Source: an uncultured Acidimicrobiia bacterium
GTDB lineage: Bacteria; Acidobacteriota; Terriglobia; Versatilivoradales; Versatilivoraceae
Reading direction: 5' to 3'
Assembly (NCBI GenBank): GCA_963786955.1
Contig: CAWBAT010000005.1
Span: 1,695,375-1,759,374 of the forward strand
Length of the DNA: 64,000 nucleotides
Shown: positions 1-64,000 of the stretch, one piece after another
Numbering within the stretch: the first letter of the stretch is position 1
How the letters are laid out: every line of letters starts with the position of its first letter
Notes under the pieces: model-generated
Database searches by the model: none
What the model was told of the DNA's origin: nothing
The model's input: only the letters and a program-made list of their open reading frames with translations
Program-made: the position numbers and the translations under genes

Positions 1-630
1 AGTTCATGATTCGCGACTGGGTCGATTGGTGCTGGCTTTCCGGCGATCACATTGTTGAACAGCATGTCCATAACCTCGACGTAGCCCACTGGTTTCATTG
101 GAGGGACTCCCGAGAAGGCGGTTGGCATGGGGGGCCGGGCGCGACGCGTGACAGGGGATCAGTATGACTTCTTTGCGGTGGACTACACGATGGCCGATGG
201 AACCCATATTCAAAGCATGTGCCGGCAGGTGGATGGCTGTAACAACAATGTGTCTGAGTATGTCGTCGGAACGGGAGGGTCATCTAACTGCAAAGACACG
301 ATCTTTGACAAAGACGGGAAAGTCGTCTGGCAATACCAGGAACCGGTAAAGAGCCCGGGAAGTCCGCCTTCAGTCCATATGAGCAGGAGCATGTCGACCT
401 GGTTAATGCGATTCGTACGAATCAGCCGATCAACGAAGCGACCAACATAGCCAAATCTACTCTTGTTGCGATCATGGGAAGGATTGCGGCTTACACAGGG
501 CTAGAGGTCACTTGGAATCAAATGATGGAGTCAAGCTTGAGGCTGGGACCGAAGGAATACGTCATGGGTCCGGTAGACATCAAGGCCGAAGTGCCCGTTC
601 CTGGCAGCGCCAAGAATTCCAAAGGGTAGG
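1..630 (+). CDS. Gfo/Idh/MocA-family oxidoreductase, C-terminal part (5' end outside window; two frameshifts)
   Basis: Joining frames gives FMIRDWVDWCWLSGDHIVEQHVHNLDV..MGGRARRVTGDQYDFFAVDY..SMCRQ..PYEQEHVDLVNAIR..STLVAIMGRIAAYTG..TW, ending in TAG at 628-630. Confidence 0.8.
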
Positions 631-830
631 CATGAGCCACGGAAATTTCTGGATCATTCGATTTCCCGTCCTTATTTTTGGTTTTCCTGCCGGTTAAAGC
701 GGGTCAACATCGCCTGATGTGCGTCCAAAGTTTTTTTGCACCCGACTGAGAGCGGCCTTCTATGCGTGCCGATTAAGCCCCTGATAAGAACAAGCTATGG
801 CGGTCACAGACCTTCGCAGCAGGGGACGAT

Positions 831-2487
831 TCATCCCAAATCCAAAGTCAATCGTGTTACCGAAGCAGCTGGAAATCGATAGATTAATGTTTTTCCCCTA
901 CTCTGGATCACGCTCTCTTTGGGCTCTACAGCGCGGGGATTATCGAAGCTGTTGTAAGCGTGAATATCACTGGCCGTCAATGTTGTGCCCCGGCCCGACA
1001 AAACCGATGCAGAACGGATCGCGATCTCTGCTTCCCGTTCCTGGTTTGTGTCCGGGTTGACGACGGTCAGCACCAGCCGTTTCTGTTGAATTGATGCTGA
1101 CCCGGCCAATCCCCCAAAAGAGGCCGGCTTGCCCAGACGGGTGTAACTTACCTGAGGGCCGGAAAAGAGCGTGCGAACCGCCTGGTTTCCTTGATGGGCC
1201 GCATACATATCGAAGACATGGTAATTGGGTGTCAGAAGGAATCGTTCCTCATGAGCCGCGAACAGCGAATGCAGGCAGTTGATCAGTTGAGCCACATTGG
1301 CCATGGCAACCTTATCGGCATGGCGTATGAACGTGTCTAACGTTAAGGCCGCGAGCAGTGCATCACGCAGTGTCGACGTCTGGCCATACAGATGAGTGGG
1401 ATCTGCCTCACTGCCGGATTTATGCCAGGCACCCCATTCGTCCACGACCAATTTGACACGATGCTGGTGATCAATCTCGCCCATAATAGACCAGTGTTTC
1501 ATGATGAGAGTTTCCATTTGATCGGCCTCACGCAGCAGTTCGTACCAGTCTTCGACGGAAAATTTGATCGCATCCCCTTTACTGGCGACCCAGTCGGTAT
1601 TCTGCCCTTTGCCGACATTCCAGGAATAGTGGTGCATTGCCCACCCGTACAGATTGTTAATTTGATCTTTTCCTTTTTCGGTCAGTTTGAGAAAAAAACG
1701 ACGGGTCCATTCTGTATCGCCACCATTGGGCCCCGCTCCAATGATGGAGAGATCCACACCGTATCGTGGGATCCAGGCTGTAAAGCGGCGAAATTCCGTG
1801 GCGTACTCCTCAGGCGTGAAATTTCCACCACAGCCCCAGGGTTCATTCCCGATTCCCCAATAACGAACCCCAAAAGGGTTCGAAGTGCGCCTCCTTTCGC
1901 TCGCAGTTCAGAAAGAGTCGTGCTACCGGCAGGGGAATTACAGTATTCCACCCACTCGTCGAAATCTCTGGGGGTCAGACTTCGGACGTTGGCTGCCAGG
2001 TAAGGTTGCGCGCCGACCTGCCTGCAAAAACGGATAAATTCGTTTGTGCCAAACATGTTTGGATCGTATCTTTGGGGTCCAGACAATATCTTTCGGGAAG
2101 ATTGGGATCATCAGTCCAGAAGTTAGTGCGACGCGGACGTTGATTGCGTGGCCCCACGCCATCATGCCAGTTATAGCTGTCGGCAAAACATCCACCCGGC
2201 CAACGAATGACTCCTGGCTTTAGACGGCGTAAGGCGTCTACTAGTTCCTTGCGTATCCCTTCATAATTCGGAATCTTGGAATTCTCCCCGACCCACACTC
2301 CATCGTAGACCACTCCTCCGAGGTGTTCCACGAAATGTCCGAACAGATCCGGTGATACCGCTGCGACCGGTTCTCCCGCCAGAATCTCGATTCTGGAGTC
2401 GGTTGCCCGTAATGATCGGGGTCCAAACAAGACAGCACTTCCAATGACTACGTTTTTGACAAATGATCTGCGCTTCATTGTTGACAT
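831..2487 (-). CDS. Alpha-L-arabinofuranosidase, GH51, Tat signal (split over three ORFs by frameshifts)
   Basis: KRRSF Tat-like motif; FGHFVEHLG, RWPGGCFAD, FGTNEF, VVDEWGAWH, MANVAQLINCL GH51 motifs in ORFs 1975-2532, 1682-2086, 831-1757. Confidence 0.9.
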
Positions 2488-2612
2488 GTTTCGCCTCACG
2501 CCAAATCGCAGACATACAGAAACATCGGCCAACTCCTGATCCGTCCTTTGAGCGTCTGCCCCACGGGTCGGTAGAAATCACCAAAAAATTCCACTACGTC
2601 GGGGATAAAACT

Positions 2613-4652
2613 TTAAAACTGCTTCAATAGTGGAAAGACTGTGATCCGCAATTTCGCCGATCCATAGGGAATCAGAGTAAGAATCTCAACCGGTTCCAGG
2701 CTACTCGCAGGGCTCTGCGGGAGCAGTCCTGCGGACCCATTGACTTCTGCCCATTCCATGATTCGGCGTCCCTTCAGGCGTAATTGAATAGGTGCCCCTT
2801 CGGACGTGAATGGGGATAACCCGACTGGCTTTAGGTTCGTTTCAATAGAGTCTTCTGGATGATCGACGTCCAGAATTAACCCGTAATTCCACGGTGTGGT
2901 GGGATGAACTTCCCAATCTTTGGCCGGAACCGAAGCAGGTCTGCGCATACCTTTTTCAATCTTCCGCCAGTCTTCGCCTACCTTCAAAGAGAAGACCAGC
3001 GGCCCCTTTTCAACTGCTATCGAATCCCTGTACCAGCGGGAAGTTCTCGCGTGCAGTGGGAATTCTAAGACGACCTTGTCACCCTTGTTCCACTGCCGAT
3101 CAATCCTATGGAATGAACCAGGCTTGAGACCTTGCAACGGTTTCCCATTCAGAAAGACCTTTGGTTCTGAAACCCATTCGGGGATTCGTAAAGATAGCGG
3201 GAAATTCACAGGCTTTGCGGGTGTGAGCCCCAGATGGATAGTCCCGCGAAATGGATAATCGGTCTCTTCGATGATGTGAAGGCGTACGCCATCCTTTACG
3301 ATGGTATTCACTTCACAGGGGCCGTAGCTCACGGCTGCCACTCCGTCGTCCGGCGTGGCCATCCAGAGGCTGGCTAAAAACTTAGGCCAGCCTTGGTGCA
3401 TATTGGCTGTACAGCAACCGAAGTTGGGCTCGAGACCGAAAACATTGGCTTCCGGCCCATTGGTTGTCCAGTCTCGCTGCCGGATATCGCAACGGATTTG
3501 ATTGGGCTGTTGATCATATTGATGTGCCCACATGTCGCCTGAAAAAGTTGCCGGCATTGCGTTGAAGGCAATTCTCTCGAGACGGTCTCCCAACCTAGGA
3601 TCTCCTAGGAGGCCAATCAGGTGCTCCAGAGAAAACATGGATTCCACGACGCTGCAAAGCTCGTTGCCCTGTGTAGGATTAGGCCCGGCGTAGTGTTCAT
3701 CGGCACTGTGCATGCCGTGTGGAAGTAGATGATAACTGTCCAATTCCCCCAACATGCGGTAGATAGCCTCTCGATCGGAGGATTCATGTGAGACCAGCCA
3801 CCAGACCGCAGCGGTCTTCATGGCCATGGCATTGTTCACTCCGTGGGCTCGCAGAGCCAGGTCCGTCAAGCCGCCGCCGGGTCTCAGCCCAAGTTGCTCG
3901 TTACTCGTTTTGGCTACGAATTCAAAATGTTCGAACTGTTTCTTCCAGTCATACCCCTGGTCATGCAACTGTCTTGCCAGGCCAAGGAGTTGTTTGTTGC
4001 CGGTGCGGTTGTATAGCCAGAGGACGCTTAGAAGTTCATCCGCCCAGCGATAGACAGCCCACTCCTTCAAGGGGTGTTGTTGAAGCTGATTCGTTTGATA
4101 GAAGAAATATCGTTCCATTAAGGGGATGACCCTTGGATCACCCGTTGCTTCCTGATATTGCGTGAGCACCTTAAGCATGATCATGTTGGGCCACCAGTCT
4201 TGATTCTTCTCAGGACCTATAGATCCGTCAGGCCTCTGGTGGGTTAACGTCCAATTCACCCACTTATTCGCTTTGGCAATCAGCTTTGGGTCATCGAGAA
4301 GATAAGCCAAAGGCACAAGCCCATCCATGTAATACGGGCCTCGTTCCCAACTTTCACCTGTTCCTCCCAACCAGCCGTTGTCTTCCATGAGGTCAGGCCA
4401 GAACTCGTCCAAATGGCCTGTGAGCCCGGAGGCTTGGGTTTCCAGTTGGTGCCGGAGCCAGCCTCTGGGCTTCACTGAAGTCAAGGGTAATAAATAAAAA
4501 GTGGCGCCTGCCAATTCAGGCCGGTTTCTCACAACGTGCAATCGTGCTGGCACAGGAACAGTTTCCGCACTTCTCCCGTATCCGTTTTGCAGTGAAACAG
4601 CTGTGGCATTGGCGAGAAAACAAATAGCCAGAAGTTGAGCTTTTATTTTCAT
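2613..4652 (-). CDS. Beta-L-arabinofuranosidase-like glycoside hydrolase (GH127/GH146 family), secreted
   Basis: Signal peptide; GWLRHQL, WERGPY, HGVNNA, ELCSVVE, GCCTANMHQGWPK (Zn-Cys motif), ETDYPF, GPLVFSL. Confidence 0.85.
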   Translation of the reverse strand: MKIKAQLLAICFLANATAVSLQNGYGRSAETVPVPARLHVVRNRPELAGATFYLLPLTSVKPRGWLRHQLETQASGLTGHLDEFWPDLMEDNGWLGGTGESWERGPYYMDGLVPLAYLLDDPKLIAKANKWVNWTLTHQRPDGSIGPEKNQDWWPNMIMLKVLTQYQEATGDPRVIPLMERYFFYQTNQLQQHPLKEWAVYRWADELLSVLWLYNRTGNKQLLGLARQLHDQGYDWKKQFEHFEFVAKTSNEQLGLRPGGGLTDLALRAHGVNNAMAMKTAAVWWLVSHESSDREAIYRMLGELDSYHLLPHGMHSADEHYAGPNPTQGNELCSVVESMFSLEHLIGLLGDPRLGDRLERIAFNAMPATFSGDMWAHQYDQQPNQIRCDIRQRDWTTNGPEANVFGLEPNFGCCTANMHQGWPKFLASLWMATPDDGVAAVSYGPCEVNTIVKDGVRLHIIEETDYPFRGTIHLGLTPAKPVNFPLSLRIPEWVSEPKVFLNGKPLQGLKPGSFHRIDRQWNKGDKVVLEFPLHARTSRWYRDSIAVEKGPLVFSLKVGEDWRKIEKGMRRPASVPAKDWEVHPTTPWNYGLILDVDHPEDSIETNLKPVGLSPFTSEGAPIQLRLKGRRIMEWAEVNGSAGLLPQSPASSLEPVEILTLIPYGSAKLRITVFPLLKQF

Positions 4653-4730
4653 AATGAGAACCGACTCGAGAAGATCGCTGCCTGAATTGTTCCTCAGCAG
4701 TTTTTGCGCAGCACAGGATCGGGTTTCCCC

Positions 4731-6842
4731 TCACCTCAAGCGCTCGGTAAAAGCTGAGCTGCCGCCATGCAGATGGCAACTGCTCAAGTCGCATGACCGG
4801 GCTGTGCGCAGTGCCAACGCGCCACTCGGGCACGCCTCGGCGCAGCGCCGCCCCACTTCGCGAAGCCCCTCAGAGAGCGGCTTGCTGAACGGCACCGCAA
4901 CCGTTACATCGAAGCCGCGTCCGATCATGCTGACGCCGAGGGCCTCTCCGGCATTGGCCGCAATGCGCACGCAGGCGTCGCACAGGATGCACTTGCCCGG
5001 CTCATAGATGATCTCCGGGTGGGAGAGGTCCTGTGAGAACCGGCGGCGGGCGCCGGCAAAGTGGTACACATCGACGTTGTTTTGGGTTGCCAGAATGCGA
5101 ACCTTGCAGCAGTCCGCTTTGCGGCAACCGCAGGTCAGGCAACGCCGGGCCTCCCGTTGGGCGTCCGCTTCAGGCAATCCGTTCAAGACCTCGTCGAAGC
5201 TCGCCAGCCGGCGCTCGCTGTCGATCTCAGGCATGCGCACTCGCGCCGTCCTCTCGATTGCCCGGAAGATAACGGCCCGCTCGCCGTCATCGACCGGCCG
5301 CATTGCGATATCTCTCATCGCGGGTTCCCCCGTCACCCCTTCGCCTTTCAGGAACTGGTCGATCGATGCTGCGGCGATTCGTCCCGCGGCAACCGCGCGA
5401 ACGGCGAGGTCCGCTCCAAGCACCGCATCCCCACCGGCAAAGATTCCGGGCAGGTTCGTGGCCAGCGTTTTTTCATCAGCAGCGATCCCCCAACCGGTCA
5501 CCTGCAACCCTTCGTGCTCTGCAACCGAGCGTTCCACCGCTTGGCCGATGGCGGCGATCACGGTCGAGCACTCGACGTAGAACTCGGAACCATCCACTGG
5601 TACTGGCCGCCTCCGGCCCGACTCGTCCGGTTCGCCCAACTGCATCCGCTGGCAGGTCAGCAACAGCCGATGGTTCCCATTGCGTTCGAGTCGCGTCGGC
5701 ACCACCAGGAACTTGATGGAGACGCCTTCGGCTTCGGCTGCTTCGACCTCCTCCATCAAACAGGGCATCTCAGGCCTCGTCCGCCGATAGAGGATCTTCA
5801 CCGCTTGCGTATCCAGTCGAACGGCCGAGCGGGCGCAGTCCAGCGCAGTATTGCCCCCACCGACAACGATGACATCCTCGCCGAGAGACGGCGGGTTGCC
5901 CTTTGCGACCAGCTCGAGAAACTCGACCCCGGAGAGCGCGAGTTCCTCGCCCTCGCAGCGGAGTCCCTGGGCCTGTTGTGCTCCGATGGCGAGAAAAACC
6001 GCATCGTGGCTTTTCCGCAGCTCGGCTAGCGTGAAGTGCTCGCCCCAGCGCATACCCATGCGAAACTCGGCGCCAAGTTTCCGAATGACCTGGATCTCGG
6101 CATCGAGCGCATCTTTGGGCAGCCGGTACGCTGGAATGCCGTACCGCAGCATCCCGCCCGGAGCCGCCGCCGCGTCGAAGAGCGTGCAAGCATGCCCTTT
6201 CTGCCGCAGGAAATATGATGCTGACAGTCCCGCGGGACCAGCGCCGATGATGGCGACCGACTTGCCCGTTGCCGGTGCGCACAGCGGGACATAGGGATCG
6301 GCGGAGCGCCAGTCCAGATCGGCTGCGTAGCGGTGCAGAGCGCCGATCGCCAAGCCCTGGTCGAGTTGCGAACGACGGCACTCCTGCTCGCACAATCGCG
6401 GGCAGACCCGCCCCAGGGCACCGGGCAGCGCGAGCCGGTTAGTAATGACCTCCATCGAGCGCCGGTTGTCTCGCGTGGCGACCTCGTAAACGAACCCCGG
6501 AATGTCCAATCCGGCCGGACAGCGGGCCGCGCACGGGGCCACACATTCACCTGCGTGATCTGACAGCAGCAGCTCCAACGCTATTTTCCGCGCACGCCGC
6601 ACGTCTTCGCTGTCTGTTGTCGCCACCATGCCGTCGGATACGGGCAAGGCGCATGCCGGCGAGAGGGCGCGCCGGCCTTCAATTTGAACGGCGCACACAA
6701 AGCAGGATGCCACGGGTTCGAGCCCCTTTACGTGACACAGCGTCGGGATGCGAATCCCCAGCCGCTCCGCTGCCTCGAGCACGGTCGTCCCCGGTTCCAC
6801 GTGGATGCTTCGGTTATCGATGGTCAGGGCAAGCGTTCCCAC
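4731..6842 (-). CDS. Fe-S flavoprotein: N-terminal [2Fe-2S] (NuoG/HydA-like) + GltD/NfnB-like FAD/NADPH domain + C-terminal 2x[4Fe-4S] (BfuA/SfrB-like)
   Basis: IPTLCH..SCFVCAV..PAC; APCAARCP; GRVCPRLCEQEC; IIGAGPAG; VGGGNTALD; YRR; FAGGD; RCLTCGC; KCILCDAC..CAEACPSGAL. Confidence 0.85.
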   Translation of the reverse strand: MGTLALTIDNRSIHVEPGTTVLEAAERLGIRIPTLCHVKGLEPVASCFVCAVQIEGRRALSPACALPVSDGMVATTDSEDVRRARKIALELLLSDHAGECVAPCAARCPAGLDIPGFVYEVATRDNRRSMEVITNRLALPGALGRVCPRLCEQECRRSQLDQGLAIGALHRYAADLDWRSADPYVPLCAPATGKSVAIIGAGPAGLSASYFLRQKGHACTLFDAAAAPGGMLRYGIPAYRLPKDALDAEIQVIRKLGAEFRMGMRWGEHFTLAELRKSHDAVFLAIGAQQAQGLRCEGEELALSGVEFLELVAKGNPPSLGEDVIVVGGGNTALDCARSAVRLDTQAVKILYRRTRPEMPCLMEEVEAAEAEGVSIKFLVVPTRLERNGNHRLLLTCQRMQLGEPDESGRRRPVPVDGSEFYVECSTVIAAIGQAVERSVAEHEGLQVTGWGIAADEKTLATNLPGIFAGGDAVLGADLAVRAVAAGRIAAASIDQFLKGEGVTGEPAMRDIAMRPVDDGERAVIFRAIERTARVRMPEIDSERRLASFDEVLNGLPEADAQREARRCLTCGCRKADCCKVRILATQNNVDVYHFAGARRRFSQDLSHPEIIYEPGKCILCDACVRIAANAGEALGVSMIGRGFDVTVAVPFSKPLSEGLREVGRRCAEACPSGALALRTARSCDLSSCHLHGGSSAFTERLR

Positions 6843-8684
6843 CTAAATCACCTCGATGGCATTGTCCTGGCAGGCCTGGAAACACATGTCGCAACGGGTG
6901 CAGAGGTTTCCGTCGATCTCGTGCTTTTCGTACGGGCGAAACTCAATCGCGCCAACCGGGCAGACCTGGGCGCACAAGGTGCAGCCAATACAATTGTCTT
7001 TCACGCGGTATTGAATCAGGGCCGGGCAGCGTCCGGCCGGGCAGCGCTTTTCGTGCAGGTGCGCCTCGTATTCCTCGCGGAAGTACCGCAATGTTGTCGC
7101 CACCGGGTTGGGCGCTGTCTGGCCCAGCCCGCACAGGCTGCCACGGCTGACATAGTCGGCCAGCGTTTCCAGTTTTTCCAGATCGTCCCTCCGGCCGTTC
7201 CCCTCACAGAGTCGCTCGAGAATCTCAAGCATCCGTTTGGTGCCGATCCGGCAGAACGTACACTTGCCACACGACTCGGCCTGTGTGAACTTTAGGAAGA
7301 AGCGGGCCATGTCGACCATGCAGTCACGCTCATCAAGCACCACCAAACCGCCGGAGCCCATGATCACCCCCGTCTTGGCCAACGCGTCGTAATCGATTGG
7401 CGTGTCCGCCAATCGAGCCGGGATGCATCCTCCCGACGGTCCCCCGATCTGGACGGCTTTGAACGTGCGGCCGTTTTTGATGCCGCCCCCGATCTCTTCT
7501 ACAATCTCCCGGACGGTGACGCCCATCGGCACCTCGATCAGGCCGCCGTGGTTGATCTTGCCGGCCAGTGAGAAGACCTTCGTGCCCTTGCTGCTCCCGG
7601 TGCCGAGGGCGGCGAACGCTTCTGGGCCGTTGCGAAGGATCCATGGCACGCATGCCAGGGTCTCAACATTGTTGATGAGGGTTGGCTGGCCACGGAAGCC
7701 CCGCTCGGCAGGATAGGGCGGGCGCAGCCTCGGCATCCCGCGCTGGCCTTCGAGCGAGAGGATCAACGCGGTTTCTTCACCACAGACGAAAGCGCCGGCT
7801 CCCTCCCGGACTTCAAGGCGGAGCGAGAATTGCGAACCCAGAATGCGTTCGCCCAGGTAGCCTCTTTGTTCCGCCTGTTGGATCGCCGACCGGATGCGCT
7901 GTACGGCGAGGGGGTATTCCGCACGGATGTAGAAATAACCTTCCGCGGCCCCAATCGCGTGAGCTGCGATCATCAGTCCCTCGATCACGCGGTGTGGATC
8001 CGCTTCCAGCACCAGCCGGTCCATGAACGCGCCCGGATCGCCCTCATCGGCGTTGCAGATGACGTATTTGGTTTTTCCGCTCTGCGCCCGGGTGACCGAC
8101 CATTTTCGCCCCGTGGGGAACCCCGCGCCGCCGCGACCTCGAAGGCCGGAATTCGTGATCGCGGCAATCACCTTTTCCGGAGCCGATTCTTTCAGGCAGG
8201 TCGCCAGTGCCTGATATCCATCCCGGGCGATGTAATCGTCGATCTTCAGTGGATCGATCTCACCGCAGTTCTCGAGGACAATGCGCTTCTGTTTTCCGAG
8301 ATACGCCGCCGCAGCGCCCGTGCTGCGGTCGAACCGGAACTCCTCCAAGTGCGGTCGGTCGCTGTCCGGCGCGACCCATCCCGCGACCCTCTCGGCCTGC
8401 CAGCGTGCCCACGCGCGAAGCCGGAGGGGGCGGAGGTGCTTCCTAGCAATCTGACGGGCCGTCCCGGGTGTCACGTTGCCATAGAGCGTGGTGCGGCCAT
8501 CCGGCCCAACGACTTCCACCAGCGGCTCGCGATGACACATCCCGTTGCAGCCGACTGTCTTGACCACGCCATTCGCGCCGGCTTGTCGGGCCTCCTGCAT
8601 CAGGACCGCGCGAACCGGCTCACTGCCGCTGGCGACCCCGCAGGAGCCGAGACCGATCCGGATCTCGACGGCGCCCCGTCTCAT
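6843..8684 (-). CDS. NuoF/HydB/BfuB-like FMN/NADH-binding Fe-S subunit
   Basis: N-terminal SCGVASG..GCNGMC [2Fe-2S]; GRGGAGFPTG; CNADEGDPGAFMDR; GAFVCGEETAL; GGPSGG; SCGKCTFCR; HEKRCPAGRC; two C-terminal ferredoxin motifs; ATG 8684 overlaps the upstream stop (ATGA). Confidence 0.93.
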   Translation of the reverse strand: MRRGAVEIRIGLGSCGVASGSEPVRAVLMQEARQAGANGVVKTVGCNGMCHREPLVEVVGPDGRTTLYGNVTPGTARQIARKHLRPLRLRAWARWQAERVAGWVAPDSDRPHLEEFRFDRSTGAAAAYLGKQKRIVLENCGEIDPLKIDDYIARDGYQALATCLKESAPEKVIAAITNSGLRGRGGAGFPTGRKWSVTRAQSGKTKYVICNADEGDPGAFMDRLVLEADPHRVIEGLMIAAHAIGAAEGYFYIRAEYPLAVQRIRSAIQQAEQRGYLGERILGSQFSLRLEVREGAGAFVCGEETALILSLEGQRGMPRLRPPYPAERGFRGQPTLINNVETLACVPWILRNGPEAFAALGTGSSKGTKVFSLAGKINHGGLIEVPMGVTVREIVEEIGGGIKNGRTFKAVQIGGPSGGCIPARLADTPIDYDALAKTGVIMGSGGLVVLDERDCMVDMARFFLKFTQAESCGKCTFCRIGTKRMLEILERLCEGNGRRDDLEKLETLADYVSRGSLCGLGQTAPNPVATTLRYFREEYEAHLHEKRCPAGRCPALIQYRVKDNCIGCTLCAQVCPVGAIEFRPYEKHEIDGNLCTRCDMCFQACQDNAIEVI

Positions 8685-9577
8685 ACGAGCTCCTTTTGCT
8701 CGACAATGTCCAGCGCTGCGCAGGCACTCGCCGGGGTGAGGTTCCCAGCGGTATGGTCGTCGACCATGAGGACCGGCGCCAGGCTGCAGCACCCCAGGCA
8801 CGCCACCTCGTCTACGGTGAACATCCTTTCCGGATCGGTATCGGCGTCTTCCGGAATCCGAAGTTGGCGGCGCAGTTCCTCTCCGATCTGTCGTGCTCCC
8901 GACACATGACAAGCCGTCCCATGGCAGACGCGGACGATGTGTCGGCCAACCGGCGACCGGCGGAACCGTGCATAGAAAGACGAGGTCCCCGCAATCTGTG
9001 CGGGTGTCACTTCCGTCAGCTCGCAGACACGCGCAAGAGCTTCATCCGGCAGGTAGCGATAGAACGCTTGGATAGCTTGGAGAATCAGGATGGCCGATTC
9101 CTTGCTCCTGCCCTCTTTTTCTACGATTCTGTCCACGAAGGTCAGGTCGATCTCGCCCGAGGCGGAAGCGCCGGAGAAAGGCCTCGCCACTGCGGCGGGC
9201 CCTCGGGCCGGTGGCGCTTCCAGTTGGACCAGCTTGCTCATCGTGACGGGACGACGGCCATCCAGCGCGATCCGCCATTTCGAACTCGCAACGAATGCCG
9301 ACGCCGCGAGAATCAGCAGAATCGAGATCCAGCCGCTCCTTACCTTGCGCGTGCGCCGGGCTCGCGTGACGCCATCCTGTAGGGCGGCGAGCTGCGGCGC
9401 GAACGACGAGTCGTTCTGAGCCTGTTTCTGCAGGGCCACGATGCGCGCGTCATCCTTGGGCGCCCGCAGGCGGGCAGCCACGTAGTCCGCGATCAAAACC
9501 AGGACGCACACCGCTACGAAGAACCCAGCGATTTTGGCCGCGGTCAGCGCCAAAGATCTCTGCCCGTTCGTGGTCAT
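8681..9577 (-). CDS. NuoE/HydC/BfuC-like [2Fe-2S] subunit with an N-terminal two-transmembrane extension
   Basis: VCHGTACHV and CLGCCSLAPV motifs; hydrophobic segments IAGFFVAVCVLVLIADYV and GWISILLILAASAFVA; ATGA overlap at 9574-9577. Confidence 0.88.
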   Translation of the reverse strand: MTTNGQRSLALTAAKIAGFFVAVCVLVLIADYVAARLRAPKDDARIVALQKQAQNDSSFAPQLAALQDGVTRARRTRKVRSGWISILLILAASAFVASSKWRIALDGRRPVTMSKLVQLEAPPARGPAAVARPFSGASASGEIDLTFVDRIVEKEGRSKESAILILQAIQAFYRYLPDEALARVCELTEVTPAQIAGTSSFYARFRRSPVGRHIVRVCHGTACHVSGARQIGEELRRQLRIPEDADTDPERMFTVDEVACLGCCSLAPVLMVDDHTAGNLTPASACAALDIVEQKELV

Positions 9578-10539
9578 ATCGCGGCTCCAGACTTCGTCTC
9601 GCGAGGGCATGCGGCGTAGCACCGCGCACAGTAAAAGCACTCTTTACGTACAGCCCGCATCTTCTCGATCGCACCGTACGGGCAGGCTTCCGCGCACAGC
9701 CCGCAGTCCAGCTCTGTGCTCGGGGTGATGGTGACGCCGCGTTTTGCCAGTCGAGTACACCAGGAGAGCAAGCCGCCGTACGGGCACAAGTAACGGCAAT
9801 AGGGCCGCCCCACAAACATGCCCAGCACCAAAAATCCTCCGCCGATCAGCATCATGTGAGCGAAGCCTTCTCTGCGGAAGAACCCCACGAACGGGTCGAA
9901 CCGGCAAATGACGAAGTCACGTGAAATGGCAGGCTTCACAGCGAGGAGAATGGCCAGCGCAAGATAAACGTACTTCAACAAACCTAGCGCGTTGTCCAGC
10001 CGGCGCGGCACCTGAACCGGCTTCAGGACAACCAATTCCTGTATTGCGCCCAGCGGGCAGACACCTCCGCAGAAAGCGCGGCCGAAAAACAGTGCCACCA
10101 ATAACGGCAGGAAGAAGATCGCCGTGACAACAATAGGAATCGAGTATCCCGGATCGGCGAGCGCCACCGCGACGTTCTGTATGGAGCCGATCGGGCAGAT
10201 GCAGCCCTCCCGGTAGAATCCGAAATAGGCCAGGCAGGCGACCGTCAGCGCCAGCACCCACTTCCGGCTGCGCTGGGACAGAACCAGCCACACGGAGATC
10301 CCCATGGCGGCCGCCAGCAGTACGACGTCCAAGACCTGCAGCCAGTATTGCCGCGGCTGCGGCTTTTGGACCTCCGGGGTGACGTAGCCGCCCCCGATGG
10401 CTTCTGGTTGGGGGGCCGTTTCGACGGGACGCTCATAATGCATGGCCTGCCCCGGTGCCTTGCTGGCCAAGGTGAGGCCCAGCAGGACTAACGCCAGCAG
10501 TACCACTACGGAACGCCACGTTAACTTGATCGATTTCAT
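9574..10539 (-). CDS. Membrane 4Fe-4S binding protein (NapH/MauN/RdxA-like)
   Basis: Multiple hydrophobic helices; CICPIG, GRAFCGGVCPLG, RPYCRYLCPYG (CxxxCP) and C-terminal CGLCAEACP, CFYCARCYAACP. Confidence 0.88.
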   Translation of the reverse strand: MKSIKLTWRSVVVLLALVLLGLTLASKAPGQAMHYERPVETAPQPEAIGGGYVTPEVQKPQPRQYWLQVLDVVLLAAAMGISVWLVLSQRSRKWVLALTVACLAYFGFYREGCICPIGSIQNVAVALADPGYSIPIVVTAIFFLPLLVALFFGRAFCGGVCPLGAIQELVVLKPVQVPRRLDNALGLLKYVYLALAILLAVKPAISRDFVICRFDPFVGFFRREGFAHMMLIGGGFLVLGMFVGRPYCRYLCPYGGLLSWCTRLAKRGVTITPSTELDCGLCAEACPYGAIEKMRAVRKECFYCARCYAACPRETKSGAAI

Positions 10540-11156
10540 GTTACTGGCTTCGCCGCCCCCCCGATCTCGAGAGCCTCTTTCACCTGCTCCTGCGCGATCG
10601 CGTCTTTTGGACATGCACTGGCGATGGCGCAGCGGTTGCAGTCGACGCAGAGGTTGTAGCGTACCTTCAGCACGATGGATCCGAGTCCCAGGGGTTCCTT
10701 GCAGCCCTTGACGCATATCCCGCAGCCGTCGCATTTCTCTTCGTCAATGATGTATTCGTAGAAGTTGTTGGCCGGGTCCTCGGGATCGATCAGGCCGATC
10801 GGTTTGCGCTCGATCGCGTCCCGCGGGCAAAGCTTCTCACTCGGCAGGCCCTTCTCGTCCACTGCGCTCTTGATGTTGTAGTAGGCGGGACAAATGTAGC
10901 AGCGGCCGCACTTGGAGAAGTTATTCACCGCCCGAACGGCGGACTGCGACACGACGCACTCGCTCGTGCATAGGGTGCACACTTGGGCGCCCACCTCGCC
11001 GAGCCGGCTGTTGACGCACTTAGCCGCGTCAACCTGCCAGACGATCTGCCCGTTCGCCTTTTTAACCAGGTAGCCGGCACCGCCGGCAAACCCGAGAAGA
11101 ACGGTGCCGCGAACCACCTTGCCCAATGCGTCCCGTCTGGTAATCTCTTCGCTCAT
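10536..11156 (-). CDS. Cys-rich ferredoxin with Tat-like N-terminus (in frame with the upstream NHL ORF)
   Basis: MSEEITRRDALG..hydrophobic stretch; CTLCTSEC, CGRCYICP, CDGCGICVKGC, CVDCNRC..ACP. Confidence 0.75.
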   Translation of the reverse strand: MSEEITRRDALGKVVRGTVLLGFAGGAGYLVKKANGQIVWQVDAAKCVNSRLGEVGAQVCTLCTSECVVSQSAVRAVNNFSKCGRCYICPAYYNIKSAVDEKGLPSEKLCPRDAIERKPIGLIDPEDPANNFYEYIIDEEKCDGCGICVKGCKEPLGLGSIVLKVRYNLCVDCNRCAIASACPKDAIAQEQVKEALEIGGAAKPVT

Positions 11157-11984
11157 GGTCTGTGCGTCTTCTTCAAAAGCGAGGATCTCGAGCCTCACGG
11201 TGTCGGCGACATAGACCCGGCCGCGGGTGTCCACCGCGATATCCATGTTCTTGCAGTTGGGGTCGAACACGACCGTCGCAATCACCGAAAGCAGCTTCCC
11301 TTGGGAATCATAGACCTTCGCGCGCGGCTCGGCCTTCTCCGTGACATAGATGCGGTTGCGGCCGACGACGGTCACATTCGTCGGATTGCAGCAGCCTGAA
11401 AACCCCGACGGATCCAGCCCGTCGAAGCGGCCGATATGCCCCAGCAAATGGTCCTCCGGTGTGTAGCGCTCCACGCGGTGCTTGCCGGGATTCGCGGCGT
11501 GGATGATACCGTCGGCATCCACACTGAAATCCAGGACGCCGTTCGGGATCAGGAACCCCTGCATCCGGTTGTTCTTGCCGATATTGTTGAGAAACTTCCC
11601 GCCTGTCTCATAACGGCGTATCGCACGGTCATTGGCGTCACCTATCAACACGCTGCTTCCGAGAAACCCGATCGCCGTCACGCGCCCGAGCCGCTCAGCG
11701 TCGCTCCACCTGTCCGCCAGGCGACCCTCGCCGTCGAAGATTTCCACCTGGCCCGCCTGGCCCACATACACCGAACCGTCGGCCGCAACCGCCACCGCAT
11801 ATCCCGGTTTGGAGGTGGGCCAACGCCGCTGGACCCTCCCGTCGGGGTCGAAGATCTTTAACTCTGAATCTCCGACGGCGTACAGGCGATTCCGCCCGTC
11901 CACGGCGATACTGCGTAATGTCTGGACGAAGCGATCGGAGGCGTCTCCCTTCCCGCTGATGACTTGAACTTGCTTGTACTTCAT
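11157..11984 (-). CDS. NHL-repeat beta-propeller protein with GCCNP motif
   Basis: Repeats IAVDGRNRLYA, VAVAADGSVYVG, FSVDADGIIHAA, IAVDTRGRVYVAD; SGFSGCCNPTN. Confidence 0.8.
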
Positions 11985-11994
11985 AACAGCCTCC

Positions 11995-13254
11995 TTACTT
12001 GCCTCGCACGTCCAGGCACACCATTTTTGTCAGGTCCCGCAGGATGAGCTTGCCGTCCGACAGGGCCATTGGTCCCCAGACATCCGGGCCGCTGAGCACC
12101 TGGGCGCTGGCGAGTTCCTTGTACGCGGTCGTGTTCGCCTCCACCAGCCGGAGCATTCCGGTCTTGCCATCGAGAACAAAGAACATTCCGTCGGCCAGCA
12201 GGAAACTTCCCAGGTCAAAAGAGGCCTTACCGTCGCTTGTCCAGACCTCCTTGCCGTCCAGGCTCAAGCAGGTGAACAAACCTCTTCGCTTCTTTCCAAC
12301 GGCGAACAGGTGACCTTTGTACACAATGGGCGTGTGGACTTCGGAGTTCCACTCGTTGTTCTTCATGTCGAACACGCTCTCGGCATGGAAGCTGCCGCCG
12401 TTCGATTGCACCCGGACCATGACACTGCCGGCGTCATAGCTGGCGGTCATGAAAACACACTGTCCGTCGACCGCCAAAGGCGAAGGTGCAACGGCCACGT
12501 TGAACTTTCGCGGGTATTCCCACAACAGTTTTCCGTCCTTGGCCGATACCCCGAGTGGGCCGTTCAGCGTGCCCCAGAGATACTGCTTGACGCCTCCAAG
12601 AACGGCCGGCATGACCGAGGCATGCGAGAGCACCAATTTACCCGGGTTGGGAGTCCGCCAGATTTCCTTGCCCGTGGCTTTGTCGAGGGCGACCATGATT
12701 GCATCCCCGCCGGTGGCGATGATAATCCGATCCTCCTCCATTAAGGGGTTCTGGCCGTTGTACCAGGGGGGGATCACGGTCTTGTATTCGGTGACCAGGT
12801 TCTTGGCCCAAAGCTGCTTCCCGGTCCTTGCGTCCAGGCAATGGAGCCCGAATTTTGGGTCAATCGAAAAGACGTACCTGCCATCCACCGCTGGCACAGT
12901 GCGTGTAATGGCGTGGTTGGGGCGAATAACACGGGCCTCTCTGTAGCTCCAAATCACCTTACCCGTAGTCAGGAACCGGCAATGAACGCCCCACTCGTTT
13001 TTAGCCTCATCATAATCGTTATGGTAGACGCGGCCTCCCACGATCGCCGCGCCCGCGTAACCTTGGGCGACCGGAATGGTCCACAACACCTTTGGCCCAC
13101 TTGTAGGCCATTGGTGTAGCAAGCCCATCTCTTTGGATATGTTGTCTCGGGCAGGCCCACGGAACTGCGGCCAGTCCGCCCCCTGAACTGCCGGCATAAG
13201 AGCGGCGATCGCCACGCAGCTGAGACTGATGCGCCAGGTTCGCCATGTGGGCAT
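11995..13254 (-). CDS. Secreted PQQ-like (BamB-family) beta-propeller protein
   Basis: GAGGAG RBS; signal peptide followed by ADWPQFRGP; repeated LDxxTGKxxW blades. Confidence 0.88.
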   Translation of the reverse strand: MPTWRTWRISLSCVAIAALMPAVQGADWPQFRGPARDNISKEMGLLHQWPTSGPKVLWTIPVAQGYAGAAIVGGRVYHNDYDEAKNEWGVHCRFLTTGKVIWSYREARVIRPNHAITRTVPAVDGRYVFSIDPKFGLHCLDARTGKQLWAKNLVTEYKTVIPPWYNGQNPLMEEDRIIIATGGDAIMVALDKATGKEIWRTPNPGKLVLSHASVMPAVLGGVKQYLWGTLNGPLGVSAKDGKLLWEYPRKFNVAVAPSPLAVDGQCVFMTASYDAGSVMVRVQSNGGSFHAESVFDMKNNEWNSEVHTPIVYKGHLFAVGKKRRGLFTCLSLDGKEVWTSDGKASFDLGSFLLADGMFFVLDGKTGMLRLVEANTTAYKELASAQVLSGPDVWGPMALSDGKLILRDLTKMVCLDVRGK

Positions 13255-13573
13255 TGGAATGTCTCCTCGGGGCCCTCCCAGTGGATACAGCACACTCTCA
13301 AGCAATTCTGATGCCGAATCTAGCCAGTCGAACCGCTAAAAGCCTTTCGTCCACCCGAAGGAAGTCTTAGTCTTTGATTTCTAAGAAATTAGAAAAGTTG
13401 TGAAGGCTGTCCGCCTCTGTAAGGTATTGCGTAGTGTGGGAAAGATCCTCTTATAGACGGTTGAAAATCAATGGCTTAGCTAATACGGGTTTTTGCGGAG
13501 CACAACTGGCCGAGGCTACGAATTGTTCCGGTAACCAATGCGATTTGGCCGGTCAGATCGAATGGATTGGAAT

Positions 13574-14606
13574 TCACGGCTTCAGGATTACCTTCATGAG
13601 GTTGGGCTCCTGGCGATAGAGCCGGTCGAACCACGCTGGCCCTTCGGCCAGCGGAACTACTGCCGTGATGAGCGACTCAACCTTGATCACGCCTTTTGAC
13701 ATCAGATTGATACAAACGGGATACTCACCGCTCGACGCACAGGAACCCTGCAGGCGGATCTGCTTTGTCACTACCACTTGCAGCGGTAAGTCGATGGATG
13801 GTGCCAGGTTGCCGACCAGTGTGACGGCGCCGCCCTTGCGAACACTCTGAATCAAGACCTGGATTGGATCGGTCGTGCCCACGCACTCGATAGCCACATC
13901 CGCTCCGCGGCCGTCCGTCAGCTCACGAATCCTCTCGGCCGGGTCGCCTGTCTTCGAGTTGAGGACATCCGTGGCACCCAGCTTGAGCGCGCGCTCGAGC
14001 TTGGCGTCATCCAGATCGAAAGCGATCACACGCGGGCAACCAGCGGCTCGTAGGGCCTGGATCGTGAGTAAACCAATCATCCCGGCGCCGGCTACGACGC
14101 CCGTATCTCCCAACTGAACAGGCGTAATCCGCACGGCGTGGACCGCCACGGAAACGGCCTCAATGAGTGCGGCGTGCTCAAATTGGAAATGGTCCGGAAG
14201 CCGATACACGATGCGGCGGGGAACCGACACAAACTCGGCAAAAGCGCCGTGGCGGCGATAACTTCCCGGCGAAACGCCCAACACCTCGCGGTTGTCACAG
14301 AGATTCAATTCGCCCCGGATGCAATAGATAGCAGTGCCCACAGTAAACGGTAGAGTCGAAAGTAACGCGGTCGCCTTCCTGAAGGTCATGCACGTTCGTG
14401 CCGGTCTTCGCAATTTGACCGGCGGCTTCATGTCCCATGACGATCGGCGGGACTCGCCGCCCGGTTCGACCGTCCATCCCATGAACGTCGCTTCCGCAGA
14501 TACCGCACGCCTTCACGCGCACCAACACGTCGTCGGGGCCAATGCCCGGGATCGGCATCTCGACTACTTCCAACTTCATGTATTCTTTAAGCAGAAGCGC
14601 ATTCAT
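13574..14606 (-). CDS. Zinc-dependent alcohol/polyol dehydrogenase (MDR family; frameshifted near 14300-14390)
   Basis: CGICGSDVH, GHEAAG, YCGHC, GAGMIG, ECVG motifs across ORFs 14295-14630 and 13574-14482. Confidence 0.9.
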
Positions 14607-14739
14607 CGTTTCGAAGTGAACTTCCCGCACTTATTTTTCTTCAGGAAACCGTCTGTGTCCAAGAACTCGAAGTGACCCGAAAGCCATGCCGCCACGGAAT
14701 GGGTTGCCAAAATTCTTCTATAAATCCGGACTCATAATG

Positions 14740-15984
14740 TCATTTTCCTTTGGGATTCTCAACTGCCTCGGCGGAGACTTCTGATTTGTAATCCCGCCAG
14801 AGCCAGCGCAGCGAATCTGGCAAAATTGCCCGACCGTGCAGGTTGTTGTGATACCCCTTGCCCATGACGAACCTGTAGTCATAGCCCGCAAATTTGAGGG
14901 CTCGATCCATTTGCTGGTTGGCTAGCGGCCAGTTGCCGTGCACGTTGTCGAGATCGTTCTCTCCATCTTGAAGAAAGACGCGGATCGCTTTCTTGGGTGT
15001 TTTGCGGATGAGAGCAGGGTAATTGTGGCCGCCTTCGCGTAACGTAGCGCCGCTGGCGACGTTGGCGAAGCTTCCAACCCAACTCAGCACTTTGCTAAAC
15101 TCGTCGGGGCGTTCCCAGGCCACCGTGAAGGCGCAAATACCCCCACTGCTGATCCCGCCTATGGCTCGGCCGGCCGCATCGTGGCGCAGTTTTACAGTCT
15201 TTTCCGTTTCCGGTAGAATCTCAGCCAAGATGAATCGGGCATACTGGTCTGAAAGTGTGTCGTACTCGAAATTGCGGTTAGATCGTCCGTCTTTAAGAAC
15301 ACCCGGAGCAACGAAGATACCCACCATTACAGGGATCTCCCCTTTCGCGATCAGATTATCGAAAACTATCGGAACGAAGTCTTTGTAGCCCTTCCCATCC
15401 TGAAACACCATGACACAGGCCGGATTCTCCGGCTGGTACTGGGCTGGCACGTAGAGCCACCATTCTCGAGTAGTCCCTTCGAAGATCCGGCTGCTCCACT
15501 GGGGCATCTCAGTCACCTTACCTTTTGGGACTCCTGGTTTCTCGAGGCTGTCCGGATCCGGCTTATAAATCTCTAGCGGAGCGCTTGCAATTCGTTTGCC
15601 GCCAACCTCATAGTGAAAAAGCTGCACGGTCTGGTCCGGGAAGGCGACCACTGCAGCATACACGCCTGTAGAACCAACCGGCGTTAGCTTAAACGCCTTT
15701 CGGCCGTCGTCTGAAACCACTCGTGGAGCAGCAGCACCACCACTGACTTCAATAGCCCAGGCTGCCAGCTTACCTTCTACTTTGGGTGCGGGTCCCTTTT
15801 GCAGTTTTTCTTTGCCGCCAAAGGACTGACGGATCTGTTCAGCCAGTTGCTCAGCGTGAGTTCCCGTTGGTTTGGCTTTCAAAGCTGCCCGTAATGACTC
15901 AGGCGTGAGTGACGTTGCAGACTGACCAATCGAAGACAATGGAATCGCGAGAATCAGAGCGAAACCACCCCAGAATCGTTTCAT
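14740..15984 (-). CDS. Secreted alpha/beta-hydrolase, enterochelin esterase-like
   Basis: Signal peptide; YVPAQY, VFQDG, GISSGG nucleophile motif, QDGENDLDN..GNW. Confidence 0.85.
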   Translation of the reverse strand: MKRFWGGFALILAIPLSSIGQSATSLTPESLRAALKAKPTGTHAEQLAEQIRQSFGGKEKLQKGPAPKVEGKLAAWAIEVSGGAAAPRVVSDDGRKAFKLTPVGSTGVYAAVVAFPDQTVQLFHYEVGGKRIASAPLEIYKPDPDSLEKPGVPKGKVTEMPQWSSRIFEGTTREWWLYVPAQYQPENPACVMVFQDGKGYKDFVPIVFDNLIAKGEIPVMVGIFVAPGVLKDGRSNRNFEYDTLSDQYARFILAEILPETEKTVKLRHDAAGRAIGGISSGGICAFTVAWERPDEFSKVLSWVGSFANVASGATLREGGHNYPALIRKTPKKAIRVFLQDGENDLDNVHGNWPLANQQMDRALKFAGYDYRFVMGKGYHNNLHGRAILPDSLRWLWRDYKSEVSAEAVENPKGK

Positions 15985-16187
15985 TAAATTCTCCGCGGCA
16001 TCGAGTTTAATCACGGTGCTTCCGCGATCCATTGTTCGTAGGGCGATTGTAGCTCATTTAAGGGTTCGGATTTGAGACTCAATTTTAGCCTATTCAGGCG
16101 CCCCAACAGCACGGTGCAAAGCCATGCTCTCCTGAACCAGATCCTGCCGCCTTCTCCAGGCTGCATTTCTCACCACGAATTGGATTT

Positions 16188-16289
16188 CCTGGGAGCGCAG
16201 GCTTCCAGCCTGCATCTTCGTCGAATTTGACCCAATCCACGAAGGACAGCGGGAAGGGACAGAGCCGGCAAGATGCCGGCGGTCCCAGG
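16188..16289. repeat. REP-like inverted pair (CCTGGGA-type hairpins)
   Basis: CCTGGGAGCGCAGGCTTCCAGCCTGC at 16188-16213 and an inverted relative GCCGGCAAGATGCCGGCGGTCCCAGG at 16264-16289; exact reverse complement of the first at 31802-31827. Confidence 0.7.
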
Positions 16290-16607
16290 GGTTGCCAGCT
16301 TTCCCGGTGCGCCGGTGAGAAACCCGGACTAGGCTGCAACCATCAATATTCCTAGCCATCGAAGTGTCCCAATCACGGGCAGTCGTGTGGAGGGGAGGCT
16401 AAATAATCAATCAATGGTTTTCAAGCCGATGAAATTATAGCCGGAAACTGGTAATTAAAGGTCGGTTTAAGGTCAGGATCGATTGGAAGAATTTCTGACC
16501 GAAAGTCAGAAGTTGAAGGGTAAGAGAAACTCCATCTTTCGACGGAGTTTCGTCTTGTCAAATGGAAAGAGCAAGAGGCTCGAGGAAAATGATGAATGCC
16601 AGACTGG

Positions 16608-17204
16608 CTACAGCTTAAACTTTACCACCGGCCCGCTGGTTTTTTTCACCTTGAGTCTGACGGTCACGTCAACATGGTCGGAAATTTTGACAAAGGGAAT
16701 GCCCTTGTTCATCCCGAAGTCCTTACGGTTGAAGCTCATTGTCCCATTAATCGTGCCTTGGCCTGACCCCTTCTTCCCTTCAAGTGTTAACGTGAGCGTC
16801 TCGGTTTTAGTCACACCGCGTATCGTAAAGTCGCCGGTCAACACAATGGTGTTGGGACCGGTCTGTTCAGACTTCTTAGAAACAAATGTGATCAACGGAT
16901 CCTGTTCGGCGTTGAAGAAGTCTTTGCCTTTCAATTTGCCGTCCTTCATGCCACTTCCGGTATTCACGCTGTCTGCTTGAATCTTGAGGGTCAAAACTCC
17001 TGTTTCCACATCAGGAGATGTGAATGTAAGCGTGGAGTCCCACTTGGCGAAGGTCCCTTTTATAGACACTGACGCATCCACAAAGAACGTAACTGAGCTG
17101 CTTTCCGGCGTAACCATGAAAACAGGAGCCTCTGCTCGGGTTACTGACGGGAGCACGGCGGACGTTAAAAAACAACAGATGATAATAGTTAATGTTTTTC
17201 TCAT
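16608..17204 (-). CDS. YceI-family lipid/polyisoprenoid-binding protein
   Basis: Signal peptide; SVNTG..D.KLKGKDFFNA, LTGDFTIRGVTK, NRKDFGM. Confidence 0.9.
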   Translation of the reverse strand: MRKTLTIIICCFLTSAVLPSVTRAEAPVFMVTPESSSVTFFVDASVSIKGTFAKWDSTLTFTSPDVETGVLTLKIQADSVNTGSGMKDGKLKGKDFFNAEQDPLITFVSKKSEQTGPNTIVLTGDFTIRGVTKTETLTLTLEGKKGSGQGTINGTMSFNRKDFGMNKGIPFVKISDHVDVTVRLKVKKTSGPVVKFKL

Positions 17205-17348
17205 GGCGAATAATTTTACTTATCCTCGCTTCATTGTCAACCAGAAATTGCATTTATTTATTGTAATGCGTTAGTTATGGGGGGAAATCCCTAAGGGCAA
17301 GACCTTCGGTGACGATTTGAGATTGTCGCTTCTGTAGCGGCTGAGTGG

Positions 17349-17400
17349 GTAGGGACGGACCGCCGGGCCGTCCGCGGCGCGCTCGGCGAGCGCGCCCTAC
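17349..17400. repeat. GTAG-type REP doublet
   Basis: GTAGGGACGGACCGCCGGGCCGTCC followed by inverted GGCGCGCTCGGCGAGCGCGCCCTAC. Confidence 0.7.
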
Positions 17401-17519
17401 CAGAAATTCCCCCGATAACTAACGCATAACCATTTATTCCTTATCGATAGGGCTTCAAATCGAAAGGTGACTGAATATTTTTCTCTCGCTTCCGCAAGAA
17501 AGTGGCTGATTGGATCGTT

Positions 17520-20500
17520 TCATCCCAGCAGCAACTCCAGGTCTTCGCGCCGCAGGTTACGAATCAGGCTGCTATCTTCGTTTAGGATCGCATCGGCCAA
17601 CTGCCGCTTGTTCTTTTGCAGTTCCAGGACTTTTTCTTCGACAGTATCCCGGGCGATCAGACGATATGCGAAAACCCGGCGGGGCTGGCCGATCCGGTGT
17701 GTCCGGTCGATTGCCTGAGCCTCCACCGCGGGATTCCACCAGGGGTCAAGTAAGTAGACATATTCGGCTGCTGTGAGATTAAGCCCCAACCCCCCTGCCT
17801 TAAGACTGATGAGAAACAACTTGCATTCAGAATCCTTTTGGAATCGTTCGACTTTGGCTGCCCGATCTCGAGTCTTTCCGTCCAGATATTCGTAAGGGAC
17901 ACGGTCCCCATCCAGCCGCTCGCGCACGATGGAGAGAAAACTGGTGAACTGAGAAAAGACAAGCGCTTTGTGCCCCTCATCGATAACCTCGTTGAGTTGT
18001 GGAATTAGGATCTCCAACTTGGCGCTCGTTTCATCTCTCCGTGACTTGTCGACCAGGCCCGGATGGCATGCTGCCTGACGCAGACGGAGCAACGCTTCCA
18101 AGATAAGGATCTTGGCTTTTTGAATCCCGTCTCGCTCAACTCGCGCTAAGAGTGAATGGCGATAATAGTCGCGCAGCTCGTCATAGAGTTTCCGTTGGTG
18201 GGACTCCAGTTCACAGAACAGCGTCTGCTCCAACTTTTCGGGGAGGTCTTTGGCCACCTGCCCCTTGGTGCGACGCAGGATGAAGGGTTTCAGGGCCTTG
18301 CTTAAGAGGGCTCGAGTTTCCAGGTCAGGGTTTCGTGCGCCGTTGTCGGTAAACTTAAACACCGAAGACGTTCCCAGTAACCCAGGGTTGAGAAATTCAA
18401 ACAGACTCCAGAGTTCTCCCAAGTGGTTTTCGATGGGCGTCCCACTCACTGCCAGTCGATGCTGTCCGCGCAATAATCGCGCAGCCTTAGCGGACTCGGT
18501 GCTGGCGTTCTTGATGGCTTGGGCCTCATCCAGGATGATGTAGTCGAACAAGACATCCTTCAAATGAAGCACATCCCGCCGCAGCGTGCCGTAGGTTGTG
18601 ATCACCACGTCATACGAGTCAAAGGAACTCCCATCGGAAGTGCGCCCCGTGCCGGTGTGGTCCAAGATCCGAAGGTTGGGGGTGAAGCGGGCTGCTTCCT
18701 GCTTCCAGTTAAAGACAAGAGATCGCGGCACAACCAAAAGCGAAGGACGAACCTTTTCACCTGAGTCCCGGCGATTGGCCCGCCGCGATTCTAACGCGGC
18801 CAGCACCTGCACCGTCTTGCCTAGCCCCATATCATCAGCCAGACAACCGCCAAAACCGAATCTTTCGAGAAAGTGCAGCCATCCGACTCCCTCGCTCTGA
18901 TAGTGGCGCAATTTCCCTTTGAATCCATCGGGAGGATCAACCGGCTCTATGCCTTCGAATCGCTGCAGCTCATCACGGGCTCGGGCAAAAACCGTGTCAA
19001 AGGTGGCCTCCGGCAAGCTGGCTAGCAAGGCATCCAGAAAGCCAACTTGGGCGCGACTGAACTGGACGTGATCATCGCGCGCCGCTCCTACTGAGGCGAG
19101 AATGTCTAATTTCTTTAGCATTTCTTCTGGCAGCAGACCAAAAGTCCCGTCATCCAGACGGACGATGTTTTCTCCCCGCTTCAATGCAGCCAGCAGGGAG
19201 GGTAACCTAACGGTCTGAGTTCCAAAATTCAGCTCTCCATTGAGTTCAAACCAATCGATGCCCGAAGTGACCGAGATGTTGAATGCTCCTGCCTGCCGAT
19301 AGAGTTTGCCTTCTGCCTCAACGTGCCAGCCCGCACTGACCAGTTTCCTCACTGCCCCTGGTAACTTCGCGGGAGCCAGTTCCAACTCGGGTTGGCCGCC
19401 GTAGGAAGAGTTAGGCAGGCGAAATCCTTGTTGAGTCAGGCATTCCAAGGCAGAATATTCGGCGTCTGAATCGCGTAGTATCAGGCATCGGCGCGCAGTG
19501 TGAAAAATTCCCCGCCCCGGCTGGTGATAAGAAACCTTGGCCCCGTCGTAGTTGAATTCCAGGCTGGCTCGCAGTCGGGCGGGACCCCATTGTTTTGGCT
19601 GCGGCATACGCACTCGCAAATGGGGTTGCGGCTTCACCCAAATCTCTTCGATCCTCCACTCTTCAGGCAAATCCAGTCGCGGACACTGGGGCAACTGAAT
19701 CAGCTCCTTGAAGAATTCGTCCTTCTGGACCACGGGGACCATAAAGGAGCCGATTTGCCGAAGAAGGGCAATCCAGGCAAAGGCGCCGCAATCATCTAAC
19801 TTGGCTACCTCTTTCAAATTGAATACCAGCCCGCCAGCCAACAGCAATGCTGGCTCAGACAGGTTTTGTCTTTCTCCGCCACGCTTCAAGAACCCTCGAA
19901 TCAGGATTTGTTGAACGTTTGATTTATCAATGTCACACTGAAGTCCGAACTCCCAGGCAGGCCCGTCGTCCCATTCCAGCGGCGCCGCTTCCAAAGTCTG
20001 AGGCGCAAGACGCAGGAAGCACCGTTTCCTTTCACAAATCTTCGGAAGGATGGTCTGTTGTAACAGTTGCGAAAGCCGATATCGGCAAGGGGAGCTTCCA
20101 TAGCCATAAGAATGGCCACTATCCCACTCATTCCTAGCGCCCTGCAACAGCGTCAAAATCTCCCGATCCATCGGGTCTGGCAACTGAGGGACAAGTCTTG
20201 GGGAAATCCCATAAGACTTAGGCTTACCCCAGTCTCCATTCATCTTTCGCTCCCGGTAGAGCACTTCCAGGATGAGCTCTCCCTGGATTTTGCTTGTTGG
20301 GACATCGATAACATACAGGAGTTCTCTGCCCGCAGGACACACTGCGGAGGACCCGTCGTAGCTTGGGCCCATAGCCTGAAGGAGGCTGCTCAACTGGCTT
20401 TTCCAAACTGGAGGCTTGGCTGGCTTTGGCTTTAATGTGGTGGGTTCTGATCTCAGTGAGGGCTTGGGTGAGTCAAACCCAGCAACCTTGTACGGAAGGA

Positions 20501-20894
20501 CTCCCGGATTTTCCCAGGTTTCTTCGTCCAAATCACCATCACGCCCCTCTTCGTAGTGCAGAAGGTTTGCGACCACAAGGTCGACATCATCCGTCAGTTC
20601 CAATCGCCTGAAGTGGCCGGCTTTTTCAGCAGCCAGAATTGTAGCCCAGATGTGTTTGCATGGAGAGTCGCTCGAATCCATGTAAGGACAGGTGCAATCG
20701 ACTACAAAGTTCGTGCCTTTTAAGGAAAGGGACACATCATAAGGGGCACCTCCGATTACTTTAGCTTCCACTTCCTCATCGGAGCTGTGAGTGATGCTCA
20801 CTGCACTACGATAGAAATAGTTATTGCCCCGATTGCGAATGGATTTGGAGAAGAAGCCTGCAAGGTAAGCAGAAAGAGCCATCAAACAACCCAT
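17520..20894 (-). CDS. SWIM zinc finger-SNF2 family helicase
   Basis: CTCP..CKH SWIM motif; LADDMGLGKT, LDEAQ, SGTPIEN, FSQF, SLKAGGLGLNLT, DPWWNP, QAIDRTHRIGQ. Confidence 0.95.
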   Translation of the reverse strand: MGCLMALSAYLAGFFSKSIRNRGNNYFYRSAVSITHSSDEEVEAKVIGGAPYDVSLSLKGTNFVVDCTCPYMDSSDSPCKHIWATILAAEKAGHFRRLELTDDVDLVVANLLHYEEGRDGDLDEETWENPGVLPYKVAGFDSPKPSLRSEPTTLKPKPAKPPVWKSQLSSLLQAMGPSYDGSSAVCPAGRELLYVIDVPTSKIQGELILEVLYRERKMNGDWGKPKSYGISPRLVPQLPDPMDREILTLLQGARNEWDSGHSYGYGSSPCRYRLSQLLQQTILPKICERKRCFLRLAPQTLEAAPLEWDDGPAWEFGLQCDIDKSNVQQILIRGFLKRGGERQNLSEPALLLAGGLVFNLKEVAKLDDCGAFAWIALLRQIGSFMVPVVQKDEFFKELIQLPQCPRLDLPEEWRIEEIWVKPQPHLRVRMPQPKQWGPARLRASLEFNYDGAKVSYHQPGRGIFHTARRCLILRDSDAEYSALECLTQQGFRLPNSSYGGQPELELAPAKLPGAVRKLVSAGWHVEAEGKLYRQAGAFNISVTSGIDWFELNGELNFGTQTVRLPSLLAALKRGENIVRLDDGTFGLLPEEMLKKLDILASVGAARDDHVQFSRAQVGFLDALLASLPEATFDTVFARARDELQRFEGIEPVDPPDGFKGKLRHYQSEGVGWLHFLERFGFGGCLADDMGLGKTVQVLAALESRRANRRDSGEKVRPSLLVVPRSLVFNWKQEAARFTPNLRILDHTGTGRTSDGSSFDSYDVVITTYGTLRRDVLHLKDVLFDYIILDEAQAIKNASTESAKAARLLRGQHRLAVSGTPIENHLGELWSLFEFLNPGLLGTSSVFKFTDNGARNPDLETRALLSKALKPFILRRTKGQVAKDLPEKLEQTLFCELESHQRKLYDELRDYYRHSLLARVERDGIQKAKILILEALLRLRQAACHPGLVDKSRRDETSAKLEILIPQLNEVIDEGHKALVFSQFTSFLSIVRERLDGDRVPYEYLDGKTRDRAAKVERFQKDSECKLFLISLKAGGLGLNLTAAEYVYLLDPWWNPAVEAQAIDRTHRIGQPRRVFAYRLIARDTVEEKVLELQKNKRQLADAILNEDSSLIRNLRREDLELLLG

Positions 20895-21139
20895 GAATTT
20901 CTATGATCGGAGATCAATGAAGAACAACAGTCAATGTACAAGAAGACGGCCCAGAGCGAGAGCATTGCAATATGAGATAAAAACAAATAAAGAAGGTTGT
21001 TGTCAATCAGGAGATTAGAGAGAGGCCGGGAAGCAGAGTGCAGGCCATCTCCTAAAAGATCCGACGCCACTTCCAAATCTTAAAAGTTCCGAAATGGCTG
21101 CACACGACTTACAATTGATGACGGAAGCACCGTGATCTG

Positions 21140-21174
21140 TTATGCTTGACGTAACGCATAATTTATTTTAGGCT
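21140..21174 (+). promoter_or_regulatory. Sigma70 promoter of higBA with overlapping palindromic operator
   Basis: TTGACG (21146-21151), 17 bp spacer, TAGGCT (21169-21174); inverted repeat TTATGC-N10-GCATAA (21140-21161) spans the -35. Confidence 0.7.
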
Positions 21175-21179
21175 TGGGA

Positions 21180-21464
21180 ATGATCGTCAGTTATCGGGAC
21201 AAGCGAACCAGAGATTTTGCCGCTGGGAGGCGAGTCAAGACTTTTTCCGGAATCGAACGCTCTGCGCGCCTAAAACTTGACCGTCTTGAGGCCGCCCTGT
21301 CGCTCAAAGATCTTGCCGGATTGCCCGGCAACCGCTTCGAAAGGCTGATTGGAGACCGCAAAGGACAATACAGCATCCGCGTCAACGACCAATGGCGGAT
21401 TTGTTTCGAATGGCCCGAGAGATCCCCCGGACCTGTGAACGTGGAGATTGTTGATTATCATTAG
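21180..21464 (+). CDS. higB: HigB toxin (RelE/ParE superfamily)
   Basis: MIVSYRDK..PGNRFERLIGDRKGQYSIRVNDQWRICFEW..VEIVDYH. Confidence 0.93.
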   Translation: MIVSYRDKRTRDFAAGRRVKTFSGIERSARLKLDRLEAALSLKDLAGLPGNRFERLIGDRKGQYSIRVNDQWRICFEWPERSPGPVNVEIVDYH

Positions 21465-21474
21465 GAGAACCACT

Positions 21475-21777
21475 ATGGCACTCACCGCAATCCACCCAGG
21501 GGAGCACCTGGCCGAAGAACTGGAAGCCCTTGACATGAGTGCTGCCGAGCTTGCCCGTCAGCTCAAAGTGCCGACCAACCGCATCACAGGAATTCTGAAC
21601 GGCCAGCGCGCTATCACCGGCGACACAGCCCTGCGCCTTGCTCATTTCTTCGGAACGAGTGCAGAGTTCTGGCTCAATCTGCAGAGCCTCTACGAGCTGC
21701 GACTAGCTGAGGACAAAGCTGGGAAGTCCATTAAGACTCTCCCAACCCTTAAGCACCGCGAGCCTGCCCACGCATGA
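21475..21777 (+). CDS. higA: HigA antitoxin (HTH-XRE)
   Basis: IHPGEHL, NRITGILNGQRAITGDTALRLAHFFGTSAEFWLNLQ; AGGAG RBS. Confidence 0.93.
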   Translation: MALTAIHPGEHLAEELEALDMSAAELARQLKVPTNRITGILNGQRAITGDTALRLAHFFGTSAEFWLNLQSLYELRLAEDKAGKSIKTLPTLKHREPAHA

Positions 21778-22084
21778 AGCCAGATCCGTTAACGCTCGAA
21801 GACCTTGAAGGGGGACAGGCAATAGCCAGCAGCATCGCCCACGGAAAACAGGGGGTTGCTTTCTTTCAGCCCGAATTCCGAAGTTGTGTGAGCGTTGCCA
21901 AGTGGATCGAGCGCGTGGGACCGCTGTCCCCCCGCGCAAGCTCAATGAACGCGCGGCGGAGCGCACGTTCCACCTGAATCCGCAGGTCATCGGTATCCTT
22001 TCTTCCTTACTTGAACGTCTTGCAGGTCTCAACCAAATCAGCAAATAGATCTAAAACCCGACTGCCCAACTTCGGAATTCGGGT

Positions 22085-23840
22085 TCAGTACGGGTTTGCG
22101 GGCATCATTTCCCAGGCCTTCACGGTCTTGAAGTGCGCGATGCCGCCGCTGGCGAACAGGCTGACTCCCAGGCTGTCGCTCCGTACCGGATAAACGCGGC
22201 GGCTGATGGCTTGGCGGTCGTTGGCAAAGACCTCCACGACCGACTTGTCCACGAAGACCCGCAGCTTCAGCGGCTCGCCTGGCTTCAAGGCAAACGGGGC
22301 GCGCTCGACCACCTTTGCGGCCTTCCTTGCCGCTGCGGGTGGAGTCGAAGACCAGTTCCTTCTTGTCCGCGTCGTAATAGAGGAGCGTTTCTTCCTCGCC
22401 GCTGGGTGAGGCCCGGACTTTCAGGCCGCAGCGTTGGGCGGCGCCGACTTCGATTTCGATCGCCAGTTCACAGGCATCCCCCGCCACGCCTTCGAGCGCT
22501 TTGGTTTCGCCATCGGCCAACGCCAGATCGCTCCACGATTTCTCGTGGCAGCGGAGGGTTTCGAGTTCCTTCACCGGCTGGCAGGCGCAAGGTGCCATCC
22601 TCGCCCAGCCAGAGCGAGCGGGGCAGTCCATAGACGCCCGACCAGCCTTTCTCCTTTTCGCCGGACGGGTTGTCGAGCAGCCACGCCCACATGATCTGTC
22701 GGCCCTGCCCGTCCATCAAGGCCTCCGGGGCGAAGTAGGTGTTGTCCACCCACGTCATGCGTCCGTGGTTGTTCGGGGTGAACCGGTCGTTCCGGTAGTC
22801 GCCCGACATAGTATTGGCAGCCTTTGTTGTGGCTGATGAACAAGCAGCAGATGCTTCCCGCTCGGCGGCCCGCCGGCAGGGCTCGAAGGCAGCGGCAGAA
22901 AACTGGGGCACATGTTGTCTTCGCTGCGGTCGGTCCACTCCGGGTTCCGTTCGTAGAAGACGTGGAGGTATTTCCAGTCTTTCAAGTCGTCCGAGACGAA
23001 GAGGTAAAGCCGATCGCCCTTGTTCTGAGAGCGGCGCATCGGGGGCGCGGCCAATTTTGTTCAGCACGAGCAGATTGCCGGTGAGCATGTAGTAGCGGCC
23101 GTCTTTCTTCCAGATGTTCGACGGGTCGGCGGAGCCGTAGAGGAAGGATTTCCCGCTCGGGTCCTTGACCTCCGTGATTCCCCACTCGGTGGATTTGATG
23201 ACCGGATTGGCATCCAGCTTAGTCCAGGAATCGAAATCGGGGCCGAGGCTCTTGGCCAGCCCGATGCCTTTGGCGCCCCAGAGCATCCAGTAGGACAGAT
23301 ACGCGGTGCCGTCGTCGTCCACAAACGCGCCGCCGCTGAAGCAGCCTTCGTCCCCATTGCCCGGGCCCGATCGCGTCGGGATGATGCCGCCAGTGAACCA
23401 GGTCGCCGCTGGAGATGTGGCCCCAGCAGAAACCCGATCCGTTGCGGTTGTAGAGATACATCAAGTGATAGCGTCCGTTGTGGTAGAACGCGCCGTTCGG
23501 GTCGCCGGGCATGCCCATGTCCTCCGGCACGCAGAAATGGTAAGTCGGACGATAGGGATCGGCGAGGAACCGCTCGCGCAGCAACCGCGCCGAGCGAACC
23601 GCTTCATCGGGAACGGGGCTGGTGAAGCGACCAAGTCTTCGGAATGGGATTGGACTTCCCTTCGTCGCCGCCCGAATCAATCGTCAACACGCTGCTACCT
23701 TGTTGGGTTAGGTTCGCGAGTGCGAACCAAGCAACGAGCGGTTTGTCTTTGAGCTGGACTGGTTCCGCTCCAGGCGCGACGAGAGCGATTACAAAAGCCA
23801 GCAAGGTGATGACAATTGTTTTCATGGTGCGGGTATTCAT
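22085..23840 (-). pseudogene. GH32 beta-fructofuranosidase/levanase-like gene, heavily frameshifted and probably internally deleted
   Basis: RPTYHF..GDPNG, WGHISSGDLVHW, ADP, MCP, FAPE, WAW, WSG..LPR, LRVFVDKSVVEVF distributed over several frames. Confidence 0.8.
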
Positions 23841-23994
23841 TTTATGGATCGGTGCTGCGCGATAAATGGCAATACTAAGTCTCATTCAAACGGTTGTGAA
23901 AGGCCGGGTGAGGGGCCAGCTCGATTTAATATATCCATTTGATTGCAACTTAGTAGTACTTTTCATAAATACGATGACGTATTTTAGGATAGGC

Positions 23995-24047
23995 GCCGCG
24001 TGGGGGCACGCGGCCTACAAACTTGTAGGCCGGGTCACCGACCCGGC
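23995..24047. repeat. GTAG-type REP doublet (head-to-head)
   Basis: GCCGCGTGGGGGCACGCGGCCTAC and GTAGGCCGGGTCACCGACCCGGC; a related single copy at 43507-43529. Confidence 0.6.
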
Positions 24048-24104
24048 GTTAACGTCACAGTATTTATGAAAAGCACTATTAAGTATAAGGGACGGCTTTG
24101 AGCA

Positions 24105-24205
24105 AAGATTGATCGGAATCAGAAAATTCAGAAAATCTCGACTTGGGATGCCGATCAGCCTCTCGCAACGCGAGTTCGCTTGGGGCGAGCGGGAGGGAAT
24201 TCCGA
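24105..24205 (-). mobile_element. Integrase-core transposase remnant
   Basis: Translates as SPQANSRCERLIG..RDFLNFLIPIN, resembling the P-x-x-N-x-x-x-ER motif of rve integrase cores. Confidence 0.55.
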
Positions 24206-24255
24206 GGTTCCGAGTTAGTCTGGACGTCCCGCAGCAACCGCATCGCCAATTGCTC

Positions 24256-24579
24256 TTACCCTTTCTCGGCAAAAGCTGCGTCCACACTCCGAAGCTCGTC
24301 TTCGCCCTGGGGTCGCCAGGCGCCGCCCAGCCTTCGCAACGCTTCATGCAATTCCGGAATGGCTTGGTTCGCGAGGTTTTTTCGCAGCTTCACCCACTCT
24401 TCCCGGGTCTTTTTAACCTCCTCGATGTTCCCGTCACGACAAAAGGCCCTCGCCGCACTGGCCGCCGATCCATACTCATCTTGAAAATCCTCATGCAGAT
24501 AGGCGGAGAAAAAATCCCGCAGCCATGGATATTCGGCGACCGAAAATACCACTGCTTTTTTCCCTTTATCTCGCTTCAA
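24256..24579 (-). CDS. CdiI-like immunity protein
   Basis: YPWLRDFFSAYLHEDF resembles the F-x-x-Y-x-H-(Q/E)-D motif of CdiI proteins paired with RNase A-like toxins; TTG start overlaps the toxin stop (TTGA 24576-24579). Confidence 0.75.
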   Translation of the reverse strand: MKRDKGKKAVVFSVAEYPWLRDFFSAYLHEDFQDEYGSAASAARAFCRDGNIEEVKKTREEWVKLRKNLANQAIPELHEALRRLGGAWRPQGEDELRSVDAAFAEKG

Positions 24580-25118
24580 TTGCGTGCCTCCGGATACGTC
24601 GTCAGCACATGAAAATTCTCCACTCCGTCCGCCTTCAACACGATCACTGCTTGCGTGCACGGCGATGACTGCGACTCTCCGTGCCTCATACTCCGGCCGA
24701 TCACCCGACCCGCATTGAAATGCAGAGCAAGATTCGAGCGCGGATAACCCCGTCGTTCCCAGCTCTCAATCTTTCCTCGGTTGATTCGCAATGCTTCCCC
24801 CACGGTTTCTTCCGCAGTATCCCGATCCGTCCATGTCGAAGCCGCAGCAATGTTCAGCTCTCTTTGAAGCCGCTCTCGAAGCGCTTCATCGGTCTGACCC
24901 ACGTGCTTCTTCAGCGTGTGCCCACCTCGATCCTCATCCGCTGAAAGGTCGTAGCGCCCACTCCTTGGTGGGCTTTTCGCAATGGTTCCTGCTTCGCTTT
25001 GCGGCATTGCCTGCTGCATCCGCGGTTCATGGCTTTCTCCTCCGCACCCAGCAATCCACAATACCCAACCGCAGAAAGAAATCACTTGCAGCCATCTGAT
25101 CAATTGCCCCGATTTCAT
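24576..25118 (-). CDS. Lipoprotein carrying a bacterial RNase A-like (CdiA-CT type) toxin domain
   Basis: Lipobox IAG-C25; DL..DE..GGHTLKKHVG..L..R, AST(W)TD..AE, IGR, C-terminal VLTTYP. Confidence 0.85.
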   Translation of the reverse strand: MKSGQLIRWLQVISFCGWVLWIAGCGGESHEPRMQQAMPQSEAGTIAKSPPRSGRYDLSADEDRGGHTLKKHVGQTDEALRERLQRELNIAAASTWTDRDTAEETVGEALRINRGKIESWERRGYPRSNLALHFNAGRVIGRSMRHGESQSSPCTQAVIVLKADGVENFHVLTTYPEARN

Positions 25119-25389
25119 TATTATTCCATTTCATCCCTTAACGAGCGTGACCATCGAACAGAATACTTTCTTCTGTGGAATCTGTCGAAATGCATGCCAG
25201 AAACGCCATTGCTTTAGACAGCGATCTTAGCCGACGCTGAAGTTTTCCAACAGACGAGACTATTCCCCCACTTGCCTTCCCACTCTTTTCCTTTGATTGA
25301 GCCCCTCCTCAACAATGGTTATTCCTTCTTCGCTGCTTCCCACCTCCACTAGTCTTCAAGACAGGTCGCCATCATTCATCCATCCCGCA

Positions 25390-28300
25390 TCAGTAGTAAA
25401 TCTTCAGCCCAAACTGAATGTTGCGCGCCCCCTGGGAGGAATAAATCTTGCCCAGACCTGATCCCAGCCCCGTGGAGGGTGCAGTGAAAATAGGGGTGTT
25501 CGTGAGATTGATAAACTCGGTTCGAAACTCAACTCGTCTCTTATCGCCGATCGGAAATATTTTTTGAAGGCTTAGGTCAAGGGTGCGGAGGCCGGGGCCA
25601 CGCACCGTCCCCACGCCGCAGCTCCCAAAAGTCCCCGTTGCCGGTGCGCCATAGGGAGAAGGATCAAACCACTGGAGCCCCCCATCCGGAGCATTTTGGC
25701 TGGAACCGAAGACCTGGGCGGGGCTATCGCAATTGGCCCGCGGACTCCGTGAGCCGGTTCCAGAGGCGTCGCCGGCCCCTATTGTGAGCGGGAAACCGCC
25801 CCGCAATTGCAGAATGTCACCCAGTTGCCAGTTACCTACCACTCCGTTAACCACAGGGTTCCAATGGTTGCCGAACTTCTTGCCGCGTCCGAAGGGCAGT
25901 TCGTAAACGGCATAGCTGGTGAGCACGTGCGTGACGTCGTAGTAGCAGGGCCCCCATTCCGCTCGCCTGTCGTAAAGGTTTTGCCAGTAGGAACCTTGCG
26001 AGGCGGACTGGCCCCCTGCGCCAAAGTACCCAATCGAGTCGCTCATGCATTTCGAGTAGGTGTAGGCCACATTGAATTGCAGGCCCTGGCTGAACCGCTT
26101 CTGCAGGTTGGCTTGCAGGGCGTCGTAGAGCATGTTCCCGTTCGATTCGGTCCCGGAGATTTGCGAGACGCTCTGCAGCGCCGGATTGCCCGAGAGGTAA
26201 GGGCTGGGGGCGGTAATTGGCGTGCCGCCGGCATCCACACCGAGCAATTGCCTCTGAAAGTAAGGCATCGGCACCATGAGGTGAGTTCCATGCTGCCCGA
26301 CATAGCCCACCGTGAGAACCAGGTTGCTCCAAAACTGATGCTCGATCGTAAAGTTCCATTGCTGAGCGATTGCTGGCCGGATATTCGGATCCCACAGGCG
26401 AATATCCGCGTTCTGATACGGGTCCGTCGGGGAGGCCAGAACCGTCATCCCCTGGTCCAGGGTGGAACCCGGGAAAGTCAGGTTGTCGTAGAAGCTGTTC
26501 AAGTCACCGGCAAACGGGGGATTCAAGGGAAGGCGCAGGCCGGTCCCGGTCCCCTCCAGGTAAGAGGAAACCGTGTAGGCTCCGCGGAAGACCGTCTTCT
26601 TTCCCAGTGCCCCCGGCGTATAGGCAAACCCGAAGCGCGGCTGGAAATTCCCCAGCCCCCAGTTGTAGGAGTTGTAGAGGGCACGATTGTTACTATAGAA
26701 AGTACTCTCACCCGGCACTTCAACCTTGCCGCTGAAAGGTGCGAAGTTCACCTGCCGGTCCCGGACTTCCACCCAGGGCGTATAAGTTTGATAGCGGAGG
26801 CCGAGGTTCAGGGTCAGGGAGTCGGTGACTCGCCATTCATCTTGAAGATAAGCGCCAAAGACATTGGAACGCTGTCCCCAGGTGCCCCCATTGCTGCCGC
26901 GTCCCAAAAAGTCGGGAAGCCCCAGCAAGAAGTCAGCTTCAGGGGCCCCGGAGCCTCCAAAAGGTTGGGCAAGGGTGTCGGGGCCTGCCGTCCACCTTCC
27001 GAGGAAGAAGATGGCTCCCGAAACACCCCAATTACCAGGATAAAACGTGTTGATCCGCTGTCGCCAATACTGGAATCCGGTATGCAGGATATGCCGGCCC
27101 CGGGTAATGACCATGCCGTCTGTTAACTGGATGACCGTATCCGCGAAGAGTGCCTGCTTGGGGGTAGACGGGCTTCCAATGGGCCACGTGGGACTCGCGA
27201 AGGCGAGGAGCATGAGTCCAGGGCCGCGATCATTGCCATCCTGGATCCCGAGCTGTTCGGCAAAGTTGCCCACACCGTCTTTGTGGTCTCCATTGAAAAA
27301 CCAGACGTAATTGACGCCCACCCTGACTTCGTTCACAAAGTGCGGGTTCACCGTTCGCGTCCAGTTGACAACACCGTTGCGGGTACGGGCCGACTGTAGC
27401 ATGTCGAAGACCAGCGGAAATGAGTTGCTCGTTGGAATATTCTGGCGGCTCCAGGAGAAGCGCCCAAAAAAATGGTCTTTTTGAGTCAAGTTCCAATCCA
27501 GCTTGATGTCGAACTGGTCCCCGTTAATCGCACTTCGGGTCGTGTTGAGATAGTTATTCGTAAGCTGGCCATTACTCGGCAACGGGTACAAGGACGAAGC
27601 GAACAGATTCCGGGCCACCGGATTGATCCTGTCCATGGGGATCTGATTATTCGCAAAAGGGGCGCGTACCATCTGTCCCGGGTTGGCTGGATCCGGAATG
27701 TAGTGATTAGGATCAGGGTCGTACAACTGGATGCCCGACTCTGTCAGTAATTGTGAGAAGTCTCCTCGCCGTTCGGGTTCGGTAAAAACCGTCATCGGGC
27801 CGGTCGAGGCCGGGAAGTCATAACGCTGCCCCTGGTAGTCGCCAAAGAAAAACAGCTTGTCTTTCTTGATGGGACCGCCAATCGTGCCGCCGAACATGTT
27901 CCACCGCATCTTGGACCTTTGGCCCCCGGACCAGTTGGAGGCCCAGTCGTTGGCATTCAAGACGTCATTGCGGAAGAATTCAAAGAGGGTGCCTTGGAAC
28001 CGGTTGGTCCCCGACTTGATCGTGGCACTGATTATCCCTCCCTGCGCGTTCCCGAATTCAGCAGGAGCGTTGTTGGTGATCATGTTGAACTCTTCAATTG
28101 CGTCGATGCTCGGAGTGTATCCAACCTGGTTGTCAGACACCTGGTTGTTGTCGAGACCATCCAGTAGAAAATTATTAGCCTGCTCCCGGTTTCCGTTCAC
28201 ATAAGGCCTGCCCGAACCAAAGCCATTAGTTCCGTTGGTGAACGCCGAAGGATCAGGATGAACTGTGCCGGGCACCAGCAGAGTCAACTGGATATAGTTC

Positions 28301-28793
28301 CGTGTGGCCAGCGGCAGGGCCTCGTTGATATTCGATTCAATGACCGCCCCCAATTGAATCGTGTCCGTGTTCAGCAACGGCACCCCTCCCTGCACTTGAA
28401 TGGTTTGATTGAACGTACCCAGGTGCATCTGAAAGTCCAACCGGGCCGTCTGGTTGAGCACCAGCCCCAAGAGAGGATAGACCGCCGTTTGAAATCCCGT
28501 TATTTCCACCCTGACTTCATAGCTGCCAACCGGGACTCGCGGCAGGTTGTAAAATCCCTCCGCATTGGTTTCTGCTGTCCAGACCGTGCCGCGCGCAATA
28601 TCTTTGGCCTCAACCTTTGCCCCTGCGATAGGGGTATCCGAGGGGTCCGTGACCTTCCCCTGATAGCCGCAGTCACTTGCTGGCCCCAGGCCGGTTCACG
28701 AGCGGCCAGGCAAATGGCGATGAAGACAAGAGTCAGAACCATACCGGTTAGGCTCACTCCTTCATCTTTCCTGGATCCGGGATGCATGTTCAT
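25390..28793 (-). CDS. TonB-dependent receptor with carboxypeptidase-regulatory-like N-terminus (frameshifts near 28500-28660)
   Basis: LPLATRNYIQL, NFLLDGLDN, KSGTNRFQG..EFFRNDVLNA, QDEWRVTDSLTLNLGLRY, C-terminal RNIQFGLKIYY. Confidence 0.93.
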
Positions 28794-28934
28794 AACACTT
28801 CCTTGCTCGGTTCCCCGAGAAAACATCAGCCCCACAATCGGCACGTTGATTCTTGTTAATCACGCAATCGAGTCCGGCCACTTTAGATGAAACGACCCCT
28901 TCCGCAGGGGAGGTGTGAAAAAATTCAATTTTGG

Positions 28935-29020
28935 TTCCCCTCCTTGGTTAGGAGGGGGCAAGGGGGTGGTCGTAGGTCCTGCTGGACGAACCCCCTGGAG
29001 TCCCCCTTAACCAAGGGGGA
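28935..29020. repeat. CCCCTCCTT..AGGAGGGG-type palindromic intergenic repeat pair
   Basis: TCCCCTCCTTGGTTAGGAGGGG and CCCCCTTAACCAAGGGGG hairpins in inverted arrangement. Confidence 0.6.
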
Positions 29021-29060
29021 CACTCGCAGAGTGACACCGATAGACCTCAATCCAGTATCA

Positions 29061-31782
29061 TCACCGCCCTTTTTCCTTGTAATCCGTGATCCAGATATTG
29101 CCCGTGAGTTCGCCCATCGGAAAGACGATCTGATTGCGACTTACGGACATGCATTGGAGTCCTTGCGATACATTCCTGATCGATCGCCTGGGATCATGCG
29201 AGTGATACACCGGAAAAGGCGCACCCAGCGGCTTTTTGTTGGTCGGATCCAGCTTCTGCCCCCAGATGCAGCGGAACCCATCCCGCTCCGAAAGGAAATA
29301 CAGCAGATTTCCATCCGGTGCCCAGTTCGCGGCCTGGTCAATTCCGGAGCCATCCGTGATGGTCACCCACTCCTTTTCGTCGGCCGCCACGCCATTGCGC
29401 AGAGGAATGACCATTATTGAGGACTTGCACTGCGCTGGTAGTGGAGTGCAAGGCGATCCAGCGGCCGTCGGGCGAAACCTGCGGTTCCCACATATGCATG
29501 GGAGTATTGGATCGCCAGTGACCGTTTGCCTGAATTCACATCAATTGAGTCTATCCGTCCACCGGGGAAGCATGGTATAACAGAAGTGTGTGTCCATCCG
29601 GGAACCAGTCGCTAGGACTGCCCGCAATCTTCACAGAGCGATCTCGAGGTCAGATCATCGGTATTGGAAACGAAAAGTCTGCCTATTTTGTGACTGTGAA
29701 CCCACAAAGTAGGCGACCGTTGACCCGTCCCTGGATATTTTGGGAGGTACAGGATGGTGAACTCAGGCGATTCGGGTAGAAGGGGCCTGACACGCCCGCT
29801 CTCCAGCTCTTTAATCATTCCATTCCAAGTCCTGGGCGCGGCGGGAGGTGTAGACCAATCTCGTGCCATCGGCTGAGATACTGGGCAATCCGTTGATGGA
29901 GGTGTCCTGTGTCAGCGCCTTTATCTCGCCGAGAGCTTTTCCCTGTGTGTGGTCGACAGGCAGGGCCCAGATATTCCCACTCTCCGTCACACTGGAGAAA
30001 GCGAGATAGCCGGCGGCCACAGAAGGCTGGATCTGATGACCAGTCCCGCCGGTCAGACGCTGGGGCGAACCGATAACCTGGAATGTTTTGGGCGAGATGG
30101 AAATTTGCCAGATGTCTGAATTGTCCTGAGCCCTATCGGAAGAGATGATTGTGTCTGCTGTCTTGTCCATTCGAGCAGCTTCGGCCCCAAGTCCATTACG
30201 TCGTTGTATACGGGAATGTCTGTCCGTGTAGCCTGTCCTTTTTCCACCGGTGTCACCCACCAGGCTTTATCTTCTCCGTTGGATTGTTTCCAACAATAAA
30301 ACAAAATGTGCTTTCCATCCGGAGACCAGGTGGGAAGAACCACTCCGGCAAAATCCGGCTGCAACTGCCGTGCCGTCCCTCCGGAAAGAGGCAGGATAAA
30401 AGACTTTTCTCCAACATGGTAGGCAATCCATCGGCCATCCGGGGAAAAGCGAGGACGATGGCCCTGTTTGGTCAGCAGTCTCTCCTGTCCTCCACCCGCC
30501 GGGATCAGATAGATTCCGCCTCCACTGCGCGCCGAACTAAACGCGATCGAATTGCCGTCCGGTGAAAAGGTGGGTTCAGAGTCATCAGCCGGGTCGCGGG
30601 TCAAGCGAAGCGGTTCACCCCGGGCTTCGCCCCCGGCGAGTCGCTGTACCCAGATGTCCAGGTTCACCTCCCCGCTGCGGTCCGAGGCATAGGCCACCAG
30701 CTTCCCATCGGGCGAAAGCGCCGGATCGGTGGTTAACCCGGTATCCCAGGTGATCCTTCTCAGCACGGGCGGACTGGAAGGGCCTTCCGATTTTCTTAAC
30801 TTGAGAAACCAGAATCCAGAGGCGGCAGTCACTGCAATCAACAGGAGCGATGCTGCCCACCACCAAGACGGGCGCGGCTTTGCTTTTGGCACCGCGGCGG
30901 CCAGCTTACCTGTGTCGGTGTCCCGCTTGAGCCGCTTCAGGTCAGTCAGCATCTCCTTGGCTGACTGGCAGCGCAGGTCCCGGTTCTTTTCCAGGGCCTT
31001 GTCTATAACCCGTTCCAGTTCGACAGGGCACTCCGGGTTCAAACGAACCGGCGCCGTCGGCGTTTGGCTCAGAATCGCATTGAAGATCAAGCCGAGGTCG
31101 AGCCGGTGAAGGGCAGTTTGCCCGTGGCCATCTGGTAGAGCACCACCCCAAACGAAAACAGATCCGTCCGCGCATCCAGCTCCATCCCCATGGCTTGCTC
31201 CGGAGACATATAGGCCACCGTCCCGATCACCATCCCCGGGCTGGTGAGATCCTCTTCACTGACAGTCGGGACCGCTGAGGTATTCATTGACTCGAGGGCA
31301 TGTTGGGGAGCACTGGTCAACTTGGCTAAGCCGAAATCCAGGATCTTGGCCTGACCCCGTTCGGTGACGAAGATATTGGCCGGCTTGATGTCCCGATGGA
31401 CGATGCCTTTCGAGTGAGCTACTTCCAGGGCATCGGCAATCTGGATGGCGAGGTCGAGCAACAGTTCCTGTTTGAGCGGTTTCCCTTCAATCCGATGCCG
31501 GAGCGTCTGGCCTTCCAACATCTCCATCGCGATGAAATGCTGGCCTTCAGACTCGCCGACGTCGTAAATCGTGCAGATATTGGGATGGTTCAGAGCCGAG
31601 GCAGCCCGAGCTTCGCGCTGGAATCGCTCCAGAGTCTGCCGGTCCCCGGACAGTTTCTCAGGCAGGAATTTCAAGGCAACGATACGTTTGAGCCGGATGT
31701 CTTCGGCTTTGTACACCACTCCCATCCCGCCCGCGCCCAGCTTTTCCAGAATTTGATAATGAGAAATGGTCTTCCCGATCAA
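29061..31782 (-). CDS. Hanks-type Ser/Thr protein kinase with TM helix and TolB/PD40 beta-propeller (several frameshifts)
   Basis: [36 protein letters not shown]; [14 protein letters not shown]; SPDG repeats. Confidence 0.93.
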
Positions 31783-31801
31783 AGTGATACCTCGGTAAGA
31801 G

Positions 31802-31834
31802 GCAGGCTGGAAGCCTGCGCTCCCAGGAAATCCA
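31802..31834. repeat. REP-like hairpin, dispersed copy
   Basis: Exact reverse complement of 16181-16213. Confidence 0.7.
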
Positions 31835-31863
31835 TTCGGATACTGACAGGCGCGTTCGCTTGG

Positions 31864-33783
31864 CTACTGCCCTTTTGTGATAGTTTCCTTCAAATTCAGA
31901 TTTTTGATGAGGCGATGCAGGTAATTGACGTGCATTCCAAGGCGCCTTGCCGCCTCAACGTAGTTCCCGGTTGCCTGGTCAAGCGCCCGCAGAATCAGTT
32001 GTCTTTTCGCATCAATAATTGCCTCATAATATGTTGACACAGAAATTCCTGTGCGCGGCCGCGTATCAAGCACTGCTTCGGGCAAATCTTCCGGCAAAAT
32101 GAGGTCGGACGAACCCAATACTACGGCGCGTTCAATGGCGTTTCCCAGCTCGCGGATATTGCCTGGCCAGTCGTAGGCCAGCAAACACGCCCGTGCTTCG
32201 TCAGAAACCCCTATGAGCCTCCTTTTGGACTTCGCACTATATATCATGGCGAAGTAGTTCGCCAGGAGCGGGATATCTTCGCGACGTTCCCTCAATGGCG
32301 GCATTGCCAGAGAGACCACGTTGAGCCGGTAATAAAGGTCCTTGCGAAAATCTCCTGTCTGGATGGCTTCCCCCAAATCCTTATTGGTCGCCGCAATTAA
32401 CCGGATGTTCACCTTGATAGGGCACGTACCCCCCACCCTTTCGAACTCGTGTTCTTGCAAGACGCGCAGTAATTTGGCCTGAATTGTCGGAGCGAGTTCC
32501 CCCATCTCGTCCAGAAAAACCGTGCCGCCGTCGGCCACTTCCAATTTGCCCTTCTTTTGGGCGACGGCGCCCGTGAAAGCTCCCTTCTCGTGTCCGAACA
32601 GTTCGCTTTCTAAGATATTCTCGATTAATGTGGCACTGTTGATGGCCACAAACGGTTTGTTGGCGCGTGGGCTATTCCGGTGGATCGCCCGGGCCACCAA
32701 CTCTTTGCCGGTGCCACTCTCTCCGGTGATCAAGACGGTAGAGTCGGTGGGAGCAACCTTCGCGATGAATTGATGAACCTCACGCAGCTGGGGACTTCCG
32801 CCGACCATGTCGTGCTGGATGTCGATGTCTGCCTGGAGGCGCCGGTTTTCACTTTCTAGCCACTCCACATGCAAGACATTATTGAATGATAGGGCGGCGC
32901 TGGCAGCGATGGCAGTCATCAGCTGGAGATGATCCTCTTCAAATTGGGCCTGCGGATCTTTCGTATCCAGATAAATAGCGCCCAGCACTTTCTTGAAGAC
33001 GACCAGTGGGACACAAAGTACCGATTCGATACGGCCGGCAATAAGACTCTTGTCTGCCCCGAACGCCCCATCCTGCATACGACCATTCGCCAGGAGTGCA
33101 ACCCCTTCTCTAAGGACCCGCTGGACTATTGTACGACTGACCTGGACTGGACGTTCGGGTCCTGCAAGCCTGTCCCAACTGTAGACAGAAGCGAATTGAT
33201 CCGAGTTCTCTGCGACCAACAGAAAGGCGCCGCGTTCGGCAGGAACGACTTCCAAGGTCAATTCCAGCAACTTCCGTCCGAGTGCCTCCACCGACTGAAT
33301 GGAATTGATTACCGTGCTGATTTTAAATAGCACGTTCAAGTGATGCGCCAGCCGCGCTGCCGGCGGAAGAGCTGCCTCCAGCTTTTCCGGCTGCAGATAG
33401 AGGGCATCCGCCATCCTGAGCGAAATAGTGGAGCCAGCATCTAACTCGGCGTCTTCAATTTGTACTGGATTTTTGACCGCTACGAGGTCTTCATCGTGGA
33501 GAAGGAAAAGAAAATGAGAGCCCCCTAATTTGATCGTATCACCATGCTCGAGAGCGCATTCTTTTACCGGAACGCCGTTGACAAATGTGGAGTTGCGACT
33601 ATCGAGATCGAGGATCCGTAACTGCTCATCTTCTCTTTTGATCAGACAATGCCGCCGCGATACCGAGGGATGATCTACTGAAAGCTGATTGGATCTTACG
33701 CGCCCGATTGAGAATTCGGCTCCTGTCAGTGGAACCACCCTTCCATTCAACGGCCCGGCAATGGCTACAAGTCTTGGGTTCAT
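31864..33783 (-). CDS. FHA-GAF-AAA+ sigma54-dependent transcriptional activator
   Basis: [20 protein letters not shown]; GAF; [35 protein letters not shown]; Fis-type HTH. Confidence 0.95.
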
Positions 33784-33934
33784 TTTAATATTTTCTGAGC
33801 AAGGTCGCTAACGAGTCCTCATTCTATGATAAGCCTTCGACCTCCGGCAAAGGGTAATTCCATAACGGAATAGTTACACTTCTTTAAAATCGTCACCCCT
33901 TAAACAAGTGGGGACATGAAGATTGGACATTATT

Positions 33935-34100
33935 GCCCCGGCAGGGGCGACGGACGGTAGCCTGGGGCAGAGTGAGGGACGGCGGTCCCGCGCGATGCCC
34001 CAGGCGGGAATGCCCCAAAACCGATTTGCGCCCTGGAAGTGGCGCGGGAATACCCGCCCGACAACGATCCGGTGACCCCGCCGGGGCGCCGATGATCCCG
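33935..34100. repeat. GC-rich palindromic intergenic element
   Basis: GCCCCGGCAGGGGC, CCTGGGGC..GCCCCAGG, GCGCCCTGGAAGTGGCGC and CCCCGCCGGGG hairpins. Confidence 0.45.
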
Positions 34101-34125
34101 CCGAGCTACACGAACGCATAGTGCA

Positions 34126-34143
34126 ACTATACGATTATATAGT
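34126..34143 (+). promoter_or_regulatory. Candidate upstream activator site
   Basis: Inverted repeat ACTATA-N6-TATAGT about 135-150 bp upstream of the -24 element. Confidence 0.4.
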
Positions 34144-34276
34144 GAACCAGATGTCCCGCGGTTACAGATCCTTCCTTAAATCCCGTCGCAAAAACTTTTT
34201 TTCAGCGCAAGATTCCTTCAATCTGACAAGGGCCTACGAACGATCGAGAGCGGTTGAGCGAGCCTACCGGGCATTG

Positions 34277-34292
34277 TGGCGCACAGGTTGCT
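34277..34292 (+). promoter_or_regulatory. Sigma54 (-24/-12) promoter
   Basis: TGGCGCACAGGTTGCT has GG-N10-GC spacing and lies divergent from a sigma54 activator gene. Confidence 0.8.
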
Positions 34293-34357
34293 CTTAGGAG
34301 GGCATCCCAAGAGTTAATGGAAAAGATAAAAAGAGAAAAGGAAAAGGAGACAAGACA

Positions 34358-34900
34358 ATGAAGACCGGTGAAAGCAAGTGCAACAGGAAATGTCTGTTTG
34401 TCCTGGCAGCGTTAATCGTCACTAGCTTCCTCGGCGTGCCGGCCGCACATGCCCAAATTCAACACCAATGCTACCAGGGCTACACCCTTGCGAGCCTTCA
34501 GGGCCACTATGCGGTCATCAGCAACTATGGCGCTAACGTAGCGATAGCATTCGGGGAAAGGTATATGGATGGGCAGGGCAATTTCAATGGAACCTTCGTC
34601 GTAAACCAGCCCACGGCTGGATCTACAACTGGAGAAAGAACCATCCTAAAAGGTACGAATGCGGGAACTTACACTGTGAATTGCGATGGCAGCGGCGTTG
34701 TCACGCGCAAAACCGTGACAACGACTGGCATCGTCGCGTACCAAAACGATGACTTTATCATCACCGGGGCAACTGCGAGATACGGTCAGGCTCCTCTTGC
34801 AACCGCAGTTGCAGACGCCCAGCGAACCCCCAGCGCGATCGTTCCGGGTGGCATCTTTCTGACCCGTACTTACACCTTGTTGCCAGACCAGGATCAATAG
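34358..34900 (+). CDS. Secreted hypothetical protein, tandem copy 1
   Basis: AAGGAG RBS; signal peptide ending AHA; beta-rich; two conserved Cys. Confidence 0.85.
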   Translation: MKTGESKCNRKCLFVLAALIVTSFLGVPAAHAQIQHQCYQGYTLASLQGHYAVISNYGANVAIAFGERYMDGQGNFNGTFVVNQPTAGSTTGERTILKGTNAGTYTVNCDGSGVVTRKTVTTTGIVAYQNDDFIITGATARYGQAPLATAVADAQRTPSAIVPGGIFLTRTYTLLPDQDQ

Positions 34901-34966
34901 AGTTGATTCTGTATTGAACACATCGAGCAAATCGTAAAGAAATTTAAAGGAAAAGGAGACAAGACA

Positions 34967-35509
34967 ATGAAAACCCATCAAAGCATGTTCAACAAGAAGA
35001 ACTTGTTAGTCCTGGCAGCGTTAATCGTCACGAGCTTCCTCGGCGTGCCTGCCGCAAATGCCCAAATTCAACACCATTGCTACCAGGGCTACACACTTGC
35101 AAGCCTTCAGGGCCACTATGCGGTCATCGGCAACTATGGCGCTAACGTAGCGATAGCATTCGGGGAAAGGTATTTGGATGGACAGGGCAATTTCACTGCA
35201 ACCTACATCATTAACGAGCCCACGGCTGGATCAACAAATGGAGAAAGAACACTCGTAAAGGGTACGCAAGAGGGAACTTACACTGTGAATTGCGACGGCA
35301 CCGGCGTTATCAACCGCAAATTCATGACAACAACTGGCCTCGTCGCCTACCAACAGGATGACTTTATCATCACCGGGGCAACTGCGAGATTCGGTCAGGC
35401 TCCTCTTGCAACCACAATCATAGACGCCCAGCGAACCTCCAGTGTGATCGTTCCGGGTGGCATCTTTCTGACCCGTACTTGGACCTTGTTGCCAGACCAG
35501 GATCAATAG
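34967..35509 (+). CDS. Secreted hypothetical protein, tandem copy 2
   Basis: Same length (180 aa) and highly similar to copy 1, including RBS and 3' flank. Confidence 0.85.
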   Translation: MKTHQSMFNKKNLLVLAALIVTSFLGVPAANAQIQHHCYQGYTLASLQGHYAVIGNYGANVAIAFGERYLDGQGNFTATYIINEPTAGSTNGERTLVKGTQEGTYTVNCDGTGVINRKFMTTTGLVAYQQDDFIITGATARFGQAPLATTIIDAQRTSSVIVPGGIFLTRTWTLLPDQDQ

Positions 35510-35568
35510 GGTTGATTCTGTATTCAACGCATTGCGAAAATCGTAAAGATATTTAAAGGAGGCTTCAA

Positions 35569-37184
35569 ATGATCAGCACTCGCAAGTACGTTTTCTTAAT
35601 TGTCCTGACCGCACTGGCGCTCCTGACGCCGACCGGAGCACTCGCGGACCAAGTTCTTTCATGCGCCGATCTAGTCACTGCAGGGTTGCATCCTCCGGCA
35701 GATGCTCTCAGCTTGACAATCGATTCGGCCGTAGTCGTAGCGGGTACGGCGACACTCCCGGAGCACTGCTTCGTGCAGGGGCACCTGGATACCGAGATCA
35801 ACTTCGAGATGAGGCTCCCGACGGCGTGGAACCGCAAAGTCCTGATGCTCGGCAACAGCGCGTATGCCGGGTCCATCCCTTCCTGGGATGACGGAGTCGC
35901 AAGGCAGTACGCTGTCGTTGGCACGGACACGGGGCACAGCGGCTGGGGTGCAGAGGCGCTTCTGAACCGGCCCGACCGGATCGCGAATTTTCAGTACCGG
36001 GCTGTTCACCTGGTGGCCCTCACAGCGAAACGGATCGCCGGGACCTACTATCACTCCGCTCCCCGGCATACGTACTTCACCGGTTGCTCCAGGGGAGGTC
36101 TGCAGGCGATGCTGGAGGTTCAGAAGTACCCGGACGATTTCGACGGGGTCATTGCGGGGGCTCCCCACTTACCGAACGGCGGGTTTCAGCTCTGGGACAT
36201 GAAGGCGTTATTCCCGGGAGGCCCTGACACCGGCGTTTTGCCATGGCAGAAGGTGGCCTTGCTGAGCCAGATTGTACTGACAAAGTGCGACGGGCTCGAC
36301 GGCGTGATCGACGGGATCGTCGACGATCCACGGGCGTGCAACCTCTCTCCCCGGGATGACCTTCCCGGATGCGCCAATAACGTGGACGGGCCGGATTGCT
36401 TCACGCGTGCCCAGGTTACGGCGCTGGATAGGATTCATCAGGGGTCCGAGAGCCACGGAAAGCAACTGGGCCCGCAGTTCTTCTTCTCGGGCGTCGAGGG
36501 ATACTCCCTCTTTGATCTGCGCCCTTATGACATCGACGTGGACATCCTCGACTTCTCGAATAACGAGAGCGGCTTTCCAGGCGCCCCTTTCTCGTGGCTC
36601 TATCCGGACTTGTTTGGACCTGGGATGCCGAGCTTTCTCTACTGGACCCAGATTAATTTCCTCAGATACATCGCCTTTGGGGATCCGAACTATCTCCTCC
36701 AGAACTTCGATTTCAACAGGTCGTCCGACGTCAAAACCTACTTCTCAGCGCTCGCGCCTCAGCTTCCGTCCAGCCCAGACCTCTCGGCCTTCGCCCGAAA
36801 GGGCGGGAAGCTGATCGAGTGGCACGGGTGGGGCGATTCGGTGGCCAGTCCAATGGGAACCGTCGAGTTTTATGAGGCCGGAGCGAAGGTCATGGGAGGC
36901 TTGGACCGGACCAGATCTTTCGACAGGCTCTTCATGGTCCCCGGCCAGGCACACTGCGGGGACGGCCCGGGCCCTTGCTCCTTGATACGCTTCCGGTGCT
37001 CGAGCAGTGGGTGGAGGCCGGGAAGGCTCCAAACTTCTTGATCGGCACCAATCCTAACTCGGGCCTGAGCCGGCCGATCTGCGCCTACCCCAAGGTTGCA
37101 AGACTGAAGAATCCTTCGCTCGACCCCAACGTGGCCTCAAGCTTCGTTTGCGTGGACTTGGAGGATCATCGGCAGGAGGAGTAG
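35569..37184 (+). CDS. Tannase/feruloyl esterase family hydrolase (frameshift near 36980)
   Basis: TDTGH, GCSRGG, YPDDFDGVIAGAP, WHGWGD, FMVPGQAHCGDG, LEQWVE.G.AP, RPICAYP. Confidence 0.92.
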
Positions 37185-37339
37185 ACGTCACGATAGCCAC
37201 AAAGGCAACCCCAGAACCGTCACGCGAGCAGTCAAGCGATTGCTCGACTGCTCGCGAAGATCCGCAACAGTTTTTGAATACATTCCTCCGGTCGTGAAGG
37301 ATTGTTCCCATCCAATTGCTTTATGATCCAGATTCGAGC

Positions 37340-37445
37340 AGCAATCTTCTCGAGTCGGTGCTCATGATGAAGGCCGCCTAGAATCGGTTTCGCCATCACT
37401 GGGTCTCCTTCAAGAAGCTGATGCTGACATTTCTGCAGTGGCATC
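37340..37445 (-). mobile_element. Integrase-core transposase C-terminal remnant
   Basis: KPILGGLHHEHRLEKIAA, a typical rve-family transposase tail. Confidence 0.6.
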
Positions 37446-37668
37446 GGGAGACCTTGTCTGGGCTCTGGGAACCCCGATCCTAATCCGGGTTAAGATCGAA
37501 TGCGGCCGGCCTTCAGATTCTCCAACAAATAGTTCAGGGCCGTAGCCCTTCAATAAAGGTCTCCGATCGAACCGTGGCTAAAGCTTCCTTCCAACCAAAC
37601 ATTCTCCAGTGCTACAGTAGAATCGCGAAACTTCCTCAATTTTTCATGATCCACAGTGAGCCCCGGGT

Positions 37669-38958
37669 TCAACCGCCCCCGAATCCTTCTGTTCGGACCA
37701 CACGCCGGGATAAAACGATCATTAGCCAGATGACTCCCACAATCGCCGCGCTGAGGACTACGGCGAACCGGAGGCCCAGCGTGCTGATTACCATTCCGGC
37801 CGGAAAATCACCGAGCGGTCGAACGCACATGATCAGCAGTGTATTCAATCCCATGGCGCGGCCACGCATTTCCGGCGGAACCCGGGTTTGAAGTAACGTG
37901 ATGGTAGTGGATCCCGCGGCGTTTTGCGCAGCTCCCAGAACAAAGAGCGCGGAAACGGAGACGAGGAGGCTGCCACTCAGGCCGAATACAAGAAGTGCCA
38001 TCATCCACAGAAGGATTGATCCAAAAACCAGCCGTGTCTTGTTAGGCAAATCCCCCAGCGTGGCAATGATCAAAGCGCTGCAGACCGTCCCGGTTCCGAT
38101 TGCCGAGAACAATAGGCCGAGTTGCCCTGGGCCGACGTGGAGAATCTGCCGTGCAAACCACGGAACCATCAACGCAGCCGAGGGACCGAAAAACAACAGC
38201 GCTCCGTAGATCGAAACTACCGAGGGCAGCACTGCGTCCTGCCGTACGTAGCGCAGTGCCTCCCGCACGGAGTCCCAAACTCTGCCAACAGGTCTTGCCG
38301 TCTCCTGCGATAAGGAAGTGTTTAGGAGCAGCAAGGCTGCCAGCACCGCGCCATAACTCGCGGCGTTCAAAAAGAAGTTTCCCGAGTAGCCGATTCTACT
38401 TAGCGCCAGGCCGGCGAGGACGGGCCCGAGGATTGAGGCGCCATTAAATACTGCAGATTGGAGCGCGACGGCATTCATCAGGAGTTCTTTGGGTACGAAT
38501 GAGGCGATCAGCGCATTTCGGGCGGGCTGGTCAAAGCTCAGCGCGGCGCTGCTCACAAAAACAAACAGCGGAATCATCCAGAACCGGACCATTCCAGCCA
38601 TCGTCAGCATGCCCAGGAGAACCGCGAGTCCCATCATGATGCTCTGGGTCAACAGGAGCAGCCTCCGCTTATCGAAACGGTCTGCTGCACTCCCGCCTAT
38701 CGGCGAGAAGAAAAGGAAAGAAAGTGCCTGTGCCAGGGACACGGCTCCCAGCGCTGCAGCGGAGCCATGAGTCAGGTCGAGCACGAGCAGGCCGAGGGCA
38801 ACGATTTGCATCCATGTGCCAACGGCGGAAACCGCCGAGCCAGTCCAAAGTATTCGGAAATCACGATACCCTAGCGCCCGAAACTGGGGGAATCGGCCAC
38901 CGCTCGCTTCGGCTGTCGTGGGCTGCGGAATTTTTCCCCGCTTGATCCTTGCAAGCAT
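37669..38958 (-). CDS. MFS transporter (DUF894/EntS-like)
   Basis: ADRFDKRRLL motif, about 12 hydrophobic segments, LLQTRVPPEMRGR. Confidence 0.92.
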   Translation of the reverse strand: MLARIKRGKIPQPTTAEASGGRFPQFRALGYRDFRILWTGSAVSAVGTWMQIVALGLLVLDLTHGSAAALGAVSLAQALSFLFFSPIGGSAADRFDKRRLLLLTQSIMMGLAVLLGMLTMAGMVRFWMIPLFVFVSSAALSFDQPARNALIASFVPKELLMNAVALQSAVFNGASILGPVLAGLALSRIGYSGNFFLNAASYGAVLAALLLLNTSLSQETARPVGRVWDSVREALRYVRQDAVLPSVVSIYGALLFFGPSAALMVPWFARQILHVGPGQLGLLFSAIGTGTVCSALIIATLGDLPNKTRLVFGSILLWMMALLVFGLSGSLLVSVSALFVLGAAQNAAGSTTITLLQTRVPPEMRGRAMGLNTLLIMCVRPLGDFPAGMVISTLGLRFAVVLSAAIVGVIWLMIVLSRRVVRTEGFGGG

Positions 38959-39018
38959 CTGCCCACCTCTGTTAATATATTTGATTGTAGCAACCGACTA
39001 CCCGAGTAAGGAGCAATT

Positions 39019-39096
39019 ATGCAATGGGAAACACCCCAAGTGGAAGAGATCTGTCTGAGCTGCGAAATTAACAGCTACAGCAACGCTGACTTCTAG
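39019..39096 (+). CDS. pqqA: PQQ precursor peptide PqqA (not in ORF track)
   Basis: AAGGAG RBS, then MQWETPQVEEICLSCEINSYSNADF*; W-x-x-P and E-x-x-x-Y motifs; directly upstream of pqqB. Confidence 0.93.
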   Translation: MQWETPQVEEICLSCEINSYSNADF

Positions 39097-39102
39097 TTCT
39101 CG

Positions 39103-39153
39103 ACCGCGCGGCGGTAAATCAGTGGGATTTTTGAAGAAGCGCCGGCGCGCGGT
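39103..39153 (+). promoter_or_regulatory. Stem-loop between pqqA and pqqB
   Basis: ACCGCGCG (39103-39110) pairs with CGCGCGGT (39146-39153). Confidence 0.5.
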
Positions 39154-39173
39154 TCCTCCTCTTTACCATCTCC

Positions 39174-40085
39174 ATGCGAGTGAAAGTTCTAGGCAGTGCC
39201 GCGGGTGGCGGATTCCCGCAATGGAACTGCAATTGCGTGAATTGTGGCCGATTGAGGGAAGGGAAGTTCAGAGGTGCTGCCCGCACGCAGGTTCAGCTTG
39301 CCTGGAGTTCGACGCCAAGCCAATGGACCCTGCTCAACGCCTCACCGGATCTTCGGTTCCAAATTGAAGCGACGCCGGAACTCTGGCCACGGGAAGGGAT
39401 GCGGCACTCGCCAATTACTGATGTGATTGTGCCGAGCGCTGAACTCGATCAGACTCTTGGCCTCCTGTTGCTCCGCGAGTTCCATTCGTTTCGTGTCCAC
39501 ACCACGTCATCTATCCGCAGGATTTTCACCGAAGACAACAGTTTCTTTGCGGTGCTCAATCGCTTCCCCGGTCAAGTCTGCTGGAGCGATATGCCTCTGG
39601 AGCAACCCTTTTCCGCCGGGGGTGCGTGCTTGGAAGTGTTGCCTCTGTCAGGCTCCTTTCCTGGTTTCGTAAATTCCTCCCGGCTGGCGGCGTTGAATCC
39701 GGCGGAGGCCGTGATCGGTCTTTTAGTCTCGCCCGAATCAGGAGGGGGAACTCTGGCGTTTCTCCCGGGGATTGCCTGCATCTCTGATGCATTGCTCGAA
39801 CGCCTCCAGGCCTGTGATGTGGTGTTTTTTGATGGAACGTTTTGGAGCGACGAGGAACCCTTGCGCATTTCAGGTGTTACCCGCACGGCCCGGCAGATGG
39901 GACACTTGCCTGTCTCCGGCTCGGGAGGGAGCCTGGAGCGCCTGGCGGCGCTCGGGCGAGGGCGCAAGATATACATTCACATCAACAACACCAATCCGAT
40001 TTTGGATGAAGAGAGCATGGAACACCGTACCGTTCGCGAAGCGGGCTGGGAGGTCGCCTGGGATGGCATGGAGATGACACTGTGA
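39174..40085 (+). CDS. pqqB: PqqB
   Basis: LGSAAGGGFPQWNCNC..C, RTQ, NASPD, FDGTFW, MGH, IHINNTNPIL. Confidence 0.97.
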   Translation: MRVKVLGSAAGGGFPQWNCNCVNCGRLREGKFRGAARTQVQLAWSSTPSQWTLLNASPDLRFQIEATPELWPREGMRHSPITDVIVPSAELDQTLGLLLLREFHSFRVHTTSSIRRIFTEDNSFFAVLNRFPGQVCWSDMPLEQPFSAGGACLEVLPLSGSFPGFVNSSRLAALNPAEAVIGLLVSPESGGGTLAFLPGIACISDALLERLQACDVVFFDGTFWSDEEPLRISGVTRTARQMGHLPVSGSGGSLERLAALGRGRKIYIHINNTNPILDEESMEHRTVREAGWEVAWDGMEMTL

Positions 40086-40837
40086 CCCTGGCTCGAGATC
40101 AAGAACGCATGACATCTTCTGAATTTGAAGCGCAACTGCGGGCCATCGGTGCGGAACGGTATCACCACCGCCACCCCTTTCACCTGCTGATGCACGAAGG
40201 AAAGCTGACCCGCGCTCAGCTTCAGGCTTGGGCGTTCAATCGTTACTACTACCAAAGCATCATTCCGATTAAAGACGCGATCATCCTCTCCCGCAGCGAA
40301 GATCCGGCTTTCCGTCGGGCCTGGCGCAAGCGCATCATCGACCACGATGGCGACGGCACCCATCCCGGCGGCCTTGAAAAATGGATTCGTCTGGCGCAGG
40401 CGACTGGCCTGGATCGAGAATACGTGATATCGCAGCGGGGTGGGCTTCCAGGCGTGCGCTATGCGGTCAATGCGTACTTGGATCTGGTTTCGAAACGCAG
40501 TTTCCTGGAGGCGGTAGCGTCCTCGCTGACCGAGCTGTTTTCACGCGATCTCATTGCGTTGCGCATGGACCGGATTCGGGAACATTATCCATGGTTGAGC
40601 AGTGGCTTGGCTTATTTTGACGCTCGCCTGACCCAGGCGCCTGAAGACGTGGCGTTTGCGCTCGCTTGGGTGACCGAACAGGCCCGCACACGGGCGGAAC
40701 AGGAATTGGCGGTGGGTGCGTTGCGCGCTAAGTGCGACATCTTGTGGGCCCAGCTCGACGCCATTTATTTCGCGTACGTCGCGCCCGGCTGGCCGCCCCC
40801 TGGAGCGTTTCGCCCGGACGGAGGTGAGCCTGTATGA
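40082..40837 (+). CDS. pqqC: PqqC, PQQ synthase
   Basis: YHHRHPFH, NRYYYQ..IPIKDA, RIIDHDG, SLTELF, YF..RL.QAP.D, KCDILW.QLDA. Confidence 0.97.
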   Translation: MTLARDQERMTSSEFEAQLRAIGAERYHHRHPFHLLMHEGKLTRAQLQAWAFNRYYYQSIIPIKDAIILSRSEDPAFRRAWRKRIIDHDGDGTHPGGLEKWIRLAQATGLDREYVISQRGGLPGVRYAVNAYLDLVSKRSFLEAVASSLTELFSRDLIALRMDRIREHYPWLSSGLAYFDARLTQAPEDVAFALAWVTEQARTRAEQELAVGALRAKCDILWAQLDAIYFAYVAPGWPPPGAFRPDGGEPV

Positions 40838-41115
40838 GTGACTCGGCACCGGACATCGTTCTGCGGCTAGCGCCAGGGTGCCGCTTGAACGCTGCTGGAG
40901 GAACCGAAGATCTGCTACTGATTCCCGAGGGCGCGCTGCGGTTGAAAGGGCCGGCCCGCGTAATCGTCGAGCTGTGTGACGGGCAGCGCGCGACGCGTGA
41001 AATCGTGGAAGAATTGAAACGGCGCTATCCCTCGACGGATGCAGTTCGAATTGAAACTGAGGTCGCGGAGCTTCTCGCGCGTCTGCGGGAACGAGGAGTT
41101 CTTGAAGCCATATGA
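40834..41115 (+). CDS. pqqD: PqqD peptide chaperone
   Basis: LLIPEG..L..IVELCDG; position between pqqC and pqqE. Confidence 0.92.
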   Translation: MSDSAPDIVLRLAPGCRLNAAGGTEDLLLIPEGALRLKGPARVIVELCDGQRATREIVEELKRRYPSTDAVRIETEVAELLARLRERGVLEAI

Positions 41116-42200
41116 AGTATACGCCGCGAGCCTTAATCGCCGAGATCACCCATCGCTGCCCGCTGCATTGCGTTTACTGTTCGAATCCACTGGAGTTACA
41201 ACACCGCTCCGAAGAACTCTCCACCGAAGATTGGTCCTCAATTTTCCAGCAGGCCAGTGAGTTGGGGGTTATCCAATTGCATCTCACCGGGGGGGAACCT
41301 CTGTCGCGTTCCGATCTCACCGAGCTGGTACGCGCCGGCCGGAAGGCTCACCTTTACTCAAATCTGATCACCTCGGGCGTCGGACTCGATAGATCCCGTC
41401 TCGATCAGCTCATCGAAGCCGGTCTCGACCACATTCAATTGAGTTTCCAGGACGCCGAAGAAGCGCCTGCGGACGAATTCGCCGGCACGCGCAGCCACGC
41501 TCTGAAGCTCCGCGTGGCTAAGATGATCCGCGAACACCGGATCGCGTTTACAATCAACTTGGTGGTGCATCGTCGCAACCTCGCCCGACTCGAGGAAATG
41601 CTAACGTTTGCGGAACACAGCGGCGCGCAACGGCTCGAGATCGCCCACGTGCAATATTATGGCTGGGCCCTCCGCAATCGAGACTCACTGCTGCCCACGC
41701 GCGAGCAACTCGATCGTTCTGTGGAGATTGTGGAGGCCACGCGTGAACGCCTGAAGGGCCGCCTGCGGATCGATTTCGTTCTGCCTGACTATTACGCTAA
41801 ATTTCCGAAGCCCTGCATGAACGGCTGGGGACACCAGCAGATGCTCATTGACCCGGCCGGCCGAGTCTTACCTTGCCATGCCGCCCCGGTGATCCCCGGG
41901 CTTGAGTTCTTCACGGCCCGTGACCGCCCATTGCGATGGATCTGGGAGGATTCGGAGGCATTCAACCGCTTCCGCGATGAAAGCTGGATGCCAGAACCAT
42001 GCCGAAGTTGCGACCGGCGCACGCGCGACTTTGGCGGTTGCCGCTGCCAGGCATTTCTGTTAACCGGCGATGCCGCTGCGACCGATCCGATTTGCACCTT
42101 GGCGCCGACACATGCCGTCGTCGAAGAAACCCTCCAACGTATAAAGGCAGACGGTGGAGGCGCCGGGGCCCCAAGCTGGGTGTACCGGGTTGATTCGTAG
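41112..42200 (+). CDS. pqqE: PqqE radical SAM/SPASM peptide cyclase
   Basis: CPLHCVYCSNP, QYYGWA, PKPCMNGWG, PCH, CRSC..DFGGCRCQA. Confidence 0.97.
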   Translation: MKYTPRALIAEITHRCPLHCVYCSNPLELQHRSEELSTEDWSSIFQQASELGVIQLHLTGGEPLSRSDLTELVRAGRKAHLYSNLITSGVGLDRSRLDQLIEAGLDHIQLSFQDAEEAPADEFAGTRSHALKLRVAKMIREHRIAFTINLVVHRRNLARLEEMLTFAEHSGAQRLEIAHVQYYGWALRNRDSLLPTREQLDRSVEIVEATRERLKGRLRIDFVLPDYYAKFPKPCMNGWGHQQMLIDPAGRVLPCHAAPVIPGLEFFTARDRPLRWIWEDSEAFNRFRDESWMPEPCRSCDRRTRDFGGCRCQAFLLTGDAAATDPICTLAPTHAVVEETLQRIKADGGGAGAPSWVYRVDS

Positions 42201-42220
42201 GGCTGTCTACCCGAAAAACC

Positions 42221-42581
42221 TGTCCCTGGCGAATTGCTAATCGGTGACGTAACCCCAGGGGATTCCAGGTTTTGTTAGTATGAGGAGATGCGCGATCTAG
42301 TTATCCTTTTCATTCATGTCATGGCGACGCTCGCCCGCCGCCGTGGTTCTGGAGGAATCCGTTCTGTCGTCGCGGAGTCGGTTCTTGTCAAGCAGCAACT
42401 CCTGATCCTCAATCGCTCCAGGGCTCGGTCACCGAATCTAAGGACCTCAGACCGCCTCGTCGTCTGTTTGTGTGCGCTCCTTATTCGCCCGCCTGCCTGC
42501 TCCGTTCAGAAAGTCAGATTCCCCTCACTTTCGCAGGGCGATGAGCACCAGAATCGGTCACTGTATCAATTCGCCAGACAC
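42221..42581 (+). mobile_element. Internally deleted IS (MITE-like) of an integrase-core transposase family
   Basis: Ends TGTCCCTGGCGAATTG and CAATTCGCCAGACA form imperfect inverted repeats; contains only the transposase N-terminus MRDLVILFIHV.. Confidence 0.75.
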
Positions 42582-42624
42582 ACGTGACTCTAATCTTTCA
42601 CGTTCAGTCCAAACGATAGCTTCC

Positions 42625-43446
42625 TTAAAGTGCAGTCCACCCTCCGTCAACCAGCAATGTATGGCCGGTGATCATATCAGCTGCAGGGCTTGCTAGGAAA
42701 ACCGCGGCTCCTGAAACATCGGCAGGGTTGCCCAAACGGCCCAGTGGGATTCGGCTTAATATTTCCGCCGAAAATTCAGGATCTTCGAAGAGCTTCGCAG
42801 TGAGGGGCGTACGAATGAAGGTGGGTCCGATGGCATTGACATTAATTTGGAATGGCGCCCATTCGATCGCCAGTACCCGCGTTAGATTCACAACTCCCGC
42901 CTTGCTGGAACAGTAGGCGGCACGGTTGTAATAGCCGATCACTCCGTTTTGCGAAGCGATGTTGATTATTTTGCCCGACTTTTGCCGGACCATGTGACGT
43001 CCAACAGCTTGTGCACAGAAAAAGACACCTTTCAAATTCACACCCAGAATGCGATCCCACTGCTCTTCGGTTACCTCGAGCGCAGGCCTGGAAACGTTGA
43101 CCCCGGCGTTGTTGACGAGGATATCGATTCGCCCGAAGTGTTCGAGGCTTTTGTTGACCATTCTCTCAATACTTTTTAGTGAAGTTACGTCCAGCGAAAC
43201 AGGGAACGCCCGCCTACCGAGAGCATGGATCCGAGTAGCTGTTTCCTTAGCTGTACGCATACGGCTTGGAAGTTCAGTAACGACCAGGTCCGCACCGGCA
43301 TGTGCGAGAGCCAGAGAGATATCTTTCCCCAGCCCTGAACCACTCCCCGTAACCAACGCGATTTTCCCATCAATGCGGAAGGAAGCAGGAGTAGTTTCTG
43401 AAGAAGCTTGGTTGTGTTGTATATCGGTTTTCGACTTTGGTTTCAC
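42625..43446 (-). CDS. Short-chain dehydrogenase/reductase (KduD/gluconate dehydrogenase-like)
   Basis: TGSGSGLG, NNAG, YCSSK, NAIGP, DGG. Confidence 0.92.
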   Translation of the reverse strand: MKPKSKTDIQHNQASSETTPASFRIDGKIALVTGSGSGLGKDISLALAHAGADLVVTELPSRMRTAKETATRIHALGRRAFPVSLDVTSLKSIERMVNKSLEHFGRIDILVNNAGVNVSRPALEVTEEQWDRILGVNLKGVFFCAQAVGRHMVRQKSGKIINIASQNGVIGYYNRAAYCSSKAGVVNLTRVLAIEWAPFQINVNAIGPTFIRTPLTAKLFEDPEFSAEILSRIPLGRLGNPADVSGAAVFLASPAADMITGHTLLVDGGWTAL

Positions 43447-43949
43447 GGTTCTTCCTCATTGCAGAATCAGTCTAGTACTAAGTAGCACAAATTCGCGTTA
43501 ATTGTTGTAGCCGGGGTCGTTGACCCCGGGCCTAAACAGCGGGGCGAGTTACAACACGGACTTCTGCAAGTTAGTACTAGTGATGGTCTGTGAGAAACGG
43601 TGAAAATTAGCTGTTGTGACCCATTTAATAAGTACATCTCCATTTTGGTCTTCGATCGTATGGATCTCTCCAGTATCCTCTTCAACGAGGATTCTGACCT
43701 GTTCAATCTTCGCAATGCCAGGATTCACATGGGTGTGGGCAACTGTTTGCTCAGGAAGAGTGTCTCGCCAACCCAGAGCGGATCTAAACTCGAAAAAACT
43801 GATCAAGAATCGGATGAAGTTCAAACTGGCGTGGTAAAAAGTCAAACTGGCATGCGAAAGGGTTATCTGTAGCATGGAGCCAGAGTCCCACACGGAAACC
43901 TAAAATTCAACGAATTATAGAAAATCGAAAATATTTGCGTAGGACAGGG

Positions 43950-44373
43950 AGTGTTTGGATCACCCGTTGTTCTGGACGAGCGCAGATCTCGAAAACAAGC
44001 CACTCGATTTCAGGAGATACTTCAACGATCATCGCACGCATACCTCCAGGGAAGGGCGAACGCTCGATCAGGACACGAGGAGGCCACGACCGGTCGCAGA
44101 TCTAAATTGCTACCGATGGCAACCTCACTGTCGAGGCTTGTATCAGACACCGATCGCTGCCTGATTCTCCGAAGATCCTTCGCCTCTGTTGTCGGGTGTG
44201 AATTCGGCACGGCTACACATCCAGAAACCATTCGCTGTTTAAGTTTGTAAATGTGGCGCGATCGGCTGATCTGCTCGCTTTCTCGCCCAGGGCGTGCGTT
44301 TAGAAAGTCAGGCTTGCCTCACTTTCGCAGGGCGAGAGCAGCAGAAACGGTCAGTGAATCAATTCGCCAGACA
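43950..44373 (+). mobile_element. IS right-hand remnant: transposase C-terminus and right end
   Basis: CLDH.LFW...DLE.K..DF..YFN.HR.H...YRWQPHCRGLYQTPIAA*, followed by the same right end CAATTCGCCAGACA. Confidence 0.75.
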
Positions 44374-44398
44374 CCGGGTGAAGAAATCCTACATTGAG

Positions 44399-45575
44399 CT
44401 AAAGTGATTTAAGGAAATCGCGGAGACCGGCGAGAAACTTGGCGGCGGCCAGGCCGTCCACGGCGCGATGGTCCACGGTGACTGTGGCCGCCATTTCCGG
44501 GCGCCACGCCAGCGAGCCGTCGCCGGCGCGAAGTGGATTTTCGCGGACCTCGCCGACAGAAAGAATCGCAGTTTGGGGCGGCGAAATGATCGCCGTGAAG
44601 GATTCCACGCCAAACATGCCCAGGTTTGAAATGGTGAACGTGCCGCCCGTCATTTCTTCTTCTCGCAGTTCCTTCGTTGCGACTTTGTCGGTCAGCCGGC
44701 GGGTTTCCGCGGCGATCTGTTCGTCGCTGAGTTTGCCGGCCGAGCGCACCACCGGGATATAGAGCCCGTCATCCGCTCCCACCGCGAATCCAATGTGGAC
44801 GTCCTGATGAACCAACAGGGCATCGGGTTGGAATTCCGCATTCAGGTTCGGGTGAGATGGAAGAACGCGTGAAACGGCGAAGATCAGGAGGTCGTTCAAC
44901 GAGACATCCTTTCCTGCGGACTTCAGTTCGCCCTTCTTGCGCAGCGCCGCCGTCATGTCCATGGCCATGGTGACGCTGAAATTGGGGATTTCCTGCATGC
45001 TGCGCGTCACGTGGCGGGCGATTGCGCGGCGCATGGGCGTGTGGGGCAGGCGCGCATCTCCAGCGGCCGGGGCGGGCTTCGCCCGACTCCGCCGCCTTGA
45101 GGACGTCTTCTTTTTCGATCCTTCCTCCGGGGCCTGAACCCTGCACCGTGCCGAGGTCAACTCCCATCTCCTGCGCCAGCCGGCGGGCCAGAGGAGACGC
45201 GGCGACTTTTCCCCCGGTTGCCGCTTTGGGAGTGGCCTGGGAAGTTGCGACAACTTCCGCCGGACGCTCTGTCTTGACGGGGGCCGCTGCGTCACCCTGG
45301 GAAGAAAGTTTTGCGATCTCTTCCGCGGATTCATTCCCTTCGCCGAGAGCGGCGATCAAGTGGGTGGCGGGGACGTCGGTGCCCTCGGCAAAGAGATGTT
45401 TGAGTACGATGCCCGACTCCGGGGCCTCGACTTCCATGGTGGCTTTGTCGGTTTCGATTTCGAGCAGGACTTCGCCCTTGGCCACGCGGTCGCCTTCCTT
45501 CTTCATCCACGAAATGATGCGCCCTTGTTCCATATCGGCGCCGGTCTTGGGCATGATGACGCGAGTTAGAGGCAT
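44399..45575 (-). CDS. Dihydrolipoamide acyltransferase (E2) of a 2-oxoacid/acetoin dehydrogenase-like complex (frameshift near 45075)
   Basis: ETDKA lipoyl motif, ASPLARRLA..GSGPGGRI, TFTISNLG, DHRAVDG. Confidence 0.92.
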
Positions 45576-45622
45576 CGAGAATACTCCTGAAAAGTCCGGT
45601 GATTCCGGCCTCGGCGGGATGG

Positions 45623-46627
45623 CTATTTCCATTTCCTCGCCGCGAGCACCGTCTGCACGATTCGCTGGACAGAGGGAAGCGTGACTTGTTCGAGCACCTT
45701 CGAAAAAGGGATGGGGGTGTCCTTTAGCCGCGATGCGGACGGGAGGCATGTCGAGGTATCCATGCAGGTCTCGCACACGCGCGAAACGATCTCCGCACCG
45801 ATGCCGCACTGCGGATAGCCTTCCTCGACAGTGACGAGCCGCGCCGTCTTCTTCACGCTTTCCGCGATGGTCGAGAAATCCATGGGGCGCAGGGTTCGCA
45901 GATCGATGACTTCTGCTTCGATCCCTTGCTTGGCCAGTTCCGTCGCGGCTTCGAGCGAGTGGAGGACCTGGCGGGAATGCGAAACGATGGTAACGTCCGA
46001 GCCTTTGCGCTTAATCTCCGCGACACCCAGCGGAATGAGGAAATCGGGGTCCGAGGGGACCGGCCCTTTGGCGTTGTAAAGCAGTTTGTGCTCGATGAAC
46101 ATCACCGGGTTGTCGTCCCGGATGGCAGACTTCAGCAATCCTTTGGCATCGCGCGGGGTTGCGGGCATGACGACTTTGAGGCCCGGAATATGGGTGAACC
46201 ATGCTTCGAGACTTTGCGAGTGCTGCGCGGCGTAACCCTTGCCGCCGCCGCCCTGCGAACGAATGACGAGCGGGACTTTGACCTGACCGCCGAGCATGTA
46301 ACGAACCTTCGCCACCTGGTTGAGGATCTGGTCCATGCACACGCCGGAAAAATCCACGAACATCAATTCGGCGATGGGACGCTGGCCGGTCAGGGCCATG
46401 CCCAACCCGGAGCCGATGATGGCCGCTTCGCTGATGGGCGTGTCGATCACGCGGTCGGCGCCGAACTCCTCGAAGAGACCTTTGCTCGCGCCCATGGCCC
46501 CGCCGAAACGGCCCACGTCCTCGCCAATCAGCACGACGCGATCGTCGCGGCGCATTTCCTCGGCCATGGCTTCCGCAAGCGCTTCGCGGTAGGTCTTTTC
46601 AACCACTTCAGTTTTCAGTGTAGACAT
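45623..46627 (-). CDS. E1 beta subunit (AcoB/PdhB-like)
   Basis: GEDVG, DTPISE, ELMFVDF, QHSQ, IDLRTL; compensating indels near 45720-45765. Confidence 0.92.
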   Translation of the reverse strand: MSTLKTEVVEKTYREALAEAMAEEMRRDDRVVLIGEDVGRFGGAMGASKGLFEEFGADRVIDTPISEAAIIGSGLGMALTGQRPIAELMFVDFSGVCMDQILNQVAKVRYMLGGQVKVPLVIRSQGGGGKGYAAQHSQSLEAWFTHIPGLKVVMPATPRDAKGLLKSAIRDDNPVMFIEHKLLYNAKGPVPSDPDFLIPLGVAEIKRKGSDVTIVSHSRQVLHSLEAATELAKQGIEAEVIDLRTLRPMDFSTIAESVKKTARLVTVEEGYPQCGIGAEIVSRVCETCMDTSTCLPSASRLKDTPIPFSKVLEQVTLPSVQRIVQTVLAARKWK

Positions 46628-47591
46628 AGTGGGTAGATTCTTCCGCCTTGGGATCTGGGCTTGCCAGCGCGAACGCGAGCCCGGTTTCGACTTCCTGGAT
46701 AATTTCCGATTCGACCTGCGCGAGTTCATCCTTCGTGGCAGCGCCCTCGGCCACCAGCCGAGAGCCATAGCTGGCCACCGGGTCAAGCTTCCACCACTCC
46801 TGCTCCTCTTCGCGGGTGCGGTAGGGCCGGTGGTCGGACGCGCCGTGACCAAAGTAGCGGTAGGTCTTGACTTCAATGAACGTCGGCCCGCCGCCCGATC
46901 GGCCGCGCTTCACGGCTTCCTCCGCCGCACCGCGGACGGCCTCGACGTCCATTCCATTGACGGTCACGCCGGCCATGTTGTAGCCCTTGGCGCGGTCGGC
47001 GAGCGTCGCCGTCGCAGACACCTTCTCGATGGGAGTGGAAAGACCGTAGAGATTGTTTTCGCAAACCCAGAGAATAGGCAGATTGAACGCCTTCGACATG
47101 TTGGCCGCTTCGTGAAAAGTTCCCTGGTTGGTCGCTGCGTCGCCGAAGAAACAAACGACCACCTGGCTGGTCTTGTCGCGGCGGATCGTGAAGGCGGCGC
47201 CCAGCGCGATCGGGCAGCCCGCCCCGACGATGCCGTTCGCCCCCAGATTCCCCTTGGTCACGTCCGCAATGTGCATCGAACCGCCGCGCCCGTGACAGTA
47301 GCCCGTTTCCTTGCCGAAAAGCTCTGCGTACATCTTCCCCATCTCCGCGCCTTTGGCGAGACAGTGTCCGTGCCCGCGATGGGTTGAAAGGATGTAGTCA
47401 TCTTCCTTCAGGGCGGATATCACACCCACGGCGGAGGCTTCCTCGCCAATGCAAAGGTGTGGAGACATGCCGGTCAGTGATCCCGCCTTGTAAAGGTCGT
47501 GGGTCTTCTCCTCGAACAGACGGATGCGCAGCATCTGCCGGAAGAGGTTGAGACGAGTTTGTCGGTCGAGGCTGGAAGCCGGGGTGCTCAT
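46608..47591 (-). CDS. E1 alpha subunit, ThDP-dependent (AcoA/PdhA-like)
   Basis: STHRGHGH, GRGGSMH, GANGIVG, FFGDAA..N, ENN, TYRYFGH. Confidence 0.93.
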   Translation of the reverse strand: MSTPASSLDRQTRLNLFRQMLRIRLFEEKTHDLYKAGSLTGMSPHLCIGEEASAVGVISALKEDDYILSTHRGHGHCLAKGAEMGKMYAELFGKETGYCHGRGGSMHIADVTKGNLGANGIVGAGCPIALGAAFTIRRDKTSQVVVCFFGDAATNQGTFHEAANMSKAFNLPILWVCENNLYGLSTPIEKVSATATLADRAKGYNMAGVTVNGMDVEAVRGAAEEAVKRGRSGGGPTFIEVKTYRYFGHGASDHRPYRTREEEQEWWKLDPVASYGSRLVAEGAATKDELAQVESEIIQEVETGLAFALASPDPKAEESTHYVYTEN

Positions 47592-47618
47592 GATTTTAGA
47601 TTCTTCCTTTATTTAGGG

Positions 47619-48230
47619 TTAGCCCTTGAGTTCCTGCCGCTGCTGGACGAGACGTTTCAGTTCGTCGGCGACCATGTGATTGATCATCAAGTGGAAGTCT
47701 TCTACCTGCACCATTTTGCGGCAGGGCACGATAATGCTGATGTCGGCAATCGCCCGGGCTTTTCCGCCCTCGAATCCGCTGTAACAGATCGTGGTTGCGC
47801 CGCGGCGCTTGGCCTCTTCAAATGCATTGAGAATGTTCTTGGAGTTGCCGCTGCCGGAAACGCCGATCACGACGTCGCCCGGCTCGACCCAGTTGGCAAC
47901 CTGCTCGCTGAAGACGTGGTCGAAACCCATGTCGTTGCCGATGCCGGTGACGAAGGAAACGCTGTCGTTCAGGCACATAGTGCGGAAGCGAAGGTCATTG
48001 GCAACGACTTTCGTCTTGTCGTCAGAGCTTACGGTGTGCTTGGCGAGGTCGTTGATCATGTGTGCGGCGGTGTTCGAGTGGCCGCCGTTCCCCATCGTCA
48101 TGATCTTTTTGCCCTCGCGGCAGCAGCGCCAAAGGGCCTCTACCGTCTGAGTAATGGCATCCCAGGGCAGTTTGCCTGCGGTTTCCTGAATCGCGCCGGC
48201 GTAAGCCTTGAGATTGGCTTCGTGGTTCAT
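47619..48230 (-). CDS. SIS-domain sugar-phosphate isomerase (GmhA-like)
   Basis: GNGG, GND.GF..VF..Q, SGSGNS, VED.H. Confidence 0.88.
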   Translation of the reverse strand: MNHEANLKAYAGAIQETAGKLPWDAITQTVEALWRCCREGKKIMTMGNGGHSNTAAHMINDLAKHTVSSDDKTKVVANDLRFRTMCLNDSVSFVTGIGNDMGFDHVFSEQVANWVEPGDVVIGVSGSGNSKNILNAFEEAKRRGATTICYSGFEGGKARAIADISIIVPCRKMVQVEDFHLMINHMVADELKRLVQQRQELKG

Positions 48231-48466
48231 AGCTAAGCACCTGCCTTCGAAAGCTCGAAAAAACCTTACCGCTGCTCCAAAACGCCCATCAATGTCCGAA
48301 GATTTTTGCTGCTTGCCCCAGAATATAATGCTTGTACTTACAGATAAAAAATCGCTTTTCAGGCGGCATGGGCATACGGCCGTTCAGACCGGCTGCAACA
48401 GCGCTTTCAGGGGAAGAGTGTGCCATAGGGTAGTTTGCGAAGGCAAGGATAAAGGCAAACGTTCCC

Positions 48467-48785
48467 GGTCCCTGGCGAATTGCTAATTCGTGACGTAACC
48501 CCGGTTGATTCCAGGTTTTGTTAGAATGAGGAGGTGCGCGATCTGGTTATCCTTTTCATTCATGTCATTGCGACGCTCGCTCGCCTCCGTGGTCCTGGAG
48601 GAATCCGTTCTGTCGTCGCGGAGTCGTTCCTCGTCAAGCAGCAACTCCTGATCCTCAATCCTTCACGGCAGCGGTCACCTAATTGACGCGCCTCAGATCG
48701 CCTCGTCGCCGGTTTATGTGCTCTCCTGATTCGCCCAACCCGCCTGATCCGTTCAGCAATCGTCTTGAAACCTTCGACTTTTTTG
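48467..48785 (+). mobile_element. IS left end with disrupted transposase N-terminus
   Basis: GTCCCTGGCGAATTGCTAA left end; homologous to 42221-42495; in-frame TGA. Confidence 0.75.
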
Positions 48786-48807
48786 GCCCAACGGAGATTT
48801 AGCCCCC

Positions 48808-48889
48808 TATTTGCCGCATAGGTTGCGTAGATTAAACTTGTCGATGCGGAGAATAGGGTCTATATTATCCGCATAATGTGCGGAGAATG
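48808..48889. promoter_or_regulatory. Array of five TGCGGAGAATA-like half-sites upstream of the Fic gene
   Basis: Half-sites at 48808, 48824, 48845, 48863, 48879; two palindromes with 5-bp spacers. Confidence 0.65.
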
Positions 48890-50011
48890 AGCATGTACAT
48901 ACATCAGCAGTCCGATTGGCCGAAACTTCACTGGAATAGCGAGGTGCTCACCGGCCTGTTGGCAGACGTGCGCCACCGGCAGGGCCGCCTGCTGGGACAA
49001 ATGGAGGCGCTGGGGTTCCGGTTGCGGGAAGAGGCGGTGCTGCGGACGCTGACCGAGGACGTGGTCAAATCGAGCGAAATAGAAGGGCAGGAACTGGACC
49101 GGGGAGCAGTCCGTTCCTCGATTGCGCTTCGCCTGGGAATGGATGTTGGCGGCCTGAAGCCTACCGACCGCAACGTGGAAGGCGTCGTCGAGATGATGCT
49201 CGATGCGACGCGGAACTATGACAAGCCTCTGACGGAAGAGCGGCTGTTCGGCTGGCACGCAAGCCTATTTCCGACAGGGCGCAGTGGAATGCGGCGGATC
49301 AAAGTCAGCGCATGGCGGAATGACAGCCACGGCCCGATGCAGGTGGTGTCCGGCCCGGTCGGCAGCGAGAGGGTTCATTTCGAAGGACCGACGGCCACGC
49401 GGCTTGAGCGAGAAATGACGGGCTTTCTGGACTGGTTTAATGGCGGACCTGAAGTCGATCTTGTTCTCAAGGCGGGCATCGCGCATCTGTGGTTCGTGAC
49501 AATTCATCCGTTTGATGACGGCAATGGGCGCATGGCGCGTGCGATTGCCGATCTGTGCCTGGCCCGCTCGGAACGAAGTTCGCAGCGCTTCTACAGCATG
49601 TCGGCGCAGATCAGGCAGGAGCGTAATGCCTATTACGATACGCTGGAACAAACGCAAAAGGGCGAGACAGATATAACCCGGTGGCTGAGATGGTTTCTGG
49701 AGTGTCTGGGCAGTGCGATCGATGGCGCTGAATCACTGCTGGGAAGCGTGCTGGCGAAGGCGCGCTTTTGGGAAGGACTCGGCGAGACGCCGGTAAACGA
49801 TCGGCAACGGCTGATCCTTAATAAGCTGCTTGACGGCCTCGAGGGTAAGCTAACGTCGTCGAAGTGGGCGAAGCTGACGAAGTCGTCGCAGGACACAGCG
49901 CAGCGCGACATCGCAGACCTCATTCAACGCGGAATTCTTGCGCGCAGTGCGGAAGGGGGCCGGAGCACGAGCTACACCCTGGCGCGCCCCGTGGGCGCTG
50001 CCTTATCCTGA
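48887..50011 (+). CDS. Fic family protein (DUF4172 N-terminus, C-terminal winged HTH)
   Basis: YIHQ..DWP, SSEIEG, HPFDDGNGRMAR, DTA.RDI..L..GGRSTSY. Confidence 0.95.
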   Translation: MSMYIHQQSDWPKLHWNSEVLTGLLADVRHRQGRLLGQMEALGFRLREEAVLRTLTEDVVKSSEIEGQELDRGAVRSSIALRLGMDVGGLKPTDRNVEGVVEMMLDATRNYDKPLTEERLFGWHASLFPTGRSGMRRIKVSAWRNDSHGPMQVVSGPVGSERVHFEGPTATRLEREMTGFLDWFNGGPEVDLVLKAGIAHLWFVTIHPFDDGNGRMARAIADLCLARSERSSQRFYSMSAQIRQERNAYYDTLEQTQKGETDITRWLRWFLECLGSAIDGAESLLGSVLAKARFWEGLGETPVNDRQRLILNKLLDGLEGKLTSSKWAKLTKSSQDTAQRDIADLIQRGILARSAEGGRSTSYTLARPVGAALS

Positions 50012-50024
50012 GGCCTGTTCCCTG

Positions 50025-50175
50025 GGCGATGGGCTTCTTCACCATGCCCACGTTGGCGTTCCAGGTGTTGTACTGCTTCTCTGTCATTGAGCACAGGCGT
50101 CGGAAGATTCTCCATTTCAACGTGACCCGACATCCGACTGCGGAGTGGGTCGTCCAACAACTGCGGGAAGCCTTG
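50025..50175 (+). mobile_element. Integrase-core transposase remnant
   Basis: FFTMPTLAFQVLYC..IEH.RRKILHFNVTRHPTAEWVVQQLREA. Confidence 0.75.
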
Positions 50176-50445
50176 AGTCTATGCGTCGCCAACCTGCTCA
50201 CTTGGAATCCGCACAGACGACCCCGCGTCGTTTCTTGAGCGGCCCTGCCATGCAGCAAATCCGATATTGACTACACTCAGCCCCCTGACCGCACCTCCAT
50301 GCAATGGCCGGTGGGGTTTTCGGCGTCGAGTGCTCCATCGCTGAGGCAAGGGACCTGTTTTGCCATTTCTGAAAATGCCAAAGCCAGAGATGGCCACCGT
50401 TTCGACCCATGCCTCCGACACATTTCCTTGCCCGCAGGAGATCCT

Positions 50446-52722
50446 CTATTCGAGCCGAAGCACCGAAACACCCTCGAAGGGCACGGTGAGCCGGACGACA
50501 TTCTGCTCCACCGCCACGTCGCGAGATTGGTGAACATCGGTGGCCCGGCGATACTGCTGTGGAAGCTCGATGCTTGCGGTTTGATCTTCTGTCGTATCGT
50601 TAAAAACAATCAGAAGGCTGCGCCCGCGACCCGCCACCAGCCTGGGGCGCACTTTGTCCGCGGTGACCGGAGGTTTTGCCACCTCAGCGACGATGGCACG
50701 CACAAATTCCATGCCGGCATCGTTTCCGGCTGCAATGCTCGCTCCCAAGTTCGTGCCCAAGTAATAGACTTGCCCCTTCCCAAGCTTTTTCTTCGCTCCC
50801 ACCGTGAATTCCTGACATTTAGCGATGGGTGTCGCGGAGCTTATTTCAATCGGCATCAAGAACGTATGCGCCTTCACGCGCAGCGGTTTTGGCTCTGAAA
50901 TCTCGATTTCAGGCTCGTAGTAGATCCGCTCGCTGGCTGCAAGTTGGCGCGGCACCGCAACGGGTTGAGTCGCCGTTCCCGACGTGATGTAAAGGCTTTC
51001 CTTTTCCCGATATCCGAAAGCCTCGGCCAATCCGTAAGGAGGAACAGTGGGATTGTAGAAGCAGAGTTCGTCATACATGCCAAAAGTGGCCTCGAGGATC
51101 AGCGTGCCACCGCCCTCGACAAAACGACGCAAGCCCTCGCAGGTTTCCTGCTTCCCCATCAAGTGCCAGGGCACAATGATGACTTTGTAAGCAGCCTTGG
51201 GGAGGCTGGAGGGTTCGATGAAGTCCACCCAATGATCGCAGTTCCAAAGCGCTTTGTAGTACCCACTAAATGACTGTGTCGAAGCCTCCTCGTTTCCGCT
51301 CATGGCGAAATTCAGCAGCGCGTTGTCCTGGTCGAAGAGGATCGCGACTTCGGGTTTCGGCCTGTGATCCTTGATGACATCCCAATGAGCCTGGATCAGG
51401 CGATTATCCTCGGCAGCCTCGAGAACCCGCTCCGTTGCCGAGCCGTCTCGAGCCACGAGCCCAAATCCTGTCGATTCGCTTCCCGTGGCTTCGGAGTGAT
51501 AAGCCCAGTAGAGGATCCCCTTGGCGCCGACCGCTACCGCCATCCAATTCCAGAGGCGAATGTCTCGCGGTCGCATCTGGGGGCTATGCCAGAGTCCGTT
51601 GCTTCCGTGGCCGCCCTGAAGCTCCGTCATCCAAAACGGCTTGTGGCCTGCGTTAGAGCGCGTGATATCGAGCCGGGCCGCCCCCATGTATGTCGGCGTA
51701 GGTTGCCAGCGCGGGAAGTTCGACAACCCCCAGGTCTCCACCACTTCCGCCAGCCGCCAGGTGTTGATGCCGTACAGGGCCATGGGGTCCACCACGATCT
51801 GCCCGCCGGAATGGCTCTCAATCACATGTTGTGTATCCGCCGCCCGCACATTGTCCACGCGGAAGCGCATCTCGTCGGTGCTTCGTTCGACGATGAACCG
51901 GCGCCAGTCAAGCCAGTCTAAATAGGTTAGATATACCGTTTCGCGAGGCGGCGTGATGACGCTCCAGCTCGGGTATTGCCGTACCCAGGCCTCGTTGAGC
52001 CGATCCAGGCTGCCGTAGCGGCGCTGGAGCCAGCGCTGAAATTCCGCAATGGTTCTGGAGCAATAGCAGTACAAGCGCTGCTGGAGGGTGGGGGAAACAC
52101 GATGCGACCATGACGGTTCGATGTGCGGTTCATTCCAGCAGTCGTAGGCGTACATCGACGGGTGCTTCGCCACCGTTTTCGCCATTTCGCGGATGAATCT
52201 TCCCGCGGCCTGGCGCACGGGTTCCCAATCGAGGCAGAGGCCGGGCCAGCCCCCGCTGATATTGTTCCCGCTGCCAGCCAGTCTCTGGGGTTGGTCATCC
52301 GCATTCACGTACCGCGTCTCGGGATGGGCCGCCTCCAGCCACCAGGGTGCGCCCTCCGTGATCACGCCCAGCAAAACCCGAAGTCCGAATTCGTCGCAAT
52401 AGCCCATCACTTCCTCAAGCTCTCCAAAATCGAAGCGTTCCGGCTCACGATTGTGGTAAGCCCAGGGACTGTAGATGCGAATGATGTTGAACTTGTATTC
52501 CTGAGCGAACGCCTTGAGCATCTCGCGCCTCATCGAGGCGGGAGGGTTCGGGGGACGATAGAAGGCCGAACCATAAATAAAAGGCTGACTGAGGCGAGGT
52601 AATTGGCCAGCCTGCTCAGCGGATTGGGCCGCCGTTGGACCAGCCAGGACGTGGATTCCTCCCCACGATAAACTAATCGTTCCTGCTGCCGTGCGCAGAA
52701 ATTGCCGACGTGAAGATGCCAT
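50446..52722 (-). CDS. GH42-like beta-galactosidase, Tat-exported, paralog 1
   Basis: SRRQFL; WNEP, WMTELQ catalytic Glu motifs; GGTLILE trimerisation domain. Confidence 0.88.
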   Translation of the reverse strand: MASSRRQFLRTAAGTISLSWGGIHVLAGPTAAQSAEQAGQLPRLSQPFIYGSAFYRPPNPPASMRREMLKAFAQEYKFNIIRIYSPWAYHNREPERFDFGELEEVMGYCDEFGLRVLLGVITEGAPWWLEAAHPETRYVNADDQPQRLAGSGNNISGGWPGLCLDWEPVRQAAGRFIREMAKTVAKHPSMYAYDCWNEPHIEPSWSHRVSPTLQQRLYCYCSRTIAEFQRWLQRRYGSLDRLNEAWVRQYPSWSVITPPRETVYLTYLDWLDWRRFIVERSTDEMRFRVDNVRAADTQHVIESHSGGQIVVDPMALYGINTWRLAEVVETWGLSNFPRWQPTPTYMGAARLDITRSNAGHKPFWMTELQGGHGSNGLWHSPQMRPRDIRLWNWMAVAVGAKGILYWAYHSEATGSESTGFGLVARDGSATERVLEAAEDNRLIQAHWDVIKDHRPKPEVAILFDQDNALLNFAMSGNEEASTQSFSGYYKALWNCDHWVDFIEPSSLPKAAYKVIIVPWHLMGKQETCEGLRRFVEGGGTLILEATFGMYDELCFYNPTVPPYGLAEAFGYREKESLYITSGTATQPVAVPRQLAASERIYYEPEIEISEPKPLRVKAHTFLMPIEISSATPIAKCQEFTVGAKKKLGKGQVYYLGTNLGASIAAGNDAGMEFVRAIVAEVAKPPVTADKVRPRLVAGRGRSLLIVFNDTTEDQTASIELPQQYRRATDVHQSRDVAVEQNVVRLTVPFEGVSVLRLE

Positions 52723-52900
52723 ACCATTCCTCCTTTTTTATTCGGATTCCGGGTGCGTTTCCCCCCCCCAACTCTCTGCGAGAAAGATCAACTTCAATTT
52801 TTCTTGTATCTGCTCCAGGCTAGTCCTCTCCCGGAGGGCGCCTCTTGCTCCTCTGGAGCGGGCGATTGATGGCCTGGCACCGTAACAACAACTTGGTCGC

Positions 52901-55162
52901 TCATTCCAGCCGTAGCACCGATGCGCCATCGAACGGCACGTTGATCCGCACCGTGCTCCCTTGAATGGTAACTTCCTGGTTACCATACAGGTCGGTCGCG
53001 CGGCGGTACCGCGCGGGCAGCTTAACACTGGCGGTTTGGTCCTCGGCCGTGTCGTTAAATACCACCAGCAGGCTGCGCGTGGGGCCTTCGATCAGTCTCG
53101 GTCGCACCTTATCCGCAGTAACCCGGGGCTGGACCGCCCGGGTTACAATCGTTCGCAACAACTCGATCCCGCCTTTATCGCCGGCCTCAATACTGGCGCC
53201 CAGGTTGGTCCCGAAGTAGTAGACTTGGCCCTTCCGCAACTTCTTCATGGCGGCCACCGGGAGGCCCTGGCACGTGGCGATCGACGACGCGGAAGTGATC
53301 TCGATCGGCGTCAAGAAAGTGTGCGCCTTGACTCGAATCGGGGCCGGCTCTGAAAACTCGATTTCCGGCTCGTAGTAGATTCGCTCCGAGGCGGGCACGT
53401 CTCGCGGCACAATAGTCCCCACTTTAAGGAAGTAGTTTTCCTTCTCGCGGAAACCAAAGGCCTCTGCCAGACCATAGGGGGGAACAACCGGATTGTTAAA
53501 ACAGCGTTCGTCAAACAGGCCGAAAGAGGCCTCTAGGATCAGCGTGCCACCGCCCTCGACAAAACGGCGCAAGGCCTCACAGGTGTCCTTCTTCCCCATT
53601 AAGTGCCACGGTGCGATGATAACTTTATAGGCAGCCTTGCCGAGGCTCGCCGGCTCGATGAAGTCCGCCCAATGATCACAGTTCCAAACCGCTTTGTAGT
53701 AGCCGAGGAACGATTTTGTCGAAGCCTCTTCGCTTCCACTCATGGCGAAAGTCAGCAGCGCGTTGTCTTGATCGAAAAGGATCGCAACCTCGGGTTTCGG
53801 TTTATAGCCTTCGATGATGTCCCAATGAGCCTGGATCAGTCGATTATCTTCGGCCGCCTCCAGGACGCGCTCAGTCGCCGAGCCGTCTCGCGCCACAAGC
53901 CCAAACCCGGTCGCCTCGCCTCCAGTCGCTTCCGTGTGATACGCCCAGTAGAGGATCCCCTTGGCGCCGCACGCAACCGCCATCCAGTTCCACAGGCGAA
54001 TATCACGAGCTCGCATCTCGGGGCCGTGCCACAGCCCGCTGCTTGCGTGGCCCCCTTGCAGCTCAGTCATCCAAAACGGCTTCTGACCGGCGTTACATCG
54101 CGTGATCTCCAGCTTAGCGGCCCCGAAGCATACCGGCACAGGTTCTTCGCTCCAACGCGGGAAGCACGACACCCCCCAGGTTTCCACCACTTCTGCCAGC
54201 CGCCAAGTGTTGATGCCGAACAGGACTATAGGCTCAACCGCTGCCGTCGGCCCGGCATGGCTCTCTACTAGATGGAGTGAATCCACAGCCCGCACGCTGC
54301 CCACCCGGAAGCGCAACTCGTCGGTGCTCCGGTTGATGATGAACCGACGCCAGTCAACCCAGTCTGAATAGGTTCCCTTGCGGCGCGGAGGGCCAATTAC
54401 CTTCCAGTCAGGGTATTGCCGCACCCAGGCCTCGTTGAGCCGGTCCAGGCTACCGTAACGGTTCTCGAGCCAATTCTGAAATTCGGCAATGGTTCTGGGG
54501 CAATAGCAAAACAAGTACTCCTCCACCGTGTGCGAAAAGCGATGCCCCCCCGACGGCTCGATGTGCGGTTCGTTCCAGCAGTCATAGGCGTACATCGACG
54601 GATGCCTCGCCACCGCTTTCGCCAGTTCGCCGATGAATTTTCCGGCGGCTTGGCGCACGGGTTCCCAGTCGAGGCACAGTCCGGGCCAGCCCCCGCTGAT
54701 ATTGTTCGAGCTGCCCGTCAATCTTTGGGGCAGGTCGTTCGCATCCACATAGCGCGTTTCTGGATGGGCCGCCTCGAGCCACCAGGGCGCGCCCTCCGTG
54801 ATCACGCCCAGCAAAACCCGAAGTCCGAATTCGTCGCAATAGCCCATCACTTCCTCAAGTTCTTCAAAGTTGAAACGTTCCGGCTCGCGATTGTGGTAAG
54901 CCCAGGGACTGTAGATGCGGATGATGTTGAACTTGTATTCCTGAGCGAACGTCTTCAGCATCTCCCGCCGCATGGAGGCGGGCGGGTTCGGGGGACGATA
55001 GAAGGCCGAACCATAAATAAAAGGCTGAGTGAGGCGAGGTAATTGGCCAGCCTGCTCAGCGGATCGGGCGGTCGTTTGACCAGCAAGAATCCGCATTCCT
55101 CCCCATGAAACACCGATCGTTCCCGCTGCCGTGCGCAGAAATTGCCGACGTGAAGATGCCAT
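52901..55162 (-). CDS. GH42-like beta-galactosidase, Tat-exported, paralog 2
   Basis: Same motifs; closely similar to paralog 1, including the upstream region. Confidence 0.88.
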   Translation of the reverse strand: MASSRRQFLRTAAGTIGVSWGGMRILAGQTTARSAEQAGQLPRLTQPFIYGSAFYRPPNPPASMRREMLKTFAQEYKFNIIRIYSPWAYHNREPERFNFEELEEVMGYCDEFGLRVLLGVITEGAPWWLEAAHPETRYVDANDLPQRLTGSSNNISGGWPGLCLDWEPVRQAAGKFIGELAKAVARHPSMYAYDCWNEPHIEPSGGHRFSHTVEEYLFCYCPRTIAEFQNWLENRYGSLDRLNEAWVRQYPDWKVIGPPRRKGTYSDWVDWRRFIINRSTDELRFRVGSVRAVDSLHLVESHAGPTAAVEPIVLFGINTWRLAEVVETWGVSCFPRWSEEPVPVCFGAAKLEITRCNAGQKPFWMTELQGGHASSGLWHGPEMRARDIRLWNWMAVACGAKGILYWAYHTEATGGEATGFGLVARDGSATERVLEAAEDNRLIQAHWDIIEGYKPKPEVAILFDQDNALLTFAMSGSEEASTKSFLGYYKAVWNCDHWADFIEPASLGKAAYKVIIAPWHLMGKKDTCEALRRFVEGGGTLILEASFGLFDERCFNNPVVPPYGLAEAFGFREKENYFLKVGTIVPRDVPASERIYYEPEIEFSEPAPIRVKAHTFLTPIEITSASSIATCQGLPVAAMKKLRKGQVYYFGTNLGASIEAGDKGGIELLRTIVTRAVQPRVTADKVRPRLIEGPTRSLLVVFNDTAEDQTASVKLPARYRRATDLYGNQEVTIQGSTVRINVPFDGASVLRLE

Positions 55163-55779
55163 ACCATTCCTCCTCTTCATTCGGATCTCGGGAGCGTTCA
55201 CCCCCAAACTCCCTGCTTGAAAGATCAACTTCAAGCTTTCTTGAATCTGCCCCCCCCGACCCAGGACGCAACCCCCGCAGTTTATCGACCCCCGAGTTCT
55301 CTCCCGCTCGACTCAACCGAGCGCTTCCGGCGCCTTGCTGGGTGCGCCACGCTTAGATTCCAAAGCAGGCATCACTTCGGCCCCAGAACTTCTCTGCGAA
55401 GGCCTCTCTTCGCTCCAGTGATCTTGTTCTTCTCCAGAATCGCTACCGCCGCTGCGTGAGATAAGAATCTTGAGGACTCGTGCCGATTTAGGGTATCGCG
55501 CCTCTTCAAAAAGAGCCATCTCGGCTTGGGTGGAACTTGTCTTAAACAACCGAGGGTTTTTTCCCGAAGCAAGTTAGGATTTGTAGGGTAGTCCGCTGCG
55601 CTTGAACCGGCGCCGTTCTTTACAGTGCATCAAGCGACTCATTAATTGATTCCAGCGACTTCGCATCCCGACCTAGGTGGAAATTAGCCTGCGCCCAGCT
55701 CTCACCGATCGGAAGGAGTTCCAGTTTGATATACGTTATGGGCGATCTCAAATCTTCCTTTCGAATTATTAATGATTGC

Positions 55780-56200
55780 GGCGCGCCTTCGATCCATCAA
55801 ACTTGTTGGTGATCAGTTTCCGGTACCAGCCCAGAATCGTATCGGGCTTGGCCAAGACGGCTACTTCCTTAAGTAACTTGCGGCCCAGCCGGTGAGCAAT
55901 TTCAGCCAGGCTGGCCCGCTCTGCATCAGAAAGTTGCAAGCGAGTCTTGACCTGTCCTTTCAGTATCCGATTCTAAGCCGCCAGATATTCATTGCGCAAG
56001 ATAAGTTCCGGGTCGAAGGTTCCAGTGATATAGGCCAACAGGCGAGGCCAGTCCATTCTGATCCTCCGACTCTCAAAAAGATGCAGTTGAGTCGAAATCT
56101 TAGGCCATATCAGAAGATGGGAAAAGGTAATTTGAGAGTGAAAGCGGGAAGCTGTAAACTATGGTTTGTCAATTCGTTTGAGTTTTTTGGCCACACTGGA
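55780..56200 (-). mobile_element. Second IS family remnant: left end and pseudogenised transposase N-terminus
   Basis: From ATG 56056: MDWPRLLAYITG..ELILRNEYLAA*NRILK..AKPDTILGWYRKL..KFDGS, with an internal stop. Confidence 0.7.
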
Positions 56201-56386
56201 TATTCAGTAAGACCAGGCGATCTGGCTGCTCGCGACTCATGGGGAGTTGGCTCTGGCAAAGCCCTTGATCTCAACAACCGTTCAAAATGGTTTGCTGGAA
56301 GTGAGCAGCCCGGTCTATAGCCACGGTGTGTACAGGGAAGATGACGGACACGAGGTGCTGGAATTGAATAAAAGGAGAACTTGGAG

Positions 56387-57364
56387 ATGGTTAGAGACAT
56401 CCATCGACGTGATTTCATAAGAAGTGCTGCCATTTCAGGAGGTTCCGCGCTCATACTCGACCCGATGATTGCACTGGCCGGAGAGAAGTCGTCCGTACAC
56501 CTCGAAAAGGCGGTCAGCCCCGCCTCTGCCGGAGAGCGAAACACTGAGTCCTCGCCGCGTGAGCTGACCGTGGCTGGATTTCAGTTGCTTGCGTCCAAGG
56601 AGGTGAAGGCCAATGAGCAGGCGATCCATCGGGCGATTGTCAAAGCAGCAGACATCAAGGCCGATTTCCTTTTGACGCCGGAAGGGAGCCTGTCCGGGTA
56701 CTATGCTGATTTCGACAGGGTGGTGGTGCACGAAGCAGTCCAGCGTGTTGCGCAGCATGCGAAAGAGTCTCGGGTCGGGCTGCTGCTGGGGACGTGCTAT
56801 AAAGAGCTGGAAGATGACCCGCTGACTTCAGTCGTTACGTCCAGCAGCGTTGCGCCCGAACGACGTGAATATTGCTATGACCAGGTTCGGGCGTACGCCC
56901 CAAGCGGCGAATATCTCGGCGCTCATTCAAAAATTCTCCTGTGTAGTTCGATTTACCGGCCTGGGACGGGGGAAATCAGGGACTATGTGGCCGGAACGCT
57001 TCGAACCTTCCGCTGGAATGGAATCTGTTTTGGAATGCTCATCTGCAATGACCTTTGGGCCACTCCGGGTTTCACGACGACGTCCAATCCGTATCTCGCC
57101 TGGCGTCTGAAGACGATGGGCGCCCAAGTGATCTTCCACTCCGTCGGTACTGCGGGAACGCCGCTCCTTTTTCGCCCCTATCATGAATCCAACCAGAGCC
57201 TGTGGGCGATGATGCTTAAGATCCCAATCGTCACGACCAATGCGAGCGATGGCACCACACCGTCGAACTGCCGGGCAGGCGTGATCGGCCCGGACGGAGA
57301 GCGCATATGCGTGGCCCATGACGTCGGCGAGCAATTTTTCTCCTGCAAAATAACGGTCGCCTGA
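56387..57364 (+). CDS. Carbon-nitrogen hydrolase (nitrilase superfamily) with Tat signal
   Basis: HRRDFI; triad motifs TPEG, HSK, ICNDLW. Confidence 0.88.
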   Translation: MVRDIHRRDFIRSAAISGGSALILDPMIALAGEKSSVHLEKAVSPASAGERNTESSPRELTVAGFQLLASKEVKANEQAIHRAIVKAADIKADFLLTPEGSLSGYYADFDRVVVHEAVQRVAQHAKESRVGLLLGTCYKELEDDPLTSVVTSSSVAPERREYCYDQVRAYAPSGEYLGAHSKILLCSSIYRPGTGEIRDYVAGTLRTFRWNGICFGMLICNDLWATPGFTTTSNPYLAWRLKTMGAQVIFHSVGTAGTPLLFRPYHESNQSLWAMMLKIPIVTTNASDGTTPSNCRAGVIGPDGERICVAHDVGEQFFSCKITVA

Positions 57365-57480
57365 ATCCTGAATAGTGTGGGGAAAAACAATGTGCTCTTC
57401 GTCAGGGTCGATTGCTTCGCATCAATCGATGAAAACGAGTTCGCCCGAGAGCACCCCAGGTGAGTGCCGTGGGATCCCCC

Positions 57481-57690
57481 TGTCCCTGGCGAATTACAAA
57501 ATGGGCCGCAATTCCTCACATGTTTGGGTTTTGATATGATCTAACAATGCGTGGTCTTGTCATCCTTTTCGTTCATCTCATCGTGACGATTGCTTCCTTG
57601 CCCCCGGGTGTGTTCAGAAAGTCAGACTCGCCTCAATGTCGCAGGGCGCGTAGCGGCAGAGTCGATCACCGTATCAATTCGTTAGAGACA
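57481..57690 (+). mobile_element. About 210-bp MITE-like derivative of the 42221 IS family
   Basis: TGTCCCTGGCGAATT left end, MRGLVILFVHLI stub, right end CAATTCGTTAGAGACA. Confidence 0.7.
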
Positions 57691-57712
57691 GGTCGCCAGC
57701 ATTCATCCGGCA

Positions 57713-57925
57713 TCAGTAGTAAATCTTCAGCCCAAACTGAATGTTGCGGGCTCCCTGGGAGTAATAAATCTTGCCAAGACCCGGTCCCAACCGTCTGGAG
57801 GGCGCAAAGAAAATAGGGGTGTTCGTGAGATTGATAAACTCGGTTCGAAACTCAACTCGTCTCTTATCGCCAATCGGGAATATTTTTTGAAGACTTAGGG
57901 CAAAGGTGCGGAGGCCGGGGCCACG
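57713..57925 (-). pseudogene. Isolated 3' fragment of a TonB-dependent receptor gene
   Basis: Closely similar to 25390-25602 (RGPGLRT..SLQKIFPIGDKRRVEFRTEFINLTNTPIF..RNIQFGLKIYY). Confidence 0.85.
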
Positions 57926-58164
57926 CTTCTTTCTACTCAACACGTGCTATGGGTGGCAAGGCGATAAATCTTCCTCTCCTTTCCCGGTCACCTCTTTCTT
58001 CCCTCACTCCAACCGTGCTCCTCTCCCTGCTCGATGCCACGGCCTTTTAGAGGATTATCCACATCTCATTATTCATTATTTCAGTTGGACTTGTGTTGTT
58101 GAACATACGAGTATGCATTACGGCTTTCCCCTCTGCTCAATTTCGATGCTTCTTTCACGCGGGC

Positions 58165-58410
58165 GTCCCTAGCGAATTGCTAACTCGTGACACAACCCCA
58201 GGTGATTCCAGGTTTTGTTAGAATGAGCAGATGCGCGATCTGGTCATCCTTTTCATTCATGTCATTGGGGATGCTCGCCCGCCTTCTTGGTTCCGGCGGC
58301 ATGCATTCGGTCGTCGCGGAGTCGGTTCTTGTCAAACAGCAACTTCTAATCCTCAATCGTTCGCGGCAGCGGTCACCCAATCTGGGCATCTCAGATCGTC
58401 TTGGCGTTGC
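58165..58410 (+). mobile_element. IS left-end remnant (same family as 42221)
   Basis: GTCCCTAGCGAATTGCTAA; MRDLVILFIHV..SVVAESVLVKQQLLILNRSR. Confidence 0.75.
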
Positions 58411-58693
58411 ACATCCAGATCGATAAGGACGTTGCTCGGCACATTCTCCCAGACACAGGCACCCGACTTCCCCGCCGAGGCGTCCGGAGATAACCTGGAG
58501 GCCTGGTAGAGGGGACCGGATGACTCCAAGGGCCGTGACACTTGACGAAAAAAGCTCCCCGCGCTTCCCCCGGAATTCCCGAGCCTGGTTTCGAAGTGAA
58601 TTCCCATGATCGAGCGTGCCGGAAAAGAAGGCAAGTAACTTGTCCACCCCAAAAACCTGTCCATTGAGGTTTTCCGAGCAGAGAGCATTTCTG

Positions 58694-61255
58694 TCAGGGC
58701 ACGATGCAAAAAGTCGCGATTTCCCAAGGACGGAAGCGATATCGCCAAGTTGACTGTGAGAGAGCCAACTGAGCTCCATTGTTGAAGTGCAAGAGTCTGC
58801 CATCTAAATCGGCGGTTTCTACCTTGACAAAGGGCTTGGGCCAATTGAAGGTGCCATCTTGGATCTCACTACTCGCATTTAACACTCGCATTCCGATGCA
58901 GCCCTTGTCAGGTGCCGGAAAGGAATGTGTGATGATGATATGGGCATTGTCACTTTTCATGGCCTCAAGTCCAAGTGGCCCTGTGCCGGACGGCAGAATG
59001 ACAGGCTGGCGGTGATAGGCCTCGGCGAGCCGCATCGATTCCGCGGCGGTGAAGGATCGAGCTGCAAAAAGACGCATACCCCATTGAGCCGTCCCCGTAA
59101 AAGTGAAATCAAAGATTGTGCACTCCAGGAAAAGGACGCCCTTGCTTTCAACCTTTCGGAAGAAAGTGTTCTGGGAAGGACACCAGAGAATGTGTCGATC
59201 TGGCCATTCCAGCCGTATATACCGGGCACAGTAAAACTCTCTAATGCGTCTTTCCTCTTCCGCAAAGGGCGAATCGGCCACAACGTGCAGGCCTTCCGCG
59301 GGTATTTGTATTTGGAAACGCCACGTCCCACTCGGACGTTTTCCTGTGGCAAAGCGAACAGTGGATGTCAAGCGCTGGCGGAACTCCACAAAGGAATTCC
59401 CTGCTTGACCTCCCATGACCATCCCATGAACGCAGAAAGCGGGTTCTGGCACCTCCTTGATGCGCATGAGATCTTGGCGCCAGGTGATCACTTCCATCCC
59501 ACTGGAGTTGCCTCGCCACAGGATGTCAACAGGAGCCGTTTCGAGCTGGGTGTATGCTCGCTCCACATTTGTATTCGGGTGCTCGTAGAAAAAAGAGGGA
59601 ACCTGTCGCCATTCGCCAACGAGAGGCCTGATTGCAATTCCATCGAAATGGGGAAGCGCTACATTCCATGCGTGGGAATCCTCGGAAGAAATCAGGACTT
59701 TGCTGTTCCCTGCAGCCGCATTTTCTTTTCCAATTTGCCTGTTAACACGAAAATCGGCTGAACCATAACCTGGCAACTCCATCATCACTGGTCCTGCAAG
59801 TAAGTTCCCGTCGTCACTGCGAAAGACGGCATTGACTTCCTGGGTCTGCTCCTGGCCCGAAGTTAAAATGAAGGAGTGATTTGGCCATTCTGTTTGGTTT
59901 AGTTCGATGAGGACAGGCGTCTTCACGGGCCAGGGGCATGGATTAAAAAACCGGACCAGACTGCCATCGGCGGGAATGGGTTTCCCTAGACCAAGATCTG
60001 ATTGCAGCACTTCCTTCACAATAGACAATTGATTGACGGCAAGCTCACTCTGGAAGGAGCGCATGCCTTTTATGTAAGCAGGAACACTCCCAGCCAGGTA
60101 GGGATCGTGATTTTGGGATCTGAGCAATCGCGACCACAATTCCGGGAGTTTCCGTTTAAAGTTCTGGAGAGTTTCATTGGGGCCGCCACCGGCGCAAATC
60201 GCCTCGGCTGCCAGCAGCAAGCTTTCATACTGATTGGAACTGCGGGCGGTCTTCTCGTTTTCGTAACCCCACCCTCCCTGGAAAAAGTTGTTGTTGTAAT
60301 TGGATTGATCCATCCACAAGCGTATTCGCGGCAAGGGCGATCGTTTTGAGGCCCAGGCTATGTATTCACTCAGCAACATTTGCCGGAAGCCCTTCTCCTC
60401 AAGCTCGTGGATGGCTTTGCGATAAGGCGCCACAGATGCGCCCCAATCGAGTCCAGGCACCCAGAGCTCCATCCATTGAAAGATTAGCGGGGCGGGACGG
60501 CCGGCAAGTTGCGCCACAATGTCGTCGTAGCCCTTCCACTGGCGTGCGCAGCTTAACATGCCTGGATGCGGTGGAATCGTTGGAATGGCTGAACCGTCAG
60601 GGGATTCCCAAAGAATCAGATCATGCGGCAGAGAGTCGAGTGTGCCGGAATTCTGGAATTGGATGCTTCCATATTTGAAGCCGGCTTGGAGCAGCAACTG
60701 GGGAAGCTGCGGGAAAAAGCACTGCTCCTCGACGATGTAAGTAGTTACCGGACGGCCGAGAAAAGTTCGAAATGCCGCCTGACCAAAAGTCAACTGCCGG
60801 AGGGCGGATTCATAACCGAACACCTGGGACTCTGCCTGGCCATAAGTGCCTCCGGGCAACTCCATGCGACCTGACTCCAGCAAGTCGCGGATGACCGACA
60901 AATAAGCAGGATCTTCTTCCATCAGCGATTCCAGAAAATAGGCATCCAACTCATGGCAGACTCGGTTTTCCGGGGATTCCTTCAACCACTGCCGTCCGCG
61001 TTCGAAATTGAACACCGTGGAGAAATTTCTCCTGTACCATCTTCCGTTGATTTCACCCTCGGGAAAGGTCTCCCCAATCCCAAACTGTGTCCAATGGTTG
61101 CAGATAACGATAGCTCCTTTGGCTTCATTTTCTGCCGCTGGTATGGTTCCTCCTAGTATCGGTGAGGTCACATGAATGCCAAGCAGGGACATCGAAGTGC
61201 CAACGGTCTTCAAGAATTGTCGGCGTGTGTGTCTGTCTCGTGAGGGGTTAATCAT
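58694..61255 (-). CDS. Divergent GH38-like glycoside hydrolase, Tat signal
   Basis: TRRQFL; GRMELPGG..GYESALRQL..G, PQLPQLL, WESPDGS, QNHD, FFNP, FRPWEIAT. Confidence 0.7.
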   Translation of the reverse strand: MINPSRDRHTRRQFLKTVGTSMSLLGIHVTSPILGGTIPAAENEAKGAIVICNHWTQFGIGETFPEGEINGRWYRRNFSTVFNFERGRQWLKESPENRVCHELDAYFLESLMEEDPAYLSVIRDLLESGRMELPGGTYGQAESQVFGYESALRQLTFGQAAFRTFLGRPVTTYIVEEQCFFPQLPQLLLQAGFKYGSIQFQNSGTLDSLPHDLILWESPDGSAIPTIPPHPGMLSCARQWKGYDDIVAQLAGRPAPLIFQWMELWVPGLDWGASVAPYRKAIHELEEKGFRQMLLSEYIAWASKRSPLPRIRLWMDQSNYNNNFFQGGWGYENEKTARSSNQYESLLLAAEAICAGGGPNETLQNFKRKLPELWSRLLRSQNHDPYLAGSVPAYIKGMRSFQSELAVNQLSIVKEVLQSDLGLGKPIPADGSLVRFFNPCPWPVKTPVLIELNQTEWPNHSFILTSGQEQTQEVNAVFRSDDGNLLAGPVMMELPGYGSADFRVNRQIGKENAAAGNSKVLISSEDSHAWNVALPHFDGIAIRPLVGEWRQVPSFFYEHPNTNVERAYTQLETAPVDILWRGNSSGMEVITWRQDLMRIKEVPEPAFCVHGMVMGGQAGNSFVEFRQRLTSTVRFATGKRPSGTWRFQIQIPAEGLHVVADSPFAEEERRIREFYCARYIRLEWPDRHILWCPSQNTFFRKVESKGVLFLECTIFDFTFTGTAQWGMRLFAARSFTAAESMRLAEAYHRQPVILPSGTGPLGLEAMKSDNAHIIITHSFPAPDKGCIGMRVLNASSEIQDGTFNWPKPFVKVETADLDGRLLHFNNGAQLALSQSTWRYRFRPWEIATFCIVP

Positions 61256-61375
61256 GGCCGTTTTACCTCCGGTGTCCGGCGCGAAAGAGGGAATGCCAGC
61301 TTTCACCTAAATACTTTTATCAATGCCCGGAATGCGTTCTGACCGGTACGCTCCCATATTACACTGGTGAGTTAT

Positions 61376-64000
61376 TTAGAACTCGATTCGCACACTGGCG
61401 GCGCCGTAAGGCGCAATAGCAAGCTCTTCAGATAATGGATCGCCTGGATACTCGTCGGCGAGGCAGTGGCGAACGGATGTGGGCTGGCCCGCGGGCCAAC
61501 TTAATCTGACCTTTTCAGGCTGCTCGGAATTCGAGCGCAGACGCAAAATGACAGCCTTGCCGTCCTCACTCTGCTTGAATGCGGAGACTGTGATACGCGC
61601 ATTGTCCACGGCAACAAGCGGCTTCTCCACCGGATTGCTGACCGCAGGGACCACAACGAGCGGACGGTTCTGCTCCAGACCAAAACGGCTGGCAGTCCCT
61701 GGATCGTAAGGACCATGCGGCAGAATCTGGTAGCGGAAAGTGATGAGTCCCCCCTGCTCCAGTGGAAAGTTGGTGTGCCAGTGGTTGTTAAGGGCCCAGG
61801 AGAAAAGCGTCTGGGTGTCGGGCAGTGATTTCAACCAGTTCTTGCCCGGTCCGATAATATTGGCGGTAAGGTCGCCAAACTCAATGAGCGGTGCCTCGAT
61901 GGAGGTCCAAGTGACGCCGTAATTGTCGTTGGACATATCCACCCAGCGCTGGAATGCAAGCCAGTTGCGGTTGCCGCCGGGAAGCTGGTCGAACTCGGGA
62001 ATCATGATACCCCAGGGAATGTCCATCCGGGTGGTACCGCCAGGAACATTGAAGGCGAATCCAAAGTGGATACCTTCCTTTTCCCGCGTAGCAAGTTTAT
62101 CAAGAGTGTTCACCAGTTCAATCCACGGCTGTCCGCGGAGAAGGCGGACTTCGCGAACAAGGCTGTTGCAGCCGGCCGCTTGGGCTCGGCTAGACAGCGA
62201 GGCGACCAGCGGGCCATTCTCCTTGACCTTGATGACGACTCCAGTCGGGCCAGAGGCCTTAGAGCGGTCGCTGCCAGGCAAATAGCGATAGGAGTTCACG
62301 GCAAACGGCGACCGGGTATCCACGAGCTCCTGCCCACTGCGGAGGTCGACCAGGCCGACCACGTCACCGGTCTTGGGATCGGAGTGTCACGCGCACCAAG
62401 CCATTCTCGAGTGTGCCACCCCCGGCCTTGCATTCACTGCTGGCTTCGCCTTGCTGTTTCCCGGCGGCAACGCGATAAAGGCGTGAGCCGAATGCCGGAA
62501 CCTCCGAGGCCAGGAAGGCGAGTTCGCCGGTCGCCAACCGCTGCGCCGGAACCTCTTTACCCTGATCATCGAGGACATGGTTGCCAGCCTGACTCTGTTC
62601 CGCCGGCAGTGTGACGAGTCCGCCGCGGCTCCAGGAAAGGGTGTTGAGCAGAGCCATGGCGCCGCTGCCCGGCTTGACAATGGGCTTGACGGCAGCTGCG
62701 AAAAGTTCCCGGCTGCTCTTGTCGGCATCTTGAAGTACGAGGCCTTGGTCGCCTCGATCTGTTTGGCGATGGGCGCGGCAGGGTCGTGGTAGCCCCAGGT
62801 ATGTTCAGCGCCAAGCAGCACATTGCGCCAGGAATCGTTGAACGCCTGAACCGGGGCAGCCCTTCTGGTATTGAGCATGGCCCAAAGTGTTTCCGCTTCC
62901 ACGAGGCGCTCCTTGGCGTGGCGGTTCAAGCCGACCCGCCGGGCATCAGTGCCCAAGCCGTCGGTCCAGTACTCGGTGTAGTCTCCTCTGACTTCGGGGA
63001 TGATGGCACTGTAGCGCTTCTCAAAGCCAGTCATGATCTCGTGGGCCCCGGCAATAAGAAGCTTCGGAAAAGCGTACTTCTCGTTCCACAGTCTGACGGC
63101 CTCAGGAAGATCGGCATCAATCAAACAGTTGTCAGCCATGGACCAGGTCATGACAAAGATGTCGTAGGGGCTATTGGCGCGTTCAAGTTTCGCCGTCTCG
63201 TCAAAAATGAACGGATCAATGAAATGGGACAGCGGATCAGAAGTGCTCAGCCGGTCCAATTCCGGCGTGTAGCTCTGCACCTTTTTGATGCCGAGCCATG
63301 ACCCTTTAAGCACATAGCCAAAGCCTATAGGGGCACCCCTGCAGAAAGAAGATGCGGTTTTTTCCATCAGGCGCAATCCAGTAAAAAGGCTTGTGTTCCC
63401 AGGCTTCGCGGATAGTGCCAATACGGTCAAAATGGTTGGCAAAGCTGAAGAAACCTCGAACACGATTCTGGACCGCGGCCTGGACGATTCCCCAACTCGC
63501 GCCGGGAATGTCGAACTGCGTCATGGTGTCTAGCGGCGCACCAGTCAGCCGGCGGAGTGCGTGAGTCTGATGGAAGAGCCTGAGCAATTCCTCGTCAGAG
63601 CCAGCGCTCGTGTTGACATTACCGTAAGTGCCATCGAGGCAGATCCAGCCTTTCTTCACCGCTTCAACGAATGCGGCCTTCTTCTCTGGTGTGGCCTGCC
63701 GCAGGTATCCGTCCACGGGCCATCCCACCTGAGGATTCCAGACGAAACGGGCCCCCTCAGGATAGCCAGCCGTCTTGCGGGCAATATCAATACCCACGTC
63801 GATGTTACGCATGTGAATTTTCTCAACGATCTCCTGAGTGTTGGTGTAACCGATGTCAACGTGAGAGTGCGGATAGATATAAACAGTCCATTGGCGCTGC
63901 GGGGGAGCCAACAAAGAACGTCGGAGAATGTTTGTCCCAGCACGCAGCGTAACCCGGGCTTGGCACAGCTTATTGACGCCAGCTTCTGGCGGCAGCAGCA
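61376..64000 (-). CDS. GH38-like alpha-mannosidase family protein (5' end outside window; frameshifted)
   Basis: HSHVDIGYT, DIPG, PFYWIAPDG, YWTDG, EHTWG, SWALNNHWHTNF. Confidence 0.85.

Follow-up and report, generated by a model that had tools for sequence, protein, structure and literature searches.

A conserved gene cluster as a candidate link between an Nfn-Bfu-type flavoenzyme, a NapH-like membrane protein and two beta-propellers

A gene cluster of ~8.5 kb on the minus strand (positions 4731-13254) of the window analyzed here, a 64,000-nucleotide stretch of contig CAWBAT010000005.1 (assembly GCA_963786955.1), may encode one membrane-spanning system in which a heme-free NapH/NapG-like iron-sulfur conduit delivers NAD(P)H electrons to a periplasmic double propeller. 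We place the probability of this reading at roughly 0.45. The input would be an Nfn-Bfu-type iron-sulfur flavoprotein composed of GltD-like NADPH/FAD, NuoF-like NADH/FMN and NuoE-like [2Fe-2S] subunits, probably tethered to the membrane by helices of the NuoE-like subunit. The two-cluster domain of the NapH-like membrane protein is predicted to face the cytoplasm, its outer partner would be a Tat-exported four-cluster ferredoxin comparable to those of NapGH, NosGH and MauMN, and an 8-bladed PQQ_2-type propeller together with a 6-bladed NHL propeller would form the periplasmic end station. An initial annotation had described a Bfu/Nfn-like flavoenzyme joined to a membrane Fe-S conduit and propellers; its observations are partly confirmed and its interpretation is partly supported.

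Organization and conservation of the operon

All seven protein families named in the initial annotation are represented in the operon by Pfam and NCBIfam matches, and the 5 gene junctions it gave are exact on the minus strand. These are ATGA overlaps at 10536-10539, 9574-9577, and 8681-8684, a TAG followed by GTG without a gap at 6843/6842, and, between the PQQ_2 and NHL genes, a TAA, a 10-base spacer containing GGAGG (11985-11994), and an ATG. The count of seven coding units did not stand, as the window has six ORFs: no stop codon separates the NHL propeller from the ferredoxin, so that 10536-11984 is a single 482-aa frame. The two share a frame in none of 77 related loci, where they are separate genes joined by an ATGA overlap in 57 and a GTGA overlap in 2, and the junction in the window is a one-base shift from that arrangement. 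Reading frames that overlap also split two other genes of the window, a Zn-ADH (13574-14630) and a 2-oxoacid dehydrogenase E2 (44399-45809), suggesting that the NHL-ferredoxin fusion may reflect an indel in the assembly or a mutation of recent date. Taken at face value, with its Tat signal now internal, the fusion would keep the NHL domain on the side of the cytoplasm, which contradicts a periplasmic placement unless the fusion is erroneous or non-functional.

An NHL relative is encoded at 160 loci, of which the best 80 were analyzed. The complete seven-part set was recovered by best HSP at 54 of these 80, and at 44 of the 50 loci with room for it (at least 1.3 kb upstream and 6.7 kb downstream). 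Co-occurrence of the propellers and the NapH-like gene with the NuoEF-GltD trio, the point on which the initial annotation had proposed that its interpretation be judged, is therefore borne out. Gene order and strand are unchanged in all of the best 80 loci, and this synteny exceeds chance. The same 80 loci are labeled Acidobacteriota (62), Planctomycetota (14), and Bathyarchaeia (1), with 3 unlabeled, and identity across phyla is 55-83% for the cluster; each of the 120 best NHL database clusters scores at least 394 bits. With start calls that are approximate, a 4-base overlap joins the NapH-like to the NuoE-like gene at 47 of 61 loci and the NuoE-like to the NuoF-like gene at 44 of 48. The only additional conserved flanking genes are paralogous PQQ_2 propellers (28/80 loci), and no other flanking gene is present in more than 15 of the best 80.

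As the initial annotation had stated, no hydrogenase or molybdopterin catalytic-subunit family was detected by Pfam in the six operon ORFs and 17 neighboring ORFs of the window. Hydrogenase, formate dehydrogenase, and nitrate/N2O reductase systems were excluded because the operon and its flanks contain no such catalytic subunit. An Rfam scan of the window gave no match, a tRNA search found none, and a promoter and terminator scan gave signal at the level of shuffled sequence.

A membrane-anchored Nfn-Bfu-type module

The NuoE/NuoF/GltD trio is a homologue, and the closest sequence relative, of the solved NfnABC/Stn complexes, which are the best PDB matches of all three cytoplasmic subunits, in agreement with the earlier description of this trio as Bfu/Nfn-like. 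The A subunit, an NfnA-like 2Fe2S-GltD-FeS protein of 703 aa (4731-6842; Fer2_4, Fer4_20, Pyr_redox_2, Fer4_Nqo3), has the two BfuA features, a [2Fe-2S] domain at its N-terminus and a domain of the NfnL/GltD type for FAD and NADPH that bears Fe-S clusters, as well as a NuoG-type ferredoxin-like region. Its residues 5-676 align with 5-671 of the 1178-aa NfnA of Caldicellulosiruptor saccharolyticus (Csac; 9bov_A, 1e-172), and 8oh5_C and 9n5u_A are further PDB matches. The Fdh/NuoG-like C-terminal domain carried by all three solved NfnA proteins (963-1178 aa) is absent; the alignment stops at 671 of 1178, and the subunit ends at residue 703, where that domain begins. The GltD/NfnL part is itself not universal: it is shortened to 526 aa at one locus (L080), and in a Phycisphaerales locus (L037) only a 157-aa 2Fe-2S protein stands in its place. 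NADPH bifurcation therefore cannot be a requirement at every locus.

The NuoF/BfuB-like FMN subunit (613 aa, 6843-8684) consists of an N-terminal thioredoxin-like domain, a NuoF-type FMN/NADH domain, and a C-terminal 2x[4Fe-4S] domain that is conserved and is a hallmark of Bfu enzymes. It has the BfuB combination of Complex1_51K (162 bits), NADH_4Fe-4S (117 bits), and Fer4 (residues 562-608), and its best PDB matches are the NfnB/StnB chains 8oh5_B (1e-225), 9bov_B, and 9n5u_B, the last aligned over residues 8-612. In Csac NfnABC, according to sections of PMC11829005, the branch that faces ferredoxin is this C-terminal domain of BfuB. The NuoE/BfuC-like thioredoxin-like [2Fe-2S] subunit (298 aa, 8681-9577) carries the BfuC family PF01257 (2Fe-2S_thioredx, 137 bits), and residues 141-289 match NfnC (9bov_C, 4e-38). 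Ahead of this region is a 140-aa N-terminal extension with hydrophobic helices at 16-34 and 79-97. Orthologues have extensions of 99-158 aa; among 63 of them, 54 show two TM-like segments in the extension and the remaining 9 show one.

The cluster thus has the same three subunit types as NfnABC/StnABC from C. saccharolyticus (9bov/9bp5), Sporomusa ovata (8oh5), and an archaeon (9n5u), and it retains the FMN/NADH site and two-cluster C-terminal domain of B, the [2Fe-2S] site of C, and the [2Fe-2S] and NfnL/GltD FAD domains of A. It differs in the missing domain of A, in the 99-158-aa extension of C with its membrane helices, and in an operon that includes a membrane conduit and secreted proteins. 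The hosts differ as well, being fermenters and acetogens for NfnABC/StnABC but mostly soil Acidobacteriota and Planctomycetota for the cluster.

The predicted Mbh-Bfu and Nuo-Bfu complexes of Schut et al. 2022 likewise combine a BfuBC core with membrane subunits, but in the sections of that account concerning them (PMC9304861) the core is joined to proton-pumping Mbh or complex I arms, whereas here it is accompanied by a small NapH-type Fe-S protein and a periplasmic end station. That the composition matches no characterized enzyme, as the initial annotation proposed, agrees with full-text literature searches, which found no description of it, though one of the 17 unassigned BfuB clades mentioned in sections of PMC9304861 may cover it. 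Electrons entering the conduit may first be bifurcated to low potential. We regard it as rather doubtful that the cluster encodes a third kind of membrane-associated Bfu enzyme, in which NADPH would yield bifurcated low-potential electrons that pass through a heme-free NapH/NapG-type conduit to power a reduction by a cofactor-poor double propeller in the periplasm of soil and marine bacteria that are for the most part aerobic. Under that reading, the Fe-S domain that members of the NapH family have in the cytoplasm would be where a cytoplasmic donor docks, and an old question, the reason for clusters on the inside of NapH/NosR-type proteins, would be answered as well.

The NapH-like protein and the Tat ferredoxin

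The NapH/NosR-type integral membrane Fe-S protein (321 aa, 9574-10539) matches Pfam Fer4_5 with 58 bits against a cutoff of 22. It has about 5-6 hydrophobic segments as well as CX3CP motifs, and it ends in a ferredoxin domain for two clusters. Against the NCBIfam NosR model it scores 54 bits, far under the cutoff, and a PDB search with the protein returned no sequence relatives. The polyferredoxin with a Tat signal (10536-11156; 206 aa when read from a separate ATG at 11156; Fer4 families) has the R-R of the twin-arginine motif in 74 of 74 rows, invariant in 21 of 21. The h-region of its signal is weakly hydrophobic, and a hydrophobic segment of TM grade is missing in 67 of 74. Its 16 invariant cysteines would be sufficient for up to four [4Fe-4S] clusters. 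No NapG/MauM model is among its NCBIfam matches at E ≤ 0.01; the Tat motif and the 16 cysteines are in place.

As in NapGH, NosGH, and MauMN, a 16-Cys Tat ferredoxin adjoins a Fer4_5 membrane protein that has CX3CP motifs and a C-terminal domain for two clusters. Neither protein reaches the curated scores of those families, however, and NapA, NosZ, and methylamine dehydrogenase are absent by Pfam from the operon and 17 neighboring ORFs. Another difference is the cytoplasmic NAD(P)H module attached here; we know of no such module in the NapGH, NosGH, or MauMN systems. To our knowledge, passage of electrons across the bilayer through a heme-free NapH-type protein has been established for no member of the family, and this counts against the reading we prefer.

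Sections of Meheust et al. 2021 (PMC8238504) describe NapH-like (PF12801) proteins as a modular transmembrane electron transfer device paired with extracytosolic reductases or oxidases. The cluster shares with those systems the PF12801 protein as a module beside an extracytosolic enzyme, which in some of them is the PQQ-type propeller enzyme ExaA. As characterized in the same sections, the published systems are defined by an ApbE-flavinylated FMN-binding domain, and no FMN-binding or ApbE Pfam family occurs in the six ORFs here; the outer carrier is instead a Tat polyferredoxin and the inner partner a Bfu-type flavoenzyme.

A possible alternative partner of the membrane protein and ferredoxin is the quinone pool, with which electron exchange has been proposed in the case of NapGH; the tethered Nfn-type module would then act as a non-pumping NAD(P)H:quinone reductase or as a nearby transhydrogenase. 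The shared Fer4_5 family favors this alternative, while the curated NapH models are missed by far (TIGR02163, 39.4 bits versus 213; PRK09477, 34.3 versus 234), and the 4-base overlap with the anchor-bearing NuoE-like gene (47/61), together with the anchor itself, suggests direct docking. We consider a quinone-linked conduit improbable, noting that it overlaps with transfer from NAD(P)H to the propellers and that the two are not mutually exclusive.

The propellers and the direction of electron flow

The PQQ_2/BamB-type beta-propeller (419 aa, 11995-13254; Pfam PQQ_2, 89 bits) begins with a Sec-type signal peptide that ends just ahead of a conserved DWPQFRGP. Its AF2 model (pLDDT 82) has 8 blades, with BamB as the best PDB fold matches (TM 0.62-0.65), and it has 73 orthologues (60-82% identity) and invariant H114, H211, H307, and C329. 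The BamB equivalog cutoffs are not reached (TIGR03300, 42 bits versus 285; PRK11138, 34.5 versus 423), and matches of the profile to PQQ enzymes in the PDB are partial, with E-values of 1e-6 or weaker. Tetrathionate hydrolase, the best PDB sequence match of the profile (3.5e-9), was dropped because the similarity covers part of the protein and is that of generic blade repeats.

The NHL six-bladed propeller (about 276 aa, 11157-11984; Pfam SGL/NHL) gave an AF2 model with pLDDT 91 and top fold matches to TRIM2/3 NHL domains (TM 0.83), and has a G-C-C-N-P-T-N motif with invariant vicinal C198 and C199. A search of a protein atlas returned only generic NHL/SGL clusters. Of the 120 best database clusters, 119 hold it as a separate protein of 273-308 aa; the exception, the 344-aa fragment P0052, also runs into a ferredoxin part. 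No signal peptide was found on the NHL protein, as the upstream sequence offers either no room or no hydrophobic stretch for one, so export of the unfused form is an assumption; it may ride on the Tat ferredoxin. Fusions of the two propellers (708-819 aa) form at least 15 clusters and occur within 2 of 77 loci, and each of the five read full-length begins with a hydrophobic signal followed by DWPQFRGP. This recurrent fusion behind a signal peptide indicates that both propellers act together outside the cytoplasm. Complex predictions for PQQ_2 (26-419) and ferredoxin (38-206) with NHL as partner scored 0.00, 0.38, and 0.54, compared with 0.66 for a control in which another chain stood in for chain 1, and we count these scores neither in favor of binding nor in disfavor of it.

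Neither propeller showed a redox cofactor site or any PQQ or metal-ligand signature, and the best fold matches, BamB and the TRIM NHL domains, are non-enzymes, which counts against the redox role that the initial annotation had proposed for them. These same scaffolds favor two unrelated neighbors, with the PQQ_2-NHL pair as a non-redox periplasmic binding, hydrolytic, or assembly unit and the five Fe-S genes as a separate one. At one locus (L073) unrelated genes come after the pair and Fe-S genes are absent over 10 kb, and the ordinary signal peptides of the fusions imply that cofactor insertion in the cytoplasm is unneeded. Against such a division stand the constant order and strand (80/80), the complete set at 44 of 50 loci across two phyla, and the overlap of the ferredoxin start with the NHL stop in 59 of 77. 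We think there is only a slim chance that the two parts are unrelated.

Electrons could also run inward, with the propeller pair oxidizing a donor and passing electrons through the ferredoxin and NapH-like protein to the Bfu-type module, which would reduce NAD(P)+ and possibly a cytoplasmic ferredoxin. Bfu enzymes are described as reversible in sections of PMC9304861, and according to parts of PMC8238504, NapH-like systems lie near oxidases too, adjoining the PQQ alcohol (ethanol) oxidase ExaA in 172 genomes. The PQQ_2 type of the propeller is a further point for this direction. The "secreted PQQ-like propeller" of the initial annotation is, however, no PQQ dehydrogenase: the PQQ alcohol dehydrogenase model (TIGR03075) scores 37.8 bits against a cutoff of 480, the mature propeller is only ~394 aa, and the signatures sought for PQQ or metal ligands are missing. 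In addition, substrate couples of the PQQ type lie at potentials much too high for the reduction of NAD+ unless energy is supplied. Inward flow is thus unlikely. In the outward reading that we prefer, electrons would most likely serve to reduce a substrate that the two propellers bind, or the vicinal cysteine pair of the NHL protein.

Bfu enzymes, which bifurcate electrons by means of flavins, are known from anaerobes and as soluble proteins, and the two membrane-bound forms put forward in sections of PMC9304861 are predictions. A membrane-tethered Nfn-type Bfu core encoded together with two secreted propellers and a NapGH-like conduit is a combination for which the full-text searches gave no description. 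It occurs in Acidobacteriota and Planctomycetota, phyla that dominate soils and peat, and because the cluster is compact (~8.5 kb), strongly conserved, and abundant in metagenomes, it should be experimentally tractable. If the proposed path is correct, extracytoplasmic reductions would be driven by NAD(P)H without quinones or hemes, the enigmatic clusters that NapH/NosR-type proteins carry in the cytoplasm would acquire a physiological partner, and the propellers would represent a class of periplasmic enzymes that is new.

Operon layout and the in-frame NHL-ferredoxin junction

Between positions 13254 and 4731, the minus strand of the window carries six densely packed ORFs. In order of transcription, Pfam and NCBIfam models identify a PQQ_2-type propeller with an N-terminal hydrophobic signal (11995-13254) and then a single 482-aa frame joining an NHL/SGL propeller (first 276 residues) to a multi-cluster ferredoxin (10536-11984). 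These are followed by a membrane protein of the Fer4_5 (NapH/NosR) type (9574-10539) and a NuoE-like protein whose N-terminus is extended at length (8681-9577). The NuoF-like protein (6843-8684) bears an additional thioredoxin-like domain at its N-terminus and a two-cluster domain at its C-terminus, and a [2Fe-2S]-GltD-FeS protein (4731-6842) completes the series. The initial annotation had described seven genes here; all seven protein families are present, but no stop codon separates the NHL and ferredoxin parts, the latter beginning at an internal ATG (11156). The junctions it listed are exact to the base: ATGA overlaps at 10536-10539, 9574-9577, and 8681-8684, an abutting junction at 6843/6842 where TAG is directly followed by GTG, and a separation of 11995 from 11984 by 10 bases that include GGAGG.

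The genes flanking the operon are for carbohydrate degradation and for an outer membrane barrel of the Acidobacteria type. The operon's G+C content (0.60-0.63, window 4001-12000) is higher than that of the flanking glycoside-hydrolase genes (0.52-0.55), so it may have been acquired by transfer. A radical SAM/SPASM protein farther along the window (41112-42200, plus strand), adjoining a metallo-beta-lactamase-fold gene (39174-40085), appears to have no relation to the operon.

The in-frame junction is unusual among relatives. The NHL protein stands alone, at 273-308 aa, in 119 of the 120 best database clusters, and none of 77 related loci holding both genes has NHL and ferredoxin in one frame; the NHL stop and ferredoxin start overlap there as ATGA in 57 loci and as GTGA in 2, an arrangement from which the window differs by one base. 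Two other genes in the window are split over overlapping frames. One encodes a Zn-dependent alcohol dehydrogenase and lies immediately upstream of the operon (13574-14630, minus strand; ADH_N in 14295-14630, ADH_zinc_N in 13574-14482); its split reflects a frameshift or, alternatively, an indel in the assembly. The other is a 2-oxoacid dehydrogenase E2 acyltransferase (44399-45809, minus strand; lipoyl and E3-binding domains in 44769-45809, catalytic domain in 44399-45334), which adjoins genes for E1 alpha and beta (45623-47591). These split genes, combined with the one-base shift, make an assembly indel or recent mutation a serious possibility for the fusion. Alternatively, a small lineage may truly carry the fusion, because the same junction recurs in the one exceptional cluster of the 120, P0052, a frameshift-ridden 344-aa fragment. 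For about its first 150 residues another database cluster, P0001 (275 aa), has the same sequence as the NHL part of the window (11160-11984); beyond that it diverges, a mosaic pattern that suggests recombination between strains.

Conservation of the cluster across genomes

A search of one genome per species, based on aligned NHL relatives, yielded 160 loci that were confirmed, and the 80 best were taken further. These are labeled as Acidobacteriota (62, including Bryobacterales, Solibacter, and Vicinamibacterales), Planctomycetota (14, including Phycisphaerales and Planctomycetales), and Bathyarchaeia (1), with 3 unlabeled. All seven window proteins were matched by tblastn in 54 of the 80, and most of the 26 incomplete loci are cut by contig ends. 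Among the 50 loci with room for the whole cluster (the NHL gene preceded by at least 1.3 kb and followed by at least 6.7 kb), 44 contain all seven parts at a coverage of at least 0.8. The exceptions are a second copy in one MAG with a frameshifted NuoF and no GltD (L009); a Phycisphaerales locus in which a fused NuoE-NuoF of 934 aa is followed by just a 157-aa [2Fe-2S] protein (L037); a locus with a 526-aa GltD-type subunit (L080); two with partial matches (L054 and L059); and one where the PQQ_2-NHL pair is followed by EPSP synthase and further unrelated genes (L073).

Gene order and strand are kept in all 80 loci, and identity to the window proteins is 55-83%, across phyla too. By approximate start calls, 4-base overlaps join the NapH-like and NuoE-like genes in 47 of 61 loci and the NuoE-like and NuoF-like genes in 44 of 48. 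That the operon consists of two neighboring units without relation to each other we regard as very unlikely in light of the conserved order and strand. NuoE-like and NuoF-like proteins are fused in one frame in five loci (L010, L037, L058, L072, and L080), four labeled Planctomycetota and one Solibacteraceae.

A FastTree phylogeny of concatenated PQQ_2, NHL, ferredoxin, and NapH-like proteins from 64 loci and the window (L072, L078, and L080 were excluded as fused or frameshifted) separates, on topology alone, a mainly Planctomycetota group, which includes three Acidobacteriota-labeled loci and one unlabeled, from a large Acidobacteriota group containing the window. The complete, bacterial-type cluster labeled Candidatus Bathyarchaeia archaeon (L065) groups with Acidobacteriota loci, so this label is probably a binning error.

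Genes of other kinds accompany some clusters. Near the cluster in 28 of the 80 loci (including L005 and L073), mostly 1-9 kb upstream, lie 87 ORFs for PQQ_2 propellers of a paralogous family, in which the signal is again followed by WPQFRGP; in L073 two of these flank the PQQ_2-NHL pair. Such paralogs may be alternative partners. CobW-like GTPase ORFs occur upstream of the cluster in four Bryobacterales loci, and in L037 the cluster is followed by a gene that fuses an aquaporin (MIP) to a CobW/G3E GTPase (15798-17531, minus strand); the CobW-like genes could represent a link to metal delivery.

A shortened relative of the Nfn-Bfu transhydrogenases

Solved Nfn-Bfu enzymes are the best PDB matches for all three cytoplasmic subunits. 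The [2Fe-2S]-GltD-FeS protein (A subunit) matches NfnA from Caldicellulosiruptor saccharolyticus (9bov_A, 1e-172), Sporomusa ovata 8oh5_C, and archaeal 9n5u_A; the NuoF-like B subunit matches 8oh5_B (1e-225), 9bov_B, and 9n5u_B (residues 8-612), these outscoring HydB proteins and far outscoring complex I NuoF; and the NuoE-like C subunit matches 9bov_C (4e-38). In the available text of the NfnABC study, NfnA is described as having an N-terminal, an NfnL-like, and an Fdh/NuoG-like domain, with electrons passing from FAD through A-subunit clusters to a [B1-FMN-C1] site, from where the B3/B4 clusters at the C-terminus of NfnB relay them to ferredoxin (PMC11829005).

Two features set the operon's trio apart. 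Its A subunit covers residues 5-671 of the 1178 in C. saccharolyticus NfnA and then stops, so the Fdh-like domain is missing. In addition, its C subunit carries an N-terminal extension of 99-158 aa that has no counterpart in the solved C subunits; 54 of 63 orthologs show two TM-like segments in it and the remaining 9 show one. The two in the window are residues 16-34 and 79-97. Together, the missing domain and the extension mark the trio, as judged from its sequence, as a membrane-tethered, shortened Nfn-Bfu relative. The L037-type variant, which lacks any NADPH domain, shows that NADPH bifurcation is not obligatory for the system.

A candidate membrane conduit, two propellers, and a possible electron path

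The NapH-like protein scores above the Pfam Fer4_5 cutoff and far under the curated NapH and NosR models, and no sequence relative was found among solved structures. Its orthologs conserve CX3CP motifs, show four to six hydrophobic segments (69 of 73), and carry a two-cluster domain at the C-terminus, which we infer to be cytoplasmic from the positive-inside pattern and the published topology of NapH. The ferredoxin has 16 invariant cysteines and a Tat-type [S/T]-R-R-x-x-[LVI] motif in 74 of 74 alignment rows (both arginines invariant in 21 of 21), followed by an h-region with hydrophobicity below TM-segment grade in 67 of 74. The ferredoxin follows the same logic as NapG, NosG, and MauM. PF12801 proteins are portrayed, in the available text of a survey, as a modular transmembrane electron-transfer device beside extracytosolic reductases or oxidases (PMC8238504); the systems described there use flavinylated FMN domains, whereas Pfam finds none in the operon proteins.

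The NHL protein is modeled as a six-bladed propeller (pLDDT 91; nearest structures, TRIM2/3 NHL domains), with low confidence solely in a loop bearing an invariant G-C-C-N-P-T-N motif. The PQQ_2 protein is modeled with eight blades (pLDDT 82); BamB is the structure nearest to it, followed by tetrathionate hydrolase and PQQ dehydrogenases, each with a TM of about 0.6. Its scores fall well short of the curated models for PQQ dehydrogenases and for BamB. Invariant residues include H114, H211, H307, and C329.

A check of the frames upstream of NHL in the 80 loci revealed no signal peptide on the unfused protein: 47 have fewer than 18 open codons and 30 of the other 33 a non-hydrophobic frame, the three hydrophobic cases being true fusions (L072 and L080) and a frameshifted locus (L078). 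A search for longer relatives recovered the two propellers as a single polypeptide of 708-819 aa in at least 15 clusters, and all five examined at full length start with a hydrophobic signal and then DWPQFRGP; the fusion also occurs in 2 of the 77 loci (L072 and L080). These signal-bearing fusions argue that both propellers act together outside the cytoplasm. For the unfused NHL protein, the simplest route out would be to travel bound to the Tat ferredoxin, given that the ferredoxin gene start overlaps the NHL stop codon. The window's own NHL-ferredoxin fusion is at odds with co-export, as its NHL domain would stay cytoplasmic and its Tat signal would be internal.

In the reading we tentatively favor (probability roughly 0.45 for the whole path), the tethered Nfn-type module would oxidize NAD(P)H and deliver electrons, released by the B3/B4 branch or the A subunit's C-terminal clusters, to the NapH-like protein at its cytoplasmic clusters. 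From there they would traverse the membrane to the Tat ferredoxin and pass to the propeller pair, ending in reduction of a substrate there or of the NHL vicinal cysteine pair. Reverse flow, with a periplasmic donor supplying the electrons, seems unlikely, and we are similarly doubtful that the conduit is linked to quinone.

Full-text literature searches found no description of a cluster of this composition. The only membrane forms predicted in the available text of the Bfu family paper are linked to Mbh or Nuo, and 17 BfuB clades are given no assignment there (PMC9304861). Every module of the operon is of a known kind and the combination is new, its new elements being a tethered and shortened Nfn core, a NapGH-like pair with no known terminal enzyme, and a double propeller.

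What the first reader, a model, noticed from the sequence alone, without database searches (positions are those of the whole stretch)
24256..25118. Stand-alone lipoprotein RNase A-like toxin with cognate CdiI-like immunity gene and no CDI/T6SS carrier
Seen: a 180-aa protein made of a lipoprotein signal (IAG-C), a short linker and a domain with GGH..HVG-x8-R and terminal T-x-Y-P. It overlaps (TTGA) a 107-aa gene with FFSAYLHEDF. Established: the Yersinia kristensenii CdiA-CT RNase A-fold toxin uses His, an Arg 11 residues later, and Thr-x-Tyr; the same spacing is present here. Such domains normally tip large CdiA/Rhs proteins. No cdiB, haemagglutinin repeats or Rhs core lies nearby. Inference: a minimal membrane-anchored toxin delivered by contact, vesicles or outer-membrane exchange (analogous to myxobacterial SitA lipoprotein toxins), or a surface RNase with a cytoplasmic inhibitor (barnase/barstar-like logic).
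Basis: partly seen in the sequence, partly recalled or inferred. Interest (0 to 1): 0.8.

Follow-up and report, generated by a model that had tools for sequence, protein, structure and literature searches.

The report
Lipid-anchored RNase with its own inhibitor
Two overlapping genes encode a small exported, lipid-anchored ribonuclease of the bacterial RNase A-like type and the cytoplasmic protein that blocks it; the pair belongs to a large, uniform and untested family in soil Acidobacteria, and a similar lipoprotein form was already noted in Bacillus.

Summary
Window 24576-25118 (-) encodes a 180-aa protein. It has a signal peptide with lipobox IAG-C25, a ~30-aa disordered linker and a C-terminal PF18431 RNase A-like domain (E 6e-28). 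H72, R83, T173 and Y175 align with the four mutagenised residues of Y. kristensenii CdiA-CT. The 107-aa gene that overlaps it (TTGA) is a PF18593 CdiI_2 homologue of that toxin's immunity protein.

It is not a truncated cdiA. No CDI, T6SS or Rhs gene was found among 45 window ORFs.

It is also not an oddity. 146 of the 150 nearest cluster representatives are under 300 aa. Of the 80 best genome loci, mostly Acidobacteriota, 77 have a lipobox by my pattern and 78 have the inhibitor gene directly downstream.

Batot et al. 2017 described lipoprotein RNase A-like proteins with probable immunity genes in the Bacillus cereus group and proposed nucleotide scavenging. NCBI names that form "RNase A-like domain-containing lipoprotein".

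The short tether has no entry domain, the RNase domain is constant, and the predicted interface is conserved. I therefore favour an envelope or extracellular RNase with a cytoplasmic inhibitor (barnase/barstar logic, about 0.55) over a carrier-free interbacterial toxin (about 0.2). Novelty: new member of a known kind.

The parts
24576..25118 (-). Gene for the 180-aa lipoprotein RNase (P0001), stop codon included
   Evidence: ORF listing and translation. PF18431 E 6.1e-28. 5e3e_B E 1.4e-11. AlphaFold2 model mean pLDDT 89.8, best fold match 5e3e_D at E 8.8e-10, TM 0.88 on the target, rmsd 2.1 A.
25044..25118 (-). Signal peptide (residues 1-24) and lipobox Cys25 (I-A-G-C)
   Evidence: Read from the sequence: K2 and R8, then a hydrophobic stretch, then IAGC. 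The model shows a helix at 3-23. A lipobox pattern is found in 110 of 121 close relatives and 77 of 80 genome loci. No SignalP-type predictor was available.
24951..25043 (-). Linker, residues 26-56, predicted disordered
   Evidence: pLDDT is 64-70 with no secondary structure at 24-57. The distance from Cys to GGH has a median of 38 aa, range 35-122, in 77 loci. Twelve of the 17 listed nonsynonymous differences to a 96%-identical metagenome variant fall in residues 1-63.
24579..24950 (-). RNase A-like domain, residues 57-180, with H72 (24903-24905), R83 (24870-24872), T173 (24600-24602) and Y175 (24594-24596)
   Evidence: Alignment to 5e3e_B. Residue roles come from Batot 2017. pLDDT is 96-98. 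R83 is invariant in 115 aligned relatives; those rows were pre-filtered on the His and T-x-Y-P motifs, so only R83 is an unbiased invariant.
24256..24579 (-). Gene for the 107-aa CdiI_2-type inhibitor (P0002), TTG start, no signal peptide
   Evidence: PF18593 E 1.5e-8. A profile of 12 downstream proteins hits 5e3e_A (CdiI) at E 1.2e-6, and 12 of 12 match PF18593. The same start geometry (start one base before the RNase stop) is seen in 60 of 80 genome loci.
24576..24579 (-). TTGA overlap of the inhibitor start and the RNase stop (translational coupling inferred)
   Evidence: Sequence. The geometry recurs in relatives.
25119..25389 (-). Upstream intergenic region of 271 bases, with one sigma-70-like site at 25188-25160; tentative
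   Evidence: One search found 1 promoter-like site, while shuffles give a mean of 1.3, so this is no better than chance. The gene upstream on the same strand is an unrelated OMP_b-brl_4 barrel protein.

Best explanation
This is a self-contained two-gene module.

Gene 1 makes a pre-lipoprotein. It is exported by Sec, lipidated on Cys25 by Lgt and cleaved by LspA. The result is a 124-residue RNase A-fold ribonuclease held on a flexible tether of about 30 residues, outside the cytoplasm. It sits on the outer membrane or cell surface, or possibly on shed vesicles.

The enzyme probably cleaves RNA by the metal-independent His/Arg/Thr-Tyr chemistry of Y. kristensenii CdiA-CT.

Gene 2 is translationally coupled to gene 1 through the TTGA overlap. 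It makes a cytoplasmic CdiI_2 protein that caps the active site of any RNase that folds before export.

The likely role is degradation of extracellular or envelope RNA, for nucleotide or phosphate scavenging or related extracellular RNA turnover. This is the logic of barnase/barstar, and it is the role Batot et al. proposed for the Bacillus lipoprotein RNases. It is not strain-discriminating contact killing.

Shown here: the homology of both proteins, the conserved catalytic residues, the fold, the lipobox, the gene overlap, the conserved pairing, and the absence of a carrier.

Inferred: export and lipidation, location, RNase activity, inhibition, and the physiological role.
For: Identity of the parts: PF18431 E 6e-28 and PF18593 E 1.5e-8; 5e3e_B E 1.4e-11 with the catalytic residues aligned; the inhibitor profile hits 5e3e_A at E 1.2e-6; best fold match 5e3e_D with TM 0.88.

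Complex prediction: ipSAE 0.92 (median of three runs) against a best of 3 controls of 0.13. That mark was reached by 58 of 80 solved complexes and 2 of 110 mismatched pairs. The runs share at least 96% of their contacts and the partner's pLDDT is at least 86. The interface includes RNase H67, H72, T173 and Y175 and inhibitor residues 25-35. A like complex (5E3E) is solved, so this pass shows likeness and may come from memory.

Lipoprotein pathway: Lgt, LspA and two LolA-family genes are in the genome. The residue after the Cys is Gly in 56 of 77 loci and Asp in 1.

A stereotyped family rather than a polymorphic toxin:
- 353 clusters of near length.
- Of 150 nearest representatives, 146 are under 300 aa.
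- Of the 80 best of 219 genome loci, 77 have a lipobox by my pattern and the other 3 a variant, 78 have the inhibitor gene directly downstream (2 loci end at a contig edge), and none has a second inhibitor copy within 2 kb.

No entry domain: the tether has a median of 38 aa, against the ~375-aa escort domain of SitA.

Interface conservation: predicted interface positions are more conserved than the rest on both proteins. Mean column entropy is 0.38 against 1.06 for the RNase and 1.11 against 1.69 for the inhibitor, over 79 pairs.

No delivery system: no TssC hit in the genome, no CDI/T6SS/Rhs among 45 window ORFs, and heterogeneous metabolic neighbours at 11 other loci.

No local hypervariability: a metagenome strain variant differs by 44 of 1059 bases across the pair, against 4 of 103 and 2 of 164 bases in the flanks.

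Precedent: Batot 2017 discussion.
Against: - The only studied homologous pair is a true interbacterial toxin and immunity pair.
- Distribution is patchy. The stand-alone pair occurs in 12 of 401 sampled genomes of the phylum, 1 of 2 other genomes of the genus, and 0 of 22 other genomes of the family. This pattern is typical of accessory and often competitive genes.
- The pair sits in different neighbourhoods in different genomes.
- One genome (G178) keeps the inhibitor gene next to a 45-aa remnant of the RNase. Selection for immunity against incoming toxin would produce exactly this.
- The inhibitor diverges faster than the RNase: mean pairwise identity 48% against 70% in 79 pairs, and 30% against 51% in 12 pairs.
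- No nucleotidase, phosphatase or nucleoside-uptake gene recurs beside the pair.
- If the anchor faces the periplasm, the substrate is unclear.
- Conservation of the RNase side of the interface is expected anyway, because that face is the active site.
- Nothing here measures activity, location or expression. One 162-base contig of an RNA library covers 24439-24574, but DNA carry-over cannot be excluded.
Confidence: 0.55

Rival explanations
1. Carrier-free interbacterial toxin. The lipoprotein RNase reaches neighbouring bacteria through outer-membrane vesicles, membrane exchange or contact. It enters their cytoplasm by an unknown route and kills cells that lack the inhibitor.
For: Both proteins are homologous to a proven CDI toxin and immunity pair. 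Distribution is patchy and the pair sits in varied contexts. G178 has an orphan inhibitor beside an RNase remnant. The inhibitor evolves faster than the RNase. Lipoprotein nuclease toxins have a precedent in SitA. In the same phylum the domain also occurs on longer non-lipoprotein proteins, one of them followed by two tandem CdiI_2 genes (G199).
Against: There is no entry or receptor-binding domain, only a tether with a median of 38 aa, while SitA entry depends on a ~375-aa escort domain. The constant part is the toxin and the variable part is the leader, which is the reverse of polymorphic toxins. There is a single copy per genome and no inhibitor arrays. Inhibitor-only genomes number 1 strong and 1 weak hit of 401. 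The predicted interface is conserved on both sides. No delivery genes recur nearby.
Confidence: 0.2
2. Effector against eukaryotes (protist or nematode grazers, or fungi), released on vesicles. The inhibitor serves only for self-protection. The analogy is the signal-peptide RNase A-fold protein Ribocin of P. aeruginosa, which cleaves eukaryotic ribosomes.
For: Ribocin is a small exported RNase A-fold protein that needs equivalent His, Thr and Tyr residues, and its delivery is independent of the known secretion systems (PMC13189344, passages read). The family studied here is concentrated in soil and sediment bacteria (record titles). A conserved interface and a constant domain fit a non-bacterial target.
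Against: Ribocin is very distant from CdiA-CT Ykris (15% identity by that paper), and no inhibitor partner appeared in the passages I read. Nothing in these loci points to eukaryote interaction.
Confidence: 0.1
3. Remnant of a larger polymorphic toxin: a truncated cdiA or rhs 3' end, or an orphan toxin/immunity cassette that is not expressed on its own.
For: PF18431 was defined on a CdiA C-terminus. Orphan CT/immunity cassettes are known in CDI and Rhs loci (established knowledge, recalled).
Against: The protein has its own ATG four codons after an in-frame stop, and its own signal peptide and lipobox. There is no VENN motif. The same full architecture occurs in 77-80 of 80 genome loci. The upstream gene is an unrelated barrel protein, after 271 bases of spacer.
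Confidence: 0.02
4. Intracellular toxin-antitoxin or anti-phage module, in which the RNase acts inside the producer when export or the inhibitor fails.
For: Two small overlapping genes with an RNase and an inhibitor resemble type II TA organisation.
Against: A signal peptide and lipobox conserved across the family argue for a function outside the cytoplasm. There is no PADLOC match, no match in 50,697 phage records, and no defence-island neighbours.
Confidence: 0.03

Closest known systems
Lipoprotein RNase A-like proteins of the Bacillus cereus group (Batot et al. 2017 discussion; NCBI name 'RNase A-like domain-containing lipoprotein', NCBIfam NF041883)
   Same: The architecture is the same: signal peptide with lipobox, a linker of about 30-35 aa, a PF18431 domain ending T-x-Y-P, and a small gene directly downstream. 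I checked this on a B. thuringiensis plasmid copy: 172 aa, LSG-C lipobox, PF18431 E 2e-28. Batot et al. argue for nucleotide scavenging and against competition.
   Different: Only 23.9% identity by tblastn. The NF041883 score is 53.7 bits against a cut-off of 200. The host here is a diderm, so the location may be the outer membrane or cell surface. The downstream Bacillus gene has no detectable CdiI_2 match, whereas here it is clearly CdiI_2.
CdiA-CT/CdiI of Yersinia kristensenii ATCC 33638 (PDB 5E3E)
   Same: Both partners are homologous. The catalytic His, Arg, Thr and Tyr are kept. The fold matches with TM 0.88. The predicted inhibitor position is over the active site, as described for 5E3E.
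   Different: That toxin is the tip of a very large CdiA exported by CdiB, and it sits behind a cytoplasm-entry domain. Here the domain is a 180-aa Sec/lipoprotein precursor with no carrier and no entry domain.
Barnase/barstar and related secreted RNases with intracellular inhibitors
   Same: It works alike: a Sec-exported small RNase plus a cytoplasmic protein that blocks its active site to protect the producer (established knowledge, recalled).
   Different: The folds of enzyme and inhibitor are unrelated. Barnase is released rather than lipid-anchored. This is a likeness in how it works and does not make it a family member.
SitA lipoprotein toxins of myxobacteria (outer membrane exchange)
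   Same: N-terminal lipobox followed by a disordered stretch, a C-terminal nuclease, and an adjacent cytoplasmic immunity gene.
   Different: SitA has a conserved escort domain of about 375 aa that sets the entry route, polymorphic toxin domains, several copies per genome, and depends on TraAB. None of these is seen here.
Ribocin (RbcN) of Pseudomonas aeruginosa
   Same: A small stand-alone exported RNase A-fold protein with essential His, Thr and Tyr.
   Different: It has a signal peptide, and no lipoprotein was mentioned in the text searched. It targets eukaryotic ribosomes and is very distant in sequence. No inhibitor partner was seen in the passages I read.

Membership tests
Pfam PF18431 RNAse_A_bac (bacterial RNase A-like domain) | Profile score above the gathering cut-off over the whole domain | tested here: met
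   98.4 bits against 27, profile positions 1-113 of 113, residues 66-176.
Pfam PF18431 RNAse_A_bac (bacterial RNase A-like domain) | RNase A-type fold as in 5E3E | tested here: met
   AlphaFold2 model with domain pLDDT 96-98. Foldseek best matches 5e3e_D and 5e3e_B at E about 1e-9, TM 0.87-0.88, rmsd 2.1-2.2 A.
Pfam PF18431 RNAse_A_bac (bacterial RNase A-like domain) | Residues equivalent to His175, Arg186, Thr276 and Tyr278 | tested here: met
   H72, R83, T173 and Y175 in the phmmer alignment. Roles from PMC5435912.
Pfam PF18431 RNAse_A_bac (bacterial RNase A-like domain) | Ribonuclease activity | not testable with these tools
   Needs an enzyme assay.
Pfam PF18593 CdiI_2 (immunity protein of the Y. 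kristensenii type) | Profile score above the cut-off; homology to 5e3e_A | tested here: met
   35.7 bits against 26.7. The profile of 12 orthologues hits 5e3e_A at E 1.2e-6. 12 of 12 match PF18593. P0002 alone did not reach 5e3e_A.
Pfam PF18593 CdiI_2 (immunity protein of the Y. kristensenii type) | Binds over the active site of its RNase | tested here: inconclusive
   Prediction only: ipSAE 0.92 against a best of 3 controls of 0.13. The mark was reached by 58 of 80 solved complexes and 2 of 110 mismatched pairs. The interface covers H67, H72, T173 and Y175. A like complex is solved, so the pass may come from memory.
Bacterial lipoprotein (Sec/SPII) | Positively charged n-region, hydrophobic h-region, lipobox [LVI][ASTVI][GAS]C | tested here: met
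   K2 and R8, residues 9-21 hydrophobic, I-A-G-C25. The pattern is kept in 110 of 121 close relatives and 77 of 80 loci. No SignalP-type predictor was run.
Bacterial lipoprotein (Sec/SPII) | Lgt and LspA encoded by the host; lipidation shown | tested here: inconclusive
   Lgt and LspA genes are present and adjacent, and LolA-family genes are present. Lipidation itself cannot be tested here.
NCBIfam NF041883 RNase_A_lipo (exception-type model) | Score at or above the curated 200 bits | tested here: not met
   53.7 bits, E 2.4e-14, aligned to model positions 51-167 of 168. The architecture is the same but the clade is different.
Contact-dependent inhibition (CdiB/CdiA/CdiI) | Toxin is the C-terminus of a large CdiA with a TPS domain, repeats and a VENN-type boundary; cdiB is adjacent | tested here: not met
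   The protein is 180 aa with its own signal peptide and has no VENN motif. The neighbours are unrelated. PF05860 and PF03865 gave no hit in the genome, but their control genomes gave no hit either, so those two searches say nothing.
SitA-type outer-membrane-exchange toxins | Conserved N-terminal escort domain of about 375 aa, with polymorphic C-terminal toxins | tested here: not met
   The distance from Cys to the domain has a median of 38 aa, and the domain is constant across the family. The definition comes from PMC8546572. TraAB was not searched for.
T6SS or Rhs effector | Link to T6SS genes, PAAR/VgrG/Hcp or an Rhs core | tested here: not met
   No TssC (PF05943) hit in the 93%-complete genome, while the E. 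coli control was hit. RHS repeats occur only more than 300 kb away. None was found at 11 related loci.

The most novel reading that the evidence does not exclude
The Acidobacteriota family could be a widespread, carrier-free class of lipoprotein RNase toxins. At least 219 species-level genomes and hundreds of metagenome clusters carry it. The toxins would be passed between soil bacteria on outer-membrane vesicles or by lipoprotein transfer, entering targets without any dedicated translocation domain. The orphan inhibitor gene beside an RNase remnant in G178 would then be a trace of selection for immunity.
Probability: 0.2. Interest if true: 0.7.

Novelty: new member of a known kind. Interest (0 to 1): 0.35.

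Why it matters
The finding places a large, uniform and experimentally untouched family of exported RNase A-fold enzymes, each with a dedicated inhibitor, in a dominant soil phylum.

If the enzyme reading holds, it adds a candidate player in extracellular RNA turnover and phosphorus or nucleotide scavenging by Acidobacteria. It would also show a CDI-type toxin and immunity pair living as an ordinary enzyme and inhibitor pair.

If the toxin reading holds, it would be a delivery mode with no known carrier.

Either way, the pair is small and easy to test, and it is a natural diderm counterpart to the Bacillus lipoprotein RNases noted in 2017.

Tried and rejected
I made a closer 19-row alignment and reran it.
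- P0002 alone found no relative in the PDB. Only the profile did.
- The promoter and terminator scan gave nothing above chance.
- Rfam found no RNA family in the window.
- PADLOC gave no match, and the phage records gave no match.
- PF05860 and PF03865 searches of the genome are uninformative, because the control genomes gave no hit either.
- Synteny with the two other genomes of the genus could not be used. The flanking barrel protein has only 33-35% identical relatives there.
- I took the 137- and 154-aa genes upstream of the longer RNase A-like proteins in G199 and G289 for Hcp-like by eye. Pfam gave no match, so I drop that label.
- My first motif-based parse of the 80 loci missed 25 of them. 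I replaced it with an HMM-based parse. The 'linker' numbers are wrong and are not used.
- Sequencing runs: all 20 holders have small shares (0.17 or less) of the sampled words, so I name no habitat from them.
- The RNA-library run covers only 24439-24574 and 25266-25300. Parts without cover say nothing.
- Zhang et al. 2012 (PMC3482391, passages on lipobox and lipoprotein read) and Mushegian 2020 (PMC7297114, passages read) do not describe this lipoprotein form.
- Full-text searches for 'PF18431' (1 paper), for 'Acidobacteri' + 'RNase A' + 'lipoprotein' + 'toxin' (3 papers, none on this family by title and abstract) and for 'RNase A-like' + 'lipoprotein' + 'immunity protein' (2 papers) found no description of the Acidobacteriota family in that library.
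- Supplements are closed. The homologue lists of Batot 2017 and of the Ribocin paper could hold relevant entries that I did not see.
Full report
**Observation**

The minus strand of window 24256-25118 holds two overlapping ORFs.

The first, 24576-25118, gives 180 aa. It begins MKSGQLIRWLQVISFCGWVLWIAG-C25: a positively charged start, a hydrophobic stretch and the lipobox I-A-G-C. It carries GGH at 65-67, H72-V-G, R83 eleven residues after H72, and T173-T-Y175-P176 near the end.

The second starts at the TTG of the string TTGA that also holds the first gene's TGA stop. It gives 107 aa with FFSAYLHEDF at residues 23-32 and has no hydrophobic N-terminus.

**Identity of the two proteins**

- Pfam places residues 66-176 of the first protein in PF18431 (bacterial CdiA-CT RNase A domain): 98.4 bits against a cut-off of 27, E 6.1e-28. 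It places the second protein in PF18593 CdiI_2: 35.7 bits against 26.7, E 1.5e-8.
- Against the PDB, the first protein finds only 5e3e_B, the Y. kristensenii CdiA-CT, at E 1.4e-11. The alignment puts H72, R83, T173 and Y175 on chain positions 8, 19, 109 and 111.
- Batot et al. 2017 (PMC5435912; abstract and passages read) show by mutagenesis that His175, Arg186, Thr276 and Tyr278 contribute to activity. The spacing (+11, then T-x-Y) identifies these with the aligned positions.
- The second protein alone finds nothing meaningful in the PDB. A profile of it plus eleven orthologues from other genomes (alignment A1) hits 5e3e_A, the cognate CdiI, at E 1.2e-6. All 12 members match PF18593.
- An AlphaFold2 model built on 115 relatives has mean pLDDT 89.8. 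It shows a helix at 3-23 (the signal peptide), an unstructured stretch at 24-57 (pLDDT 64-70) and a domain at pLDDT 96-98. Its best structural matches are 5e3e_D and 5e3e_B: E about 1e-9, TM 0.87-0.88 on the target, rmsd 2.1-2.2 A.

**Predicted complex**

I folded the RNase domain (residues 55-180) with the second protein. The ipSAE was 0.92 (median of three runs) against 0.13 for the best of 3 controls. That mark was reached by 58 of 80 solved complexes and 2 of 110 mismatched pairs. The runs agree in at least 96% of their contacts and the partner's pLDDT is at least 86.

The interface contains RNase H67, H72, T173 and Y175 and inhibitor residues 25-35, which include the conserved YLHEDF motif. 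A like complex (5E3E) has been solved. The pass therefore shows likeness and may come from memory. It does not show that this copy binds.

**No carrier, and not a fragment**

- The RNase ORF has its own ATG four codons after an in-frame stop.
- Upstream lie 271 bases of spacer and then the stop of an unrelated OMP_b-brl_4 barrel gene. Downstream lies a frameshifted GH32 gene.
- I scanned 45 larger window ORFs with Pfam. They are glycoside hydrolases, redox enzymes, an SNF2 helicase, a kinase, a sigma-54 activator and the like. None is a CDI, T6SS or Rhs part.
- In the whole genome (93% complete) there is one PF18431 copy and no TssC hit. RHS repeats occur only more than 300 kb away.
- The TPS and ShlB searches are uninformative, because their control genomes gave no hit.
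- Lgt and LspA are present and adjacent, and two LolA-family genes are present.

**The family**

The word-indexed search found 353 clusters of near length (99-315 aa searched). The best 120 are almost all 172-190 aa. Of these plus the query (121 rows):
- 110 match a lipobox pattern in the first 60 residues.
- 117 have a Cys after a hydrophobic stretch.
- 118 end with T-x-[YF]-P.
- 112 have GH-x4-H-x-G-x8-R.

The exhaustive search of cluster representatives found 1423 proteins at E 0.001 or better and 403 at E 1e-10 or better. Of the best 150, only 4 exceed 300 aa, and the median is 192 aa. A crude classification gave 52 with a lipobox, 86 with only a hydrophobic N-terminus and 12 with neither; most of the 12 are fragments.

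A pattern scan of one genome per GTDB species found 219 loci. The 80 best are mostly titled Acidobacteriota (Acidoferrales, Acidiferrum, Acidipila, Sulfotelmatobacter, Terriglobales). A few MAGs carry labels of other phyla. In these 80 loci:
- 77 have a lipobox by my pattern, and the other 3 have a variant (DGGC, ANGC, GQGC).
- 78 have a CdiI_2-type gene directly downstream. The other 2 loci end at a contig edge.
- 60 have the inhibitor's first start one base before the RNase stop.
- The distance from Cys to GGH has a median of 38 aa, range 35-122.
- The residue after the Cys is Gly in 56 of 77 and Asp in 1.
- No locus has a second inhibitor copy within 2 kb.

**Distribution**

In an even sample of 401 genomes of the phylum, 15 have PF18431 and 16 match the inhibitor profile. 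Fourteen genomes have both, side by side.

- Twelve of the 15 are the short exported form. Ten of these have a lipobox Cys and two have only a hydrophobic N-terminus.
- Two (G199, G289) are 369- and 270-aa proteins without a lipobox, each preceded by a conserved small gene with no Pfam match. G289's N-terminal part weakly matches DUF4225. G199 has two tandem CdiI_2 genes.
- One (G077) is a 527-aa protein with a divergent domain.
- One genome (G178) has a strong inhibitor hit but no RNase hit. A 45-aa remnant ending FYVLTSYPE lies between coaA and the intact inhibitor gene.

Among close kin, the pair is in 1 of 2 other genomes of the genus and 0 of 22 other genomes of the family. In the genus mate it lies between a MerR/VWA pair and a hydrolase, a different neighbourhood.

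Neighbours at 11 loci are varied metabolic genes. No partner recurs, and there is no secretion, phage or transposase gene.

**Enzyme or weapon?**

Several findings argue against a polymorphic, strain-discriminating toxin:
- The constant part is the RNase domain and the variable part is the leader.
- The tether is too short to hold an entry domain. SitA lipoprotein toxins depend on a ~375-aa escort domain for entry (PMC8546572, abstract and passages read).
- There is one copy per genome and there are no inhibitor arrays.
- Positions in the predicted interface are more conserved than the rest on both proteins. Mean column entropy is 0.38 against 1.06 for the RNase and 1.11 against 1.69 for the inhibitor, over 79 pairs. 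The RNase side overlaps the active site, so only the inhibitor side is informative.
- A strain variant in sediment metagenomes differs by 44 of 1059 bases across the pair, against 4 of 103 and 2 of 164 bases in the flanks. The pair is therefore not locally hypervariable.
- Of the 39 listed in-gene differences, 10 are synonymous and 17 nonsynonymous in the RNase gene, and 12 of those 17 fall in residues 1-63. The inhibitor gene has 5 synonymous and 7 nonsynonymous. Nine further differences were not listed.

Other findings favour a weapon:
- The only studied homologues are a weapon.
- The distribution is patchy.
- G178 keeps an orphan inhibitor.
- The inhibitor diverges faster than the RNase: 48% against 70% mean pairwise identity in 79 pairs, and 30% against 51% in 12 pairs.
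- No scavenging partner genes were seen.

I therefore commit to an exported, lipid-anchored RNase with a translationally coupled cytoplasmic inhibitor, at about 0.55. A carrier-free interbacterial toxin stands at about 0.2 and an anti-eukaryote effector of the Ribocin kind (PMC13189344, passages read) at about 0.1. The fragment and toxin-antitoxin or defence readings are unlikely.

**Comparison with what is known**

Batot et al. [quoted passage not shown] They argue that the lipid anchor and the low variation between isolates point to nucleotide scavenging.

NCBIfam NF041883 is named 'RNase A-like domain-containing lipoprotein'. The window's protein scores 53.7 bits against its cut-off of 200, so it is not a member of that narrow model.

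A B. thuringiensis plasmid copy bearing that name has the same build: 172 aa, LSG-C lipobox, a linker of about 33 aa, and PF18431 at E 2e-28. It is 23.9% identical by tblastn, and its downstream 90-aa gene has no CdiI_2 match.

The window's pair is therefore a new, diderm, CdiI_2-linked clade of a kind already described. Searches of the paper library found no description of the Acidobacteriota family. Supplements were closed.

**Verdict**

Novelty is a new member of a known kind. Interest is modest at 0.35. It would be higher if the carrier-free toxin reading (probability about 0.2) proved true.

Noticed in passing
window 22085-23885 (-): A GH32 glycoside hydrolase gene is split over at least four ORF pieces (22085-22312, 22468-23322, 23219-23680, 23604-23885), with N- and C-terminal GH32 domains in different frames. 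It is either a pseudogene or the result of indel errors in the assembly.
   Followed up: partly
L034 (G178:C12), about 1340-1790: An intact CdiI_2-type gene sits directly after coaA. It is preceded by a 45-aa remnant of the RNase C-terminus that ends FYVLTSYPE. This is the one clear inhibitor-only genome among the 401 sampled.
   Followed up: partly
L013 (G199) 301-2680 and L004 (G289) 1115-2781: The same phylum also has longer RNase A-like proteins (369 and 270 aa) without a lipobox. Each has a hydrophobic N-terminal region (weak DUF4225 match in G289) and follows a conserved 137- or 154-aa gene with no Pfam match. G199 carries two tandem CdiI_2 genes. This looks like a classical effector locus with an unidentified delivery route.
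   Followed up: partly
L015 (G077) 1103-3060: A 527-aa protein has a divergent partial PF18431 match at its C-terminus (E 2.6e-7) and a CdiI_2 gene overlapping its end. Its N-terminal 430 aa have no Pfam match.
   Followed up: no
window 24203-24241: Contigs of two sediment metagenome runs carry a ~96% identical variant of the pair, but they run on with unlike sequence in the 40 bases just downstream of the inhibitor gene's stop. This looks like a small replacement in the 3' flank.
   Followed up: no
L128 (B. thuringiensis plasmid NZ_CP151869.1) 2975-3247: The 90-aa gene after the Bacillus 'RNase A-like domain-containing lipoprotein' has no CdiI_2 match and no other Pfam match. The Bacillus lipoprotein RNases may use an unrelated inhibitor.
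   Followed up: partly
window 48878-50011 (+): A Fic/DOC family protein with an N-terminal DUF4172 domain stands among carbohydrate and 2-oxoacid dehydrogenase genes.
   Followed up: no
window 25390-28509 (-) and genomes G401, G402: The OMP_b-brl_4 barrel protein next to the pair belongs to a very large paralogous set: 31 and 40 matches in the two other genomes of the genus, none above 35% identity. Its position beside the pair is likely coincidental.
   Followed up: partly
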